A stretch of 39,846 nt of DNA, from assembly GCA_022844165.1 (NCBI GenBank), contig JALHMH010000040.1:1-39846 (forward strand), written 5' to 3'. The notes below the pieces were generated by a model, which saw nothing but the letters and a program-made list of their open reading frames with translations, was not told the DNA's origin and searched no databases. Of this stretch, positions 1-39,846 are shown in pieces. The position numbers were made by a program, and so were the translations under genes. The number at the start of each line of letters is the position of its first letter. The stretch's first letter is position 1. Source of the stretch: Lysobacterales bacterium. Its GTDB lineage: Bacteria > Pseudomonadota > Gammaproteobacteria > Xanthomonadales > SZUA-5.

Positions 1-2952
1 GGTATCCGTCACCGTCGTCCCATCAGCCTTCGTAGCAGTGCAATACCGATCCTGCTGATAAAACGGCGGAATGGCCTGGTAGTACATCTGCGCAGTCACC
101 AGCGCCGGCTTGGCAGCCAGTCCCTTCACCACATACCTGAGCCGATCCTTCCCAGACCCATTCTGATAATCCGGATCGCGCGCCGCTTCGCCTTCCGGAC
201 TCACAGCAACCGCCAAGTTCTGATCCATCGGGAAGCCAGGGCCATGAACAACAGGCGTGCGGTCGCCAAACGCGGCAGCGATGGCGATGCGTTCGGCTTC
301 TGGCAGGAAGCCGTGCGGCTGCAGGCGGTTGTCTTTGGGGTGGCCGTTGATGGACAGGAAGCTGGTGGTCAGCTGGCCTTGGGCGTTGGTGATCAGTTCC
401 TGGTAAATCTGCGCCTGATCCTGGCGGGTGATTTCTTCGAAGTGCGGCTGCCAGGCGTTGGGCAGGCGCGCGCTGCAGTCTGCTTTCCACCAGAACTCGC
501 CGGCCAGCGGCAGGCCAACGCTGTCGATCAGCACGCCTTGGTCATTGCTACGGCCGGAGGCCCAGAGCACTTTTCGCTTGGCATCGAGCACCTGGAATTC
601 GACAAAGGCTCGGCGGAAGCCCACCCCGGAGGGGAAGCGGTGGCCGACGAGGTTATCGATCACGACCTCGGCCGTCAGCGTGCGGCTGGCGGCGTCCCAG
701 CGCGGCGTGAGCGTGAGGTCGACGGTTTGTTCGGCGGCGGTCTGGACGATGATGTTTTCAGTAACCTGCAGCGGCGGGACGTTCATGCCGCCGAGACCTG
801 GGTCTTGGCTGCGAATGCCGAAGATGCTGGTGAACTGCTGCGCCATCTCGATCAGGAAGATGTTGAGGCCGACCAGCTGGTGCTGCGCATAACCGCTGCG
901 CAGCGGCAGATCGATCTGATTAGCTGGCAGGCGATAGTCGGTTTGCGGATAGTTGCTGTATTCCTCGATCGAGGCGATTTTGCTGACCAGCGGTTTGCCG
1001 TCGCTGTCGACGCTGGGCATATGGCATTGCTGGCAGCTCTTCGGCGTGGCGCCGGGCCCGCCGGGCAGTTTTTCCTTGCCCAGCAAACCGGTGCGATAGG
1101 CGCTGAAGGCCCACTCCGGATAGGTGGTCTGCTCGTAACGTTTGGGGAAGCAGCGGAAGGGATCGGGCGGATCGGTTTGCGGCAGGCACAAGGGCTCGGG
1201 CTGCTCGCGATCGAGCACCGGCAGATGGATGCTGTGGCAGGAGGCGCACACCTCGCTGGTGCTGATATCGCTGTTGTGCTCCGGGATCACGCGCAGCGAG
1301 TTTTGCATGGGCTTGGTGAGCGGATCGGGGAAGGGGCCATTGAGCGTCTCGGGCGAACCGAGTGGGAAGCTGCCGGTGAAGGAGGCGGCGAGTCCGGTGA
1401 AAGTGGGATTGAGGCTCTTCTGTTTTTGCTTGATGCAGGTGTTCCACGGCGCATCGGCGAAACGCTCAGCTTCTTCGTTCAGCGCCAGATGGTGGCAACT
1501 GCTGCAGGAGATGCCGTCGCGCGCGAGGCCGGCGTAGCTGGCGGCCTGCGCCTGGTGCGGCCAGCTTTGGTCGGTGTAGGGGAAGGGCACGACGTTGGCG
1601 TCGGCGCGCAGGAAGGGCTCGCATTTGCCGGTGTCGGCGTGGGTGTCGATGGCCTTCTGGCGCTGGCCCATGTTGCCGTGGCACTGCAGGCAGGTGTCCT
1701 GGATCAGCGCGCGCAGCGCGGCCTTTTGTTTGGGCGAGGCTTTGCGATTGAGATCGGCGAGCAGGATTTGTTCGCTTTCGAGCTGCGCGTAGAAAATCGG
1801 ATCGCGCCCGGCGAGACCCATCGGCGAGCTGCTCCACATCGAGTACGGCGAGATGCTGACCGGCTTGCCATCGCCGCCCGCGCCGAGCGGGCCGGGTTTG
1901 AAGTCGAGCATGTCGAGCTGCAGCCCGGTGCCGTTAGCTTGATGGCAGCCCACGCACTGCGTGGAGGTCATGAAGTGATCGACCGGACCGGTGCCCGGGA
2001 TCAGCACGCTGTCGTAGGTTTGCGAGGGCATATTCGCCGGCACGGGCGCGGCGCGTTTGCCGAAGGTGGCGTGGAACGCGGGCGCTGGCGCGGCCAGCGG
2101 CGTATCGATCGATTGTACGGGCGCTGCCGGCAATGCGCGCTCCAGATGCACGCCGTCGTCGCTCTGCGTCGACATCGGCGGCAGTTGCGTCAGGAACGTG
2201 GCCGGATGGCCATCGATGTTGTTCATCGATGCGAAGGTGCTGCCGGGCGTGGTGGAGCCGTGGCAGTTCAAACAAAAACCCTGTCCACCATCGCCCATGG
2301 ACGTGAGCCCGTTGCCGGGGCCGGCGGGCCAATCCACGACCGCGCCTTTGCCATACCAGCCGGTGAACCAGCCGGTGGAGAAGCTCTTCGAATCGCGGAT
2401 GAAAATCACCGCGCCGCTGCTGCCCGGCGGCAGGCAATCGAAACACTGGCCGGTGTATAGCGCCGCCGGTGCCGGCCACATTTCTTTGACCATGATCGCG
2501 CCATCGGGAATCGGCGGTGGATTTGTCGGCGCCTCGCTCTCAATGGCCGGACGATTGACGCGCATCCACTCGAACATCTCCGGCGAGTACCAGACGCGCG
2601 CCACGGCGTGCGTGCCGTAACTCTGGCCGTTGAACTTGCCGTTAGCGAAGGTGGTGATGAACGGCCCGGTGTCGCGCGCGGTGCGATCGTGCGGCCAGTC
2701 GTAACGCTGGTCGGTGGCGCGGCGGTAACAGTAGCCGCCCATCCAGTCGCCGACGATTTTTTCGAAGCGGTCGAGTTGGATCTGACCGCCCGAGACGAAG
2801 TCTGCCGGGCGTTTGAGCCTGGATTCGAGCTTTAAGCACAGCGCCGGATCGGGCGGCGTGACCATCGTGCAGCGCTGCGCGATAGCGCAACTGTTCGCCG
2901 ATACGTCCTGAGCCAGGACCAGCAGCAACAGCACTGCGAACACGATACGCAT
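1..2952 (-). CDS. Secreted multiheme c-type cytochrome with N-terminal cytochrome P460-like domain (3' end beyond window edge)
   Basis: Manual translation from ATG at 2952 (RBS GGGGAAGG) is open to position 1 (984 codons, no stop, hence absent from the ORF track). Signal peptide MRIVFAVLLLLVLAQDVSA; P460-like PDGAIMVKEM; six CxxCH: CLNCH 2260-2274, CVGCH 1942-1956, CLQCH 1678-1692, CSSCH 1492-1506, CASCH 1234-1248, CQQCH 1021-1035. Confidence 0.9.
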   Translation of the reverse strand, partial: MRIVFAVLLLLVLAQDVSANSCAIAQRCTMVTPPDPALCLKLESRLKRPADFVSGGQIQLDRFEKIVGDWMGGYCYRRATDQRYDWPHDRTARDTGPFITTFANGKFNGQSYGTHAVARVWYSPEMFEWMRVNRPAIESEAPTNPPPIPDGAIMVKEMWPAPAALYTGQCFDCLPPGSSGAVIFIRDSKSFSTGWFTGWYGKGAVVDWPAGPGNGLTSMGDGGQGFCLNCHGSTTPGSTFASMNNIDGHPATFLTQLPPMSTQSDDGVHLERALPAAPVQSIDTPLAAPAPAFHATFGKRAAPVPANMPSQTYDSVLIPGTGPVDHFMTSTQCVGCHQANGTGLQLDMLDFKPGPLGAGGDGKPVSISPYSMWSSSPMGLAGRDPIFYAQLESEQILLADLNRKASPKQKAALRALIQDTCLQCHGNMGQRQKAIDTHADTGKCEPFLRADANVVPFPYTDQSWPHQAQAASYAGLARDGISCSSCHHLALNEEAERFADAPWNTCIKQKQKSLNPTFTGLAASFTGSFPLGSPETLNGPFPDPLTKPMQNSLRVIPEHNSDISTSEVCASCHSIHLPVLDREQPEPLCLPQTDPPDPFRCFPKRYEQTTYPEWAFSAYRTGLLGKEKLPGGPGATPKSCQQCHMPSVDSDGKPLVSKIASIEEYSNYPQTDYRLPANQIDLPLRSGYAQHQLVGLNIFLIEMAQQFTSIFGIRSQDPGLGGMNVPPLQVTENIIVQTAAEQTVDLTLTPRWDAASRTLTAEVVIDNLVGHRFPSGVGFRRAFVEFQVLDAKRKVLWASGRSNDQGVLIDSVGLPLAGEFWWKADCSARLPNAWQPHFEEITRQDQAQIYQELITNAQGQLTTSFLSINGHPKDNRLQPHGFLPEAERIAIAAAFGDRTPVVHGPGFPMDQNLAVAVSPEGEAARDPDYQNGSGKDRLRYVVKGLAAKPALVTAQMYYQAIPPFYQQDRYCTATKADGTTVTDT

Positions 2953-3347
2953 GACACCTTCCCCCAAGGCCGCGACGGGAAGCAGTATGTCAACAAATCG
3001 TCAGCGTGTGAGGCCGGCAAATCTCGCAAATTCTCACAAATGGCCGGGCCGGCACATCGACCGGAGAGCCGGCGCGCGCGAGCAGAATGTGCGTCGCGAT
3101 GGAGTCGCGCCTGCTCGACGCGATACCCCTGCACTCGCTGGCGCGACCCCAGCGCTTCCACGTAGCCCGGTGACGTCGCAGGCATTGGGAGAATCGCGGA
3201 CCTTGGCGGCTTTCACACACGCCGAGGACGCAACTTTTTCGGATTCGACAAAGGCTCTGGCTCGAAATCAGGTCGCCATCAACGAGCCTCTTCGCAGGCT
3301 GGCTCCGCGTCTGTAGGCTGTCAGCCTCCTAACGACGTCGCCATCAC

Positions 3348-5324
3348 ATGCGCATCTGGTCAGTATTGTTGTTCTTCGCAAGCGGCGTAGCCGCAGAAAC
3401 CTATACACGCGGCGAGTTCAGTTTCGCCATCGAACCGGCGCCCGACTTCGTCGCAACGCTCGATGTGCCGGGGACCACCGAGTTGCCGCCGGATGGCGCC
3501 GTGCGCCGTTGGTTGAACGATACCCAACACGATTTGCGCGGTCAGACGGTGTTGTATCGGAGGTTCGTAAGCGAGGCATTGAGCGCCCAGGGTCTGGGTG
3601 ATGTCGCCCAGCCGCGTATCGATTTCGATCCCAGCTACCAGCGTCTGAGTTTGCACGCGATCGATGTCACCCGTGCAGGCAAGATCACCTCGCGTCTCAA
3701 GCCGGAGTCCGTCACGCTCGCGCGACGCGAGCAGATGGCCGATACGATGGGCATTTACACAGGTCTGGTCACTGCGATGATCGAACTCGACGATGTGCGC
3801 GTTGGCGATCGTGTCGATATCCGGTATTCGCTGACCGGATTGCATCCGGTGCTCGGCGAGATCGGCGGAGACGACTACTGGCTGGCGGTGGATCATGGCA
3901 TGGTGTTGCGCCATGTCCGTGTTCTCAGCAAGAACCCGCAGCGATGGCGGACGCCCGCTGGCGTGGCCCCGCCGACGGAGAAAAAGCATGGCGATCACTT
4001 CGAATACGTGTACCACAAACAAGACGTCGCAGGCATTGTGCTCGAGCCGGATTTGCCGGGTTGGGCCGAGCCGTATCCCATCCTTGAACGCAGCGAAGCG
4101 GCCGATTGGCGCGCTGTGGCGCGTTGGGCCGTGGCACTCTATCCGAGCGTAGCGCCAGAGCCTGAGTTCTCCAGGCTGGTCGCGAAGTTCTCAAAGATCG
4201 AGGATGCCAATGCGCGCGCACTCGCGGCGCTGCGCTTCGTACAGGACGAAATTCGCTATCTATCCCTTTCGCTTGGCGAAAGCACGCATCGACCGGCAGA
4301 TCCGGACGTGGTTCTCAAACGGCGCTTCGGCGATTGCAAAGACAAGTCCCGCTTGTTGGTTGGCCTGCTCCAGGCGCTCGATGTATCGGCGCAACCGGTA
4401 CTGGTGAATTCGTTCAGCGGTCGCGCACTGCCCGGCAAGCTGCCACGGGCGGCCGTCTTCGACCACGTCATCGTGCGCATCGAACTCGAGGGCGGCGCCG
4501 TATTCGTCGACCCGACGGCGACGCTGCAGCGTGGCGACTTCAAGTCACAGGGTTTTCCGGACTTCGGCCACGGCTTGATCGTCGCGGCCGATAGCGCCGA
4601 TTTGGTGCCTTTGCAGCGCCTCGCGCCGTCCATCGATGGGTACCACTCGCGATACACCCACCGGGTCGAGGGCGCCGATTCGACGGCAGAGGTCCAGTTG
4701 GTTTGGCGCGGGGCGTACGCGGAATGGATGCGTCGCAAGTTGTCGAGCGAAAGTCGGCGCAGTGTCGCAGATGCCTTGCGGGCAACGCTGGTGCATACGC
4801 ACGGAAACGCAACAGGACTTCAGGAAATCCAAATCGAAGACGACGAAGCGGAAAATCGCTTGACCATCGTCGATCGTGTTCAAGTCCGCAATTTCGTCAG
4901 ATCCGAAGTGGGAAAGGAGCGCTTCCAGGTGGGCGCCGATGTGATTGCCGAGTTGTTGCCCTTGGCGCAAGTCGCCGAACCCAAGGGGCCAATGGCGTTG
5001 TCGCACCCGATGACCATCGAGCAAGAATTCATCGTCGAATTGCCGGCCGATGCGCTGCCAACGGCAGAGCGGTTGCGCGTCGAGTTGGATGACGCAGCGG
5101 TGGTTTTCGAACGCACGGCGCAACTGAACGATGGCCGCTTCACTGCGAACTTCAAGGCAACCACCAGGCACTACGAAGTCCGCGGAAATGGGGTGGCGGA
5201 ACACGCGCAACTCCGGCGGAAAATTCACGACGAACTGAGTATGTCGGTCAATGTCAACCGCGAGGGCGCAAAGTTGCGCTCCCGCGAAGAGCGTATGCGC
5301 GCCTTGTTGGGAGAGGACAAATGA
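3348..5324 (+). CDS. DUF3857 + transglutaminase-like domain secreted protein
   Basis: 658-aa ORF with signal peptide; DVRVGDRVDIRYS (DUF3857-like); intact Cys-His-Asp motifs RFGDCKDK / FDHVI / VFVDPT. Confidence 0.85.
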   Translation: MRIWSVLLFFASGVAAETYTRGEFSFAIEPAPDFVATLDVPGTTELPPDGAVRRWLNDTQHDLRGQTVLYRRFVSEALSAQGLGDVAQPRIDFDPSYQRLSLHAIDVTRAGKITSRLKPESVTLARREQMADTMGIYTGLVTAMIELDDVRVGDRVDIRYSLTGLHPVLGEIGGDDYWLAVDHGMVLRHVRVLSKNPQRWRTPAGVAPPTEKKHGDHFEYVYHKQDVAGIVLEPDLPGWAEPYPILERSEAADWRAVARWAVALYPSVAPEPEFSRLVAKFSKIEDANARALAALRFVQDEIRYLSLSLGESTHRPADPDVVLKRRFGDCKDKSRLLVGLLQALDVSAQPVLVNSFSGRALPGKLPRAAVFDHVIVRIELEGGAVFVDPTATLQRGDFKSQGFPDFGHGLIVAADSADLVPLQRLAPSIDGYHSRYTHRVEGADSTAEVQLVWRGAYAEWMRRKLSSESRRSVADALRATLVHTHGNATGLQEIQIEDDEAENRLTIVDRVQVRNFVRSEVGKERFQVGADVIAELLPLAQVAEPKGPMALSHPMTIEQEFIVELPADALPTAERLRVELDDAAVVFERTAQLNDGRFTANFKATTRHYEVRGNGVAEHAQLRRKIHDELSMSVNVNREGAKLRSREERMRALLGEDK

Positions 5325-7591
5325 CCGGTGCATGGTTGGCGTTGCTGTTTGCCGCGGGCGAACCGGCGGCGCCGTTGGCGGCGCAACTGGATGCCGCAAT
5401 TGCGGCGCCAGACACCTACGATTACGCAAAGTTGTGGACCGGCTTCGCCGAACGCGGCGACTTCGAATCCAATACGCACTACGCTTTGTTTGGTCAGTTC
5501 GCGAATCCCTTTGCGCCCAGCGATGACGAATGCACGGCGCATGCGCCGGCGGCTCGATCTGCCTTGGACCACGTGCCGGTGTCGTTAGCGCTGCACTATG
5601 TGGTGGCTGCTTGCGGCGATGAATCGACGGCAAAGGCGCATGCCGCAATTCTCAAGGGTCTGGTTGCATCCCAGGAGCGGCCGTATACGGGCCGTTTTCC
5701 GATCACAGCCTATCGCGTTTTTCACCGCTGGGACGCAGAAGCGCTGATTCGCAGCAAGGGCTACGAGGTGCACAGCGTAGCGCTGCAGCCCATGGATGAT
5801 TACAGCGTCGCGCCGTTGAGTTTTGTGGTGACCACGAGCGACGACCCGCGCCAATTCGAAGTCTATGTCGACATTCTCGATTTGCCAGCGCGCATTCTCG
5901 AACGCGATCCAAACGCGCATCCACTGCTGCGGCCAGCGTTGTTGATCGAACTCGCGGACTCGGGTCTGATCGACCCGAATCGACCGCTCGACACGGCAAC
6001 CCGTGTGGTCGATGCGGTGATTCATCTCGGTGCTGGGGACATCGATGCCGAACGGGCGCGGCGCAGTATTCTGGAAGTGCGCAACGCCGATCGCGGCGCG
6101 GTGGCGAAAATGCTCGAACTCTGTGCCCTCGGCGAATTGCAATATTGCCAGGCCAACGACATCGACCTGTTGCTCGACGATGCCGAAACCGGCAATCCTC
6201 AGGCGCTGATCATGCTCAGCGTTTTGCACGCCAAGGGTTACCTGGTTGCCGCAAACGGTGAGCGCGCGCTGGGCTTCTACAAACAACTGCGTGAACGCAG
6301 CGATGCCGACTATGCGGCGATCCACATGGCGGCAAAGCTCTCGCGATTGCGGATCGGGAATGCCGCCAACGCCGCGGCTGGCCCGCTATTGGCGGCGCTC
6401 GTCGAAGATCTCGTCAAGGCGGCGCCAAATTTTCCGCCCGCCCATCTGGCGCTCGGTTGGTTGAGCTTCCTGGGGGCGCCGGGGACCGACAAAATGGGTA
6501 CCTTGGTAGAGCTGGCAGAACGCGCCTGGCGCGGAGGATTCTTGCCCGCTGGACTGACTCAGGCGGCCCCCTGGTCTGGCGATCCCGCCCAGCGCGAACG
6601 CGCCATCGAACGACTGACGGAGATCAACTCGAGCGTTGCCACGGCCACATCCCGATTTTTGCTCGGCAACAACTTGCGTGCCGAAGGGCGTTACGACGAA
6701 GCAGGACCTTGGATTGCGAGTGCCGCAGGCACCGGCTCACCGGCGGCGATGTTGATTTACGCGGACGAGTTTTTTGGCGACAGCGACGAACGTGCGGCGA
6801 TGGGCCGAGCCCTGTTGCATACGGCGTTTGCGCTAAAACATCTGCCGGCCTTGCCGGCGCTCGTCGACAGCTATATCCACCAGCCGGCAAGCAGCGAGGA
6901 AATGTTGGAGGTTTACAACATGCTGGTGGCGGCAACCGAGACGACCGATCTGGCCATTTTCCATCTGGCCCTTGGGCGTGCTGAGATTGCCGGGCTGGGC
7001 GGAAAGAAGCAGTTGCGGCGTGGATTGAAGTCAGTGCGGCATGCGCAGAAACGTGGATCGCCTACGGCGTTCCTGTACGAGTACGAACTGATCGAATCGG
7101 GCCAGCTGCGTGCGTCGAGTTGGCGTAAGCGCGTTAAGCTGCTCGACGGGGCTTTGGACTTCGGGGCAGCGCCAGCCATCAAGGCAACAGTGGGTCGAAT
7201 CCTGTACAGCCATCGGGAATCGACGTCGACCGAACAAGACCGCGGGTTGCGCTTGATGGTCGAGGCGGAAGAAGGTGGTCAAACCTATGTTCTCAATGAC
7301 GCCGCATGGTCGATGTGTACCGAGCGGGGCGATACGCAGCGGGGGTGGTTACTGGCCAGGCGCGCCCTCGAGCGCCGGCGCGATGGCACCACGCTCGATA
7401 CCACTGCCGCATGCGCTGCCGTGAACGGTGACTTCGCCGCAGCCATCGAGTTGCAAACCGCCGCGCTGCAGGCGCAGCCCGATGATCCGCGGCTGACAGA
7501 CGTCCGCGAGCGGTTCGAAAAGCGGCTGGCGAATTACCGTGCCGGAAACGTCGAGTTTGGGCAGACTCCAACGCCAGGAGATTCAGAATGA
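5321..7591 (+). CDS. Sel1/TPR-repeat secreted protein
   Basis: 756-aa ORF with ATGA overlap to the upstream gene; Sel1-like helices (AETGNPQALIMLSVLHAKG, AAGTGSPAAM); C-terminal LNDAAW...LDTTAACAAVNGDFAAAIELQ TPR-type element. Confidence 0.7.
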   Translation: MTGAWLALLFAAGEPAAPLAAQLDAAIAAPDTYDYAKLWTGFAERGDFESNTHYALFGQFANPFAPSDDECTAHAPAARSALDHVPVSLALHYVVAACGDESTAKAHAAILKGLVASQERPYTGRFPITAYRVFHRWDAEALIRSKGYEVHSVALQPMDDYSVAPLSFVVTTSDDPRQFEVYVDILDLPARILERDPNAHPLLRPALLIELADSGLIDPNRPLDTATRVVDAVIHLGAGDIDAERARRSILEVRNADRGAVAKMLELCALGELQYCQANDIDLLLDDAETGNPQALIMLSVLHAKGYLVAANGERALGFYKQLRERSDADYAAIHMAAKLSRLRIGNAANAAAGPLLAALVEDLVKAAPNFPPAHLALGWLSFLGAPGTDKMGTLVELAERAWRGGFLPAGLTQAAPWSGDPAQRERAIERLTEINSSVATATSRFLLGNNLRAEGRYDEAGPWIASAAGTGSPAAMLIYADEFFGDSDERAAMGRALLHTAFALKHLPALPALVDSYIHQPASSEEMLEVYNMLVAATETTDLAIFHLALGRAEIAGLGGKKQLRRGLKSVRHAQKRGSPTAFLYEYELIESGQLRASSWRKRVKLLDGALDFGAAPAIKATVGRILYSHRESTSTEQDRGLRLMVEAEEGGQTYVLNDAAWSMCTERGDTQRGWLLARRALERRRDGTTLDTTAACAAVNGDFAAAIELQTAALQAQPDDPRLTDVRERFEKRLANYRAGNVEFGQTPTPGDSE

Positions 7592-8346
7592 CCCGTTTTA
7601 CCGACCACATCGTACTCATCACCGGCGCTGCTCAAGGTATCGGGCGTGCGACCGCAGACGCTTTCGCTCGCGCCGGCGCTACAGTTGTGCTCGCCGACAT
7701 CGATATGCTGGCGGCGACGGAGGCAGCTGAAGCGATCGTCGCCAGCGGCGGATGCGCGGAAGCACTGCCGGTGAATGTGGCGGATGCTACGTCGGTCGCG
7801 ACGTTGTTCGATACCATCCTGTCCCGGCATGGGCGCCTCGATTGCGCTTTCAACAACGCCGGCATCGAAGAAGAATCGGCACGTCTCGCCGACGGCACCG
7901 AAGCGCTGTTCGATCGCCTGATGGCGGTGAACGTCAAGGGCGTATGGCTGTGCATGAAGCACGAACTGGCGCTGATGGCCAAACAGCGTCGCGGCGCGAT
8001 CGTCAATACGGCATCCATTGCCGGATTGGTCGGTGCGCCGAAGCACTCCGTGTACGCTGCGTCAAAACACGCCGTGATTGGTTTGACGCGCAGCGCGGCC
8101 GCGGAATACGGGCGGCTGGGCGTGCGCGTGAATGCCGTGTGCCCGGCCGTGATTCGCACAGCGATGTACCAACGCGCGATCGAACGTGGCGTTGCGACAA
8201 CCGAAGCGATCGCCGCCCTGCATCCGATCGGGCGCATCGGCGAAGTTGAAGAGGTCGCCAATGCCGTTCTTTTCTTGTGCTCGGACGCTGCGCCTTTTAT
8301 CACCGGTCACGCGCTGACCATCGATGGTGGGGCAACGGCGGTCTGA
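7588..8346 (+). CDS. Short-chain dehydrogenase/reductase (classical SDR)
   Basis: TGAAQGIG Rossmann motif, NNAG, YAASK catalytic motif, terminal DGG; ATGA overlap with the upstream gene. Confidence 0.93.
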   Translation: MTRFTDHIVLITGAAQGIGRATADAFARAGATVVLADIDMLAATEAAEAIVASGGCAEALPVNVADATSVATLFDTILSRHGRLDCAFNNAGIEEESARLADGTEALFDRLMAVNVKGVWLCMKHELALMAKQRRGAIVNTASIAGLVGAPKHSVYAASKHAVIGLTRSAAAEYGRLGVRVNAVCPAVIRTAMYQRAIERGVATTEAIAALHPIGRIGEVEEVANAVLFLCSDAAPFITGHALTIDGGATAV

Positions 8347-8350
8347 TTCC

Positions 8351-9154
8351 TCAGTTGACGTCATCCGACATCACCGGCATCAGGTGCACCGTGCCTTCGC
8401 TGTCGATGGTGAACGCGCGTGCGCCGCGACCGAAAGTGGCCGACAGGTGCATGCGATCGCCATCGACGTTGGCGGAGGGCAGGCCCTGGGACGACGTGAT
8501 GCGTCGGCCGGCTACGTGCAGCACGATGTCGGAAAACGCGGGTACGCCAGCAAAAACATCGCCGCTGGTCGTCACCGTGGCCGACGACCATCGCCCAGTC
8601 AGTTGCCGCACGACAACATCGCCCGAATCGGACCGTATGTTGAAATCCGAATGCGCCGTGAGTTCGATGTTCCCGGACGCGCTCCTCAGTCGCGCGGCCC
8701 CGCCAATGCCACGAGCCTGCAGCATTCCGTCGCGGGTGCGGACATCGATTGAAAAATCGGACGGCACGAAAACCGCCAGGTCGATACGGCCATAGCGGTG
8801 ATCGCTGCCGGCGATCAAGCGCTGTTCGTCTGGGTATCGCACATTCAGATGTATCTGGCCGTCGTTTTCGAAGGCATCGATCGTCCCCTGAAGGGGCGTT
8901 TCGCCGATGTGCTGGACGATGGCGTACAGGCCAAGCACACGCTGATTGTTCACCCGCAGACGCACATCGCCGTGCAGATTGAGCAATGTCAGTCGTCGCG
9001 TACCTGGGTGCAGGTCGATGTGCGTCTGCACATGTTCGATGGCAAACGGCGTTGGTGCATCGCTGGATGGCGGGGCAGGCCGCAGGGAATCCAGCGCCGC
9101 GCAGGCCGCTGGTGACAAACCCGCAACGATGGCCATAAAGCGAAAGGAAGTCAT
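8351..9154 (-). CDS. DUF4097/adhesin-like beta-strand-repeat exported protein
   Basis: Repeated x-S/T-x-S-G-D/N units (LRSASGNIEL, IRSDSGDVVV, VTTSGDVF) and LAVFVPSD. Start re-chosen at ATG 9154 (MTSFRFMAIV) because the track start overlaps the kinase. Confidence 0.65.
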   Translation of the reverse strand: MTSFRFMAIVAGLSPAACAALDSLRPAPPSSDAPTPFAIEHVQTHIDLHPGTRRLTLLNLHGDVRLRVNNQRVLGLYAIVQHIGETPLQGTIDAFENDGQIHLNVRYPDEQRLIAGSDHRYGRIDLAVFVPSDFSIDVRTRDGMLQARGIGGAARLRSASGNIELTAHSDFNIRSDSGDVVVRQLTGRWSSATVTTSGDVFAGVPAFSDIVLHVAGRRITSSQGLPSANVDGDRMHLSATFGRGARAFTIDSEGTVHLMPVMSDDVN

Positions 9155-9206
9155 CCAGGCGACCGGCAGGAACCAGTGAAGATCTTCGCGCGCCGACGGC
9201 TCAGGT

Positions 9207-10481
9207 TCAAGTCGAACTTCTACCGGTTGCCGGGGGCAACACCGGCACCGACGCCACAACACGTTGACTCTCGTGTTCATAGACGAACGCGAGGCCAAGT
9301 CCGAATCGTTGGTCCAGACGCTTGAGGATATTCAGGCCCAGTCCGACACCGGCGCTTCTCTCGCCTTTGTTGAACGCCACGAAATGTTCGGCATCGACGG
9401 CGTGTTCGCTCGGATTGCTGATGTAAAATCGGCCATCGCTGACGAACATCCGGATCTGGCCCTGGGCTGAATGCGCGATGGCGTTGGCGATCAGATTGCG
9501 GAGCACCACATCCAGCAACTCTTCACGCAGTCCGATCTGGACATCGCGATCAATGTCAAGTTGAATCGACGCACGCGTCTGATCGAGCAATGCGGCTTGT
9601 TCGAGGATCGCGCGTTCGATGGCCGGCAGCAGGCGAGTCGGTGTTGCGGCGGTTGCGTCATCGCTACGCGCCAACGTCAACAACGAGGCCAAGGTTCGCG
9701 ACATCTGCTGCGCTGCCGCCAGGATCGACTCGGCGCGCTGCCGATCTTCCGGCGCGCGGCTATGCGCCAACTGTTCGCTGGCGCTCAGAATCACGCAAAG
9801 CGGGGTGCGCAACTCATGGCTCACGTCACGCGCAAATGTCTGCTCGCGTTCGACGAATCGCGATATTCGCGCCAGCATTTGCGCCACGCCGTGTTCCAGG
9901 ACCGCCACTTCATCGGCTGCTTCGGCTTCGATCGATGAGCGATCGAGTGCCTCGGGTTGCAGCGAGTCGAGTCGCCGGGCCAGGCGTTCCACCCGACCAG
10001 TCGTGGCCGAGGCAATGACGTATCCGATCGCGATTGCCATGAGCAGCGCAGCGAGCATGGACCAGACCAGGATCTCGGCTACCGTGCCGCGCATGCCGCG
10101 GAATATGAGCTGATTGCTGACCTCTGCCACCAGCCAGTAGCGGCGATCCGGCAAGTCGATTTGCATCAGGTGGTAGTGGCGCCCCGCGTCGCCGACGATT
10201 TCGGTGCGTTGACTCTCGACCTCCAGCGTACGGCGAACGTCGGCTGGCAGCTCGTGAAATTCCGCGTAGAGGCGGGCGAGGCGCGGCCGCAAAGCCTCGC
10301 CCCGTTGCGCCTGTAGACGCAACATCTGCGCTTCGTCCGCAAGCGTGCGCTCGATGAATTTGTCCTCCACCGTGTAAGCGAACGCCAGCGCGTACAGTGA
10401 GTAAAGCGCGGTGACAGCCAACGCAAACACACTCATCGCCAGCATCAGGCGTGTGCGCAGTCGTCGCGGCCAGATTGTCAT
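9207..10481 (-). CDS. Sensor histidine kinase (ColS-like, two TM + HAMP + HisKA + HATPase)
   Basis: H-box FARDVSHELRTP, N-box LRNLIANAIAH, G-box GVGLGL; ATG 10481 overlaps the regulator stop (TGATG). Confidence 0.9.
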   Translation of the reverse strand: MTIWPRRLRTRLMLAMSVFALAVTALYSLYALAFAYTVEDKFIERTLADEAQMLRLQAQRGEALRPRLARLYAEFHELPADVRRTLEVESQRTEIVGDAGRHYHLMQIDLPDRRYWLVAEVSNQLIFRGMRGTVAEILVWSMLAALLMAIAIGYVIASATTGRVERLARRLDSLQPEALDRSSIEAEAADEVAVLEHGVAQMLARISRFVEREQTFARDVSHELRTPLCVILSASEQLAHSRAPEDRQRAESILAAAQQMSRTLASLLTLARSDDATAATPTRLLPAIERAILEQAALLDQTRASIQLDIDRDVQIGLREELLDVVLRNLIANAIAHSAQGQIRMFVSDGRFYISNPSEHAVDAEHFVAFNKGERSAGVGLGLNILKRLDQRFGLGLAFVYEHESQRVVASVPVLPPATGRSST

Positions 10482-11164
10482 CAGGCCGTACCATCCAGGC
10501 GAAAACCCACACCATGGACCGTCACCAACATTGGCTTGTCGTCTGCGCCATCCAACGCCTGACGAAGAACGTACAAGTGCGAACGCAGCGGATCGGAGGG
10601 GGGCACTTCGTGGGGCCAAAGGCGGTCGATCAGCTCGCTACGGCTCACCGCCCTGGGCCATGCATCCATCAATGCCAGCAGGATGGTGCGCGCCCGATTG
10701 GGCAGTTTTAGAGCGCGCCCATCACGCTCAATGTGCTGCGAGCGCCGATCCAGGCGCAGCGAACCGATATGCAATATGTGGCTCTGCCCGGTCCGGTGTC
10801 GCTGCGAAAGCGCGGTACATCGCACCAACAATTCGGCATTGGCAAACGGCTTGATCAGATAGTCATCGGCGCCAGCGGCAAAGCCACGCAGCTTGTCGTC
10901 GAGCGTGTCGCGCGCGGTCAACATCAGGATCGGAATATGGCGATCCGCTTCGGCGCGAAGGCGCGCGCACACACCTAAGCCATCCAATCCAGGCAGGCCG
11001 ATATCGAGAACCAGCACATCGGGCGGCGTCGCTAGCGCGAGTTGCACGCCCTGCGCGCCTTCGGCCGCAAAGTCCGCCACCCATCCGGCGTCCTCGAATA
11101 CGCTGGCCAACTGTTGGCGAAGGGCGAACTGATCTTCGATCACCAGGATGCGTAGCGCGTTCAT
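10481..11164 (-). CDS. OmpR/PhoB-family response regulator (ColR-like)
   Basis: ILVIED, LVLDIGLPGLDG, MLTARD, GADDYLIKPF and wHTH LWPHEVPPSDPLRSHLYVLR; true start ATG 11164 overlaps the upstream stop. Confidence 0.92.
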   Translation of the reverse strand: MNALRILVIEDQFALRQQLASVFEDAGWVADFAAEGAQGVQLALATPPDVLVLDIGLPGLDGLGVCARLRAEADRHIPILMLTARDTLDDKLRGFAAGADDYLIKPFANAELLVRCTALSQRHRTGQSHILHIGSLRLDRRSQHIERDGRALKLPNRARTILLALMDAWPRAVSRSELIDRLWPHEVPPSDPLRSHLYVLRQALDGADDKPMLVTVHGVGFRLDGTA

Positions 11165-11709
11165 GCGAGGGTCGCGATGCCGAATACAACGGAAGAACAT
11201 AACACCAGCTCGCCGCTCAACACCGCCAGCAGATAGTGAGATAGCGGCATGCGCGCACTTGCCGCGATATAACACCCGGCATCGCTGGGCAGGAACGGTG
11301 TCACACACCACAGCGCCAAGGCAACGCCGCCGCGCCGTTCGATCCAGTGGCGAAGCGGGCCCGCGCGTTCTACGGACGCGACGACCGCAGTCAATCCCGT
11401 GCCATGGGCCGCGCCGTAAATCAACAAGGCCGACGTCAGCACGCCGAGCATCGCCAGGGCCAGCGCTGTGGGTGCCGGTAACAGCATTGCCATCGCGGCC
11501 ACGACTGGCAGCGTTGGAATCATCAGCAGCGCGAACCCCAACTGCAAAGCAATGGCGCCCAGCCAAAACCAAGGCCCCCAACCGACCAACACATCGCGCC
11601 ATGTATCGACCGTGCGCCATTGCGGTGCCAACAACAACCAAAGTGCGGCGCAACCGATCAGGGTCAACCAGATGGCGGTGCGCCAGCGGGCGGCGCGGAC
11701 ATCGATCAT
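11161..11709 (-). CDS. VTT/TVP38 (DedA superfamily) membrane protein
   Basis: 182 aa, multiple TM segments, ALLMIPTLP and TPFLPSDAGCYIAA motifs; RBS GGAGAAGG. Confidence 0.75.
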   Translation of the reverse strand: MIDVRAARWRTAIWLTLIGCAALWLLLAPQWRTVDTWRDVLVGWGPWFWLGAIALQLGFALLMIPTLPVVAAMAMLLPAPTALALAMLGVLTSALLIYGAAHGTGLTAVVASVERAGPLRHWIERRGGVALALWCVTPFLPSDAGCYIAASARMPLSHYLLAVLSGELVLCSSVVFGIATLA

Positions 11710-11744
11710 GAACCTTCTCCATCGTTGATGGCGATAGATTGCCG

Positions 11745-11768
11745 AGTTCAGATCAAGTTCTTTTCAAG
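11745..11768 (-). promoter_or_regulatory. 11-bp-periodic direct repeat, probable response-regulator box
   Basis: Minus strand CTTGA-AAAGAA-CTTGA overlapping GAACT-N6-GAACT, about 35-60 nt upstream of the VTT-RR-HK operon; one-turn spacing is typical of OmpR-family sites. Confidence 0.5.
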
Positions 11769-11780
11769 CGCGGCCAGACC

Positions 11781-12608
11781 TCAGTCGGAGGTTTCGCCGC
11801 CATAGAGCGACCTCTTGGCGACGCCTGCGAATTGCGCAGCGACCTTCGCGGCGCGCGATGGCGGCAATTCTTTGATGAGTTCCGCATAAAGTCGTTGTCC
11901 AAGCGCGAGCGCCTCGCTGTCGCGACGCGTGGCGCCGGCCATGATCAAGACGCACTCGCCGCGCTGTTGATCGGCGTCGCGTGCAACACGGTCAGCCAGT
12001 TCTCCGAGTGGCAGCGTGAGGATGGTCTCAAAGCGTTTGGTGAGTTCGCGGGCCAGTGTTGCGCTGCGATCTGCGCCCAGCGCATCGACCGCATCGGCGA
12101 GTGTCTCAACAAGGCGGTGCGGCGACTCGTAGAACACCAGCGTGCGAGGTTCGTTCTTCAGCGCCAGCAGCGCCGCCCGACGCTCGCCCGATTTTGCTGG
12201 CAAAAATCCTTCGAAACAGAATCGATCCGTCGGCAGACCGGACGCAGAAAGTGCGGCGATCAGCGCGCACGCGCCCGGTATCGGACTCACCTGAATCCCG
12301 GCGGCACGTGCTGCGGCGACAAGCCGATAGCCCGGGTCACTGATCAGTGGCGTGCCGGCATCGGAGATCAGCGCAAGGGACGCACCGTTCTGCAACCGTT
12401 CCACAATTCGAGCTGCCAGTGCCGTCTCGTTGTGTTCGTGTACGGCCTCGCAGCGTGTTTCGATGCCGTGAGCACGCAGTAGTACCGCGCTCTGCCGCGT
12501 GTCTTCCGCCAAAATCGCGTCGACGCCGCGCAGCGTATCGATGGCACGCTGCGATAAGTCCGCCAGATGGCCGATCGGTGTCGCGACGATATATAGGCAG
12601 CCATTCAT
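11781..12608 (-). CDS. rsmI: 16S rRNA (cytidine1402-2'-O)-methyltransferase
   Basis: LYIVATPIGHLADLS, AEDTR, ISDAGTPLISDPG, FEGFLP, YESPHR, ARELTKRFE. Confidence 0.97.
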   Translation of the reverse strand: MNGCLYIVATPIGHLADLSQRAIDTLRGVDAILAEDTRQSAVLLRAHGIETRCEAVHEHNETALAARIVERLQNGASLALISDAGTPLISDPGYRLVAAARAAGIQVSPIPGACALIAALSASGLPTDRFCFEGFLPAKSGERRAALLALKNEPRTLVFYESPHRLVETLADAVDALGADRSATLARELTKRFETILTLPLGELADRVARDADQQRGECVLIMAGATRRDSEALALGQRLYAELIKELPPSRAAKVAAQFAGVAKRSLYGGETSD

Positions 12609-12658
12609 AGGTCAGGGCGTTTATGATCAGCGCGACTCTCCAGACACGATAGCGACCC

Positions 12659-14470
12659 ATGCCCTTATTGTCGCGCGCTTTAGTCGTCGTACTTGTGCTG
12701 CTGACGGCCGCTTGCCAAACCGTGCCGCGCAAGCCAGCGGCGCAGTTCAGCGAAATGGACGCTCAGACGTTAATGTTGCAGGGTGACTTCCGGGGCGCTG
12801 CAAATGCCTACCTGACGCTGGCCAGGAGCGATCGCTCTCAGCGTTCGCGTTACCGATTGCGCGCCGCCGAGGCGTATCGGGAGGAAGGCGATCAAGCGGC
12901 GATGCAAGATCTGCTGGGCGATATCGATCGCGCCAAACTGCCAGCCGAGGACGCCTTTCGAGTGGATTTGATCGAGGCTGAGCTGGCGCTTGGTCGCGGC
13001 GACGCGGTGTCTGCGGATGCGTTGCTGATTGAACCACCCAGCGGCATACCGGCCGATTTCGGACCGCGTTTTTATGAACTTCGGGCCCGCGCAAAAGAGG
13101 CGCAAGGCCAGACGCTGGCCGCGATCGGTGATCGCGCCGTGCTGGATGGTCTGCTGCAAGACGAGTCGGATCGCAGCGCGAACGCAGCGGAGATCCAGCG
13201 TCTGGTGGGCACCATTCCCGAAGCGGAATTGACCGCCAGGTTGCGCTCGGCTCAGCGCGACGACCCGCTATACACCTGGTTGCTTGCCGGCGCTCGCGCC
13301 CAGGCGCAGGCACGTGGCAGCGAGGGATATGCCAGCGATATCGCGACATCGCGCCCCATCGAGCCCGGCGTTGCGCCGATCGTACTCGACCATATCGAAC
13401 GAGGCGCTTACGCTCGCGTGGCACTACTGTTGCCGAGTAAAGGCCCGCTCGCAGCGGCGGCGGCGGCGCTCCGCGAGGGCGTGTTTGCGGCCCACTTCGC
13501 CGAACGCGGTGAGCGCGCGGCGATTACCGTTTATGACGCGGGCGGAACGGCCGAGGAGGCGCTGGCAGCTTATCGTGCGGCAATCGATGCCGGCGCAGAA
13601 CGGGTACTTGGTCCGCTCTCGCGGGAGGCGGTCACAGCGCTGTTTCAGAGCGATGTGCCGCGTGTGCCTACGTTGGCGCTGAATTACGCTGACGCACCGG
13701 CACTGCCGCCGCCAGGAAGCTTGCAGTTCGCTTTGCTGCCTGAAGAAGAAGCGGCCGCTGCCGCTGATCGGCTGCTCGCGCGTGGTTTGCGCCGCGCGTT
13801 GGTGCTGGTACCTGACGATGATGTCGGCAAGCGTGCGGCGGATGCATTCGGCGAACGCATGCGCGGCCAGGGCGGCAAAATCTCCGGCATTGCCACCTAC
13901 GATGCCGCCGCCTCCGACCAAAGCCGCACCATCCGCAGCCTTGTCGGTTTGGAGCAAAGTCAGGGGCGTGCCCAATTTTTGCGCGGGCTGCTCGGGATCG
14001 ACTTGAAAATGGAGCCAACGCCGCGCAGCGATGTCGACGCATTGTTCTTGTTTGCGAGAAATGCGCAGGCGCGTGTTCTGCTGCCGCAACTGCGAAACGC
14101 TGAAGCGACGCGCTATCCGATCATCGCCACCAGTGCCATTTACGGTGGCAGCAACAGCGCCGCCGACAGCGAGCTGGATGGCGTGGAATTTGCGGAAGTG
14201 CCGTGGATACTCGGCATCACCGATGCGACCAATATTCCGACACGGGCACAGTTGGTCAGCTTGCGCAATGCCTCGGGTCCTGCTGCACGCTTATTCGCTT
14301 TTGGCATTGACGCGTATCGGCTGCTGCCCCATTTGGAGTGGTTGGAGCGCAATCCAGGGCGGCCGGTGATTGGCGCCACCGGGGCGCTCAGCGCCGATCC
14401 GAACGGGCGCATCCGCCGCGAACCTGCCTGGGCGCGTTATGTTGGAGCGAGCCCGCGCAAGATTGACTAG
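12659..14470 (+). CDS. lpoA: Penicillin-binding protein activator lipoprotein (LppC/LpoA family)
   Basis: Lipoprotein signal ending LTAAC, TPR-like N-terminus, VALLLP...LGPLSR, RLFAFGIDAY; canonical position divergent from rsmI and before yraN. Confidence 0.9.
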   Translation: MPLLSRALVVVLVLLTAACQTVPRKPAAQFSEMDAQTLMLQGDFRGAANAYLTLARSDRSQRSRYRLRAAEAYREEGDQAAMQDLLGDIDRAKLPAEDAFRVDLIEAELALGRGDAVSADALLIEPPSGIPADFGPRFYELRARAKEAQGQTLAAIGDRAVLDGLLQDESDRSANAAEIQRLVGTIPEAELTARLRSAQRDDPLYTWLLAGARAQAQARGSEGYASDIATSRPIEPGVAPIVLDHIERGAYARVALLLPSKGPLAAAAAALREGVFAAHFAERGERAAITVYDAGGTAEEALAAYRAAIDAGAERVLGPLSREAVTALFQSDVPRVPTLALNYADAPALPPPGSLQFALLPEEEAAAAADRLLARGLRRALVLVPDDDVGKRAADAFGERMRGQGGKISGIATYDAAASDQSRTIRSLVGLEQSQGRAQFLRGLLGIDLKMEPTPRSDVDALFLFARNAQARVLLPQLRNAEATRYPIIATSAIYGGSNSAADSELDGVEFAEVPWILGITDATNIPTRAQLVSLRNASGPAARLFAFGIDAYRLLPHLEWLERNPGRPVIGATGALSADPNGRIRREPAWARYVGASPRKID

Positions 14471-14481
14471 CTGGGTGCGGC

Positions 14482-14853
14482 TTGTCCTCGTTGTCCCGCT
14501 GGTTGACACGATTGCGAGGAAACCGTGCGGAACTTGCCGCATTGACCGAGCTGAAGGCCGCTGGACTGGTGTTGGTCGCACGCAACTTCGCCACCCGCGA
14601 GGGCGAAATCGATCTGGTGATGCGCGATGGCGACGTGCTGGTTTTTGTCGAGGTGCGATACCGAGGCAACCTTAGCTTCGGCGACGGCATCGCCAGCATC
14701 GATGCGCGCAAGCGCAAACGCATCCTGATCGCTGCGGCTCAATTCGTGCAAAAGCACCCGCACTGGCGCCTTTCGCCGCAGCGCTTCGATGCTGTGTCGA
14801 TGGGGCAGGGCGAGACCCGCTGGGTGCGCAACGTGTTCGTTGTCGATCGATAA
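14482..14853 (+). CDS. yraN: YraN family (UPF0102) nuclease-fold protein
   Basis: RNF...GEIDLVM...LVFVEVRYR...RFDAV; follows lpoA; TTG start uncertain. Confidence 0.92.
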   Translation: MSSLSRWLTRLRGNRAELAALTELKAAGLVLVARNFATREGEIDLVMRDGDVLVFVEVRYRGNLSFGDGIASIDARKRKRILIAAAQFVQKHPHWRLSPQRFDAVSMGQGETRWVRNVFVVDR

Positions 14854-14892
14854 TGTCGACTTTCGCCATGGATCAGACCGCAAGAGCCCCGG

Positions 14893-15222
14893 TCAGCGTT
14901 TCGCTCGCAGCGCAGCCGCGTTGGCGAGCCGCGCCCACGGCGCAAATCTCGCAGGTGCGTCCATCGCGTCGTCTGGTGCCGTGTAGTAACTCATGGTGAT
15001 TGGCTTGTGTTTGCCGAGGTAAACGAAAGGACGGCAACCCTCGCGTTCGAACTGAGGCCGCGTTTGTGCGTCCACCTTCAGGTATAAGAGCGAATCGGCG
15101 ATCAGGCCCAGCATGCGATCCTCAAAGTAGATGCCAAAGCCGCCAAACATCTTTCGAGCACGAATCGGGCCGAATTCGGAGAATAGTTCTTTGACGTACT
15201 CAACAAAGGCGTCGTCGGACAT
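14893..15222 (-). CDS. TfoX/Sxy N-terminal-domain protein
   Basis: ARKMFGGFGIY, LYLKVD, PFVY, MSYY motifs; start ATG 15222 with GGAGGG RBS. Confidence 0.88.
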   Translation of the reverse strand: MSDDAFVEYVKELFSEFGPIRARKMFGGFGIYFEDRMLGLIADSLLYLKVDAQTRPQFEREGCRPFVYLGKHKPITMSYYTAPDDAMDAPARFAPWARLANAAALRAKR

Positions 15223-15297
15223 CGGCTGCCCTCCTGAACAAGCCCCTATCATCCGGACTTTTTTCACGCATTTGAAGAAATCATCGCCAATGTGCAT

Positions 15298-15325
15298 TTG
15301 CACCGAGTCAATCTTCCGCTACACT
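15298..15325 (+). promoter_or_regulatory. Putative sigma70 promoter of the LysM-dprA-smg unit
   Basis: TTGCAC-N16-TACACT, ending 25 nt upstream of ATG 15351. Confidence 0.4.
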
Positions 15326-15350
15326 CATCAAGCCCTTGGGAATCAGGCAG

Positions 15351-16535
15351 ATGGCTGCCATGCTTAAAAAAGCACTTTCAGTTGTTGCCGCAATCGCTTT
15401 CGCTGCCTCAGTTTACGCTGCAGGCCCCGAAGTTCGTTCGGATCACCCTGACACCTACGTGGTGAAACGGGGCGATACGCTCTGGGACATTTCGGGGATG
15501 TTCTTGAAGAACCCGTGGTACTGGCCGGAAATTTGGCAGGCGAATCCGCAGATCGAAAATCCGCATCTGATCTACCCAGGGGACGTCATCAGCCTGGTGT
15601 ACATTGATGGCAAGCCGCAGTTGCTGGTGAACGCCGAACTGCCGGCTCCAGACGTCGGACCCAAGATGCGCGATGAAGGCGAATCCAATCCGATCCCGCC
15701 CTTGCCCCTGGCGGCGGTTCGCGGATTCCTGTCCAAGCCGCACCTGCTGACCGAGGAGGAGTTCAAATCGGCGCCCTATGTGATGGCTGTCGAGGAGAAT
15801 CGTGTCATCGCGTCCGACCGGAACCTGGTGTACGTGCGCCAGCTGGATCCGAACACGCCCATGGGCCAGAAGTTCGCCATCGCGCGACCGACAGTCCGTT
15901 ACACCGACGTTCCCAAGGGCTGGCTGTGGAACCGCGATGAACGCCGGGTCAAAGCCGCGCCATGGTCCTTGTCGGATCAGTGGCATTGGAGTTTGCGCGA
16001 GTGGGTGGCGGGTGGCGATGTGCTGGGTTACGAATTGCTTGAGTTTGCCGTGGCCTCCGTATCGCGCGTGGGCGATCCGTCCACTTTGTTCGTGACCTAC
16101 AGCGACATGGAGATTCGCGATGGCGATCTTCTGGTGCCGCTGAATGAATCGCCATTCGATCTGAACTTCTATCCACGTCCGCCAAAATCGGTGCCGGAAG
16201 ACGCCTTTGTCATCGGCACAACGGACGAAACCGAAGTGTCCGGGCCTTACGAAGTCATCGTGATCTCCAAGGGAGAAGTCGATGGACTCGAAGTGGGCGA
16301 GATATATTCGATCTACCAACCGGGCGAACGCGTTCAAGACGAAGTAGCCTACCCGGACGGCAGCTTCCGCGAGCTGTTCAACCCGCGCGACAAAATGGTC
16401 GATCTGCCGGAGGAGTTCATCGGTCACGTCATGATCTTCCGAACGTTCGATCGGGTCAGCTACGGTTTGGTGATGAATGGCGTGCGTCCGGTTTTCCTGG
16501 GCGCGCGGTTGCGCGAACCGACGCAACAGTTCTGA
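15351..16535 (+). CDS. LysM peptidoglycan-binding protein (TsaP-like, secretin-associated)
   Basis: Signal peptide; LysM YVVKRGDTLWDIS...WPEIWQANPQIENPHLIYPGD; C-terminal LPEE...MIFRTFDRVSYGLVM; typical position upstream of dprA. Confidence 0.88.
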   Translation: MAAMLKKALSVVAAIAFAASVYAAGPEVRSDHPDTYVVKRGDTLWDISGMFLKNPWYWPEIWQANPQIENPHLIYPGDVISLVYIDGKPQLLVNAELPAPDVGPKMRDEGESNPIPPLPLAAVRGFLSKPHLLTEEEFKSAPYVMAVEENRVIASDRNLVYVRQLDPNTPMGQKFAIARPTVRYTDVPKGWLWNRDERRVKAAPWSLSDQWHWSLREWVAGGDVLGYELLEFAVASVSRVGDPSTLFVTYSDMEIRDGDLLVPLNESPFDLNFYPRPPKSVPEDAFVIGTTDETEVSGPYEVIVISKGEVDGLEVGEIYSIYQPGERVQDEVAYPDGSFRELFNPRDKMVDLPEEFIGHVMIFRTFDRVSYGLVMNGVRPVFLGARLREPTQQF

Positions 16536-16536
16536 C

Positions 16537-17619
16537 GTGTCACTGCTCGATTGGCTGACCCTGTACCGCGCTTGCGGCACGGGGTCGGTCGGCGCCACAC
16601 AACTCATTGAAGCGGCCGGCGGCGATGTTCACATCGCCGCTTTTCGTTTGGCGCTCAGCAAGATAGGTCCGGGCAAACATGCGGCGGCCGCGCTTGCCGC
16701 GCAGGGCGACTTTCGCTGGGTCCAGGCGCACGGAGCGTCGGTGCTGACCATCGCCGATGCCGACTATCCGGAGCTCTTGAAAGCCACCAACGGCGCACCG
16801 TTGTTGTTGTTCGTGCGCGGCAACCGGGACGTGCTGGCGCTTCCCCAGTTGGCGATCGTCGGATCGCGGCATGCCTCTGCTGGCGGATTGGCGACCGCCA
16901 GAGACTTCGCCGCCAGTTTTGCGCAGCGTGGTTTTTGTGTGGTCAGCGGTTTGGCAGCCGGTATCGATACGGCGGCCCATCAGGGCGCCTTGAGCTATGG
17001 ATCGACGATAGCGGTGTTCGGTACCGGCATCGATCAAGTCTATCCGGCAAGCAATTCGCCGCTGGCAGAGGCGATTTTGAGCAAGGGAGCCTGGGTTAGC
17101 GAGTTTCCGCCAGGCACTGCCGCGCGCAAGACACACTTCCCGCGGCGCAATCGAATCATCAGCGGTCTATCGATGGGCACGCTGGTGGTAGAGGCCAGTT
17201 TGGGCAGCGGTTCGCTGATCACGGCGCGTCGAGCGACGGAACAGGGTCGAGAGGTTTTTGCCATACCTGGCTCTATCCACAATCCTCTGGCCAAAGGCTG
17301 CCACCAGTTGATTCGAGATGGCGCAAAACTGGTTGAAACTGCGCAGGAAGTGATGGATGAGCTGTCGCCGTATGTGCGCGACTGGCAACTGCGCACAAGC
17401 CATCTCATCGAGCGTCGAGGCAGCGACAGGACGGGTTCGGAAGATCCCGAATACGCCAGTGTTCGCGCGGCTCTCGGATTCGATCCGGTCAGTATCGACG
17501 CGCTCGCCGAACGCACTTCATTGACCATACCTGTGCTTTCATCCATGCTGTTGCAAATGGAGTTGGCTGGGGAAGTGATTCTCAACGCTGGCGGCAGCTA
17601 CAGCCGCGCCATTGGATGA
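16537..17619 (+). CDS. dprA: DNA-processing protein DprA (Smf)
   Basis: LAIVGSR, VSGLAAGIDTAAH, FPRRNRIISGLS, SGSLITAR, GREVFAIPGSIHNP and C-terminal wHTH; GTG 16537 just after the LysM stop chosen as start. Confidence 0.95.
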   Translation: MSLLDWLTLYRACGTGSVGATQLIEAAGGDVHIAAFRLALSKIGPGKHAAAALAAQGDFRWVQAHGASVLTIADADYPELLKATNGAPLLLFVRGNRDVLALPQLAIVGSRHASAGGLATARDFAASFAQRGFCVVSGLAAGIDTAAHQGALSYGSTIAVFGTGIDQVYPASNSPLAEAILSKGAWVSEFPPGTAARKTHFPRRNRIISGLSMGTLVVEASLGSGSLITARRATEQGREVFAIPGSIHNPLAKGCHQLIRDGAKLVETAQEVMDELSPYVRDWQLRTSHLIERRGSDRTGSEDPEYASVRAALGFDPVSIDALAERTSLTIPVLSSMLLQMELAGEVILNAGGSYSRAIG

Positions 17620-17624
17620 GGGTG

Positions 17625-18089
17625 ATGAAAGAAAACGTACTGAACGTTCTGCTCTATCTCTTCGAAAACATGATGATTGGCGACCCCGACGACGATCGGG
17701 ACGGCCTTCAGTCTTCTCTCCTCGACGCCGGCTTTTCTCCGCAGGAAATCCACAAAGCCTTCAACTGGCTCGATGGCCTGGCGAATGCGCGCCCGTCGCT
17801 TGAGCCCGGCGCGCTGGATGGGCCGATTCGCGTTCTGGCTCGCGAAGAAGCTGAAAAACTCGATGTTGAGGCGCAAGGATTCTTGATGTTCCTTGGGCGG
17901 CAGGGGGTGCTTGACCCTGCGCAGCGCGAACTTGTGCTGGAACGCGTGCTCGCCCTGGATGTCGGGGAGGTTGATGTCGAAGAGCTGAAGTGGATCATCC
18001 TGATGGTGCTGTTCAATCAGCCGGATCAGGAGGCCGCCTACGCCTGGCTCGAAAATCTGATGTTCGATCACGACGAAGCGGTGAATTGA
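17625..18089 (+). CDS. smg: Smg / DUF494 family protein
   Basis: VLLYLFEN, AGF...EIHKAFNWLDGL, LKWIILMVLFNQP; follows dprA; GAGGG RBS. Confidence 0.92.
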   Translation: MKENVLNVLLYLFENMMIGDPDDDRDGLQSSLLDAGFSPQEIHKAFNWLDGLANARPSLEPGALDGPIRVLAREEAEKLDVEAQGFLMFLGRQGVLDPAQRELVLERVLALDVGEVDVEELKWIILMVLFNQPDQEAAYAWLENLMFDHDEAVN

Positions 18090-18092
18090 CGC

Positions 18093-18494
18093 TCAGGGCG
18101 CAAATCGTTCCGGCAGGCAAATGCGAACTTCTCCCTTTTGGCTGCGAATCGTCAGGCGTACATATCCCGTTCCCCACCAGCGAAAGTTCTCCGAGCGGAT
18201 TTTGGTCCACGGGATGAGCAGTGGCTGATGCCCAAACCGGAACAACGGGTTTATCGCGAGAAAAAGACCGCGCTGGGTTTTTGCCACCCTGAGCACATGG
18301 TTGTAACCGACCCAGCCGACTTTGCCCGAAATGCCACGCTCCACGCTGCTCGGGACCGTTGTCGATGCGTATTCGGCAAGCCGCGGCCAACCGGCGCAAA
18401 AGGCCAACAGTCGTACTACCCCGAGCCAGAACATGGGAAACGTGATCATCGCGATGGCGATTGGCAACAGGGCGGATTCAGCTGGCATTGACAA
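18093..18494 (-). CDS. Hypothetical small membrane protein
   Basis: 133 aa, N-terminal TM, GWPRLA and LLIPW motifs; overlaps the TPR gene stop, suggesting translational coupling. Confidence 0.65.
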   Translation of the reverse strand: MSMPAESALLPIAIAMITFPMFWLGVVRLLAFCAGWPRLAEYASTTVPSSVERGISGKVGWVGYNHVLRVAKTQRGLFLAINPLFRFGHQPLLIPWTKIRSENFRWWGTGYVRLTIRSQKGEVRICLPERFAP

Positions 18495-20088
18495 TGCGCT
18501 TCATGGCCTGCAACTCCGTCAGAACCACGGGCCGTAACTGCTCGTACCGTTGACCGAGCATCTGTCGCAATTCGACATCGTCGACCCAGCCGATCCTGCG
18601 CCGATGTGCGGCATTTTGATCCGCCAATCGCTGCTCCAGGACGACAATCTTGTCGAAGTTGTCGACACGCTGCGCCGTCGCGTTCGGATGTTCGCGGCGA
18701 TAGCGCTCGATTCGTTCCCGATGTTTGGCGACCAGGAATGGCGCGGAGCTCTGTGACGGCAGTTTCAGAACATCCGCTGCCCAGCGATAGCTGAAGGCGT
18801 CGGTGCCGTCGGCGTTCATGGTGATCAGTGTGCCGCCATTGTCAAACTGGGTTCCAAGGCAAACCACGGCTGGACGAAGCCACTTCTTCCGCAAGCGCAG
18901 TAGCCAATACCGCCAGAAGCTCGGTCGGCGCGCCTCCGTGCGGTAACTGGATGCCACGGTAATGCCGTCGGCGCTGACGAAATAGCGCAACAGAGTCGGC
19001 TGGCTCAAAAGCTCGCGGAGCGAGACGGCTTCGACATCGATCAAATGGCGAAAGCCATGCGCAGTCAATGTCGCCGCAGTGCTTTGCGCGTACTCGCGCA
19101 TGAACTGGGGGAATCGTCCGGGTTCGGTTGGCTTCAATGCCAGTGGTGCGGGATAGGCCAGACGATAAAGATCGAGCGCCATCTCGCGGGCACTCACGCC
19201 GATGCCACTGGTCGGCGCGAGGCGCGCATGCAGTTCGCTTATCGTCATCGTTCTGGTCGCCGGCGGTGCGATCGGCACCGCACGGTCGGTGGTCAGCGCT
19301 GCAAACTGCGCGGCCAAACGCGCTTGTTCGCCCCGCCCGTCGTCGTCTGCATCGGCGAGCATTTCGGCAACCTTCGCGCGCATCGGATCACCCTGAGGCA
19401 ACGCCAACTCGGCAGTGCACAGTTCCTCACGGGCCGCTTCGAACTCGCCGAGTTGATGCAACACGCGCGCCAGCTCAATGCGCACCGCCGGTAAGTCGTT
19501 CAACGCCAGCGCATGGCGAAAGTCGGCCGCCGCGGCTTGGAGCGCCGTGCGCGACACCCGGTGGCCGCTGGTGAGCGCGATGATGTCATCGCCCGCCGCG
19601 ATTTGGTCTCCGAACCCAAGTGCTGCGCGAGCGGCATGAACATGCGCACGCTCGACGTATAACGGCGCGCAATCGGGATGGCGATTCAAAGCTGTGGCGA
19701 TGGCTTGTTCGGCTTCGGTCAGGCGTTCCTTGCCGATGAGCAGCCGAGCGTAGAGCACGCTCGCCTGCGCCAGCTTTGGATCGAGGGCGATCGCGCGTCG
19801 CAAGTCGTTTTCGGCGCTCGCGCCGCCGTTTTGCAACTCGGCCCGCAGCATGAAAGCGGGGGCAAAGTCATTCTTGCGGTCGATGACGGACTGGACCGCC
19901 ATCAGCGCTTCATCCAGGCGGCCAATCGCCCGCAACGCCCGTGCCCGCTGCCAATAGAGCGGCGCCTGATTCGGGTACTCTTCGATCAACGCATCAAGAA
20001 TGGCGAACGCGGCGTCGATGCGCCCGCCGCGAAGCTCGACGGCGAACTGGTCAAGTCGTTGCCGAGGCGTCGAATTCATCGACACCAC
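18478..20088 (-). CDS. TPR-repeat protein with unnamed C-terminal domain
   Basis: Several TPRs (APLYWQRARAL, DLRRAIALDP, APLYVERAHV); starts 6 nt after the oleA stop. Confidence 0.78.
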   Translation of the reverse strand: MVSMNSTPRQRLDQFAVELRGGRIDAAFAILDALIEEYPNQAPLYWQRARALRAIGRLDEALMAVQSVIDRKNDFAPAFMLRAELQNGGASAENDLRRAIALDPKLAQASVLYARLLIGKERLTEAEQAIATALNRHPDCAPLYVERAHVHAARAALGFGDQIAAGDDIIALTSGHRVSRTALQAAAADFRHALALNDLPAVRIELARVLHQLGEFEAAREELCTAELALPQGDPMRAKVAEMLADADDDGRGEQARLAAQFAALTTDRAVPIAPPATRTMTISELHARLAPTSGIGVSAREMALDLYRLAYPAPLALKPTEPGRFPQFMREYAQSTAATLTAHGFRHLIDVEAVSLRELLSQPTLLRYFVSADGITVASSYRTEARRPSFWRYWLLRLRKKWLRPAVVCLGTQFDNGGTLITMNADGTDAFSYRWAADVLKLPSQSSAPFLVAKHRERIERYRREHPNATAQRVDNFDKIVVLEQRLADQNAAHRRRIGWVDDVELRQMLGQRYEQLRPVVLTELQAMKRIVNAS

Positions 20089-20094
20089 AATGGA

Positions 20095-21111
20095 TCACCA
20101 GACCACTTCGGCCATCGAGCAATTGAGGCCTGAGCCGATGCCGAGCAGCGCAACACGCTGTCCTTTGCGGACGCGACCGGTCTCCTTGAGCTTGCTCAAA
20201 GCCGTCGGCAGCGATGCCGGCCCTATGTTGCCGAACTCAGGAAAAATCGTCAGTACCTTACGCGGATCGATGCCGAGCATCTTCACCAGCTCTTCGGTAT
20301 GCACGCGGCTCACCTGGTGAATCACGAACTCATCGATCTCGCCAACGGCCCAGCCGAACATCTGGCGTGCAACGAGGAAGGTCTTGCCGGCGAGCTTCAG
20401 GCCCTCGACCAGCAGGGTCTTGGTATCGGTGACCATACGGTCGATATTGCCCGCGCACAGGCGCGAAAACTGCGTTGCGGAGCGCGAGACGCTGCCCAGG
20501 TACCGATGCCCATCCGGACAAAGGTCGGCGTTGGCGAGTAACATCGCCACACCACCCGAGCCCAAAGTGAGCGAGGCGAATTCGTCGCGGAACTGCTCGG
20601 CGCTGATGTCCGGCGCGCTCAGGCGTTGAATGGTCTTCTCGATGATCGTGCGGCTACATTCCCCATCGACAATCAGAGCGTATTCGATATCGCCGCGTTC
20701 GATCATGTGCGCTGCGATGTCCATGCCATTCAAAAACGCAAGGCAGGCGTTGCCGACGTCGAAGTTCTGACAGGCCTCCGGCAGTCCCAGTTTGCCGGCC
20801 ACGATGCTGGCCGTGCTCGGCTCCAAGAAGTCGCGGCAAACTGAGGTGTTGACCAGAATACCGACCTTGTCGCGCGGCACGCCCGATTCGGCGAGTACTT
20901 TTTCTGCGGCTTTCGCGGCCGCATCGGACGGGGCGGTACCGGGGTCCCATTGACGGCGCGCTGCAATGCCGGCAACACCCTCGAGTAAGTCGGAGCGCAG
21001 GCCTAACCTTTCAATAGAAGGCGAAAGACGCGCCATGATATCCGCCGATGAAAGGCGGTTCGGCGCATCGACGTGCGCAATGGCGGCGATGGCAACATGA
21101 GTAAAACGCAT
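20095..21111 (-). CDS. oleA: Acyl-CoA:acyl-CoA alkyltransferase OleA (thiolase/FabH fold)
   Basis: 338 aa from ATG 21111; OleA signatures NTSVCRDFLEPSTASIV, FDVGNACLAFLNGM, ASLTLGSG, IHQVS, GNIGPAS, LGIGSGLNCSMAEVVW. Confidence 0.92.
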   Translation of the reverse strand: MRFTHVAIAAIAHVDAPNRLSSADIMARLSPSIERLGLRSDLLEGVAGIAARRQWDPGTAPSDAAAKAAEKVLAESGVPRDKVGILVNTSVCRDFLEPSTASIVAGKLGLPEACQNFDVGNACLAFLNGMDIAAHMIERGDIEYALIVDGECSRTIIEKTIQRLSAPDISAEQFRDEFASLTLGSGGVAMLLANADLCPDGHRYLGSVSRSATQFSRLCAGNIDRMVTDTKTLLVEGLKLAGKTFLVARQMFGWAVGEIDEFVIHQVSRVHTEELVKMLGIDPRKVLTIFPEFGNIGPASLPTALSKLKETGRVRKGQRVALLGIGSGLNCSMAEVVW

Positions 21112-21218
21112 GAACGGACCAGTCTCGACAACAAAGACCGCGAGCCTACGTCGATCCTGGTGGGGCGTGCAAGCGGTTCGCACACTTCAGGCGCGAACCG
21201 CTGCTGTCAGAATCCACG

Positions 21219-22241
21219 TCAATCGCGCACGCGTTCGCTGATGATCATCAATTCCGCCACCGGAAGCGTGTCCAGATCGATGCCATAACGCGCTTTGACA
21301 GCCGCGTTGTCCATGCCATCGCTGACGTTGCCTAAGGTGTCCGAGATCGACTGGCGCCGTGCCACTTTTTCACTGCTGTTCGGACCACTGCCGGTGGTCA
21401 CAAAGTTGCGCGAAGCGGTTCGATGGCCGCGCACGGGGTATGCGCGGTAGCTGGACGACTGCAGGCACTGGGTAATGGCATTGCTCAGGCTCTTCGGACA
21501 TACCTTCATGATGCCGTCGAATTGATAGGTGCCGGTCCGCACCACGTAGTAGGCGAAGTTGCTGGGGCTGTCGTTCACCACCAGGAAGTGTTCGCGTGTA
21601 CTGGCCTGGTAGAAGCCGGACGCATCGTGATTGGCAATGGCGCTCTGTGTACAACGACCGTCAAGCGAGTTGTTGGCTCGGCAACCATCGAATACATCGG
21701 GATTGGGTGAACGATCAACGCGATCGAACACGATGACGTCGCCATAGTACGGGTAGCCGACGCTGGTGTTCGCAGAAAAGTCGATTGTTGCCTGCCACTC
21801 GCCCAGCATCATTTCGGTCTTGTTATCGCCCGTGGTCCGCGTGAGGTAGTAGTCGAAGCGTTCGATGGGAATCGTCTGCCCGCCCCAGGTCATGCGACCG
21901 GTGATTTCGGTATCGAAGATGATCTCGATCGGGCCACCTGCGCCGACTTGCGTGTTGGCCGGGCGATAGGGGCAACCCAGACACTGGCCGTTGCTGAAGG
22001 TCGAGAGCGTGCCGACAAAGCGCGCATTGCCGTTCATTGTGCCTTGCGCGGTCAGCCACAGGGGCGCGCCATTTTGCGCAAAAGCAAAGCCAGCGAAAAA
22101 TAGAAAGTTATCCTGAATCTCCATCATGAAGCCGCGGCCGGGCTCATTCGGATTCCACCAGGTGCCGTTCTCGGGCGTGAATGCAGAAGCCGAACCCGCC
22201 AGAGCGATCAACGAAGCCGCAATGCCTTTGAGCCAACGCAT
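21219..22241 (-). CDS. Secreted hypothetical protein with GxWWxPxxxGxG beta-module and Cys pairs
   Basis: Start ATG 22241 gives signal peptide MRWLKGIAASLIALAGSASA; NGTWWNPNEPGRGFMMEIQ...PLWLTAQG; CLGC and further Cys residues. Confidence 0.75.
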   Translation of the reverse strand: MRWLKGIAASLIALAGSASAFTPENGTWWNPNEPGRGFMMEIQDNFLFFAGFAFAQNGAPLWLTAQGTMNGNARFVGTLSTFSNGQCLGCPYRPANTQVGAGGPIEIIFDTEITGRMTWGGQTIPIERFDYYLTRTTGDNKTEMMLGEWQATIDFSANTSVGYPYYGDVIVFDRVDRSPNPDVFDGCRANNSLDGRCTQSAIANHDASGFYQASTREHFLVVNDSPSNFAYYVVRTGTYQFDGIMKVCPKSLSNAITQCLQSSSYRAYPVRGHRTASRNFVTTGSGPNSSEKVARRQSISDTLGNVSDGMDNAAVKARYGIDLDTLPVAELMIISERVRD

Positions 22242-22521
22242 ATTTGTAGTTCCAAGTGATGGGCGGGACGCCACGAGTGATTCTGAGCGCGAGCCCTGAA
22301 TTGCTTCTGAATTCTTCTTGCGTCGTTTTCCAGGTTTAACTGCGATTGTGTGTCTCACGATCTGAGACGGGCCGGCTGGAGCCTGATGCGGTGTCTCAAA
22401 ACCAATCGGAATTTCCGCGTCTTTCGAGCCGAACGCTGCGGGCCGAAGTCCATCAGAAATTTCTTCCAGTGACTTTTGGGACACCACACCAGAGACCTGC
22501 CCACCGCGATCGGAGACCTAT

Positions 22522-22749
22522 ATGAACCTGAATGACAAATCCATCTGCATCTGGCTGCTCATCGGCGCATCGCTACCTTTGTTGCCGGGCACAGCGATTT
22601 TGGGCATCGCCGCCAGCCCGTGGTTCTGGTGGAGCCTGGCAGCGAGTTTGCACTTCACCCGTCAACGCATTCGTCGCGTGCGAAACCGCGTTGGCAAACG
22701 AGCGCTGCGCCGACGTCACCGTGCTCAAGCGCTGCGCCTCGCCGCTTGA
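22522..22749 (+). CDS. Small membrane protein with Arg-rich C-tail
   Basis: 75 aa, GGAGA RBS, hydrophobic N-half (WLLIGASLPLLPGTAILGIAASPWFWWSL) followed by a basic tail. Confidence 0.5.
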   Translation: MNLNDKSICIWLLIGASLPLLPGTAILGIAASPWFWWSLAASLHFTRQRIRRVRNRVGKRALRRRHRAQALRLAA

Positions 22750-22771
22750 TCTGCCCTGACCGGGCCATCGC

Positions 22772-22972
22772 CTCTAGCGAGGCTTCGCCTCAGACCGCCG
22801 AGCGTTGTTGGCTTCGCCAGACACCGTACTTGCCTAAACCCCCATTGAGCGCTGCGCGCTCAATCGCCCCCTTGTACTCAAGGGGGCTTCAACAGCCGAA
22901 GCCGCTTCGTAGAAAATTTGACTCATTTGTCGAGATCAGTCTCCGTCAAGGACTCTAGCGAGGCTTCGCTAG
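22772..22972. repeat. REP/MITE-like palindromic element bounded by 17-bp direct repeats
   Basis: CTCTAGCGAGGCTTCGC at 22772-22788 and 22953-22969; internal hairpins 22844-22864 (ATTGAGCGC/GCGCTCAAT), 22866-22887 (GCCCCCTTG/CAAGGGGGC) and 22897-22909. Confidence 0.6.
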
Positions 22973-24918
22973 TGACTGACCACCGCCGCAGCCCAATAAA
23001 ACGGCAGGGTCATCGCCTCTGAGTCGCTGCGTTGCCACCAGGAGCGCACGCGGGTTGCAATACTGGGTTTGCGATGCTCGGTCAGCCATTGTCGTTGTGC
23101 CTGGGCCAATGCCAGAGCGACGTCGCCGTGCTCGAGTCGGGCGCGATGAAAAGCAACCATCGTGCGCGCCGTGGCAGCGTCCGGCACTGGCCACAGGGTT
23201 GCAAGCACATGTTGCGCGCCGGCGCGGTGCCAGGCGCGCGACATACTCAGCGGCCGTTCGCTGGCAGCGCTGCCACGTTGGCTGGCGCAGCCGCTCAGCA
23301 CCACAAGCGCCCGCCGACCTGCGTAACGGGCAACCTCGTCATCGTGCAGCCAGCCATCCTCGCCGTGGCCGGGCGCCAAAGCAATCATGCTGCGTTTGTC
23401 GTCCAGCGGATGACGCAGCATGTGCGCGGCAATGTGCAGATCGGCGTTCGCCGGCAGCGCCTGCAACGCCGCCTCTTGGGCGTCAGCGCCGAGCAACAGC
23501 GTCGCCTGCGGGTACAGCGCGGCGATGTCCTGCGCCTCCCTCGCAGCGCCGCCCAAGCGGCCGCCGTTGCGCTGCAACGCGCCAGCCGCCACGCCGGGGT
23601 CGCCAACGATCCACAGCGGGTTCGAGTCAACCGCGCTCGACATCTCTTTCATCTGCACACGATCTGCGCGCAGCAGCGCCGCGTCCTCGATCAAATAGCG
23701 GCCTGAGTCCGAGTCCACAATCAGTGCCGCGAATGGCAGTGCGTGCAGCGGGCCGTCGCTTTGTATCAGCACGCGCCGCGCGCCCGGGCGCCAGCCCGGC
23801 GCCACCAGTTGCCGATAAAGTGCCGCCAGGCGCATCTCCAGTGCACCGCGATCGGCGTGTTCGCGCGCAGCAATCAGCAGCAACGTGGACTCCACGGCCT
23901 CTTGCAGATCGGTGTCCGTCAATCCGATGTCCGCAACGCGCAGTTCGCCGCGAAACGACGACAACAACAGAGTGCGGCGGTCGTGCACCACATAGGTCAA
24001 CAACAGGCTGTGCTCATCCAAATCAGGTGTTTCCTGAGGCGCGCCGCGCATGCGCTGCGCCAGGGCCAGCGCCGCCGCCAGATCGCCGCGTTCGGCAGCG
24101 CGTACGATGGCCGTGCGATAGAAGAACGCGAATTGCGCGGCCCACTGCGACTGAATGTCGCCGTCGTCGCTTTGTCGCGTGCGTTCGGTCTCCAGGCGCT
24201 CGATCGCCGTCATCCACGAGCGCTCCGCTGCCCGGCGTTGCCCTCGTGCCTCTTGCACCAGTCCCAGAAAGAAATGCGCGATCCCTTCCGCGACACTGTT
24301 GGGCGCGTGTTGTTGGCGCAACAGCAGCGTTTCTTCGGTCGCTCGTTCGGCTGCGTCTACCTCTCCGCGAACAATTTCTGCGTACGCGAGATAACTGAGC
24401 AGCTGGGCGCGCAGCAGCGGCACCTTCGAGCCAAGGAGGTCAAGTGCTGGTAGCAACTGCTCGCGTGCGCGGTCGGCGCGACCCATCGCCATATAGACGG
24501 CGGCGAGCGCGTAGGCGCGTTCGGCGTTAATCGACGCGTGTTGGGAATGCACACTGAGCAATGCAGCTTCTGCTTGCCGCAGGTCGCCTTGCTCGAATCG
24601 CGATTGCGCCAGTACGATGATGGCGCGTTCCTTCAATGGCGCAGATTCGGACAAGCTCGCGCCGTAGTCGTCGAACCACTGCAGCATGCGCTGTTCGGCC
24701 AACACATGCTGTCCGCGCCGCAGTACGATGCGTGCCGCTTCCAAATCGATCGCCGCCGGATCGGCTTTTCCGCGCAGCGATTCCAGCCTGGCCTCTGCCT
24801 CGCCAAGGCGACGTCGTTCGCTGAGTTGTTCGACTTCCTCAAGGCTCATCGCAAAGAGCGGCGCGGCGGCGATCGCCCATGCCCACAGCAAGAGTCCGAT
24901 TGGTCTGGCCATGCGCAT
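22969..24918 (-). CDS. TPR + CHAT (caspase-like) peptidase with N-terminal signal peptide
   Basis: SDGPLHALPFAAL, LGGAAREA, LHIAAH (His 23422-24), VVLSGC (Cys 23287-89), AGAQHVLATLWPVPD, PFYWAA; N-terminus MRMARPIGLLLWAWAIAAAPLFA. Confidence 0.9.
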   Translation of the reverse strand: MRMARPIGLLLWAWAIAAAPLFAMSLEEVEQLSERRRLGEAEARLESLRGKADPAAIDLEAARIVLRRGQHVLAEQRMLQWFDDYGASLSESAPLKERAIIVLAQSRFEQGDLRQAEAALLSVHSQHASINAERAYALAAVYMAMGRADRAREQLLPALDLLGSKVPLLRAQLLSYLAYAEIVRGEVDAAERATEETLLLRQQHAPNSVAEGIAHFFLGLVQEARGQRRAAERSWMTAIERLETERTRQSDDGDIQSQWAAQFAFFYRTAIVRAAERGDLAAALALAQRMRGAPQETPDLDEHSLLLTYVVHDRRTLLLSSFRGELRVADIGLTDTDLQEAVESTLLLIAAREHADRGALEMRLAALYRQLVAPGWRPGARRVLIQSDGPLHALPFAALIVDSDSGRYLIEDAALLRADRVQMKEMSSAVDSNPLWIVGDPGVAAGALQRNGGRLGGAAREAQDIAALYPQATLLLGADAQEAALQALPANADLHIAAHMLRHPLDDKRSMIALAPGHGEDGWLHDDEVARYAGRRALVVLSGCASQRGSAASERPLSMSRAWHRAGAQHVLATLWPVPDAATARTMVAFHRARLEHGDVALALAQAQRQWLTEHRKPSIATRVRSWWQRSDSEAMTLPFYWAAAVVSH

Positions 24919-24921
24919 CGT

Positions 24922-25506
24922 TCAACGCACGCGAAAATGGAAAGGGCCCAACTCGTCGGCAGCGCAGCGCACGGTCCATAAGTAGGTGCCGGCGGGCAGC
25001 GCGCCATCGAAAGCCGCGGTGCCTCCGCGTACGCCGTCGCTGCGCCAGACGCGTTCGCCCGTTGGGCGACGTACGTCGACACGGCAAATCGCGCCGGCTG
25101 GAACCATCCATCGAAACTCGTTTGGCGCGCCGCTAAGCTCGCTGCCGATCTGCGGGTGTAGCGCTCCGGCACTGCCGCGCAGCACCTCGTCGGCTGCTTG
25201 CGGTCGCATCACGGATACCACCCAACCCGCGCCAACCGCGAGCAGCAGGCTCGCGGCCACGGCCCACAGCGGAGAGATGCGTCCACGCCGGAGAATCACA
25301 GCAGCCGGCTCGCGTCCGGCCTGCAAGCCAACCTCGATTTGCGCTATCGCCGCGCAGCGCGTGCAGGTCGCCAGCGCCTGCAGCGTATCGGCGTCCCCAG
25401 CGCCGCGCATCGCGGCGGCGATGCCCTCGGCGCTGGGACAGCCTTCGCCACCGCGCGGGCAAGCCACTGCATGCTGCTGATAGGCCTTCCTCAAGGCATC
25501 ACTCAT
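24922..25506 (-). CDS. Putative anti-sigma factor (Cys-rich N-terminus, one TM, periplasmic beta domain)
   Basis: CPSAE...LATCTRC zinc-finger-like motif, TM LWAVAASLLLAVGAGWVV, then VLRG and a beta-rich C-domain; overlaps the ECF sigma stop (ATGAGTGA). Confidence 0.75.
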   Translation of the reverse strand: MSDALRKAYQQHAVACPRGGEGCPSAEGIAAAMRGAGDADTLQALATCTRCAAIAQIEVGLQAGREPAAVILRRGRISPLWAVAASLLLAVGAGWVVSVMRPQAADEVLRGSAGALHPQIGSELSGAPNEFRWMVPAGAICRVDVRRPTGERVWRSDGVRGGTAAFDGALPAGTYLWTVRCAADELGPFHFRVR

Positions 25507-25999
25507 AACTCACCCCACAACGCATCAAGCTGGCTTTGAGCTCATCTAATCCGCGATACACCAAATTGCGCACCGTCGCCTCGCTCAGGCCTTCCATGAC
25601 CGCAATTTGCGCCAAATCGAAGCCCTGCAAATGCAAGGCCACAGGGCGCTGCCGACGTTCTGGCAGTTGTGCCAACGCGCCGGCGATATGCGCGCCCAAC
25701 TCGGCAGACCGCGTTTGCGTATCGGCGTTGTCCGGAACGGAGTACCCGTCCGGCAACGGCTGCGGCGCGTGCCGTAATTTTCGAATGTGGTCCACAATCA
25801 CGCTCATCACCGCACGATGCAAATAAGACGGTGGATGGGCGATCGTATTCTCGCGTTCCAGAACACGCCACAGCTTAAGGCGCACTTCCTGCTCGATGTC
25901 ATCCGCATCCAGGCCCAGCGAGGGCGACACGCGCGAGCGCACCAGCGAGCGCAGGGGCTTGCAGAGATCTTTCAGCAGAGCATCGATGCGTCGCGTCAT
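25499..25999 (-). CDS. ECF-family RNA polymerase sigma factor
   Basis: Region 2 DADDIEQEVRLKLW...YLHRAVMSVIVDHIRK; region 4 LAQLPERRQ...QIAVMEGLSEATVRNLVYRG. Start is ATG 25999 or TTG 26035. Confidence 0.9.
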   Translation of the reverse strand: MTRRIDALLKDLCKPLRSLVRSRVSPSLGLDADDIEQEVRLKLWRVLERENTIAHPPSYLHRAVMSVIVDHIRKLRHAPQPLPDGYSVPDNADTQTRSAELGAHIAGALAQLPERRQRPVALHLQGFDLAQIAVMEGLSEATVRNLVYRGLDELKASLMRCGVSYE

Positions 26000-26038
26000 C
26001 CGAACATCAGACCATCCACAGGCAGCCGCAAGCAAGCC

Positions 26039-28792
26039 TCATTCGAAGCCATCCGCGAGCATCGCGCTGGGGCCAGTCTGCAGACTATGGAACCACTGCT
26101 CGAAGTTCAGGTTCGCGTACGCCTGCAAGTTGTTGCTGCGCTCAAGTTCGAATTGGATGACCGCGGCCAGTTCCGGCGAGCCGTTCTGTGCCCAGCCCTC
26201 CCAAACCGTGCGCGCGCTGGCAAGCATCTGCGGGCTGAGCACGTGGCTGCTGCCATCGCCGTTGGCGAAAGCGGTGAGTGCGGGCAACAGATCGGCGAAG
26301 GTGCGTTGCCTTGCCTCGAAATGTTCGGTGAAGCCGAACGTGGTCCCCAGAATCTCGGCCGCATGGCGATGGTACAAGTCGAAGTAGTAGCGTCCGGCAG
26401 CCGTGGCCTCGAAACGCCCATGCAGCCTCGCCAGTAGTGGCGGTTGCGCGCTGCCGCGCTCCGGGTCAAATTCAAGGCTGATGAGATTGCAGCGACGCAC
26501 CAATTGACAAACACAAAGCCAAAGCACGAACTGACTCGATCGGATATTGGTTGGCGCCAAGGGGCTGCCGACACTCGGTGTGCCGTATTGCGTGGCGATG
26601 GCCAGTGTTCCCTGGGCATCGACAAACGCCAGGCGCGTACTGCCAAACTGCGTGAACGCTAAATGCTGCCCTGGCACTGCGTTGCCGAGCGGTTCGGCTT
26701 GCCAGATATCGCCTCCGTCCGCTTGCGCCAGGCGGATTCGGCGTTCTCCGGCTTGATCGTAGGTAAATAACAAGCGCGGCTGCGCGCCGCCTCGTTGCAC
26801 ATGCCTGAGTTGGGCATCGCGCATTTGGCGCTCAGCAGAGGGCGAGATGATCTCGCCCGCAATCTGAGTCCAGGAGCCATTTACCCAAATGGCATAGTCC
26901 AGCCGATGGGTGCCGGAAAAAGAGACCGAATAGGCGATGGCCGGGCGGTCCAATTGCGCGACGTCCAATGCCACCACCTGCGCGCCGTAAATCGAAAGTC
27001 CCGCATCGTTCAGCGGCGCCAACAGCGTTTCCGTGAGCACACCTGAGGGCCAGTCGGCGTCGATGCGCAGTACCCGGATTCCGCTGGTCCCGTCGCCCGC
27101 CGGATCATGGCCGGCAACGAACAACGATCCAGGAAAGCCGGTCGCAGCAAGACGAACGCGCGTCAGGCCGTCCGCGGCGACGAGCCAACGCGGCGCGTTG
27201 GCCGCAAGCCCTTGCGTCCATATGCGCGAGTGGGCCCCGTGGCGCAGCAGGACAAAGGCCCGACCGTCCGGCCCCAGCGCGAGGTCGAAGTCATCAGCGA
27301 GCGGCCCGCCGAGCGCCTGGATACTCCAATCGGAGCCGGTCCAGAATGCATAGTGCACTTGCCCGTTCGCGCTTTTCAGCGCCAGATGTGGGCGATCCAG
27401 GGAATCGACGTCCAGCCTGGCATCGTCGACATCCAGAGCTGGCGGCAAGGGGCGCTCGCTGAAACCACCATCAACCACAGTCCACACGCTGCCGCTGCCG
27501 TTCGGTACATGCTGCGCATAAAAGATGGGTGCTCCAGAACTATCCTCGGTCAACGCCAGAACACTGTCGGCAGAAAGTCCACTCGGGCCTTGCCTGATCA
27601 CCCAAGGAGGCAACTCGCGCACCCACACCAGGTCTCGATGGTTGCTGAAATCCAGCGCCAGCGCATGCAGCTGGCCTTCGCTGTCATAAGCAACGTCATG
27701 CACCTTCGCGAGCGAATGGATCGCCAGCTCGGAAAACGTCGCGCCGGGTCTTTCGCGAAAGAGACGGTATCGCTGGTTAAGATCATTGAAGGTCAACGCC
27801 CATTGCTGACCGGGCCCGACGGCCAGCGCGTTGGGCGCGAGACCTTGCGCGGTGAGCGCAGTCAGGATCGGGGCGCATGATCCAGCGCAAACGAACTGTG
27901 TTGATCCAGCCACGCGCACCCGGCGCTGCACGATATGCGGCGACGGTGCGCCAATGCTTGGGGGCGGCCGGGCGATGACGATTGCGATCTCAGAACTGCC
28001 ATCGGCCCGCGTGGCGAAGTATTGCCATTGCAGACGATCGCCGTTGCCCGGTACGAAGGTCGCAATCGGTTGATCGGCAACTTGCGATCCCGCGATGCGC
28101 GCCCAACGCACCTGGTGCGAACTGGAATCGAGTTCAGCGTAGACCAATTCGGGGTGAGCCAGCGTGCCGATGGGTTGCACGGCAAACGCCGGTCGCGATG
28201 CTGTCGAGGTGACGCCAAACGGCGCTACAGCTGACCAGGTGCCGAGCGCTCGTTGCTGAACTCGCAGCACACCGACGCCATCGCTGCGCGCCGTATCGAT
28301 CCACGCTGCGATCGGCTCGCTTGCCGCGTTCATGGTCAGCGTGGGTGTCGCAACGTTGCCGACATCCAGCACATGCCGCACAGGTGCACCCGGAATGGCT
28401 TCGATGTGCACCAAGACATCGTCCGCCGTTCCTGCGCCATGCGGCTCGATCAGCAGCACATGCACCCGCCCGCTGGCATTGATAGCGATGCGCATATCGC
28501 GGGTACTGTCGCCGACAGTGCCGAGCATCTGCACCGTGCCGATCTTTTCGCGGCGCCAGGCCCAACCATCGTAGCGCCGCAGGAATAACTCCGCCGGGCG
28601 CACCTGGGTGCTATTCAGTGTTGCGGTGTCGATCAGCGCGACCACCGGATGATCGGTCTGCGGATTGATTGCCATCGCGGCGTAGACATCGCTCGATCCC
28701 AGAGACTCGACCATCTCATAACGCGCCGCAGTCGGCGTCTCGGGAAAGCTGATTGCCGATAGGGCGGCGGCGAGCCACAGGGCGACACTCAT
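26039..28792 (-). CDS. Large secreted beta-propeller-like protein with C-terminal LADGFE tail
   Basis: 917 aa from ATG 28792 (signal MSVALWLAAALSA); repeated blade-like units (DSEGQLHAL, DSLDRPHLA, GPDGRAFVL); helical C-domain GRYYFDLYHRHAAEI; ends AMLADGFE*. Confidence 0.78.
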   Translation of the reverse strand: MSVALWLAAALSAISFPETPTAARYEMVESLGSSDVYAAMAINPQTDHPVVALIDTATLNSTQVRPAELFLRRYDGWAWRREKIGTVQMLGTVGDSTRDMRIAINASGRVHVLLIEPHGAGTADDVLVHIEAIPGAPVRHVLDVGNVATPTLTMNAASEPIAAWIDTARSDGVGVLRVQQRALGTWSAVAPFGVTSTASRPAFAVQPIGTLAHPELVYAELDSSSHQVRWARIAGSQVADQPIATFVPGNGDRLQWQYFATRADGSSEIAIVIARPPPSIGAPSPHIVQRRVRVAGSTQFVCAGSCAPILTALTAQGLAPNALAVGPGQQWALTFNDLNQRYRLFRERPGATFSELAIHSLAKVHDVAYDSEGQLHALALDFSNHRDLVWVRELPPWVIRQGPSGLSADSVLALTEDSSGAPIFYAQHVPNGSGSVWTVVDGGFSERPLPPALDVDDARLDVDSLDRPHLALKSANGQVHYAFWTGSDWSIQALGGPLADDFDLALGPDGRAFVLLRHGAHSRIWTQGLAANAPRWLVAADGLTRVRLAATGFPGSLFVAGHDPAGDGTSGIRVLRIDADWPSGVLTETLLAPLNDAGLSIYGAQVVALDVAQLDRPAIAYSVSFSGTHRLDYAIWVNGSWTQIAGEIISPSAERQMRDAQLRHVQRGGAQPRLLFTYDQAGERRIRLAQADGGDIWQAEPLGNAVPGQHLAFTQFGSTRLAFVDAQGTLAIATQYGTPSVGSPLAPTNIRSSQFVLWLCVCQLVRRCNLISLEFDPERGSAQPPLLARLHGRFEATAAGRYYFDLYHRHAAEILGTTFGFTEHFEARQRTFADLLPALTAFANGDGSSHVLSPQMLASARTVWEGWAQNGSPELAAVIQFELERSNNLQAYANLNFEQWFHSLQTGPSAMLADGFE

Positions 28793-28917
28793 GACGGCGT
28801 CCGAAGCAATGCGTTGCTGGCCAGCCCACCAAGCTGGCAATTGCAGACAAAGAAAGCCGCCGGTACCGGTGCGCTCCACATCGGCAACAGCAACCATAGC
28901 CAGCGAAATCCGCACAT
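28789..28917 (-). CDS. Putative 42-aa secreted Cys-containing peptide, first gene of the ECF/CHAT operon
   Basis: MCGFRWLWLLLPMWSAPVPAAFFVCNCQLGGLASNALLRTPS; GGGAGA RBS; stop overlaps the next ATG (ATGA); ATG lies 30 nt after the putative ECF -10. Confidence 0.5.
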   Translation of the reverse strand: MCGFRWLWLLLPMWSAPVPAAFFVCNCQLGGLASNALLRTPS

Positions 28918-28947
28918 CGTTCTTTCTCCCGAGACCGTCAGGTACCA

Positions 28948-28975
28948 GACGAGCGAAATGCGCAGTTTTTCTCGC
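28948..28975 (-). promoter_or_regulatory. Putative ECF-sigma promoter (leftward operon)
   Basis: GCGAGAAAA-ACTGCGCATTTCGC-TCGTC on the minus strand; same architecture as 29672-29699. Confidence 0.6.
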
Positions 28976-29225
28976 GCCATCGCAGCGCCCTCGCAATGCG
29001 CGTGCGCGCGCCGAATGCACGAACAGCATCGCGGCGTTCGCCGTGCACTCAGACGATTCGAGTCAGGCTTTGCAGGTGCGTGCCGGCGACGTCCAATTCG
29101 ATCCGAAGGTGCGAAGTTCGGCCAAGAACGCGCCCGCCAGCGCAGCTTACGGAGCTCGGCTCCGTGCGACTCGCCCCCGCCAGATCGTGCCCACCTCGTC
29201 GTTCGGAAGTTCGTCTACAAAGTGC

Positions 29226-29256
29226 ATTCCGATCTTGCTCAACACAGGATCGGAAT
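29226..29256. terminator. Stem-loop downstream of the DUF4349-like remnant
   Basis: ATTCCGATC...GATCGGAAT inverted repeat, 20 nt past the 29277 stop; no U-tract. Confidence 0.35.
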
Positions 29257-29276
29257 CGACACACCATTCGGCGCGA

Positions 29277-29627
29277 TCAGCCCCGGCGCGCGCCGGTCGC
29301 CCATCGCCAGAGCAATCGCCACAACAGCGCCAGCGGGAACAACAGGAACAGGAAGGGAAGCGCATAGGCAGCTGCCTCAATGGCTTCGGCGGCACCGTCG
29401 AGGAACTGATCAGCCGCATCGCCGATGGCTTCGGCCAATGCCGCCGAGCGCGACGGCGGCGGCTTGATGGCGTTGAATTCCAAGGTCAGCAGATTGGTCT
29501 CCAAACGCAGCGCGTGCTGCGCAGCCATGCGTTCCGCTGCTGCTCTTTCGGCCTCTAACGTCGCCAGCTCGCGGGCCAGCTGCAGGTGGTCGGCGACGCT
29601 GGTCGTCCTTGTCGACTGCCCGATCAC
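29277..29627 (-). pseudogene. 5'-truncated DUF4349-like gene remnant
   Basis: Coiled-coil SVADHLQLARELATLE, then LLTLEF strand and TM LPFLFLLFPLALLW, resembling only the C-terminal part of DUF4349 proteins; in-frame TAA two codons above the GTG; no signal peptide or RBS. Confidence 0.55.
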
Positions 29628-29671
29628 GAACGGTTAACTGCCGATTGGGCCGCGCTTCGAATCACCGTGAG

Positions 29672-29699
29672 GTGAGAAAATTTGTGGTCAGGCGTCGTC
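29672..29699 (+). promoter_or_regulatory. Putative ECF-sigma promoter (rightward gene)
   Basis: GTGAGAAAA-TTTGTGGTCAGGCG-TCGTC, 29 nt upstream of ATG 29729. Confidence 0.6.
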
Positions 29700-29728
29700 G
29701 ATAACACCCATTGACGGAGAACTGCGAT

Positions 29729-32410
29729 ATGCGAAGCTTGGCAATGGCAACACTGGCAGGAGCGCTTTTGCTGCTCTTCGCAGCTGCGCCCGACGCGTCG
29801 GCAGCATGGCCGCCGCCCACGCCGGCGCAGATCAGCTTGAGCGTGCGCAACACGAGTGCGGTCGACCGCAACGAGCTGGTGCGCGGCGGCGTACCGTTGC
29901 CGCGAGCGCTGTCGCTGACTCACACCGGCAGCTTGGCGATTGTCGACCAAAACGGCGTTGCGGTGCCTGCTGCCTTTCAAGTGCTGGCGCGTTGGAATGC
30001 GCCGCGTAACGACAACAGTGCGCCAATACAGTGGTTGTTGGTGCGGTTCTTGGCCTCCATGCCCGCAGGAGGCACGCGCAGTTTTACGCTACGCACCGAC
30101 GGCAGCATCGTCAATCCAGCCCCGCAAGTGGTCGTCACCGTGGCGCCGGATGGGAGCGGCCTGCGCGTTGACACCGGAATCGCGAGGTTCGTTGTGGGTA
30201 GCGATTTATCGCGCGTCTTCGATCGCATCGAGCGTCCTATCCTCACCCCACTGGCGAGCAGTCAATTCAGCTCGACGATCAATGGGAATGCCGCGAACGG
30301 ATTCGGTCAGGCGCGACGCGTGATCGTCGAACACGCTGATGCACTCAGTGCCACGATCATTGTCGAAGGTGTATATGGCCACGCGAATGTCGGCAACGGC
30401 GGCATCAGTGGCGGCCGCCGTCTCGAGTTTGCCGCCGGTTCAGGTGCGGTCAGCGTTCGCGAATGGATCGATTGGGAGGGCCAACGCTGCGCCGTTGAGC
30501 AGCTCGACTGCGGCAACGGACTGAACGCCGTTTCACTGGATCGTTGGCGCGTGCAGTTGCTGCCCACGCTGGGCGCAGGAACAACATTGACGATGCAGGC
30601 CAGCGAAGCGGCCCCGCCAGCGAGCGTTTCTGTTGCGCCGGGGGATATCGCAATGCTGCGCCAATTGCGGCGCAGCGATCGACAGCAGCCGCAACGCTTC
30701 GAACTGGCGCTGCCGGGCCAACCACTGCGCAGCGGCGCGCGCGCGGATCGAGCGGTGGCGTTGCTCTCCGGCAGCGCCGGCGCATTGGGTGTGACCATCG
30801 GTGGTATGGCCGACTACGAGCCTCAGGCGCTGCGTTTACTCGCAAATGGCGCACTCGCTCTCGATCTGGCCGACGATGCCGTTTGGCTGGCGGCGCGCCA
30901 GGGCGCCTTCGCTACCTATCGCGTCGGCGCTTATGCGCCCGGCACATCGTTCGCGGCAGCGGGTGCCGACCTTTGGCCGGCACTCAATGCACCGTTGACA
31001 GCGATGCCGACCGCCGAGTGGATTGCCGCATCGCGCGCGACGGATGAGTTTCCGATCGGGACCTTGCCGCCGGCGTTGGCCGGATTCGATACCGCTCTGG
31101 ACGACTTGATCGACCGCACCATCGAGTTGCGCCGCGACCGTGGTTTGGAGGGTTTGACGACCTTCGGCTTATATCCGCGGAACTGGGGCAATCCGGTGCT
31201 CAGCGACGAGATCGATTGTGGTCCAGGCCAGGACCCGACGCCGGGCAACGATTGGGATGATCCATTCTGGTGCGCCACCTGGACCGACTATCACAACACA
31301 ACGGCGATGGCAGTCATCGCTGCCTGGCGCCACGCAGATCCGGCGCCGATCCATCACCTGGCTCGCCCGGCGGCGTTGCGATCCTTGCACACGCAAATGC
31401 TGCGTTGTGCACCGAGTGACGGCTATTTCTACTGCGGGCAGTTTCCGACTGGCTACGGCGGTTACCGAGTCGATTTCAACAGTTCGCATGCCTATGTCGA
31501 AAACCTGATCCTCTACTATTGGTTGAGTGGCGATCGCACCGTGATCGAGCGCTTGCAGCGCGGCGCAAACACCATGCGCGGCTACCTATGTCCGGGTCGC
31601 GGCAGTACACCGCCCGGGCCGATCTGCAGTCCGACGACGCCGATCAGCGACGAATTTGCCGGCGTCAATGATCGTGTTGCGAGTCAGTTCTATCAGATCT
31701 TCCGGTTTGTCGGCCTTGCCTCCGATGACGCGAGTTTCCTCGACGACTGGCGAAGTAATACGGCACGATTCCTGACGCAGAACTTTGCGCTGGTGCAACA
31801 GGGTGGTCAGCTGCTCGGATTTACGGAACCTTCGGGCGCTGGCAGCACGACCATCATCGGTGGTCCGGGCAGCTACTATTCGACGCAACTGTGGATGGCA
31901 TCGATCTACGACTTCAACCTATTGCATCGACTGCAAATCGACACGCAGGACGCACCCCTGGGGTTGCCGGCGGTCACGCCCAGCGCCGCCCAACAGGGTT
32001 TTGCCCGTGCGCTGCGTGCGATCGGGCAGACGCCGCCTGGCAACGGCAGCGCGGCGGGAACGTGGCCAAACACTGTGCGCTTTACGTTCAGCGGCGCTCG
32101 CATTGGCGGCAACCTCACCGCGCTGGAACCTGGGTGGGTTCCAAATTCGATGCCACAGCCATGTTTCGACGATTGTTTGTACGACACGGGCAAGTCGCCG
32201 CTGAGCGCAGTATTCGCCCGCGCAGCCGACGAAACTGGCGATCCGCAACTGCGCGCTTCAGCGTTGGACTTTGCTTTGTTGGCTCTGCAATCGATTGCCA
32301 CGACCCCGCAACCGATGAGTAAATCCAGCGGTGAATTGTTCGGACGACTGACAGCAGCGGTCGCGCGATTGGCCGCGGACGAATCCGTATTCGGTGATGG
32401 CTTTGAGTAG
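29729..32410 (+). CDS. Secreted RIFT-barrel / PcRGLX-YetA (exo-rhamnogalacturonan lyase)-like protein with VFGDGFE tail
   Basis: 893 aa, GGAGA RBS, signal peptide; N-terminal LSVRNTSAVDRNELVRGGVPLP...FQVLARW...IQWLLVRF; beta-sandwich, then helical toroid (SSHAYVENLILYYWLSGD); ends SVFGDGFE*. Confidence 0.72.
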   Translation: MRSLAMATLAGALLLLFAAAPDASAAWPPPTPAQISLSVRNTSAVDRNELVRGGVPLPRALSLTHTGSLAIVDQNGVAVPAAFQVLARWNAPRNDNSAPIQWLLVRFLASMPAGGTRSFTLRTDGSIVNPAPQVVVTVAPDGSGLRVDTGIARFVVGSDLSRVFDRIERPILTPLASSQFSSTINGNAANGFGQARRVIVEHADALSATIIVEGVYGHANVGNGGISGGRRLEFAAGSGAVSVREWIDWEGQRCAVEQLDCGNGLNAVSLDRWRVQLLPTLGAGTTLTMQASEAAPPASVSVAPGDIAMLRQLRRSDRQQPQRFELALPGQPLRSGARADRAVALLSGSAGALGVTIGGMADYEPQALRLLANGALALDLADDAVWLAARQGAFATYRVGAYAPGTSFAAAGADLWPALNAPLTAMPTAEWIAASRATDEFPIGTLPPALAGFDTALDDLIDRTIELRRDRGLEGLTTFGLYPRNWGNPVLSDEIDCGPGQDPTPGNDWDDPFWCATWTDYHNTTAMAVIAAWRHADPAPIHHLARPAALRSLHTQMLRCAPSDGYFYCGQFPTGYGGYRVDFNSSHAYVENLILYYWLSGDRTVIERLQRGANTMRGYLCPGRGSTPPGPICSPTTPISDEFAGVNDRVASQFYQIFRFVGLASDDASFLDDWRSNTARFLTQNFALVQQGGQLLGFTEPSGAGSTTIIGGPGSYYSTQLWMASIYDFNLLHRLQIDTQDAPLGLPAVTPSAAQQGFARALRAIGQTPPGNGSAAGTWPNTVRFTFSGARIGGNLTALEPGWVPNSMPQPCFDDCLYDTGKSPLSAVFARAADETGDPQLRASALDFALLALQSIATTPQPMSKSSGELFGRLTAAVARLAADESVFGDGFE

Positions 32411-32493
32411 CGCAAAAGTGCCTGTCACCTGATCCGTTCCTTATGTTCGCGTCGCGCTGCGCCAGTACGTGCGCGCGTCGTTGACAGCTCCAA

Positions 32494-32518
32494 GACAGCC
32501 CGGTGGCGCCGGGCTGTC
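32494..32518. terminator. Hairpin between convergent genes (probable bidirectional terminator)
   Basis: GACAGCCCGG-TGGCG-CCGGGCTGTC, perfect 10-bp stem, 15 nt after the mscL stop. Confidence 0.6.
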
Positions 32519-32533
32519 CGATCCGAGCTTAGG

Positions 32534-32950
32534 CTAGGACTTCTTTAACAGATCGCGAATTTCACGCAGCAACAGCACGTCGTCCGGTGTCGCTGGTGCA
32601 GGTGCCGGCGCTTCCTCGGCTTTTTTCTTGACTCGATTCATGGCCTTGATCACCAGGAACAGGGCCCAGGCAACGATCACGAACTGGATCATGGCATTGA
32701 TGAATTCGCCATAGCCGATCGCGACCTCAGGCGTGACCACCTTTTCGGCTTCCATCACCGCGGACTGGATGACGAATTTTTTGTCGGCGAAATCAATGCC
32801 ACCGGTCAACAAACCAATCGGCGGCATCAAGACTTTTTCCACCAGCACACTGACGATTTTGCCGAATGCACCACCAATGATGACGCCGACCGCAAGGTCG
32901 ACCACGTTGCCACGCATCGCAAAATCGCGAAACTCGCTCACAATGCTCAT
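32534..32950 (-). CDS. mscL: Large-conductance mechanosensitive channel
   Basis: EFRDFAMRGNVVDLAVGVIIGGAFGKIV ... YGEFI ... LLREIRDLLK. Confidence 0.98.
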   Translation of the reverse strand: MSIVSEFRDFAMRGNVVDLAVGVIIGGAFGKIVSVLVEKVLMPPIGLLTGGIDFADKKFVIQSAVMEAEKVVTPEVAIGYGEFINAMIQFVIVAWALFLVIKAMNRVKKKAEEAPAPAPATPDDVLLLREIRDLLKKS

Positions 32951-33062
32951 CGTTTGACTCCCCAATTGGCTACGAAAGACGGGATCGCCCTTCGGTGGGC
33001 GAATCTAACGTATCGCCGATCCCGCAGATGGGTTTGACACAGGAATTTCAAATCGCGGACAC

Positions 33063-33089
33063 AAAAAAGGCCGCATCGAGCGGCCCTTT
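33063..33089 (-). terminator. Intrinsic terminator of ykgO
   Basis: Minus strand GGCCGC-TCGAT-GCGGCC-TTTTTT, about 20 nt after the stop. Confidence 0.8.
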
Positions 33090-33108
33090 CCGGCGTAGCA
33101 GCAAACGA

Positions 33109-33234
33109 TCAGCGCTGGCGAGCTTTGAAACGCGGGTTGCTCTTGCAGATAACGAACACTTTGCCGCGGCGACGTACAACTTTGCAATCGCGATGGCGCG
33201 ACTTTGCAGACTTCAGAGACGAGAGTACCTTCAT
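33109..33234 (-). CDS. ykgO: 50S ribosomal protein L36, type B
   Basis: [41 protein letters not shown] (41 aa); the track start at 33432 is an overshoot. Confidence 0.97.
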
Positions 33235-33378
33235 GACGCACCATCCGTGATGTGAAAACTTCCGAGCCGGCGATTCTAGTCGTGATCGACAGCCGACGGC
33301 AAGTCGCCACTGCGCTACGATCCTCGCGACAGCTTGCCTTCGTTTAGACTTCTCGCTAAAGCAGCATTTGAGTGGGCC

Positions 33379-34128
33379 ATGCCAGTACTCCTGATTCTCT
33401 CTTTGATCTTGCAGTTCGTCTGTCTGGTGCACATGGTTCGCTCAAGGCGGCCGTACTGGTGGGCTTTTGTCATCATGCTGGGTTCCTTCATGGGGGTTGC
33501 GGTGTATGCGTTCACGCAAATCCTGCCAGATCTGCAAAGTGATCCCCGGGCCAGACGCGCGGCCGTAGGGGCACTGAAAAAGATCGACCCCACGCGGGAC
33601 CTGCGGCGTTTGCGCGACGAGCTATCGCGGGCCGATACCGTGATGAACAAAATGAATCTGGGTGCCGAGTTTCTTGCACTCGGCGAAGCCGCGGAAGCCG
33701 AGGCGATTTTCAAAGGGTGTCTGACAGGTCTGCACGCGCAGGCGCCGGACATCCTTCTGGCTTTGGCGCAAGCGCAATTTGTGCAGGGGAAGGCGGGCGA
33801 GACGCACGCAACCCTCACTCGATTGATCGAGCACAACCCCGAGTTCAAGTCCGCAGATGGGCACTTGCTATTCGCTCGCGCCTTGCAAGCGCTGGGCCGC
33901 GACGACGAGGCGTTGGCAGAATTTGCGGTGTTGCAGGAAAGCTACCCCGGCGAAGAAGCCCGCGTGCGTTATGCGCAGCTGTTGATTGCCCACCATCAAG
34001 TCGCCGACGCCAAAGCCGTTCTGCAGAAAACATTGGAGCGCGTGCGCGTGGCGCCAAAGTACTACCAGCGTGCGCAGCGCCAGTGGGCGGACGAAGCCAA
34101 AGCACTCAATGACTCGCTCCGTGCGTAG
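33379..34128 (+). CDS. Membrane-anchored TPR protein (COG4700-like)
   Basis: Two N-terminal TMs ([14 protein letters not shown]), TPRs, GHLLFARAL and [10 protein letters not shown] motifs. Confidence 0.8.
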
Positions 34129-34331
34129 TGTTTCGGAGGGGCGAGGTGAGTTGGTCCGCCTGGGTGTTTTGCCGGGTGACGAGCGGCGTGCCTTCGCCCG
34201 CCGCTGATAGTCGGCATTGCGCACAGCGCAATTCGGTGTTGCGACCGGCCACGCTAGCCGTATTGAGTGCTCGTCCCTAGATTCGGTTCCGCGCAGCGTT
34301 CGCTGCACCCTCGAATCTACAAAGGTGAGTC

Positions 34332-34814
34332 ATGAACAAAAGGATCCAAGTGATCGCTATCGCATTGGCGCTGGCCCTGGGCAGTGCGGCCACGTCCGCT
34401 ATCGCCTTCGATGCCTCGTCCAGGGCTGAGATCAACGTGAGCAGCGGAGGCGTCATCGTTTCGGGATACGACGTGGTGGCATATCACGCCGGCAAGGCAG
34501 AGAAGGGCAGCGCCCGCTTCTCGGCTGAATACAATGGCGCGATTTACTATTTCGCCAGCGCGACCAACCGCGATGCCTTCCAGCAGGCGCCACAAAAATA
34601 TGCGCCGGCCTATGGCGGATTCTGTGCGATGGGCGTTGCGCTTGGCCAGAAGTTCGATGTCGATCCGACCCAGTTCAAAGTCGTCGATGGCGTGCTGTAC
34701 CTGAATAAGGACCCAGAGGTCGCCGTCCTCTGGTCCAAGGCCATCCCCAAACATATTGGCGACGCGGATCAGCAGTGGCCGGCCATTAAGACCCAGGCGC
34801 CTGCGGATTTGTAA
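34332..34814 (+). CDS. YHS domain-containing exported protein
   Basis: Signal peptide; GYDVVAY, YYFASATNRDAF, KYAPAYGGFCAMG, VDGVLYLN. Confidence 0.9.
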   Translation: MNKRIQVIAIALALALGSAATSAIAFDASSRAEINVSSGGVIVSGYDVVAYHAGKAEKGSARFSAEYNGAIYYFASATNRDAFQQAPQKYAPAYGGFCAMGVALGQKFDVDPTQFKVVDGVLYLNKDPEVAVLWSKAIPKHIGDADQQWPAIKTQAPADL

Positions 34815-34880
34815 GAACCATCGCGGTCGCGCGCACCACGGCGGCCCGATCGCTCGCTGTCGGGCGCTTGAGGGCTGATT

Positions 34881-36725
34881 TCATCGACAGCCGTACAAGC
34901 GCCCCGTGGCCGCAACCGTTGCGGCAAACTCGGTCGGAATTCCTGCGGGGGGCGAGAGCCCGCCGATCTGGCAAACGCCCTCCGCATTTTCCAAGTACGC
35001 AGAGAAGAAAGTGGCGAGGTTCTCACCGATGAAAGTACGGACGCCGGGCGTGCCGGTATTGGGGCTGCCGCCCATTTCAAGATGGTCTTGCTGATCGATG
35101 ATGATCTGGATGCGATCCTGAGCGTTGGTCAGGCGACTGAAGGGTTGCAGGCGCCAACCGGTGCTGATGAAGGCCCCGGTGCCGCTGCTGTCGAGTTCGT
35201 CGCGCCCCAGCAGGATGAAGGTCGGCACGGTAACGGTCAGCCAGGTGTTGTCGTTTGGTCCGTTGTCGAAGGCCAGGAACTCTTCGCCCACGCCTTGCGG
35301 CGAAATGGGTGCCATCGCCACCACGCGCGGGTCGCGGAACACGCCGTACGGATAGGTTGCGCCGCCCAGCGCCATGCTGGTGTAGGCGCCCGCCGAATGT
35401 CCGGTATGACCCACCCGTTGCGTGTCTACCCGCCCGATGAAGCCAGCCGGCAGCGGCAACGCGCCGGCCGCGATACGGTCGATCAGGAAGCTGACGTCCG
35501 CAGGACGATCGAGGCGATGCTGCTCCAGCGTCCCAGAGTTGCGATGGCCGACGACAACAGCGACGAATCCCGCCCGCGCAAGCGGCTCGGCGATATGCGT
35601 GAAGTTGGTGAGTTCGACGCCCGGATTGTTTGGATTGGTGCCCAGTCCACCATGGCTGATCAGCACCAGCTTGCGTGTCCCGATGGCATTCAATGGCGCG
35701 AAGATCCGAGCGCCCACTTCCCGATTGCCGCGCGCGGTGTCGTTCAATTCGACTGCCCGGCTGGCGAATTCGAACGGCGGCCGATTGCTTGGCTCGAAGC
35801 CGGATGCGAAGTAGCGATCGACGCCCAATCGCGCGTCCTTCAGGCGCAGCCAAATTTCTTCCGCGATCTCGATGTCCCGGTTCTGGCGGCCGGCCAGCGG
35901 ATATTGGCGCGACGGCGGCGAGTGTCCGCCGTCGATTGCCACCAGCGCGGTCAAGTCCGCATTCGCCGGGCAGGTGAAATCATGCACCTCCACGGTCGAC
36001 TCATCGGTGGGATCCAGATCCGGAAGGGTGCTGATGCTGGGCGTGGTGTCACAGCCGGCCCACGCCAAGAATCGATCACGCGCGGTTGCGAAAGTCTCGT
36101 TGCGCGCGCTGCCCGTGAAAGGGATCAAGGGATCGAGGGTGCCAACCTGCATCACGATGGTCGATGGGTTGGCCGGAAACCGCGCGCATTCCTGTGCGGT
36201 ATCGACCGGCGGCAGCGCGATCACGCCGCCGTGCCCTGCGTAGCGTGCCGACTGCTCCAGTGCCAGCCGGTAGCTCATCAGCCCGCCGTTGGATGTGCCC
36301 GCGGTATAGACTCGCGAAGTGTCGACGTCATAACGCCCTTCGACCTCGCGCAACATCTGCTCCAGAAAGCCGACATCATCGAATGTCGAGGGTGTCCCTG
36401 AATACGCAAACTGTCCACAGTCGTTCCAGTTGCCCGCCACCGAATCGGGATAAAGAACCAAAATGCCCTCGCGGTCGGCAATCCGACGCCAGTGTCCCGA
36501 TGGCCGATTGAGCGCCGCATGGCCTTGCGCCGTTTCGGTGCCGCCGTGCAGGACGACCACGGTCGGCACCGGCCCGGCGGGCAACACGCCGGGTCGGTAC
36601 TCCAGGTAACGGCGCATCAGCCCGTCGTGCATTAAGCTGCGCTCAATCAACATGCCTTGAGCAGAAACGTCGCCGAAGAGGCACAGCGCCGCCAGGCCTT
36701 GCAAAACGCGCAATCGCAATCGCAT
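34881..36725 (-). CDS. Secreted double alpha/beta-hydrolase (PHB-depolymerase/LpqC-like esterase fused to a second hydrolase)
   Basis: Domain 1 VVVLHGG, DDVGFL, GTSNGG, GTLDP, GGH; linker DRYFASGFE; domain 2 ISHG, GHSAG, DHLEM. Confidence 0.85.
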   Translation of the reverse strand: MRLRLRVLQGLAALCLFGDVSAQGMLIERSLMHDGLMRRYLEYRPGVLPAGPVPTVVVLHGGTETAQGHAALNRPSGHWRRIADREGILVLYPDSVAGNWNDCGQFAYSGTPSTFDDVGFLEQMLREVEGRYDVDTSRVYTAGTSNGGLMSYRLALEQSARYAGHGGVIALPPVDTAQECARFPANPSTIVMQVGTLDPLIPFTGSARNETFATARDRFLAWAGCDTTPSISTLPDLDPTDESTVEVHDFTCPANADLTALVAIDGGHSPPSRQYPLAGRQNRDIEIAEEIWLRLKDARLGVDRYFASGFEPSNRPPFEFASRAVELNDTARGNREVGARIFAPLNAIGTRKLVLISHGGLGTNPNNPGVELTNFTHIAEPLARAGFVAVVVGHRNSGTLEQHRLDRPADVSFLIDRIAAGALPLPAGFIGRVDTQRVGHTGHSAGAYTSMALGGATYPYGVFRDPRVVAMAPISPQGVGEEFLAFDNGPNDNTWLTVTVPTFILLGRDELDSSGTGAFISTGWRLQPFSRLTNAQDRIQIIIDQQDHLEMGGSPNTGTPGVRTFIGENLATFFSAYLENAEGVCQIGGLSPPAGIPTEFAATVAATGRLYGCR

Positions 36726-36743
36726 GCCTACGCTCCAGTCGGG

Positions 36744-38093
36744 TTATTGGGAAGTGCATCGACTGAACGCGCCGTTGGCGGCTGACTTTCGTCTGCGCTC
36801 GGTGGGGATGCCGGTGGGCGGAAGCAGCGCGCCGATGTCGCAGGCACCGCCGCTTTGTTGCAGATGCACCTGGAAGAAGCGCCGCAGGTTCTCGCCGATG
36901 AAGTTACGCACAGACGGCGTACCCTGGTTCGGCGACCCGCCCATCTCGAGATGGTCCTGGCCATCGATGATCACTTCTACTCGATCCAGCGAGTTGTTCA
37001 TTCGGTTAAAGGGTTGCAGGCGCCAACCGCTGGAAATGAATGCGCCGGTGCCTGAGAAATCGATCTCGTCCCGGCCGATCATCAACGCGACTGGGACCGG
37101 GATGTTTGCCCAGGTGTGATCATCGCCGCCGTTGTCGAACGCCAGGAACTCCTCGCCCACGCCCTGCGGCGAAATCGGCGCGATCGCTGCGACGCGTGGA
37201 TCGCGGAATTGGCCGTACGGGTACCGTCCACCGCCGAGCGCCATCGAGGTATACGCGCCGGCCGAGTGCCCGGCATGGCCGACATTCCTGGTGTCGATGC
37301 TGCCGACGAATCCGGCCGGTAGCGTCAAGCGCCCTTGTTCGATCTGGTCGATCAGGAAGGACACATCGCGCGGCCGATCCAATCGGTGCTGATCGAGCGT
37401 TCCCGAACTGCGATGGCCGACAACCACAGCCACCATGCCGGCGCGAGCCAGCGGCTCGGCGATGTGGGTGAAGTTGGTCAGTTCCACGCCGGCGCTGCTG
37501 GGATTGGTGCCCAGGCCGCCGTGACTGATGAGCACCAACTTGCGAACGCCACGCACACCGACCGGCGCGAACACGCGCGCGCCCACTTCGCGCCCATTGC
37601 GGCTGCTGTCGTTCAGTTCGACGGCTGATGTAGCGATCTCAAAGTTCGGTGTGCCGATGCAGGAAGAACCGGAGATTCGCGTCAGGCGCACCAATCGCAG
37701 CGTTCCATTGCCGAGCGTCGATGTGTAATCCAGATCGAGATGATCGCAGTCCTGAAATCGCGCGGTCGCGGTCGCAAAGGGCGTGCTCACTGGCCGATTG
37801 TTGGGCGCCGCCGCAACGAAGCGAGGCCCGGTTACGCGCTGAAACGTCAGCGAAGTCGCCTCGCCGGTCGCTGGCGCGGTCGCCACCAGCCATAGCGTTG
37901 CACCGGCATTGTCGAACGTGTACCAGGTGACCAGCAAGCTCTGCCGACCTTCGATGTCTACCACCTCAACGACCAAGCCTTGACCGTCGTTGGCCGGGTC
38001 GTACCAGGCGCCGGATAGCGCCGGTTCGACCGGCAGGGCGTTCGCGAAGGAGTGCCAGATGAGCAACAGCGTTGCCAACAAAACAGCGCGCAT
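36744..38093 (-). CDS. Secreted alpha/beta-hydrolase with N-terminal SGAWYDP beta-module
   Basis: Start ATG 38093 gives signal MRAVLLATLLLIWHSFANA; LSGAWYDPANDGQG module, then a hydrolase domain (GHSAG) paralogous to the neighbour. Confidence 0.82.
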   Translation of the reverse strand: MRAVLLATLLLIWHSFANALPVEPALSGAWYDPANDGQGLVVEVVDIEGRQSLLVTWYTFDNAGATLWLVATAPATGEATSLTFQRVTGPRFVAAAPNNRPVSTPFATATARFQDCDHLDLDYTSTLGNGTLRLVRLTRISGSSCIGTPNFEIATSAVELNDSSRNGREVGARVFAPVGVRGVRKLVLISHGGLGTNPSSAGVELTNFTHIAEPLARAGMVAVVVGHRSSGTLDQHRLDRPRDVSFLIDQIEQGRLTLPAGFVGSIDTRNVGHAGHSAGAYTSMALGGGRYPYGQFRDPRVAAIAPISPQGVGEEFLAFDNGGDDHTWANIPVPVALMIGRDEIDFSGTGAFISSGWRLQPFNRMNNSLDRVEVIIDGQDHLEMGGSPNQGTPSVRNFIGENLRRFFQVHLQQSGGACDIGALLPPTGIPTERRRKSAANGAFSRCTSQ

Positions 38094-38235
38094 TCCACAC
38101 CTTCTACCACTGGACATGGGCTGCTCAACGCAGTTGAGCGACTGGCGTTGACGCGACGAACTACTGGCATCCGGCTGAAAGTACGCTTCATGTGGAGAGC
38201 TCTTAAATGTCGTCGAAAGGGCCTTCGGATCAAGC

Positions 38236-39396
38236 TCAGTTGCAGCCCTCAAAGCGATCGTCAAAGACACTTTGCGCAGGAAGCGCCAAGAGCGCGGTAG
38301 CGGCTTCGAGCACGGCAGCGTCGAACGTTGCACTTTCTTCCACGGCATTGATGGCAATGACGACGCCTTTGTTCAGGCGCGGCTGGATGGCAACATAGAC
38401 ATAAAACGTGCCGGCGGAACCCGCGAAGCTGCTGGTGCTTTCGCCGTTGATCAGGTCAACGAACCAAGCCGGTGAAAGCTGCAGACTGGACTGCGGTGTA
38501 TTGAGAAATTGGTAGGTCTGTGGTGTCAGAATTTGGCATTGCCCGCGTAACCCTCGCAGATGCAGTCGCACGGTACGCACGTATTCGTGGACGGTCATCG
38601 TGATGTTACCAGCGGGATTTAAAAACTGCGGGAACTGAAACTCAGGCGCATTCGGGTCGTTGGGAACGAATTCGCCCTCCTCGAAGGTGTGGCCCCAGGG
38701 TTGGGTCAGATTCACCGCTGCGGCGCCGAAAGCCGGCCACTGAAAACGCGGCGGGATTTGCAGCGGCGTCAGTAGTCGATTCGTCAACAGCAATTCGTAG
38801 GTCTGATTCGCAATACGCTCGGCAATCGCTGCCGCGATCGTCAGACCTCCATTCGAATACTGCGCGTCCGCTCCCGGCGCAATATCCGGCGTTTGTTGCA
38901 ACGCCCAGGCGGCGAATTGCTCCCGTTGTTGGCGCGGGGTTCCGGTAAATGAAGGTAGCGCCAAAATGGCGTCCAGATCCAGCACGCCAACGATGCCGGC
39001 CCGATGGGTCAGCAGATCCAGCAAGGTTTTTTTGCGATACGCCGGATGCATGCTCGCAGCCAGGTTTGGCAGCAGATCGGTGAGCGGTGCATTCCAGCTC
39101 AGCTGACCTGCCTCGACCATGGTGGCGATGGTCACCGAGGTCATCGCCTTTTGCAGAGAGCCCAGGTGGAACTGATCGTCTGTTGTGATAGCCGTCGCTG
39201 TGCCTTGCTTGCGAACGCCCGCGGCACCCAGGTCGATTTCGGTGGTGCCGAATGTAGCGACTACCACCCCCGGTGCACCCGTGATCGCCTTCAGCGCCTG
39301 TGCTTGTTGATCGAGTTGGGGCGACGCATGAGCGCCTGGCGCGAACCATGCCAGACAACAAGCCAGACGGGCAACAAGGATGAGAATCGGTTTCAT
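38236..39396 (-). CDS. Secreted serine hydrolase (beta-lactamase/AmpC-like family)
   Basis: SxxK FHLGSLQK, LLTHRAG, YxN QYSN, PAG; start ATG 39396 gives a signal peptide; ends SVFDDRFEGCN*. Confidence 0.88.
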   Translation of the reverse strand: MKPILILVARLACCLAWFAPGAHASPQLDQQAQALKAITGAPGVVVATFGTTEIDLGAAGVRKQGTATAITTDDQFHLGSLQKAMTSVTIATMVEAGQLSWNAPLTDLLPNLAASMHPAYRKKTLLDLLTHRAGIVGVLDLDAILALPSFTGTPRQQREQFAAWALQQTPDIAPGADAQYSNGGLTIAAAIAERIANQTYELLLTNRLLTPLQIPPRFQWPAFGAAAVNLTQPWGHTFEEGEFVPNDPNAPEFQFPQFLNPAGNITMTVHEYVRTVRLHLRGLRGQCQILTPQTYQFLNTPQSSLQLSPAWFVDLINGESTSSFAGSAGTFYVYVAIQPRLNKGVVIAINAVEESATFDAAVLEAATALLALPAQSVFDDRFEGCN

Positions 39397-39527
39397 GACA
39401 CCAACTTCCGCTGTGAAGGAGGTCGGAGCGTGACCGAGCAAAGACGGCGTTGCGTCCACGCCGACTGGGTCGGACGCGCACGCCGTCCTAGTTCATCGGC
39501 TGGATGGTCTGAGATCTTTGGTCGATG

Positions 39528-39846
39528 CTAAGTTATTGATTTGTTGACATGATCCAGAAAACTGCTGCTCAGCAGTGCGCGGCTGCTACTCGGCGTAGTT
39601 CCGCTGATGCGCTTGAATGTTGCGTTGAACGTCGCTTTGGAAGCAAAGCCAGACGCTAATGCGATGTCCAGGATGCTCTGTTGGTCGAACGCAGGATCGG
39701 CGAAGCAGCGTTGCACTTCCTTGACGCGCCAAGAATTGACGTACTCAAAAAAACTCTGCCCGAAGTGTGCGTTTAACGTCTGCGAGAGCGTATGCGAGCT
39801 GATTTGCAGCCGTGAAGCCAGTTCATGCAGGGAGAGTTCTGGCTCC
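39528..39846 (-). CDS. AraC-family transcriptional regulator, C-terminal HTH (5' end beyond window)
   Basis: EPELSLHELASRLQISSHTLSQTLNAHFGQSFFEYVNSWRV...ILDIALASGFASKATFNATFKRISGTTPS. Confidence 0.9.
   Translation of the reverse strand, partial: EPELSLHELASRLQISSHTLSQTLNAHFGQSFFEYVNSWRVKEVQRCFADPAFDQQSILDIALASGFASKATFNATFKRISGTTPSSSRALLSSSFLDHVNKSIT

Follow-up and report, generated by a model that had tools for sequence, protein, structure and literature searches.

Could an exported protease of the CHAT family release an ECF sigma factor by cutting the anti-sigma factor that holds it at the membrane? The question was raised by a minus-strand gene block in a window of 39,846 nucleotides from a Lysobacterales bacterium (GCA_022844165.1, JALHMH010000040.1:1-39846; the window is the whole stretch that was analysed). 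An earlier note on this DNA, made from the sequence alone, had proposed such a periplasmic site-1 protease and had regarded the arrangement as uncharacterised. The latter statement was outdated, because publications of 2018 and 2024 had already proposed a site-1-protease role, as yet unproven, for the CHAT part of DdvA in the partly studied DdvA/DdvS system of Myxococcus xanthus (PMC11506125; PMC6061681). DdvA is a transmembrane anti-sigma factor with a periplasmic TPR-CHAT part, for which a cryo-EM structure has been reported (PMC11506125; PDB 8rot/8rw5/8rlz). The reading that we prefer, with a probability of roughly one half, is that the window encodes a split ECF switch of the DdvA/DdvS type in which CHAT would serve as the site-1 protease.

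The gene block, its conservation and its neighbours

The tightly packed block of genes for a large protein, an ECF sigma factor, an anti-sigma factor and a CHAT protease was recovered with the ORFs and spacing first described (Table 1). The large gene lies 3 or 39 nt from the ECF gene, the ECF and 194-aa anti-sigma genes overlap by 8 nt, and a further 3 nt separate the anti-sigma gene from the CHAT gene, the last in the operon. The ECF sigma factor has 178 aa if read from a TTG at 26035 and 166 aa from an ATG at 25999, the latter start being more likely. The four-gene block (22967-28804) was colinear with a genome of the same genus, and the flanks differed. A 63-aa ORF had also been counted as a peptide gene of the operon. 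It had no Pfam match and its best tblastn match across related loci had an E value of 0.23; since it thus lacked a conserved counterpart and DNA colinearity with the same-genus genome stops at 28804, leaving the ORF outside the conserved block, it was read as spurious and rejected as a gene.

Table 1. Features of the locus, with positions counted from the first letter of the window
Feature	Position	Strand	Length and basis
Probably exported TPR-CHAT protease	22969..24918	minus	649 aa; Pfam CHAT, catalytic dyad and Foldseek
Predicted single-pass anti-sigma factor	24922..25506	minus	194 aa; profile match to DdvA, and model
ECF sigma factor	25499..26035	minus	Pfam r2 and r4_2; TIGR02937
Large exported protein, family not assigned	26039..28792 (or ..29029)	minus	917-996 aa
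63-aa "peptide" ORF, probably not a gene	28789..28980	minus	neither family match nor counterpart
116-aa ORF	29277..29627	minus	weak Pfam DUF4349; directly 3' of the promoter-like site
Candidate ECF-type promoter	29673..29699	minus	GACG-N18-TCTCA, extended match TTTCTCACC; directed into the minus-strand genes
Divergent 896-aa exported protein	29720..32410	plus	recurrent neighbour of the triad

Conservation of the ECF, anti-sigma and CHAT genes as a triad, for which the earlier note had proposed a neighbourhood survey, was borne out in 399 genomes of the order. The anti-sigma factor was found in 16 of them, at 17 places, and 15 of these places, spread over five families, had ECF, anti-sigma and CHAT together; 13 of these loci were complete, and contig ends truncated the other 2. 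Gene order was always ECF, anti-sigma, CHAT, with the genes overlapping or 0-30 nt apart, and anti-sigma and CHAT were separate ORFs in all 13 complete loci. The two places that lacked the triad were the weakest matches (E 1.7e-4 and 9.5e-4). CHAT was apparently disrupted at two of the 13 loci, both of which kept ECF and anti-sigma: the frame was interrupted in L027, and only about 200 C-terminal residues were found in L032. Both cases may be assembly errors. A class-level search of 400 genomes, with 7 candidates scored per genome, added four further genomes with N-terminal matches only.

A word-indexed protein search returned 11 proteins, and a library of 1.84 billion proteins contained 2062 cluster representatives of the anti-sigma family with E values of 1e-10 or better. 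All nine of the named members inspected were annotated "hypothetical protein", one of them from a Holophagales MAG. The ECF/anti-sigma/CHAT arrangement recurs beyond the order. Metagenome CHAT loci were gathered with a narrow CHAT-domain alignment. Among the loci with enough upstream DNA (n=33), a zf-HC2 anti-sigma factor lay upstream in four (GC 0.42 to 0.62), two of which had a recognisable ECF gene. Few such neighbours were found by the ECF and anti-sigma HMMs, which were partly too specific, and more by a Pfam scan of the upstream ORFs. The other 29 of these 33 related CHAT genes had no anti-sigma neighbour, and CHAT as such is therefore not dedicated to sigma control.

The candidate promoter was the sole match to its motif in the locus region; chance alone would yield about one occurrence of the core pattern per window. 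Seven of the 13 triad loci carry this motif on the coding strand, 56-158 nt before the ECF start. In the window, the divergent 896-aa gene had no ECF-type motif upstream, and no sigma-70-like promoter was found at the locus, where terminator-like sites were no commoner than in shuffles. The 116-aa ORF next to the promoter-like site encodes a coiled coil and a C-terminal hydrophobic helix. Its C-terminal half matched Pfam DUF4349 under the cut-off (E 1e-5, 25.5 bits against 27.7) and it was not conserved across related loci; it may be a remnant gene.

The "secreted partners" of the earlier proposal stood in part: two exported proteins, the large one and the divergently encoded one of 896 aa, recur near triads, and the peptide had to be dropped. 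The 917-aa protein had no Pfam or NCBIfam match and was colinear with the triad only within the genus, where it was 92% identical. Its C-terminal part had weak matches in L029 (27% over 396 aa, E 2e-28) and L031. Its description as a propeller could not be confirmed, the sole basis being an atlas lead to BNR_4 clusters whose score (0.77) lay under the lead threshold of 0.9. The 896-aa protein, with a signal-like N-terminus in translation, likewise had no Pfam match; language-model features made it PcRGLX/GH127-like, the atlas clusters PcRGLX_1st/2nd scoring 0.95 as a lead only. Full-length homologues stood beside the triad at four loci (L026, L027, L029 and L030), and N-terminal similarity was found at three (L031, L034 and L035).

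Both large proteins end in ...DGFE. We considered CHAT as a processing enzyme for the C-terminal tail ...F-x-[N/D]-G-F-E and rejected it: families without the triad have the tail on tens of genes in each genome. In one such family (f10) all 44 genomes had the tail and none of the 44 had the anti-sigma factor, and one genome with two triads (G243) had no tail match. Reading of the tails by a CHAT PDZ domain was rejected as well. PDZ matches in the long CHAT orthologues were below threshold (E 5e-4 and 4e-3), and the CHAT protein of the window does not have this PDZ-like region.

The protease, the anti-sigma factor and their predicted complex

The CHAT domain (PF12770, clan CD peptidases) was matched at E 3.8e-40, with 138.6 bits against a cut-off of 24, over residues 364-647. 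It follows a signal-like N-terminus (about 1-24) and TPR helices (about 40-290). The motifs LHIAAH and VVLSGC were found as first reported, and the Cys codon singled out at 23287-23289 is that of Cys544, so the dyad of His499 and Cys544 is intact; both residues were invariant in 12 of 12 aligned orthologues. An atypical HM after the catalytic His had been flagged as a possible mark of inactivity. It is no warning sign: of the 12 orthologues, three have M there, six have A and three have G. The N-terminus has two basic residues followed by a hydrophobic core of 12 residues; such a core was present in all 12 orthologues and a later TM-like segment in none. The claimed signal peptide was thus upheld as a signal-like N-terminus by a hydrophobicity calculation alone, and on that footing the protease is probably exported.

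An AlphaFold model of the CHAT protein (pLDDT 78.9, pTM 0.77) was compared with solved structures using Foldseek. Its best match was the periplasmic TPR-CHAT of DdvA (8rot_A; E 6.3e-14, 668 columns, 18% identity), followed by a group of Csx29 chains (E 8.6e-13 and weaker) and then by separases. Searching PDB by phmmer with the single CHAT and anti-sigma sequences gave no match, and TPR matches dominated the output of a whole-length CHAT profile.

For the 194-aa anti-sigma factor no Pfam or NCBIfam match was found. Its model (pLDDT 78.6) predicts a helical anti-sigma domain at residues 3-65, a TM helix at 81-100, a flexible linker and an Ig-like beta-sandwich at 117-194; pLDDT exceeded 90 in the C-domain and was below 50 at residues 100-113. 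Within the linker modelled as disordered, Arg110 (VLRGS; LR[G/S]) was invariant in 13 of 13 sequences. Fold matches of the Ig-like domain were generic only (Ig, FN3 and CopC-like). A profile of the 13 sequences matched residues 7-98 of DdvA (8rot_B) at E 8.8e-7 and the NMR chain of the DdvA N-terminus (8rlz_A) at 0.011. The zinc motif HxxxCxxC was full in 5 of the 13 and reduced to CxxC in another 5, with neither form in the remaining 3; a CHCC zinc site (C...HxxxCxxC) was not found in the window protein, which has Ala in place of His.

The sigma factor matched Pfam Sigma70_r2 (1.5e-7) and r4_2 (8.7e-11) as well as NCBIfam TIGR02937 (59.4 bits, cut-off 42.9). The best solved relatives of its profile were SigE of M. 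tuberculosis (4e-14) and sigma-E of E. coli (2.4e-12), and DdvS was absent from the 25 PDB matches of this profile at E 1e-3. Homology to DdvA and the coupling of the genes suggest that the N-terminal domain of the anti-sigma factor would bind this sigma factor.

A multimer model of CHAT and anti-sigma, which the earlier note had put forward as a check, passed its controls. CHAT residues 25-649 and anti-sigma residues 98-194 scored 0.68, against 0.02 for the best of three controls; of 80 solved complexes 58 attain this mark, as do 2 of 110 mismatched pairs. The runs agreed in at least 48% of contacts, and the pLDDT of the partner was at least 73. The predicted interface includes CHAT residues 340-363 and 502-507, adjoining His499, and residues 146-152 and 187-190 on the anti-sigma side, and the confident contacts are made by the Ig-like domain and not by the linker with Arg110. 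The model supports binding of CHAT to the periplasmic Ig-like domain of the anti-sigma factor. Because the anti-sigma profile matches the N-terminus of DdvA and the CHAT model best matches its periplasmic domain, the block appears, from profile and model, to be a split, two-polypeptide form of DdvA/DdvS.

Proposed mechanism and alternatives

In the split switch as we envisage it, the N-terminal helical domain of the anti-sigma factor would keep the ECF sigma factor at the inner face of the membrane at rest. The TPR-CHAT, exported through a signal peptide of its own, would dock on the Ig-like domain, near the catalytic His of the protease. A periplasmic signal would be read by the TPR part, together with the PDZ-like part in longer orthologues, and would allow the His-Cys dyad to cut the anti-sigma factor outside the membrane (site 1). 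What is left would then be cleared by a site-2 protease of the RseP type together with proteases of the cytoplasm. The genome encodes an M50 site-2 protease (E 1.9e-66), and RseP-dependent degradation has been shown for truncated forms of DdvA (PMC11506125; PMC6061681). Freed sigma factor would transcribe its own operon from a promoter of the GGACG-N18-TCTCA type, and also the genes nearby that encode large exported proteins. We computed the order and coupling of the genes, the domain identities, the conservation, the homology to DdvA, the predicted docking and the promoter motif; we infer that the sigma factor is bound and that the anti-sigma factor is cut, as well as the cleavage site, the signal and the regulon. 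The earlier proposal that the exported TPR-CHAT acts on the outer domain of the anti-sigma factor thus gained from gene order, DdvA homology and the complex model, and its cleavage step keeps a conditional place in the scheme.

That an ordinary ECF pair merely lies beside an unrelated CHAT gene is hardly credible: the two other CHAT genes of the genome have no ECF neighbour, as such chance adjacency would have it, but the same three genes recur in the same order and with overlaps at 15 of 17 places in five families, and the block 22967-28804 is conserved where its flanks differ. More weight is due to the view that CHAT is an output of the sigma factor and not its trigger, although we think it rather improbable. 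The sigma/anti-sigma pair would then sense through the Ig-like domain, and CHAT would have other targets in the envelope or among secreted proteins, such as the large exported neighbours. ECF operons often carry effector genes, CHAT comes last in this one, large exported proteins recur beside the triad, and 29 of the 33 metagenome CHAT genes had no adjacent anti-sigma gene. Against an output role, the two halves are fused in DdvA, the model that docks CHAT specifically on the outer domain stood up to its controls, and the neighbours vary among loci whereas the triad is constant.

It is also unlikely, in our estimate, that CHAT is a binding guard (RseB-like or securin-like) that leaves on a signal so that another protease cuts first, or that it cleaves a third protein and so releases a fragment that serves as the signal. 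Such readings would agree with the modelled contacts, the confident ones being domain-to-domain beside the active site and not linker-in-active-site. They would also agree with DdvA, in which the dyad is in a resting geometry, dyad mutants behaved as wild type and the conditions tried gave no sign of autoproteolysis (PMC11506125). The invariance of His and Cys in 12 of 12 orthologues nevertheless counts against a guard, because pure binding would not require it.

With CHAT preferred as the site-1 protease, a wider joint reading can be put forward tentatively. Free exported TPR-CHATs might be proteases dedicated to the site-1 cut in a large class of ECF anti-sigma factors from several phyla. 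The Ig-like domain would grip the protease next to the active site, as a bait or a securin does, and the cut would fall between LR and G of the conserved juxtamembrane motif; in Lysobacterales the pathway might control large exported proteins that look glycan-active. If this is true, regulated intramembrane proteolysis would gain a branch that uses a cysteine protease.

Comparison with known systems

In the DegS-RseA-RseP-sigmaE pathway, a single-pass anti-sigma factor is cut in the periplasm at site 1 and by an M50 protease at site 2, and the ECF promoter (GGAAC...TCTRA) is autoregulated. The present genome has an M50 protease too. The site-1 enzyme DegS, however, is a PDZ serine protease, whereas the candidate here is a clan-CD cysteine protease, and the anti-sigma families differ. 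Separase and securin provide a second parallel, in that separase combines TPR-like and CHAT/caspase folds and the predicted docking beside the active site recalls a bound inhibitor; separase is, however, eukaryotic and cytoplasmic or nuclear, and the partners have no sequence relationship.

The type III-E Craspase also links a TPR-CHAT protease, Csx29, to an ECF-type sigma factor, through cleavage of the inhibitor Csx30 (PMC10028731). Craspase acts in the cytoplasm and RNA-guided Cas7-11 switches it on, whereas the CHAT protein here has a signal-like N-terminus and is probably exported. No cas families were found among the window ORFs scanned, and the cytoplasmic location and Cas7-11 association of Craspase were not found for this CHAT. 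Caspase-fold protease genes adjoin ECF sigma genes in the EACC2-caspase neighbourhoods, which include a TPR (DUF1822) protein and for which protease-triggered transcription has been proposed (Kaur et al. 2021, PMC8195603). The domain architectures differ from ours, and neither a membrane anti-sigma factor nor an exported CHAT is described in the parts of PMC8195603 that deal with these neighbourhoods. The words CHAT, caspase, peptidase and TPR are all absent from the main text of the paper that reclassified ECF sigma factors (PMC7826278).

The closest relative is DdvA/DdvS, with which the block would share an ECF sigma factor, a single-pass ZAS-like anti-sigma factor, a periplasmic TPR-CHAT with a His-Cys dyad, and the proposed order of a CHAT cut at site 1 followed by RseP. 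Unlike in DdvA, the anti-sigma factor and TPR-CHAT are encoded by separate genes, the protease having its own signal-like N-terminus; the anti-sigma factor has a predicted Ig-like outer domain that is absent from DdvA, and the TPR part is shorter (the CHAT protein has 649 aa in total). A defence link (CBASS or CRISPR) was not found: the cassette proteins had no PADLOC match, and their neighbours were housekeeping genes or genes for exported proteins. What is new relative to DdvA is thus the split, in-trans form and the non-defence context. DdvA is the only CHAT-carrying anti-sigma factor known to have been studied. According to PMC11506125, fused TPR-CHAT anti-sigma forms belong to Myxococcota apart from one Comamonas; the view of TPR-CHAT anti-sigma systems as nearly confined to Myxococcota would widen. 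Since the split form provides protease and substrate as two small proteins that can be expressed individually, a direct cleavage assay and mapping of the site become straightforward. If the joint reading holds, the mechanism proposed for DdvA could be tested in the test tube here, because enzyme and substrate are separate proteins.

The gene block and its conservation

Four minus-strand ORFs lay head-to-tail and tightly packed in the window. Pfam identified the 649-aa product as a CHAT protein (138.6 bits, the cut-off being 24; E 3.8e-40) and matched TPRs weakly N-terminal to the CHAT domain. NCBIfam placed the sigma factor in the general ECF superfamily only. Neither Pfam nor NCBIfam matched the 194-aa protein, the 917-aa protein, the divergent ORF (about 896-899 aa) or a 63-aa ORF, which the earlier note had read as a peptide gene of the operon. 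Not conserved in related loci, this peptide was rejected as a gene and as part of the operon; the rest of the observation held, apart from the description of the 917-aa protein as a propeller, which is tentative. The flanking genes were ordinary chromosomal ones (dprA, DUF494/smg, rsmI, LppC, mscL and a two-component pair), and defence-system models had no match in the four-gene block.

A six-frame search of 399 genomes of the order recovered the anti-sigma gene in 16 of them, in 17 places altogether. When the flanks were read, ECF, anti-sigma and CHAT genes followed one another in that order at 13 of the 17, overlapping or within about 30 nt; the triad is conserved as a unit. Two further places ended at contig edges and were consistent with the same order; the last two, without CHAT, were the weakest matches. 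The triads spanned five families, and the CHAT reading frame looked damaged in two loci (L027 and L032). DNA similarity to a same-genus genome (G022) covered exactly 22967-28804, the four genes, at 81.8%, and both flanks differed.

Features of the locus in the window and of related loci
Feature	Sequence	Position	Strand	Basis or remark
Large protein, 917 aa (996 aa from upstream ATG)	window	26039..28792	-	ORF
ECF sigma	window	25499..26035	-	Pfam Sigma70_r2 + r4_2
Putative anti-sigma, 194 aa	window	24922..25506	-	ORF, profile, model
TPR-CHAT protein, 649 aa	window	22969..24918	-	Pfam CHAT
Two-block motif	window	29673-29699	-	sole copy near the locus
Divergent exported protein	window	29720-32410		
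435-aa GFE-tail protein	L039 (window's genome)	5564-6871		divergent to next
1102-aa TPR-CHAT gene region	L039 (window's genome)	6874-10182		divergent to previous
Divergent exported neighbour, 953-954 aa	L031 (G243)	9149-12013		
Divergent exported neighbour, 953-954 aa	L035 (G341)	9368-12229		

The putative anti-sigma factor and the CHAT protein

The 194-aa protein is, to judge by its sequence, probably an anti-sigma factor. Aligned with 12 orthologues, it showed a zf-HC2/ZAS-type block (without the His of HxxxCxxC in the window copy), a single hydrophobic helix, a short linker with an invariant Arg110 within LR[G/S/T/A], and a conserved domain at the C-terminus. As a profile, the alignment matched residues 7-98 of the cryo-EM chain 8rot_B of DdvA, a fused anti-sigma/TPR-CHAT protein of Myxococcus xanthus (E 8.8e-7), the DdvA N-terminal NMR chain (E 0.011) and M. 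tuberculosis RslA (3hug_B, E 0.13). An AlphaFold model (pLDDT 78.6) had helices at 3-65, a TM helix at 81-100 and low confidence at 100-113; residues 117-194 formed a beta-sandwich (pLDDT >90), for which Foldseek yielded generic Ig/FN3/CopC-like folds only. The profile search of representatives also returned giant proteins, 1100-4500 aa long, in which this Ig-like outer domain is repeated 9-18 times in tandem (P0013, P0027, P0028, P0049 and P0092).

The CHAT protein appears to be exported and looks active. Basic residues followed by a hydrophobic core were found at the N-terminus of all 12 orthologues by a hydrophobicity calculation (not SignalP), which detected no TM-like segment beyond the N-terminus in any of them. 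Both His and Cys of the dyad were kept in 12 of 12 aligned orthologues, and the Cys codon named earlier (23287-23289) is that of Cys544. The catalytic His was followed by M in 3 orthologues, by A in 6 and by G in 3; the "HM" that had been raised as an atypical warning sign therefore falls within the range of the family. Most orthologues were 880-1130 aa long, with more TPRs and a sub-threshold PDZ-like start, and a short form of 645-690 aa occurred in the window's lineage. The best solved-structure match of the CHAT model (pLDDT 78.9, pTM 0.77) was DdvA (8rot_A, E 6.3e-14), followed by Csx29 of Craspase and then separases.

A complex of CHAT 25-649 with anti-sigma 98-194, one of the multimer models that the earlier note had called for, scored 0.68 against 0.02 for the best of three controls. 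Among solved complexes 58 of 80 attained this mark, and among mismatched pairs 2 of 110. Agreement between runs was at least 48% of contacts, and partner pLDDT was at least 73. On the anti-sigma side, the confident interface lay in the Ig-like domain (139-190, with its conserved C-terminal GP..F); on the CHAT side it comprised TPR residues 71-75 and 107-112, helix 340-363 and loop 502-507, which closely follows His499. The linker with Arg110 was absent from the confident contacts. The model supports binding of the anti-sigma outer domain by CHAT and bears on binding, not on cleavage.

Promoter-like motif, neighbours and the GFE tail

In 7 of 13 triad loci, a two-block motif, GACG-N17/18-TCTCA (fuller consensus tAGGACGCAG-N15-TCTCAC), stood on the coding strand 56-158 nt ahead of the ECF start; in form it resembles sigma-E-type promoters. 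A second copy faced the divergent gene in 7 loci, and matches totalled 20 in 257.5 kb. Since the core pattern alone is expected by chance about once per window, the weight of this evidence lies in position and recurrence. The window copy, whose match extends to TTTCTCACC, stood 46 nt ahead of a 116-aa ORF that matches DUF4349 below threshold, and its distance to the 917-aa gene was about 880 nt; no copy was found for the divergent 896-aa gene in the window.

Between this site and the 917-aa gene, 28793-29627 looks like decayed coding sequence. It contains a DUF4349-like C-terminal half (29277-29627) and, at about 29150-29250, a 32-residue piece matching the end of a 181-aa ORF that precedes the homologue of the 917-aa gene in the same-genus genome. 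There, a motif copy (L023 14469-14495) points at a second sigma gene (14773-15312), which Pfam assigns to the Sigma70_ECF family (E 1.3e-29) and which lies a few kb away from the cassette.

Homologues of the divergent exported protein adjoined the triad elsewhere too, at full length in 4 other loci and in part in 3; language-model features likened the protein to PcRGLX/GH127-like clusters (0.95, a lead only). Weak relatives of the 917-aa protein were found in 2 other loci. Both large exported proteins end in DGFE (C-terminal codons 26039-26053 and 32393-32407). GFE ends 62 of the 5203 ORFs of at least 200 aa in the window's genome (18 for the next commonest tripeptide), with the consensus D-x-(L/V)-F-A-(N/D)-G-F-E at the extreme C-terminus, and 50 of the 62 had an N-terminal signal-like hydrophobic stretch; among other long ORFs the figure was 585 of 1497. 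At the DNA level, the pattern encoding F-x-[N/D]-G-F-E-stop was found tens of times per genome in seven of the order's families and was nearly absent from other families, with 0-2 matches for the reversed-pattern control. A full-text literature search for NGFE with "C-terminal" found no paper.

The tail is used independently of the CHAT triad. Neither of the other two CHAT genes in the window's genome had an ECF neighbour; one of these genes (1102 aa, contig C14) lies divergent to a GFE-tail protein, with no sigma factor near it. In genomes without the tail, the divergent 953-954-aa exported neighbours of the triad carried a similar D-P-I-F-x-D-G stretch directly after the signal peptide, and other neighbours ended in F-x-D-R-F-E plus a few residues. 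The motif may operate at either protein end.

Distribution and comparison with known systems

Searched against 1.84 billion representatives, the anti-sigma profile yielded 2062 proteins with E values of at most 1e-10. Full-length matches (180-257 aa) made up most of the top 150, and the named family members looked at, one from Holophagales, were all "hypothetical protein". Searching metagenomes with a CHAT-domain alignment gave 80 loci, of which 33 extended 1.3 kb or more upstream of CHAT. By Pfam, a zf-HC2 anti-sigma lay upstream of CHAT in four of the 33 (L075, L076, L094 and L109), adjoined by an ECF gene in two; in the anti-sigma of L076, VRG is followed by the same Ig-like domain. Unrelated lineages therefore share the split arrangement. 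Most CHAT genes were not of this kind. In L047, L050, L089, L114 and L122, genes for CHASE2-domain Ser/Thr kinases, for a CHASE2 cyclase or for a GGDEF protein lay upstream of other TPR-CHAT genes, in some cases with a weak FecR-like protein in between, and these neighbourhoods are a second signalling context in which exported CHAT proteins recur.

We put at about four in five the probability that CHAT and the anti-sigma jointly control the sigma factor; that CHAT cuts this anti-sigma is close to an even bet. Outside this locus, the genome encodes an M50 site-2 protease. The interpretation is plausible and rests on better ground than before. The arrangement had been held to be uncharacterised. 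For the free split form, our full-text literature search found no free exported TPR-CHAT adjoining an ECF/anti-sigma pair, and papers' supplements may list such loci; for the fused form the statement is outdated, a hypothesis having been published. Kaur et al. 2021 (PMC8195603) note other architectures, in which caspase genes adjoin those for an ECF and a TPR protein.

The closest known system is DdvA with its ECF sigma factor DdvS. In DdvA, a ZAS anti-sigma and a periplasmic TPR-CHAT form one polypeptide (PMC11506125; PMC6061681). The authors propose (PMC11506125) that the DdvA CHAT clips its own linker in trans before RseP, a site-2 protease, acts; the RseP step was demonstrated on truncated DdvA forms, self-cleavage was not seen and dyad mutants had no phenotype. 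The same authors report fused homologues only from Myxococcota and one Comamonas. The present interpretation is a variant of that published hypothesis, not a new kind of system.

Follow-up and report, generated by a model that had tools for sequence, protein, structure and literature searches.

Unrelated exported proteins that end in the same few residues raise the question of what reads that ending, and this question is posed by a window of 39,846 nucleotides (the whole stretch of DNA analysed) from a Lysobacterales bacterium. In a preliminary description of the window, four copies of a short motif, referred to here as the GFE tail, were taken as a candidate sorting or anchoring signal. The features concerned are as follows.

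22969-24918, minus strand: exported TPR+CHAT protein
24922-25506, minus strand: anti-sigma-like protein, 194 aa
25499-26035, minus strand: ECF sigma factor, which with the two preceding genes forms the context 22969..26035 downstream of tail protein 1, on the same strand as the latter
26039..29029, minus strand: tail protein 1, a 996-aa ORF of no Pfam or NCBIfam family, with a weak BNR-like lead
26039..26065, minus strand: tail AMLADGFE-stop of tail protein 1 (the ORF ends in SAMLADGFE), a variant in which Leu replaces Phe at -6
29711..32410, plus strand: tail protein 2, 899 aa, with signal peptide MRSLAMATLAGALLLLFAAAPDASA, PcRGLX/GH127-like by language-model features
32384..32410, plus strand: tail SVFGDGFE-stop of tail protein 2 (the ORF ends in ESVFGDGFE)
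34881..36725, minus strand: 614-aa exported protein of two modules, an N-terminal PHA-depolymerase-type esterase (residues 37-292) and a second module (residues 316-613)
35793..35819, minus strand: internal motif DRYFASGFE of the 614-aa protein (residues 303-311), placed precisely where the two modules join, with PSNRPP after it
36744..38357, minus strand: 537-aa exported paralogue of that second module, without a tail and ending in AFSRCTSQ
38236..39459, minus strand: tail protein 3, 407 aa, a serine hydrolase (PF00144, beta-lactamase fold) with signal peptide MKPILILVARLACCLAWFAPGAHA; the ORF closes with QSVFDDRFEGCN before the stop codon
38236..38271, minus strand: tail SVFDDRFEGCN-stop of tail protein 3, degenerate and extended (Arg for Gly plus three extra residues)

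Tail-bearing proteins of the window

The four copies lie where they had been described: the motif closes three exported proteins and is found once at a domain junction, and none of the remaining window ORFs in the gene set used has such an ending. Signal peptides, which had been claimed for all four, are clear for three of them, the 996-aa ORF being left uncertain by its doubtful start, for which an internal MSVALWLAAALSA is possible. As for the folds, the serine hydrolase (PF00144, E 1e-34) and the esterase (PHA-depolymerase type, NF050058, E 5.5e-33, below the model cut-off) were borne out, 'lyase-like' is a good lead for the 899-aa protein (PcRGLX clusters, score 0.95), and the 'propeller' assigned to the 996-aa protein is a weak one (BNR_4, score 0.76). 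No NCBIfam family (E <= 1) was returned for the two canonical tail proteins, tail protein 3 gave beta-lactamase-fold matches below cut-off only among the best 25 of 45 NCBIfam families, scoring far under the cut-off of every beta-lactamase model, and neither Pfam nor NCBIfam placed a model on the tail-bearing ends.

Residues 316-613 of the 614-aa protein share 70% identity with residues 237-534 of the adjoining 537-aa protein, and the internal DRYFASGFE probably represents the former C-terminus of the esterase, retained after gene fusion.

Abundance and selection of the tail across the genome

The regular expression proposed in the preliminary description was run over the 4.68-Mb genome and, in a crude gene set of 3402 ORFs and 1.42 million residues, matched 73 ORFs at their C-terminal end, about one protein in 50. 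Fifty-seven of the 73 tails stop exactly at the motif and the other 16 have 1-5 further residues, while distances of 6-10 residues between motif and C-terminus are empty genome-wide. GFE forms the last residues of 61 proteins, against about 0.9 expected from its 363 occurrences in the 1.42 million residues, so the tail is not due to chance; the control endings GFD and EFG close 0 proteins and 1 protein, respectively. At the DNA level, 43 sites in the genome fit the pattern encoding F-x-[ND]-G-F-E-stop, and none fits its reversed control. Synonymous codons are used at every tail position, all three stop codons occur, and the DNA 3' of the tails is unrelated; the codon variation together with the unrelated downstream DNA indicates that the tail is selected as protein.

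The predicted enrichment among exported proteins was also found, since a crude predictor assigned signal peptides to 68 of 77 tail proteins versus 1004 of 3325 others. With the tail removed, the 77 proteins fall into 45 unrelated sequence-similarity clusters, and their Pfam matches include sortilin-like propellers, esterases, S8 subtilases, beta-helices, cadherin-like repeats, SpoIID and cytochrome c peroxidase-like proteins. The tail is a tag selected at the protein level that marks exported proteins of many folds, and the shared C-terminal tag without a transmembrane helix on heterogeneous Sec-exported proteins, as first suggested from the window, has held up genome-wide. The exact tail is restricted to Lysobacterales; in the genomes sampled from other gammaproteobacterial orders, 0-2 matches were counted.

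It could be argued that the tail is no signal at all, being a common linker, a domain-end element or the passively inherited remnant of a longer domain, as the internal copies at domain boundaries (20 internal [FL]x[DNS]GFE versus 4.5 expected, many followed by Pro/Gly/Thr linkers) and the presumed resemblance of F-x-D-x-F-E to the first strand of some jelly-roll domains would allow. This is very improbable, however, in view of the 57 tails that end at the stop codon, the empty interval of 6-10 residues, the unrelated folds that the tail follows, and its retention in orthologues in which the preceding linker changes; two orthologues of tail protein 2 keep the tail plus 2-3 residues (GFEVTP and GFEAP at the end). 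In addition, entire lineages are without tails, which is the behaviour of a system rather than of a structural quirk.

Comparison with known sorting and secretion signals

LPXTG/sortase, PEP-CTERM/exosortase, GlyGly-CTERM/rhombosortase and MYXO-CTERM/myxosortase likewise place one lineage-specific tag on dozens of unrelated exported proteins, and the cargo of GlyGly-CTERM and MYXO-CTERM also exits via type II secretion, according to the available part of the source. In the tripartite sorting domains, including IPTL-CTERM, a motif, a hydrophobic transmembrane helix and a basic cluster come in this order, whereas the GFE tail has neither helix nor cluster behind it and, lying at most 5 residues from the protein end, can be followed by no transmembrane segment. 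No sortase-like enzyme co-occurring with the tail was found.

The composition of the 58 exact tails, with Asn (36), Asp (14) or Ser (8) at position -4, followed by Gly and a hydrophobic residue and closed by Glu (or Asp), leads to a different proposal, namely that the tail is a processing site at which a clan-CD (legumain/caspase/CHAT-like) or other peptidase cuts after Asn/Asp and frees G-F-E, possibly with ligation of the protein to an acceptor in the envelope, as sortases, PorU and plant asparaginyl ligases do. The pattern may resemble asparaginyl-endopeptidase ligase sites, an exported TPR+CHAT protein is encoded next to a tail gene in the window, and the genome encodes a Peptidase_C13-like membrane protein. 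We nevertheless regard the proposal as improbable, because no recurrent peptidase was found beside tail genes and neither enzyme follows the tail: CHAT is absent from many tail-rich genomes (present in 1/6 of genus g11 of family f4, 9/20 of f10 and 0/2 of f6) and present in 19/21 of tail-poor f8, and Peptidase_C13 is lacking in f3 (0/7) and f6 (0/2) and nearly so in f10 (1/20), and is found in 20/20 genomes of tail-poor f12. Both were accordingly rejected as readers, as were a two-PDZ protein and a PDZ-hydrolase, the profiles of which do not track the tail.

Periplasmic PDZ domains that read a few C-terminal residues of exported proteins are also known: DegS reads the Y-x-F-COOH of outer-membrane proteins and Prc/Tsp reads non-polar tails. 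In these cases the last residue of the ligand is hydrophobic, its carboxylate is free, and the outcome is proteolysis or stress signalling, whereas the GFE tail ends in Glu, accepts short extensions and has a proposed role in export. Nor does it correspond to classical PDZ ligands (classes I-III), which present a hydrophobic position 0 at a free C-terminus, since position 0 is Glu and 16 of the 73 tails run on for 1-5 residues. The C-terminal domain (CTD) of type IX secretion is an export tag of many large secreted enzymes and adhesins, carried in Bacteroidota by domain types that also bear the GFE tail, BNR propellers (ending in GRGVW) and beta-helices; it is a folded, PorU-cleaved domain of about 70-100 residues belonging to another phylum and machine, in contrast with a tag of 7-9 residues, and no Pfam or NCBIfam match to PF18962/TIGR04183 was obtained, the sequences upstream of the tails forming 45 unrelated clusters. 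Type I substrates lack an N-terminal signal peptide and depend on about 50 C-terminal residues that are not cleaved off, as opposed to 68 of 77 tail proteins with signal peptides, most of them plainly classical. The outer-membrane beta-signal ends in an aromatic residue, usually Phe, as opposed to Glu/Asp on carriers that are soluble enzymes and propellers.

Type II substrates carry a Sec or Tat signal peptide and fold in the periplasm; the same 68 of 77 tail proteins have a signal peptide, and tail proteins would likewise fold there. The field's stated view is that type II secretion has no linear universal signal, and, in the available part of the same report, the EpsC PDZ of Vibrio cholerae is required for secretion of VesB only, the C-terminal Ig-fold of which contains a graftable PDZ-dependent signal (PMC12369372). 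In EpsC/VesB, as in the OutC PDZ and PelI Fn3 loop of Dickeya, the C-terminal PDZ of GspC decides the export of a subset of folded, Sec-exported substrates; the signals in those cases are folded domains or loops on one or a few substrates, in comparison with a linear tail of seven residues on about 70 putative substrates per genome here.

Co-occurrence of the tail with a PDZ-type GspC

Two type II systems are present in the genome, an Xps cluster with a helix-type XpsC and a pair of PDZ-type GspC and GspD, the E and F genes of the Gsp-type system lying elsewhere in the assembly. The candidate reader is the GspC of the latter system.

C16:25002-26033 (genome G000): GspC, T2SSC E 3e-19, with weak PDZ matches (E 1e-4) at residues 244-298

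This protein has an N-terminal transmembrane segment, an HR domain matching PF11356 (T2SSC) and a C-terminal PDZ, and it adjoins GspD, a secretin with an N0 domain. It is a sequence homologue of OutC (6hcg, E 2.7e-17) and PulC (PDZ, 5hj1, E 1.6e-7), and also matches the EpsC PDZ. The same gspC locus was inspected in eight other genomes, and gspC, gspD and gspE were called in four.

Phylogenetic profiling, which had been recommended as a way to co-occurring genes, showed that tail counts track this PDZ-type GspC. In the discovery set of 159 Lysobacterales genomes, none of the 81 with a GspC of the aliphatic type outside family f7 has zero tails, 72 have at least 5 and the median is 19; 44 of the 57 without GspC have zero. 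Family f7, the gspC of which occupies the same rho-trx-helicase-gspC-D-E locus and encodes another PDZ type, keeps 1-5 tails in 9 of 21 genomes.

Two follow-up sets were run after the hypothesis had been stated, 43 of 61 genomes (f2) and 131 of 151 (f12) being new. In f2, sampled as one genome per genus, tails occur in 10 genomes, every one of them belonging to the 14 that match T2SSC strongly (E <= 1e-21), and the remaining 47 have none. The Xanthomonas XpsC carries a single helix in place of the PDZ, according to the accessible part of one report (PMC11981180), which fits the lack of tails in most f2 genera. In f12, all 38 genomes with at least 2 tails have a T2SSC match, 37 of them above cut-off, and of the 106 without a match, 105 have no tail and one has a single tail. 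Genus g306 is split accordingly, with 2-14 tails in five T2SSC-positive genomes and 0 in four negative ones, the genomes of which are not smaller.

The association extends to the ligand-binding strand of the PDZ. Among 54 GspC sequences, 32 have an aliphatic strand with normal spacing, and all 32 come with tails (at least 5 in 27), whereas an aromatic 'G-[YF]-x-x-x-P' strand or an adjacent indel is seen in the other 22, which come with at most 5 tails, 17 of them with zero. The strand of tail-linked GspC, to which the tail would bind, is also aliphatic as compared with the classical G-Y-R-L-x-P. Tail abundance tracks the aliphatic-strand GspC subtype in a comparison of several hundred genomes. 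Genomes of relatives are not independent of one another, however, and each PDZ subtype is tied to particular clades, so that no more than about 4-5 independent events of loss or change underlie the pattern. The joint loss of tail and GspC could also reflect a shared lifestyle or cargo route instead of direct reading.

An alternative reading is that the tail serves as an address or as a docking label for a factor other than GspC, such as an envelope receptor, a chaperone or a post-export surface or vesicle anchor, the cargo merely travelling by the Gsp-type system and both being lost together. Family f8, the chief evidence against reading by GspC, speaks in its favour, with 5-12 tail matches in 9 of 60 genomes and no T2SSC match in the 21 of the 60 that were tested; three members (G430, G029 and G392) gave no match to the G000 GspC protein or to the GspC PDZ profile, the Gsp-type secretin lacks an orthologue in these three and in G455, and about 10 tail matches read in the three are genuine proteins of 259-952 aa with at most 38% identity to those of this genome. 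GspC was likewise not detected in G030 (24 tails) and G447 (6 tails), both fragmented assemblies. A sortilin-like cargo family is wholly absent from four tail-free genomes, as if entire cargo sets and not just tails had been lost, and tails accept 1-5 extra residues and have internal copies at domain junctions. Such a reader would leave unexplained, however, the changed ligand-binding strand in GspC-positive lineages that are tail-free (17 of 22), no recurrent neighbour or candidate receptor was found around the 77 tail genes of this genome or the six of a small 2.4-Mb genome, and the four other candidates failed the profile test. A non-GspC reader is consequently considered possible, though rather doubtful.

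Proposed mechanism

The favoured reading, to which a probability of about 45% is assigned, is that the heptapeptide [L/V/I/M]-[F/L]-x-[N/D/S]-G-F-E, 0-5 residues from the C-terminus, would be an export tag for the PDZ-type GspC system. Tagged proteins would cross the inner membrane by Sec, presumably fold in the periplasm and then be recruited to the second, Gsp-type system, distinct from Xps, the tail probably being added as a beta-strand in the PDZ groove. The association between GspC and tail would reflect physical binding, which would in turn cause secretion. The extra residues in 16 of 73 tails and the internal copies fit poorly with classical PDZ reading of a free C-terminal carboxylate; Glu at position 0 and the extensions weaken the notion of a canonical PDZ ligand, not that of reading by the GspC PDZ.

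A fuller version, held more tentatively, is that the GFE tail would be the first linear, transplantable type II secretion signal, read by a dedicated GspC PDZ subtype and directing to a second secretin some 40-70 enzymes and adhesins of each genome, roughly 2% of its proteome, and that it may have arisen once in Lysobacterales, tail and reader having been repeatedly lost together. Of the two roles first imagined for the tail, secretion or attachment to a surface scaffold through strand donation, the comparative data favour a secretion step, and no sign of any scaffold appeared. The remark that no characterised machinery is known holds for the literature searched, and the PDZ-type GspC is now a concrete candidate.

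Significance

Substrate choice in type II secretion has long been an unsolved problem, and the tail may be a short, testable address label for the export machine concerned. If the GspC link is indirect, the tail is still an uncatalogued and very abundant sorting label, and the profile data narrow where its reader lies. If the proposed reading is true, a tag of seven residues would make type II substrate choice testable by binding assays with peptides, by grafting of the tail and by exchange of PDZ domains. It could also be usable as a small export tag in biotechnology, and the secretome would become predictable from sequence for a large group of bacteria that live in soil, in water or with plants.

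Tail proteins of the window

The genome of the window (G000) comprises 4.68 Mb in 59 contigs with a G+C content of approximately 62%, and for one window gene the closest named relatives carry the labels Lysobacterales and Rhodanobacteraceae. The tail is defined here as C-terminal [L/V/I/M]-[F/L]-x-[N/D/S]-G-F-E, located 0-5 residues from the protein end. The preliminary description had regarded it, as a feature shared by unrelated secreted proteins, as a candidate sorting or anchoring signal, and all four of its motif stretches were recovered with identical positions and sequences in the following proteins.

26039-29029, minus strand: tail protein 1, 996 aa, C-terminus ...SAMLADGFE-stop
29711-32410, plus strand: tail protein 2, 899 aa, C-terminus ...ESVFGDGFE-stop
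38236-39459, minus strand: tail protein 3, 407 aa, C-terminus ...QSVFDDRFEGCN-stop
34881-36725, minus strand: 614-aa protein with internal DRYFASGFE (residues 303-311)

The folds assigned to these proteins by the preliminary description were borne out in two cases by family matches: the serine hydrolase of 407 aa displays a beta-lactamase fold (PF00144, E 1e-34), lying far under every NCBIfam beta-lactamase cut-off, and the N-terminal part of the 614-aa protein is a PHA-depolymerase-type esterase. The 996-aa and 899-aa proteins matched no family in Pfam or NCBIfam, and their propeller and lyase-like assignments persist as language-model leads, in which the 899-aa protein is close to PcRGLX/GH127-like clusters (0.95) and the 996-aa protein is weakly close to BNR clusters (0.76).

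Residues 316-613 of the 614-aa protein share 70% identity with residues 237-534 of the neighbouring 537-aa protein, and since this module starts just after residues 303-311, the internal motif is situated exactly at the module junction, from which we infer that it is a former C-terminus retained through fusion. The adjacent exported proteins at 34881-38357 (minus strand) have in common this C-terminal module of about 300 residues, which belongs to no known family and carries a GHSAGAY serine-hydrolase-like motif; one copy is fused behind the PHA-depolymerase-type esterase, and the other stands behind an N-terminal domain resembling, by eye, the protein at 21219-22487.

The tail as a tag of exported proteins

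The tail is a real, abundant and order-specific C-terminal tag of exported proteins. Crude gene calling with a minimum length of 80 aa gave 3420 ORFs that together span 90% of the genome, 3402 of them terminated by a stop codon. Searched with the motif expression of the preliminary description, these 3402 ORFs gave a C-terminal match in 73 cases, 57 of them exactly at the end, with the consensus [LVIM]-F-[A/R/x]-[N/D]-G-F-E. As a protein end, GFE was found 61 times, against 363 occurrences anywhere in 1.42 million residues, GFD 0 times and EFG once. Synonymous codons are used at every position of 58 exact tails (Gly: GGC 25, GGT 12, GGA 10, GGG 9; Phe: TTC 42, TTT 16; Glu: GAG 36, GAA 22; stop: TGA 26, TAG 18, TAA 14), and the DNA downstream of them is unrelated; because of this codon variation and these unrelated flanks, a repeated DNA element was ruled out as the origin of the tail.

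A slightly wider first position yielded 77 tail proteins, and the association with secretion suspected at the outset held, signal peptides being predicted in 68 of these 77 against 1004 of the 3325 others by a crude predictor that over-calls, so that the contrast between the two groups is what counts. Without their tails, the 77 proteins fall into 45 similarity clusters, and Pfam matches on sampled members include sortilin-like propellers, BD-FAE esterase, S8 subtilases, beta-helix, cadherin-like, Exo_endo_phos+DUF11, SpoIID and cytochrome c peroxidase-like proteins. Internal copies of [FL]x[DNS]GFE were observed 20 times against 4.5 expected, many of them preceding Pro/Gly/Thr-rich linkers. 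Short extensions past the tail are tolerated, as shown by the ends ...RIFADGFEVTP and ...RLFDNGFEAP of two 899-aa protein orthologues, in which the tail is kept and the preceding linker differs. In two further proteins (C17:80251-81213 and C37:10323-12179), the motif lies not at the C-terminus but near the N-terminus, just past the signal peptide (FSNGFE, residue 27, and LSNGFE, residue 43, respectively).

Taxonomic range

The DNA pattern encoding F-x-[ND]-G-F-E-stop gave 43 matches in G000 and 0 in the reversed control, and the tail pattern was matched in 36 of 39 relatives. Across the class, a sample of 301 genomes with a completeness of 90% or more gave at most two matches in any genome outside the order, and among 159 genomes of the order (the discovery set), match numbers drop sharply by family.

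Table. Genomes with tail matches by family of the order
f1: 13/13 (13-56 per genome)
f2: 1/21
f3: 7/7
f4: 21/21 (6-70 per genome)
f5: 2/2
f6: 2/2
f7: 9/21 (genus g14, 0/11)
f8: 10/21 (mostly 1-2)
f9: 10/10
f10: 20/20
f12: 7/20

One f12 genome with 24 matches, G612, harbors at C1:1104760-1125739 seven tail-encoding ends on one strand, all with an identical 21-base tail sequence (F-I-D-G-F-E-stop), at a spacing of about 2.7 kb except for a single wider interval of about 7.4 kb, which looks like an array of tandem paralogous tail proteins.

Neighbours of tail genes and rejected readers

Among the neighbours of the 77 tail genes of G000, the recurrent ones are regulators (ECF sigma factors and Ser/Thr kinases) and not envelope enzymes. 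At most three genes away from a tail gene lie 8 of the 20 members of an ECF-sigma family (two members verified as PF07638) and 15 of the 47 members of a family of about 980 aa (three members verified as Pkinase, two with TPR); these regulators suggest that each cargo gene or small gene set has its own sigma/kinase switch. The corresponding loci are as follows.

Window 22969-29029, minus strand: tail protein 1 and adjacent regulators
G000 C8:112202-115147, C9:51303-54260, C3:25335-28747 and C8:27146-27727: further regulators beside tail genes

Downstream of tail protein 1, the window encodes an ECF sigma factor, an anti-sigma-like protein and an exported protein with TPR and CHAT. Six tail genes in a smaller genome, of 2.4 Mb, have no neighbour in common. 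Thirteen nearly identical proteins of about 350-400 aa (start VDYEHRK...) form another family that recurs near tail genes, at loci including G000 C3:14384-15580, C28:58625-59668, C3:489-1565 and C1:256080-257219, and that is probably related to mobile elements or REP-associated transposases.

Four candidate readers, i.e., proposed receptors of the tail, were rejected, three by their phylogenetic profiles across the 159 genomes and one on a five-genome panel. CHAT was considered because the window encodes an exported TPR+CHAT protein, and legumain-like Peptidase_C13, encoded in G000, because of the Asn/Asp-Gly site in the tail; neither profile follows the tail. The PDZ + alpha/beta-hydrolase + FG-GAP protein at C2:105078-107567 is sporadic (32/159 genomes), and, on the panel, a full-length homologue of the periplasmic two-PDZ protein at C26:19721-20860 is absent from the tail-rich genomes G031 and G026 and present in the tail-free G028. 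The Peptidase_C13 protein of G000 (C17:65075-66625; L009:502-2052) has 516 aa, several N-terminal hydrophobic segments and a C-terminal legumain-like domain (E 6e-25), and its family is patchy across the order.

GspC of a second type II system

Three secretins are encoded in G000, belonging to PilMNOPQ, to a cluster of Xps type that runs from E to M and on to D and in which a helix-type XpsC-like ORF is also present, and to a Gsp-type pair in which the secretin accompanies a 305-aa GspC. The latter contains the GspC domain T2SSC (PF11356) and a weak PDZ, and shows homology to OutC and to the PDZ domains of PulC and EpsC. The GspE and GspF genes matching this pair are on other contigs; the genome has two type II systems, a compact Xps-type cluster and PDZ-type Gsp genes scattered over at least four contigs.

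Type II loci of G000: C3:210351-221733; C16:22858-26033; C7:64554-66029; C6:18779-20035

Several relatives have gspC-D-E(-F) together. Among eight other genomes in which the locus was read, the ORF calls gave rho-trx-helicase-gspC-gspD-gspE in two (G405 and G345) and, for G031, gspC-gspD-gspE without rho or trx in the vicinity; gspC lies inside one merged ORF with gspD in G434, no gspE match follows in G026, and in G028, G025 and G033 gspC was missed by the ORF calls and later recovered from the same loci.

The phylogenetic profiling proposed for co-occurring receptor genes pointed to GspC, the T2SSC profile of which parallels the tail (f1 13/13, f3 7/7, f4 20/21, f5 2/2, f6 2/2, f9 9/10, f10 20/20), and the parallel held in both follow-up sets. 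In the discovery set, the sole strong T2SSC match of f2 is G434, which is the sole tail-positive f2 genome, and the six T2SSC positives of f12 are all among its seven genomes with tail matches. Family f7 has T2SSC in 21/21 genomes, yet is tail-poor, and f8 has it in 0/21.

Table. Tail numbers by GspC status; counts entered by hand from the tail and T2SSC profiles of 159 genomes
GspC, not f7: 81 genomes; 0 tails in 0; at least 5 tails in 72; median 19
No GspC: 57 genomes; 0 tails in 44; at least 5 tails in 4
GspC, f7: 21 genomes; 0 tails in 12; maximum 5

The f2 follow-up, collected after the hypothesis, covered 61 genera with one genome each, 43 of them new relative to the discovery set. Ten genomes have tails (39, 26, 21, 21, 19, 17, 8, 6, 2 and 1), all among the 14 with T2SSC at E <= 1e-21, and the remaining 47 genomes, nine of them with only weak T2SSC matches (1e-7 to 1e-12), have no tails. 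The f12 follow-up covered 151 genomes of 28 genera (131 new): all 38 genomes with at least two tail matches have a T2SSC match, 37 above the cut-off and the other in a 680-contig assembly, and 105 of the 106 genomes without a T2SSC match have 0 tail matches. Within genus g306, five T2SSC-positive genomes have 2, 9, 14, 12 and 12 tails, and four T2SSC-negative genomes, at 3.7-5.7 Mb not smaller, have none; genus g395 shows weaker T2SSC matches in 7/7 genomes and essentially no tails.

PDZ subtype and tail number

The PDZ was read in 54 GspC sequences, chosen with tail status known and including all 14 strong f2 cases and 10 of the 21 f7 cases. In 32 of them, the ligand-binding strand ('G-V-R-L-S') has an aliphatic residue after its conserved Gly and is normally spaced, and all 32 genomes have tails, at least five in 27. 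An aromatic residue was found in 18, in 14 of them together with the classical Pro ('G-[YF]-x-x-x-P', seen likewise in PulC); these derive from f7 (also with a six-residue deletion before the strand), g395, the weak f2 type and f6, and their genomes have no tails in 13 of 18 cases and a maximum of 5. Four f2 genomes with strong GspC and no tails share a one-residue deletion just past the strand. The Thr of 'D-x-V-T-A-V-N-G', which by known PDZ structures would face ligand residue -3, here the conserved Asn/Asp, is substituted in G507, G516 and G032, all low in tails, as well as in the tail-rich G340.

This strong association, together with the co-variation of the strand, makes the aliphatic-type GspC PDZ of the second type II system a candidate reader of the tail, judged from sequence. 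A predicted complex of the GspC PDZ (alignment A1, residues 196-305) and the C-terminal 35 residues of tail protein 2 (899 aa) scored 0.02 against a mark of 0.32, which counts neither for nor against binding.

Counter-evidence and joint loss

The reading of GspC as the reader is weakened by family f8, which shows no T2SSC match in the 21 genomes searched for it and in which 9 of 60 genomes have 5-12 tail matches; those that were read are real exported-looking proteins. Outside these 21 genomes, G667, G668, G683 and G688 of f8 have 7-12 tails. Neither a GspC protein nor a GspC-type PDZ was found in G430, G029 and G392 of this family, and no Gsp-type secretin orthologue was found in these three or in G455. 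A recent horizontal gain of the f8 tails from relatives of G000 is not supported, the identity to G000 proteins being at most 38%. G030 and G447, both fragmented assemblies, are further exceptions. Moreover, the tail differs from classical PDZ ligands in that it ends in Glu and tolerates extensions.

Kin are not independent, and the association reduces to roughly four or five separate losses or changes, counted within f2, within f12 (including inside g306), in f8, in f7 and in an f2 subclade. One cargo family is wholly absent from four tail-free genomes, and route and cargo may therefore have been lost jointly without any direct reading of the tail.

Literature on type II secretion signals

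No description of the tail was found in the literature searched by motif letters and topic, supplements being outside that search. According to a study on Vibrio cholerae, the EpsC PDZ is needed for VesB only, the C-terminal Ig-fold of VesB bears a graftable PDZ-dependent signal, and a universal signal of linear form is, in its authors' words, not known (PMC12369372). Xanthomonas XpsC is described in another report as having an HR domain and a single helix in place of the PDZ (PMC11981180). In Dyella, the subtilase IssA is type II-secreted and an Xps-type cluster runs from gspE to gspD, and C-termini are unmentioned in the part of this preprint that was available (10.1101/2024.05.07.592856). 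The aliphatic-type GspC PDZ is a new, specific and falsifiable candidate for the reader of the tail.
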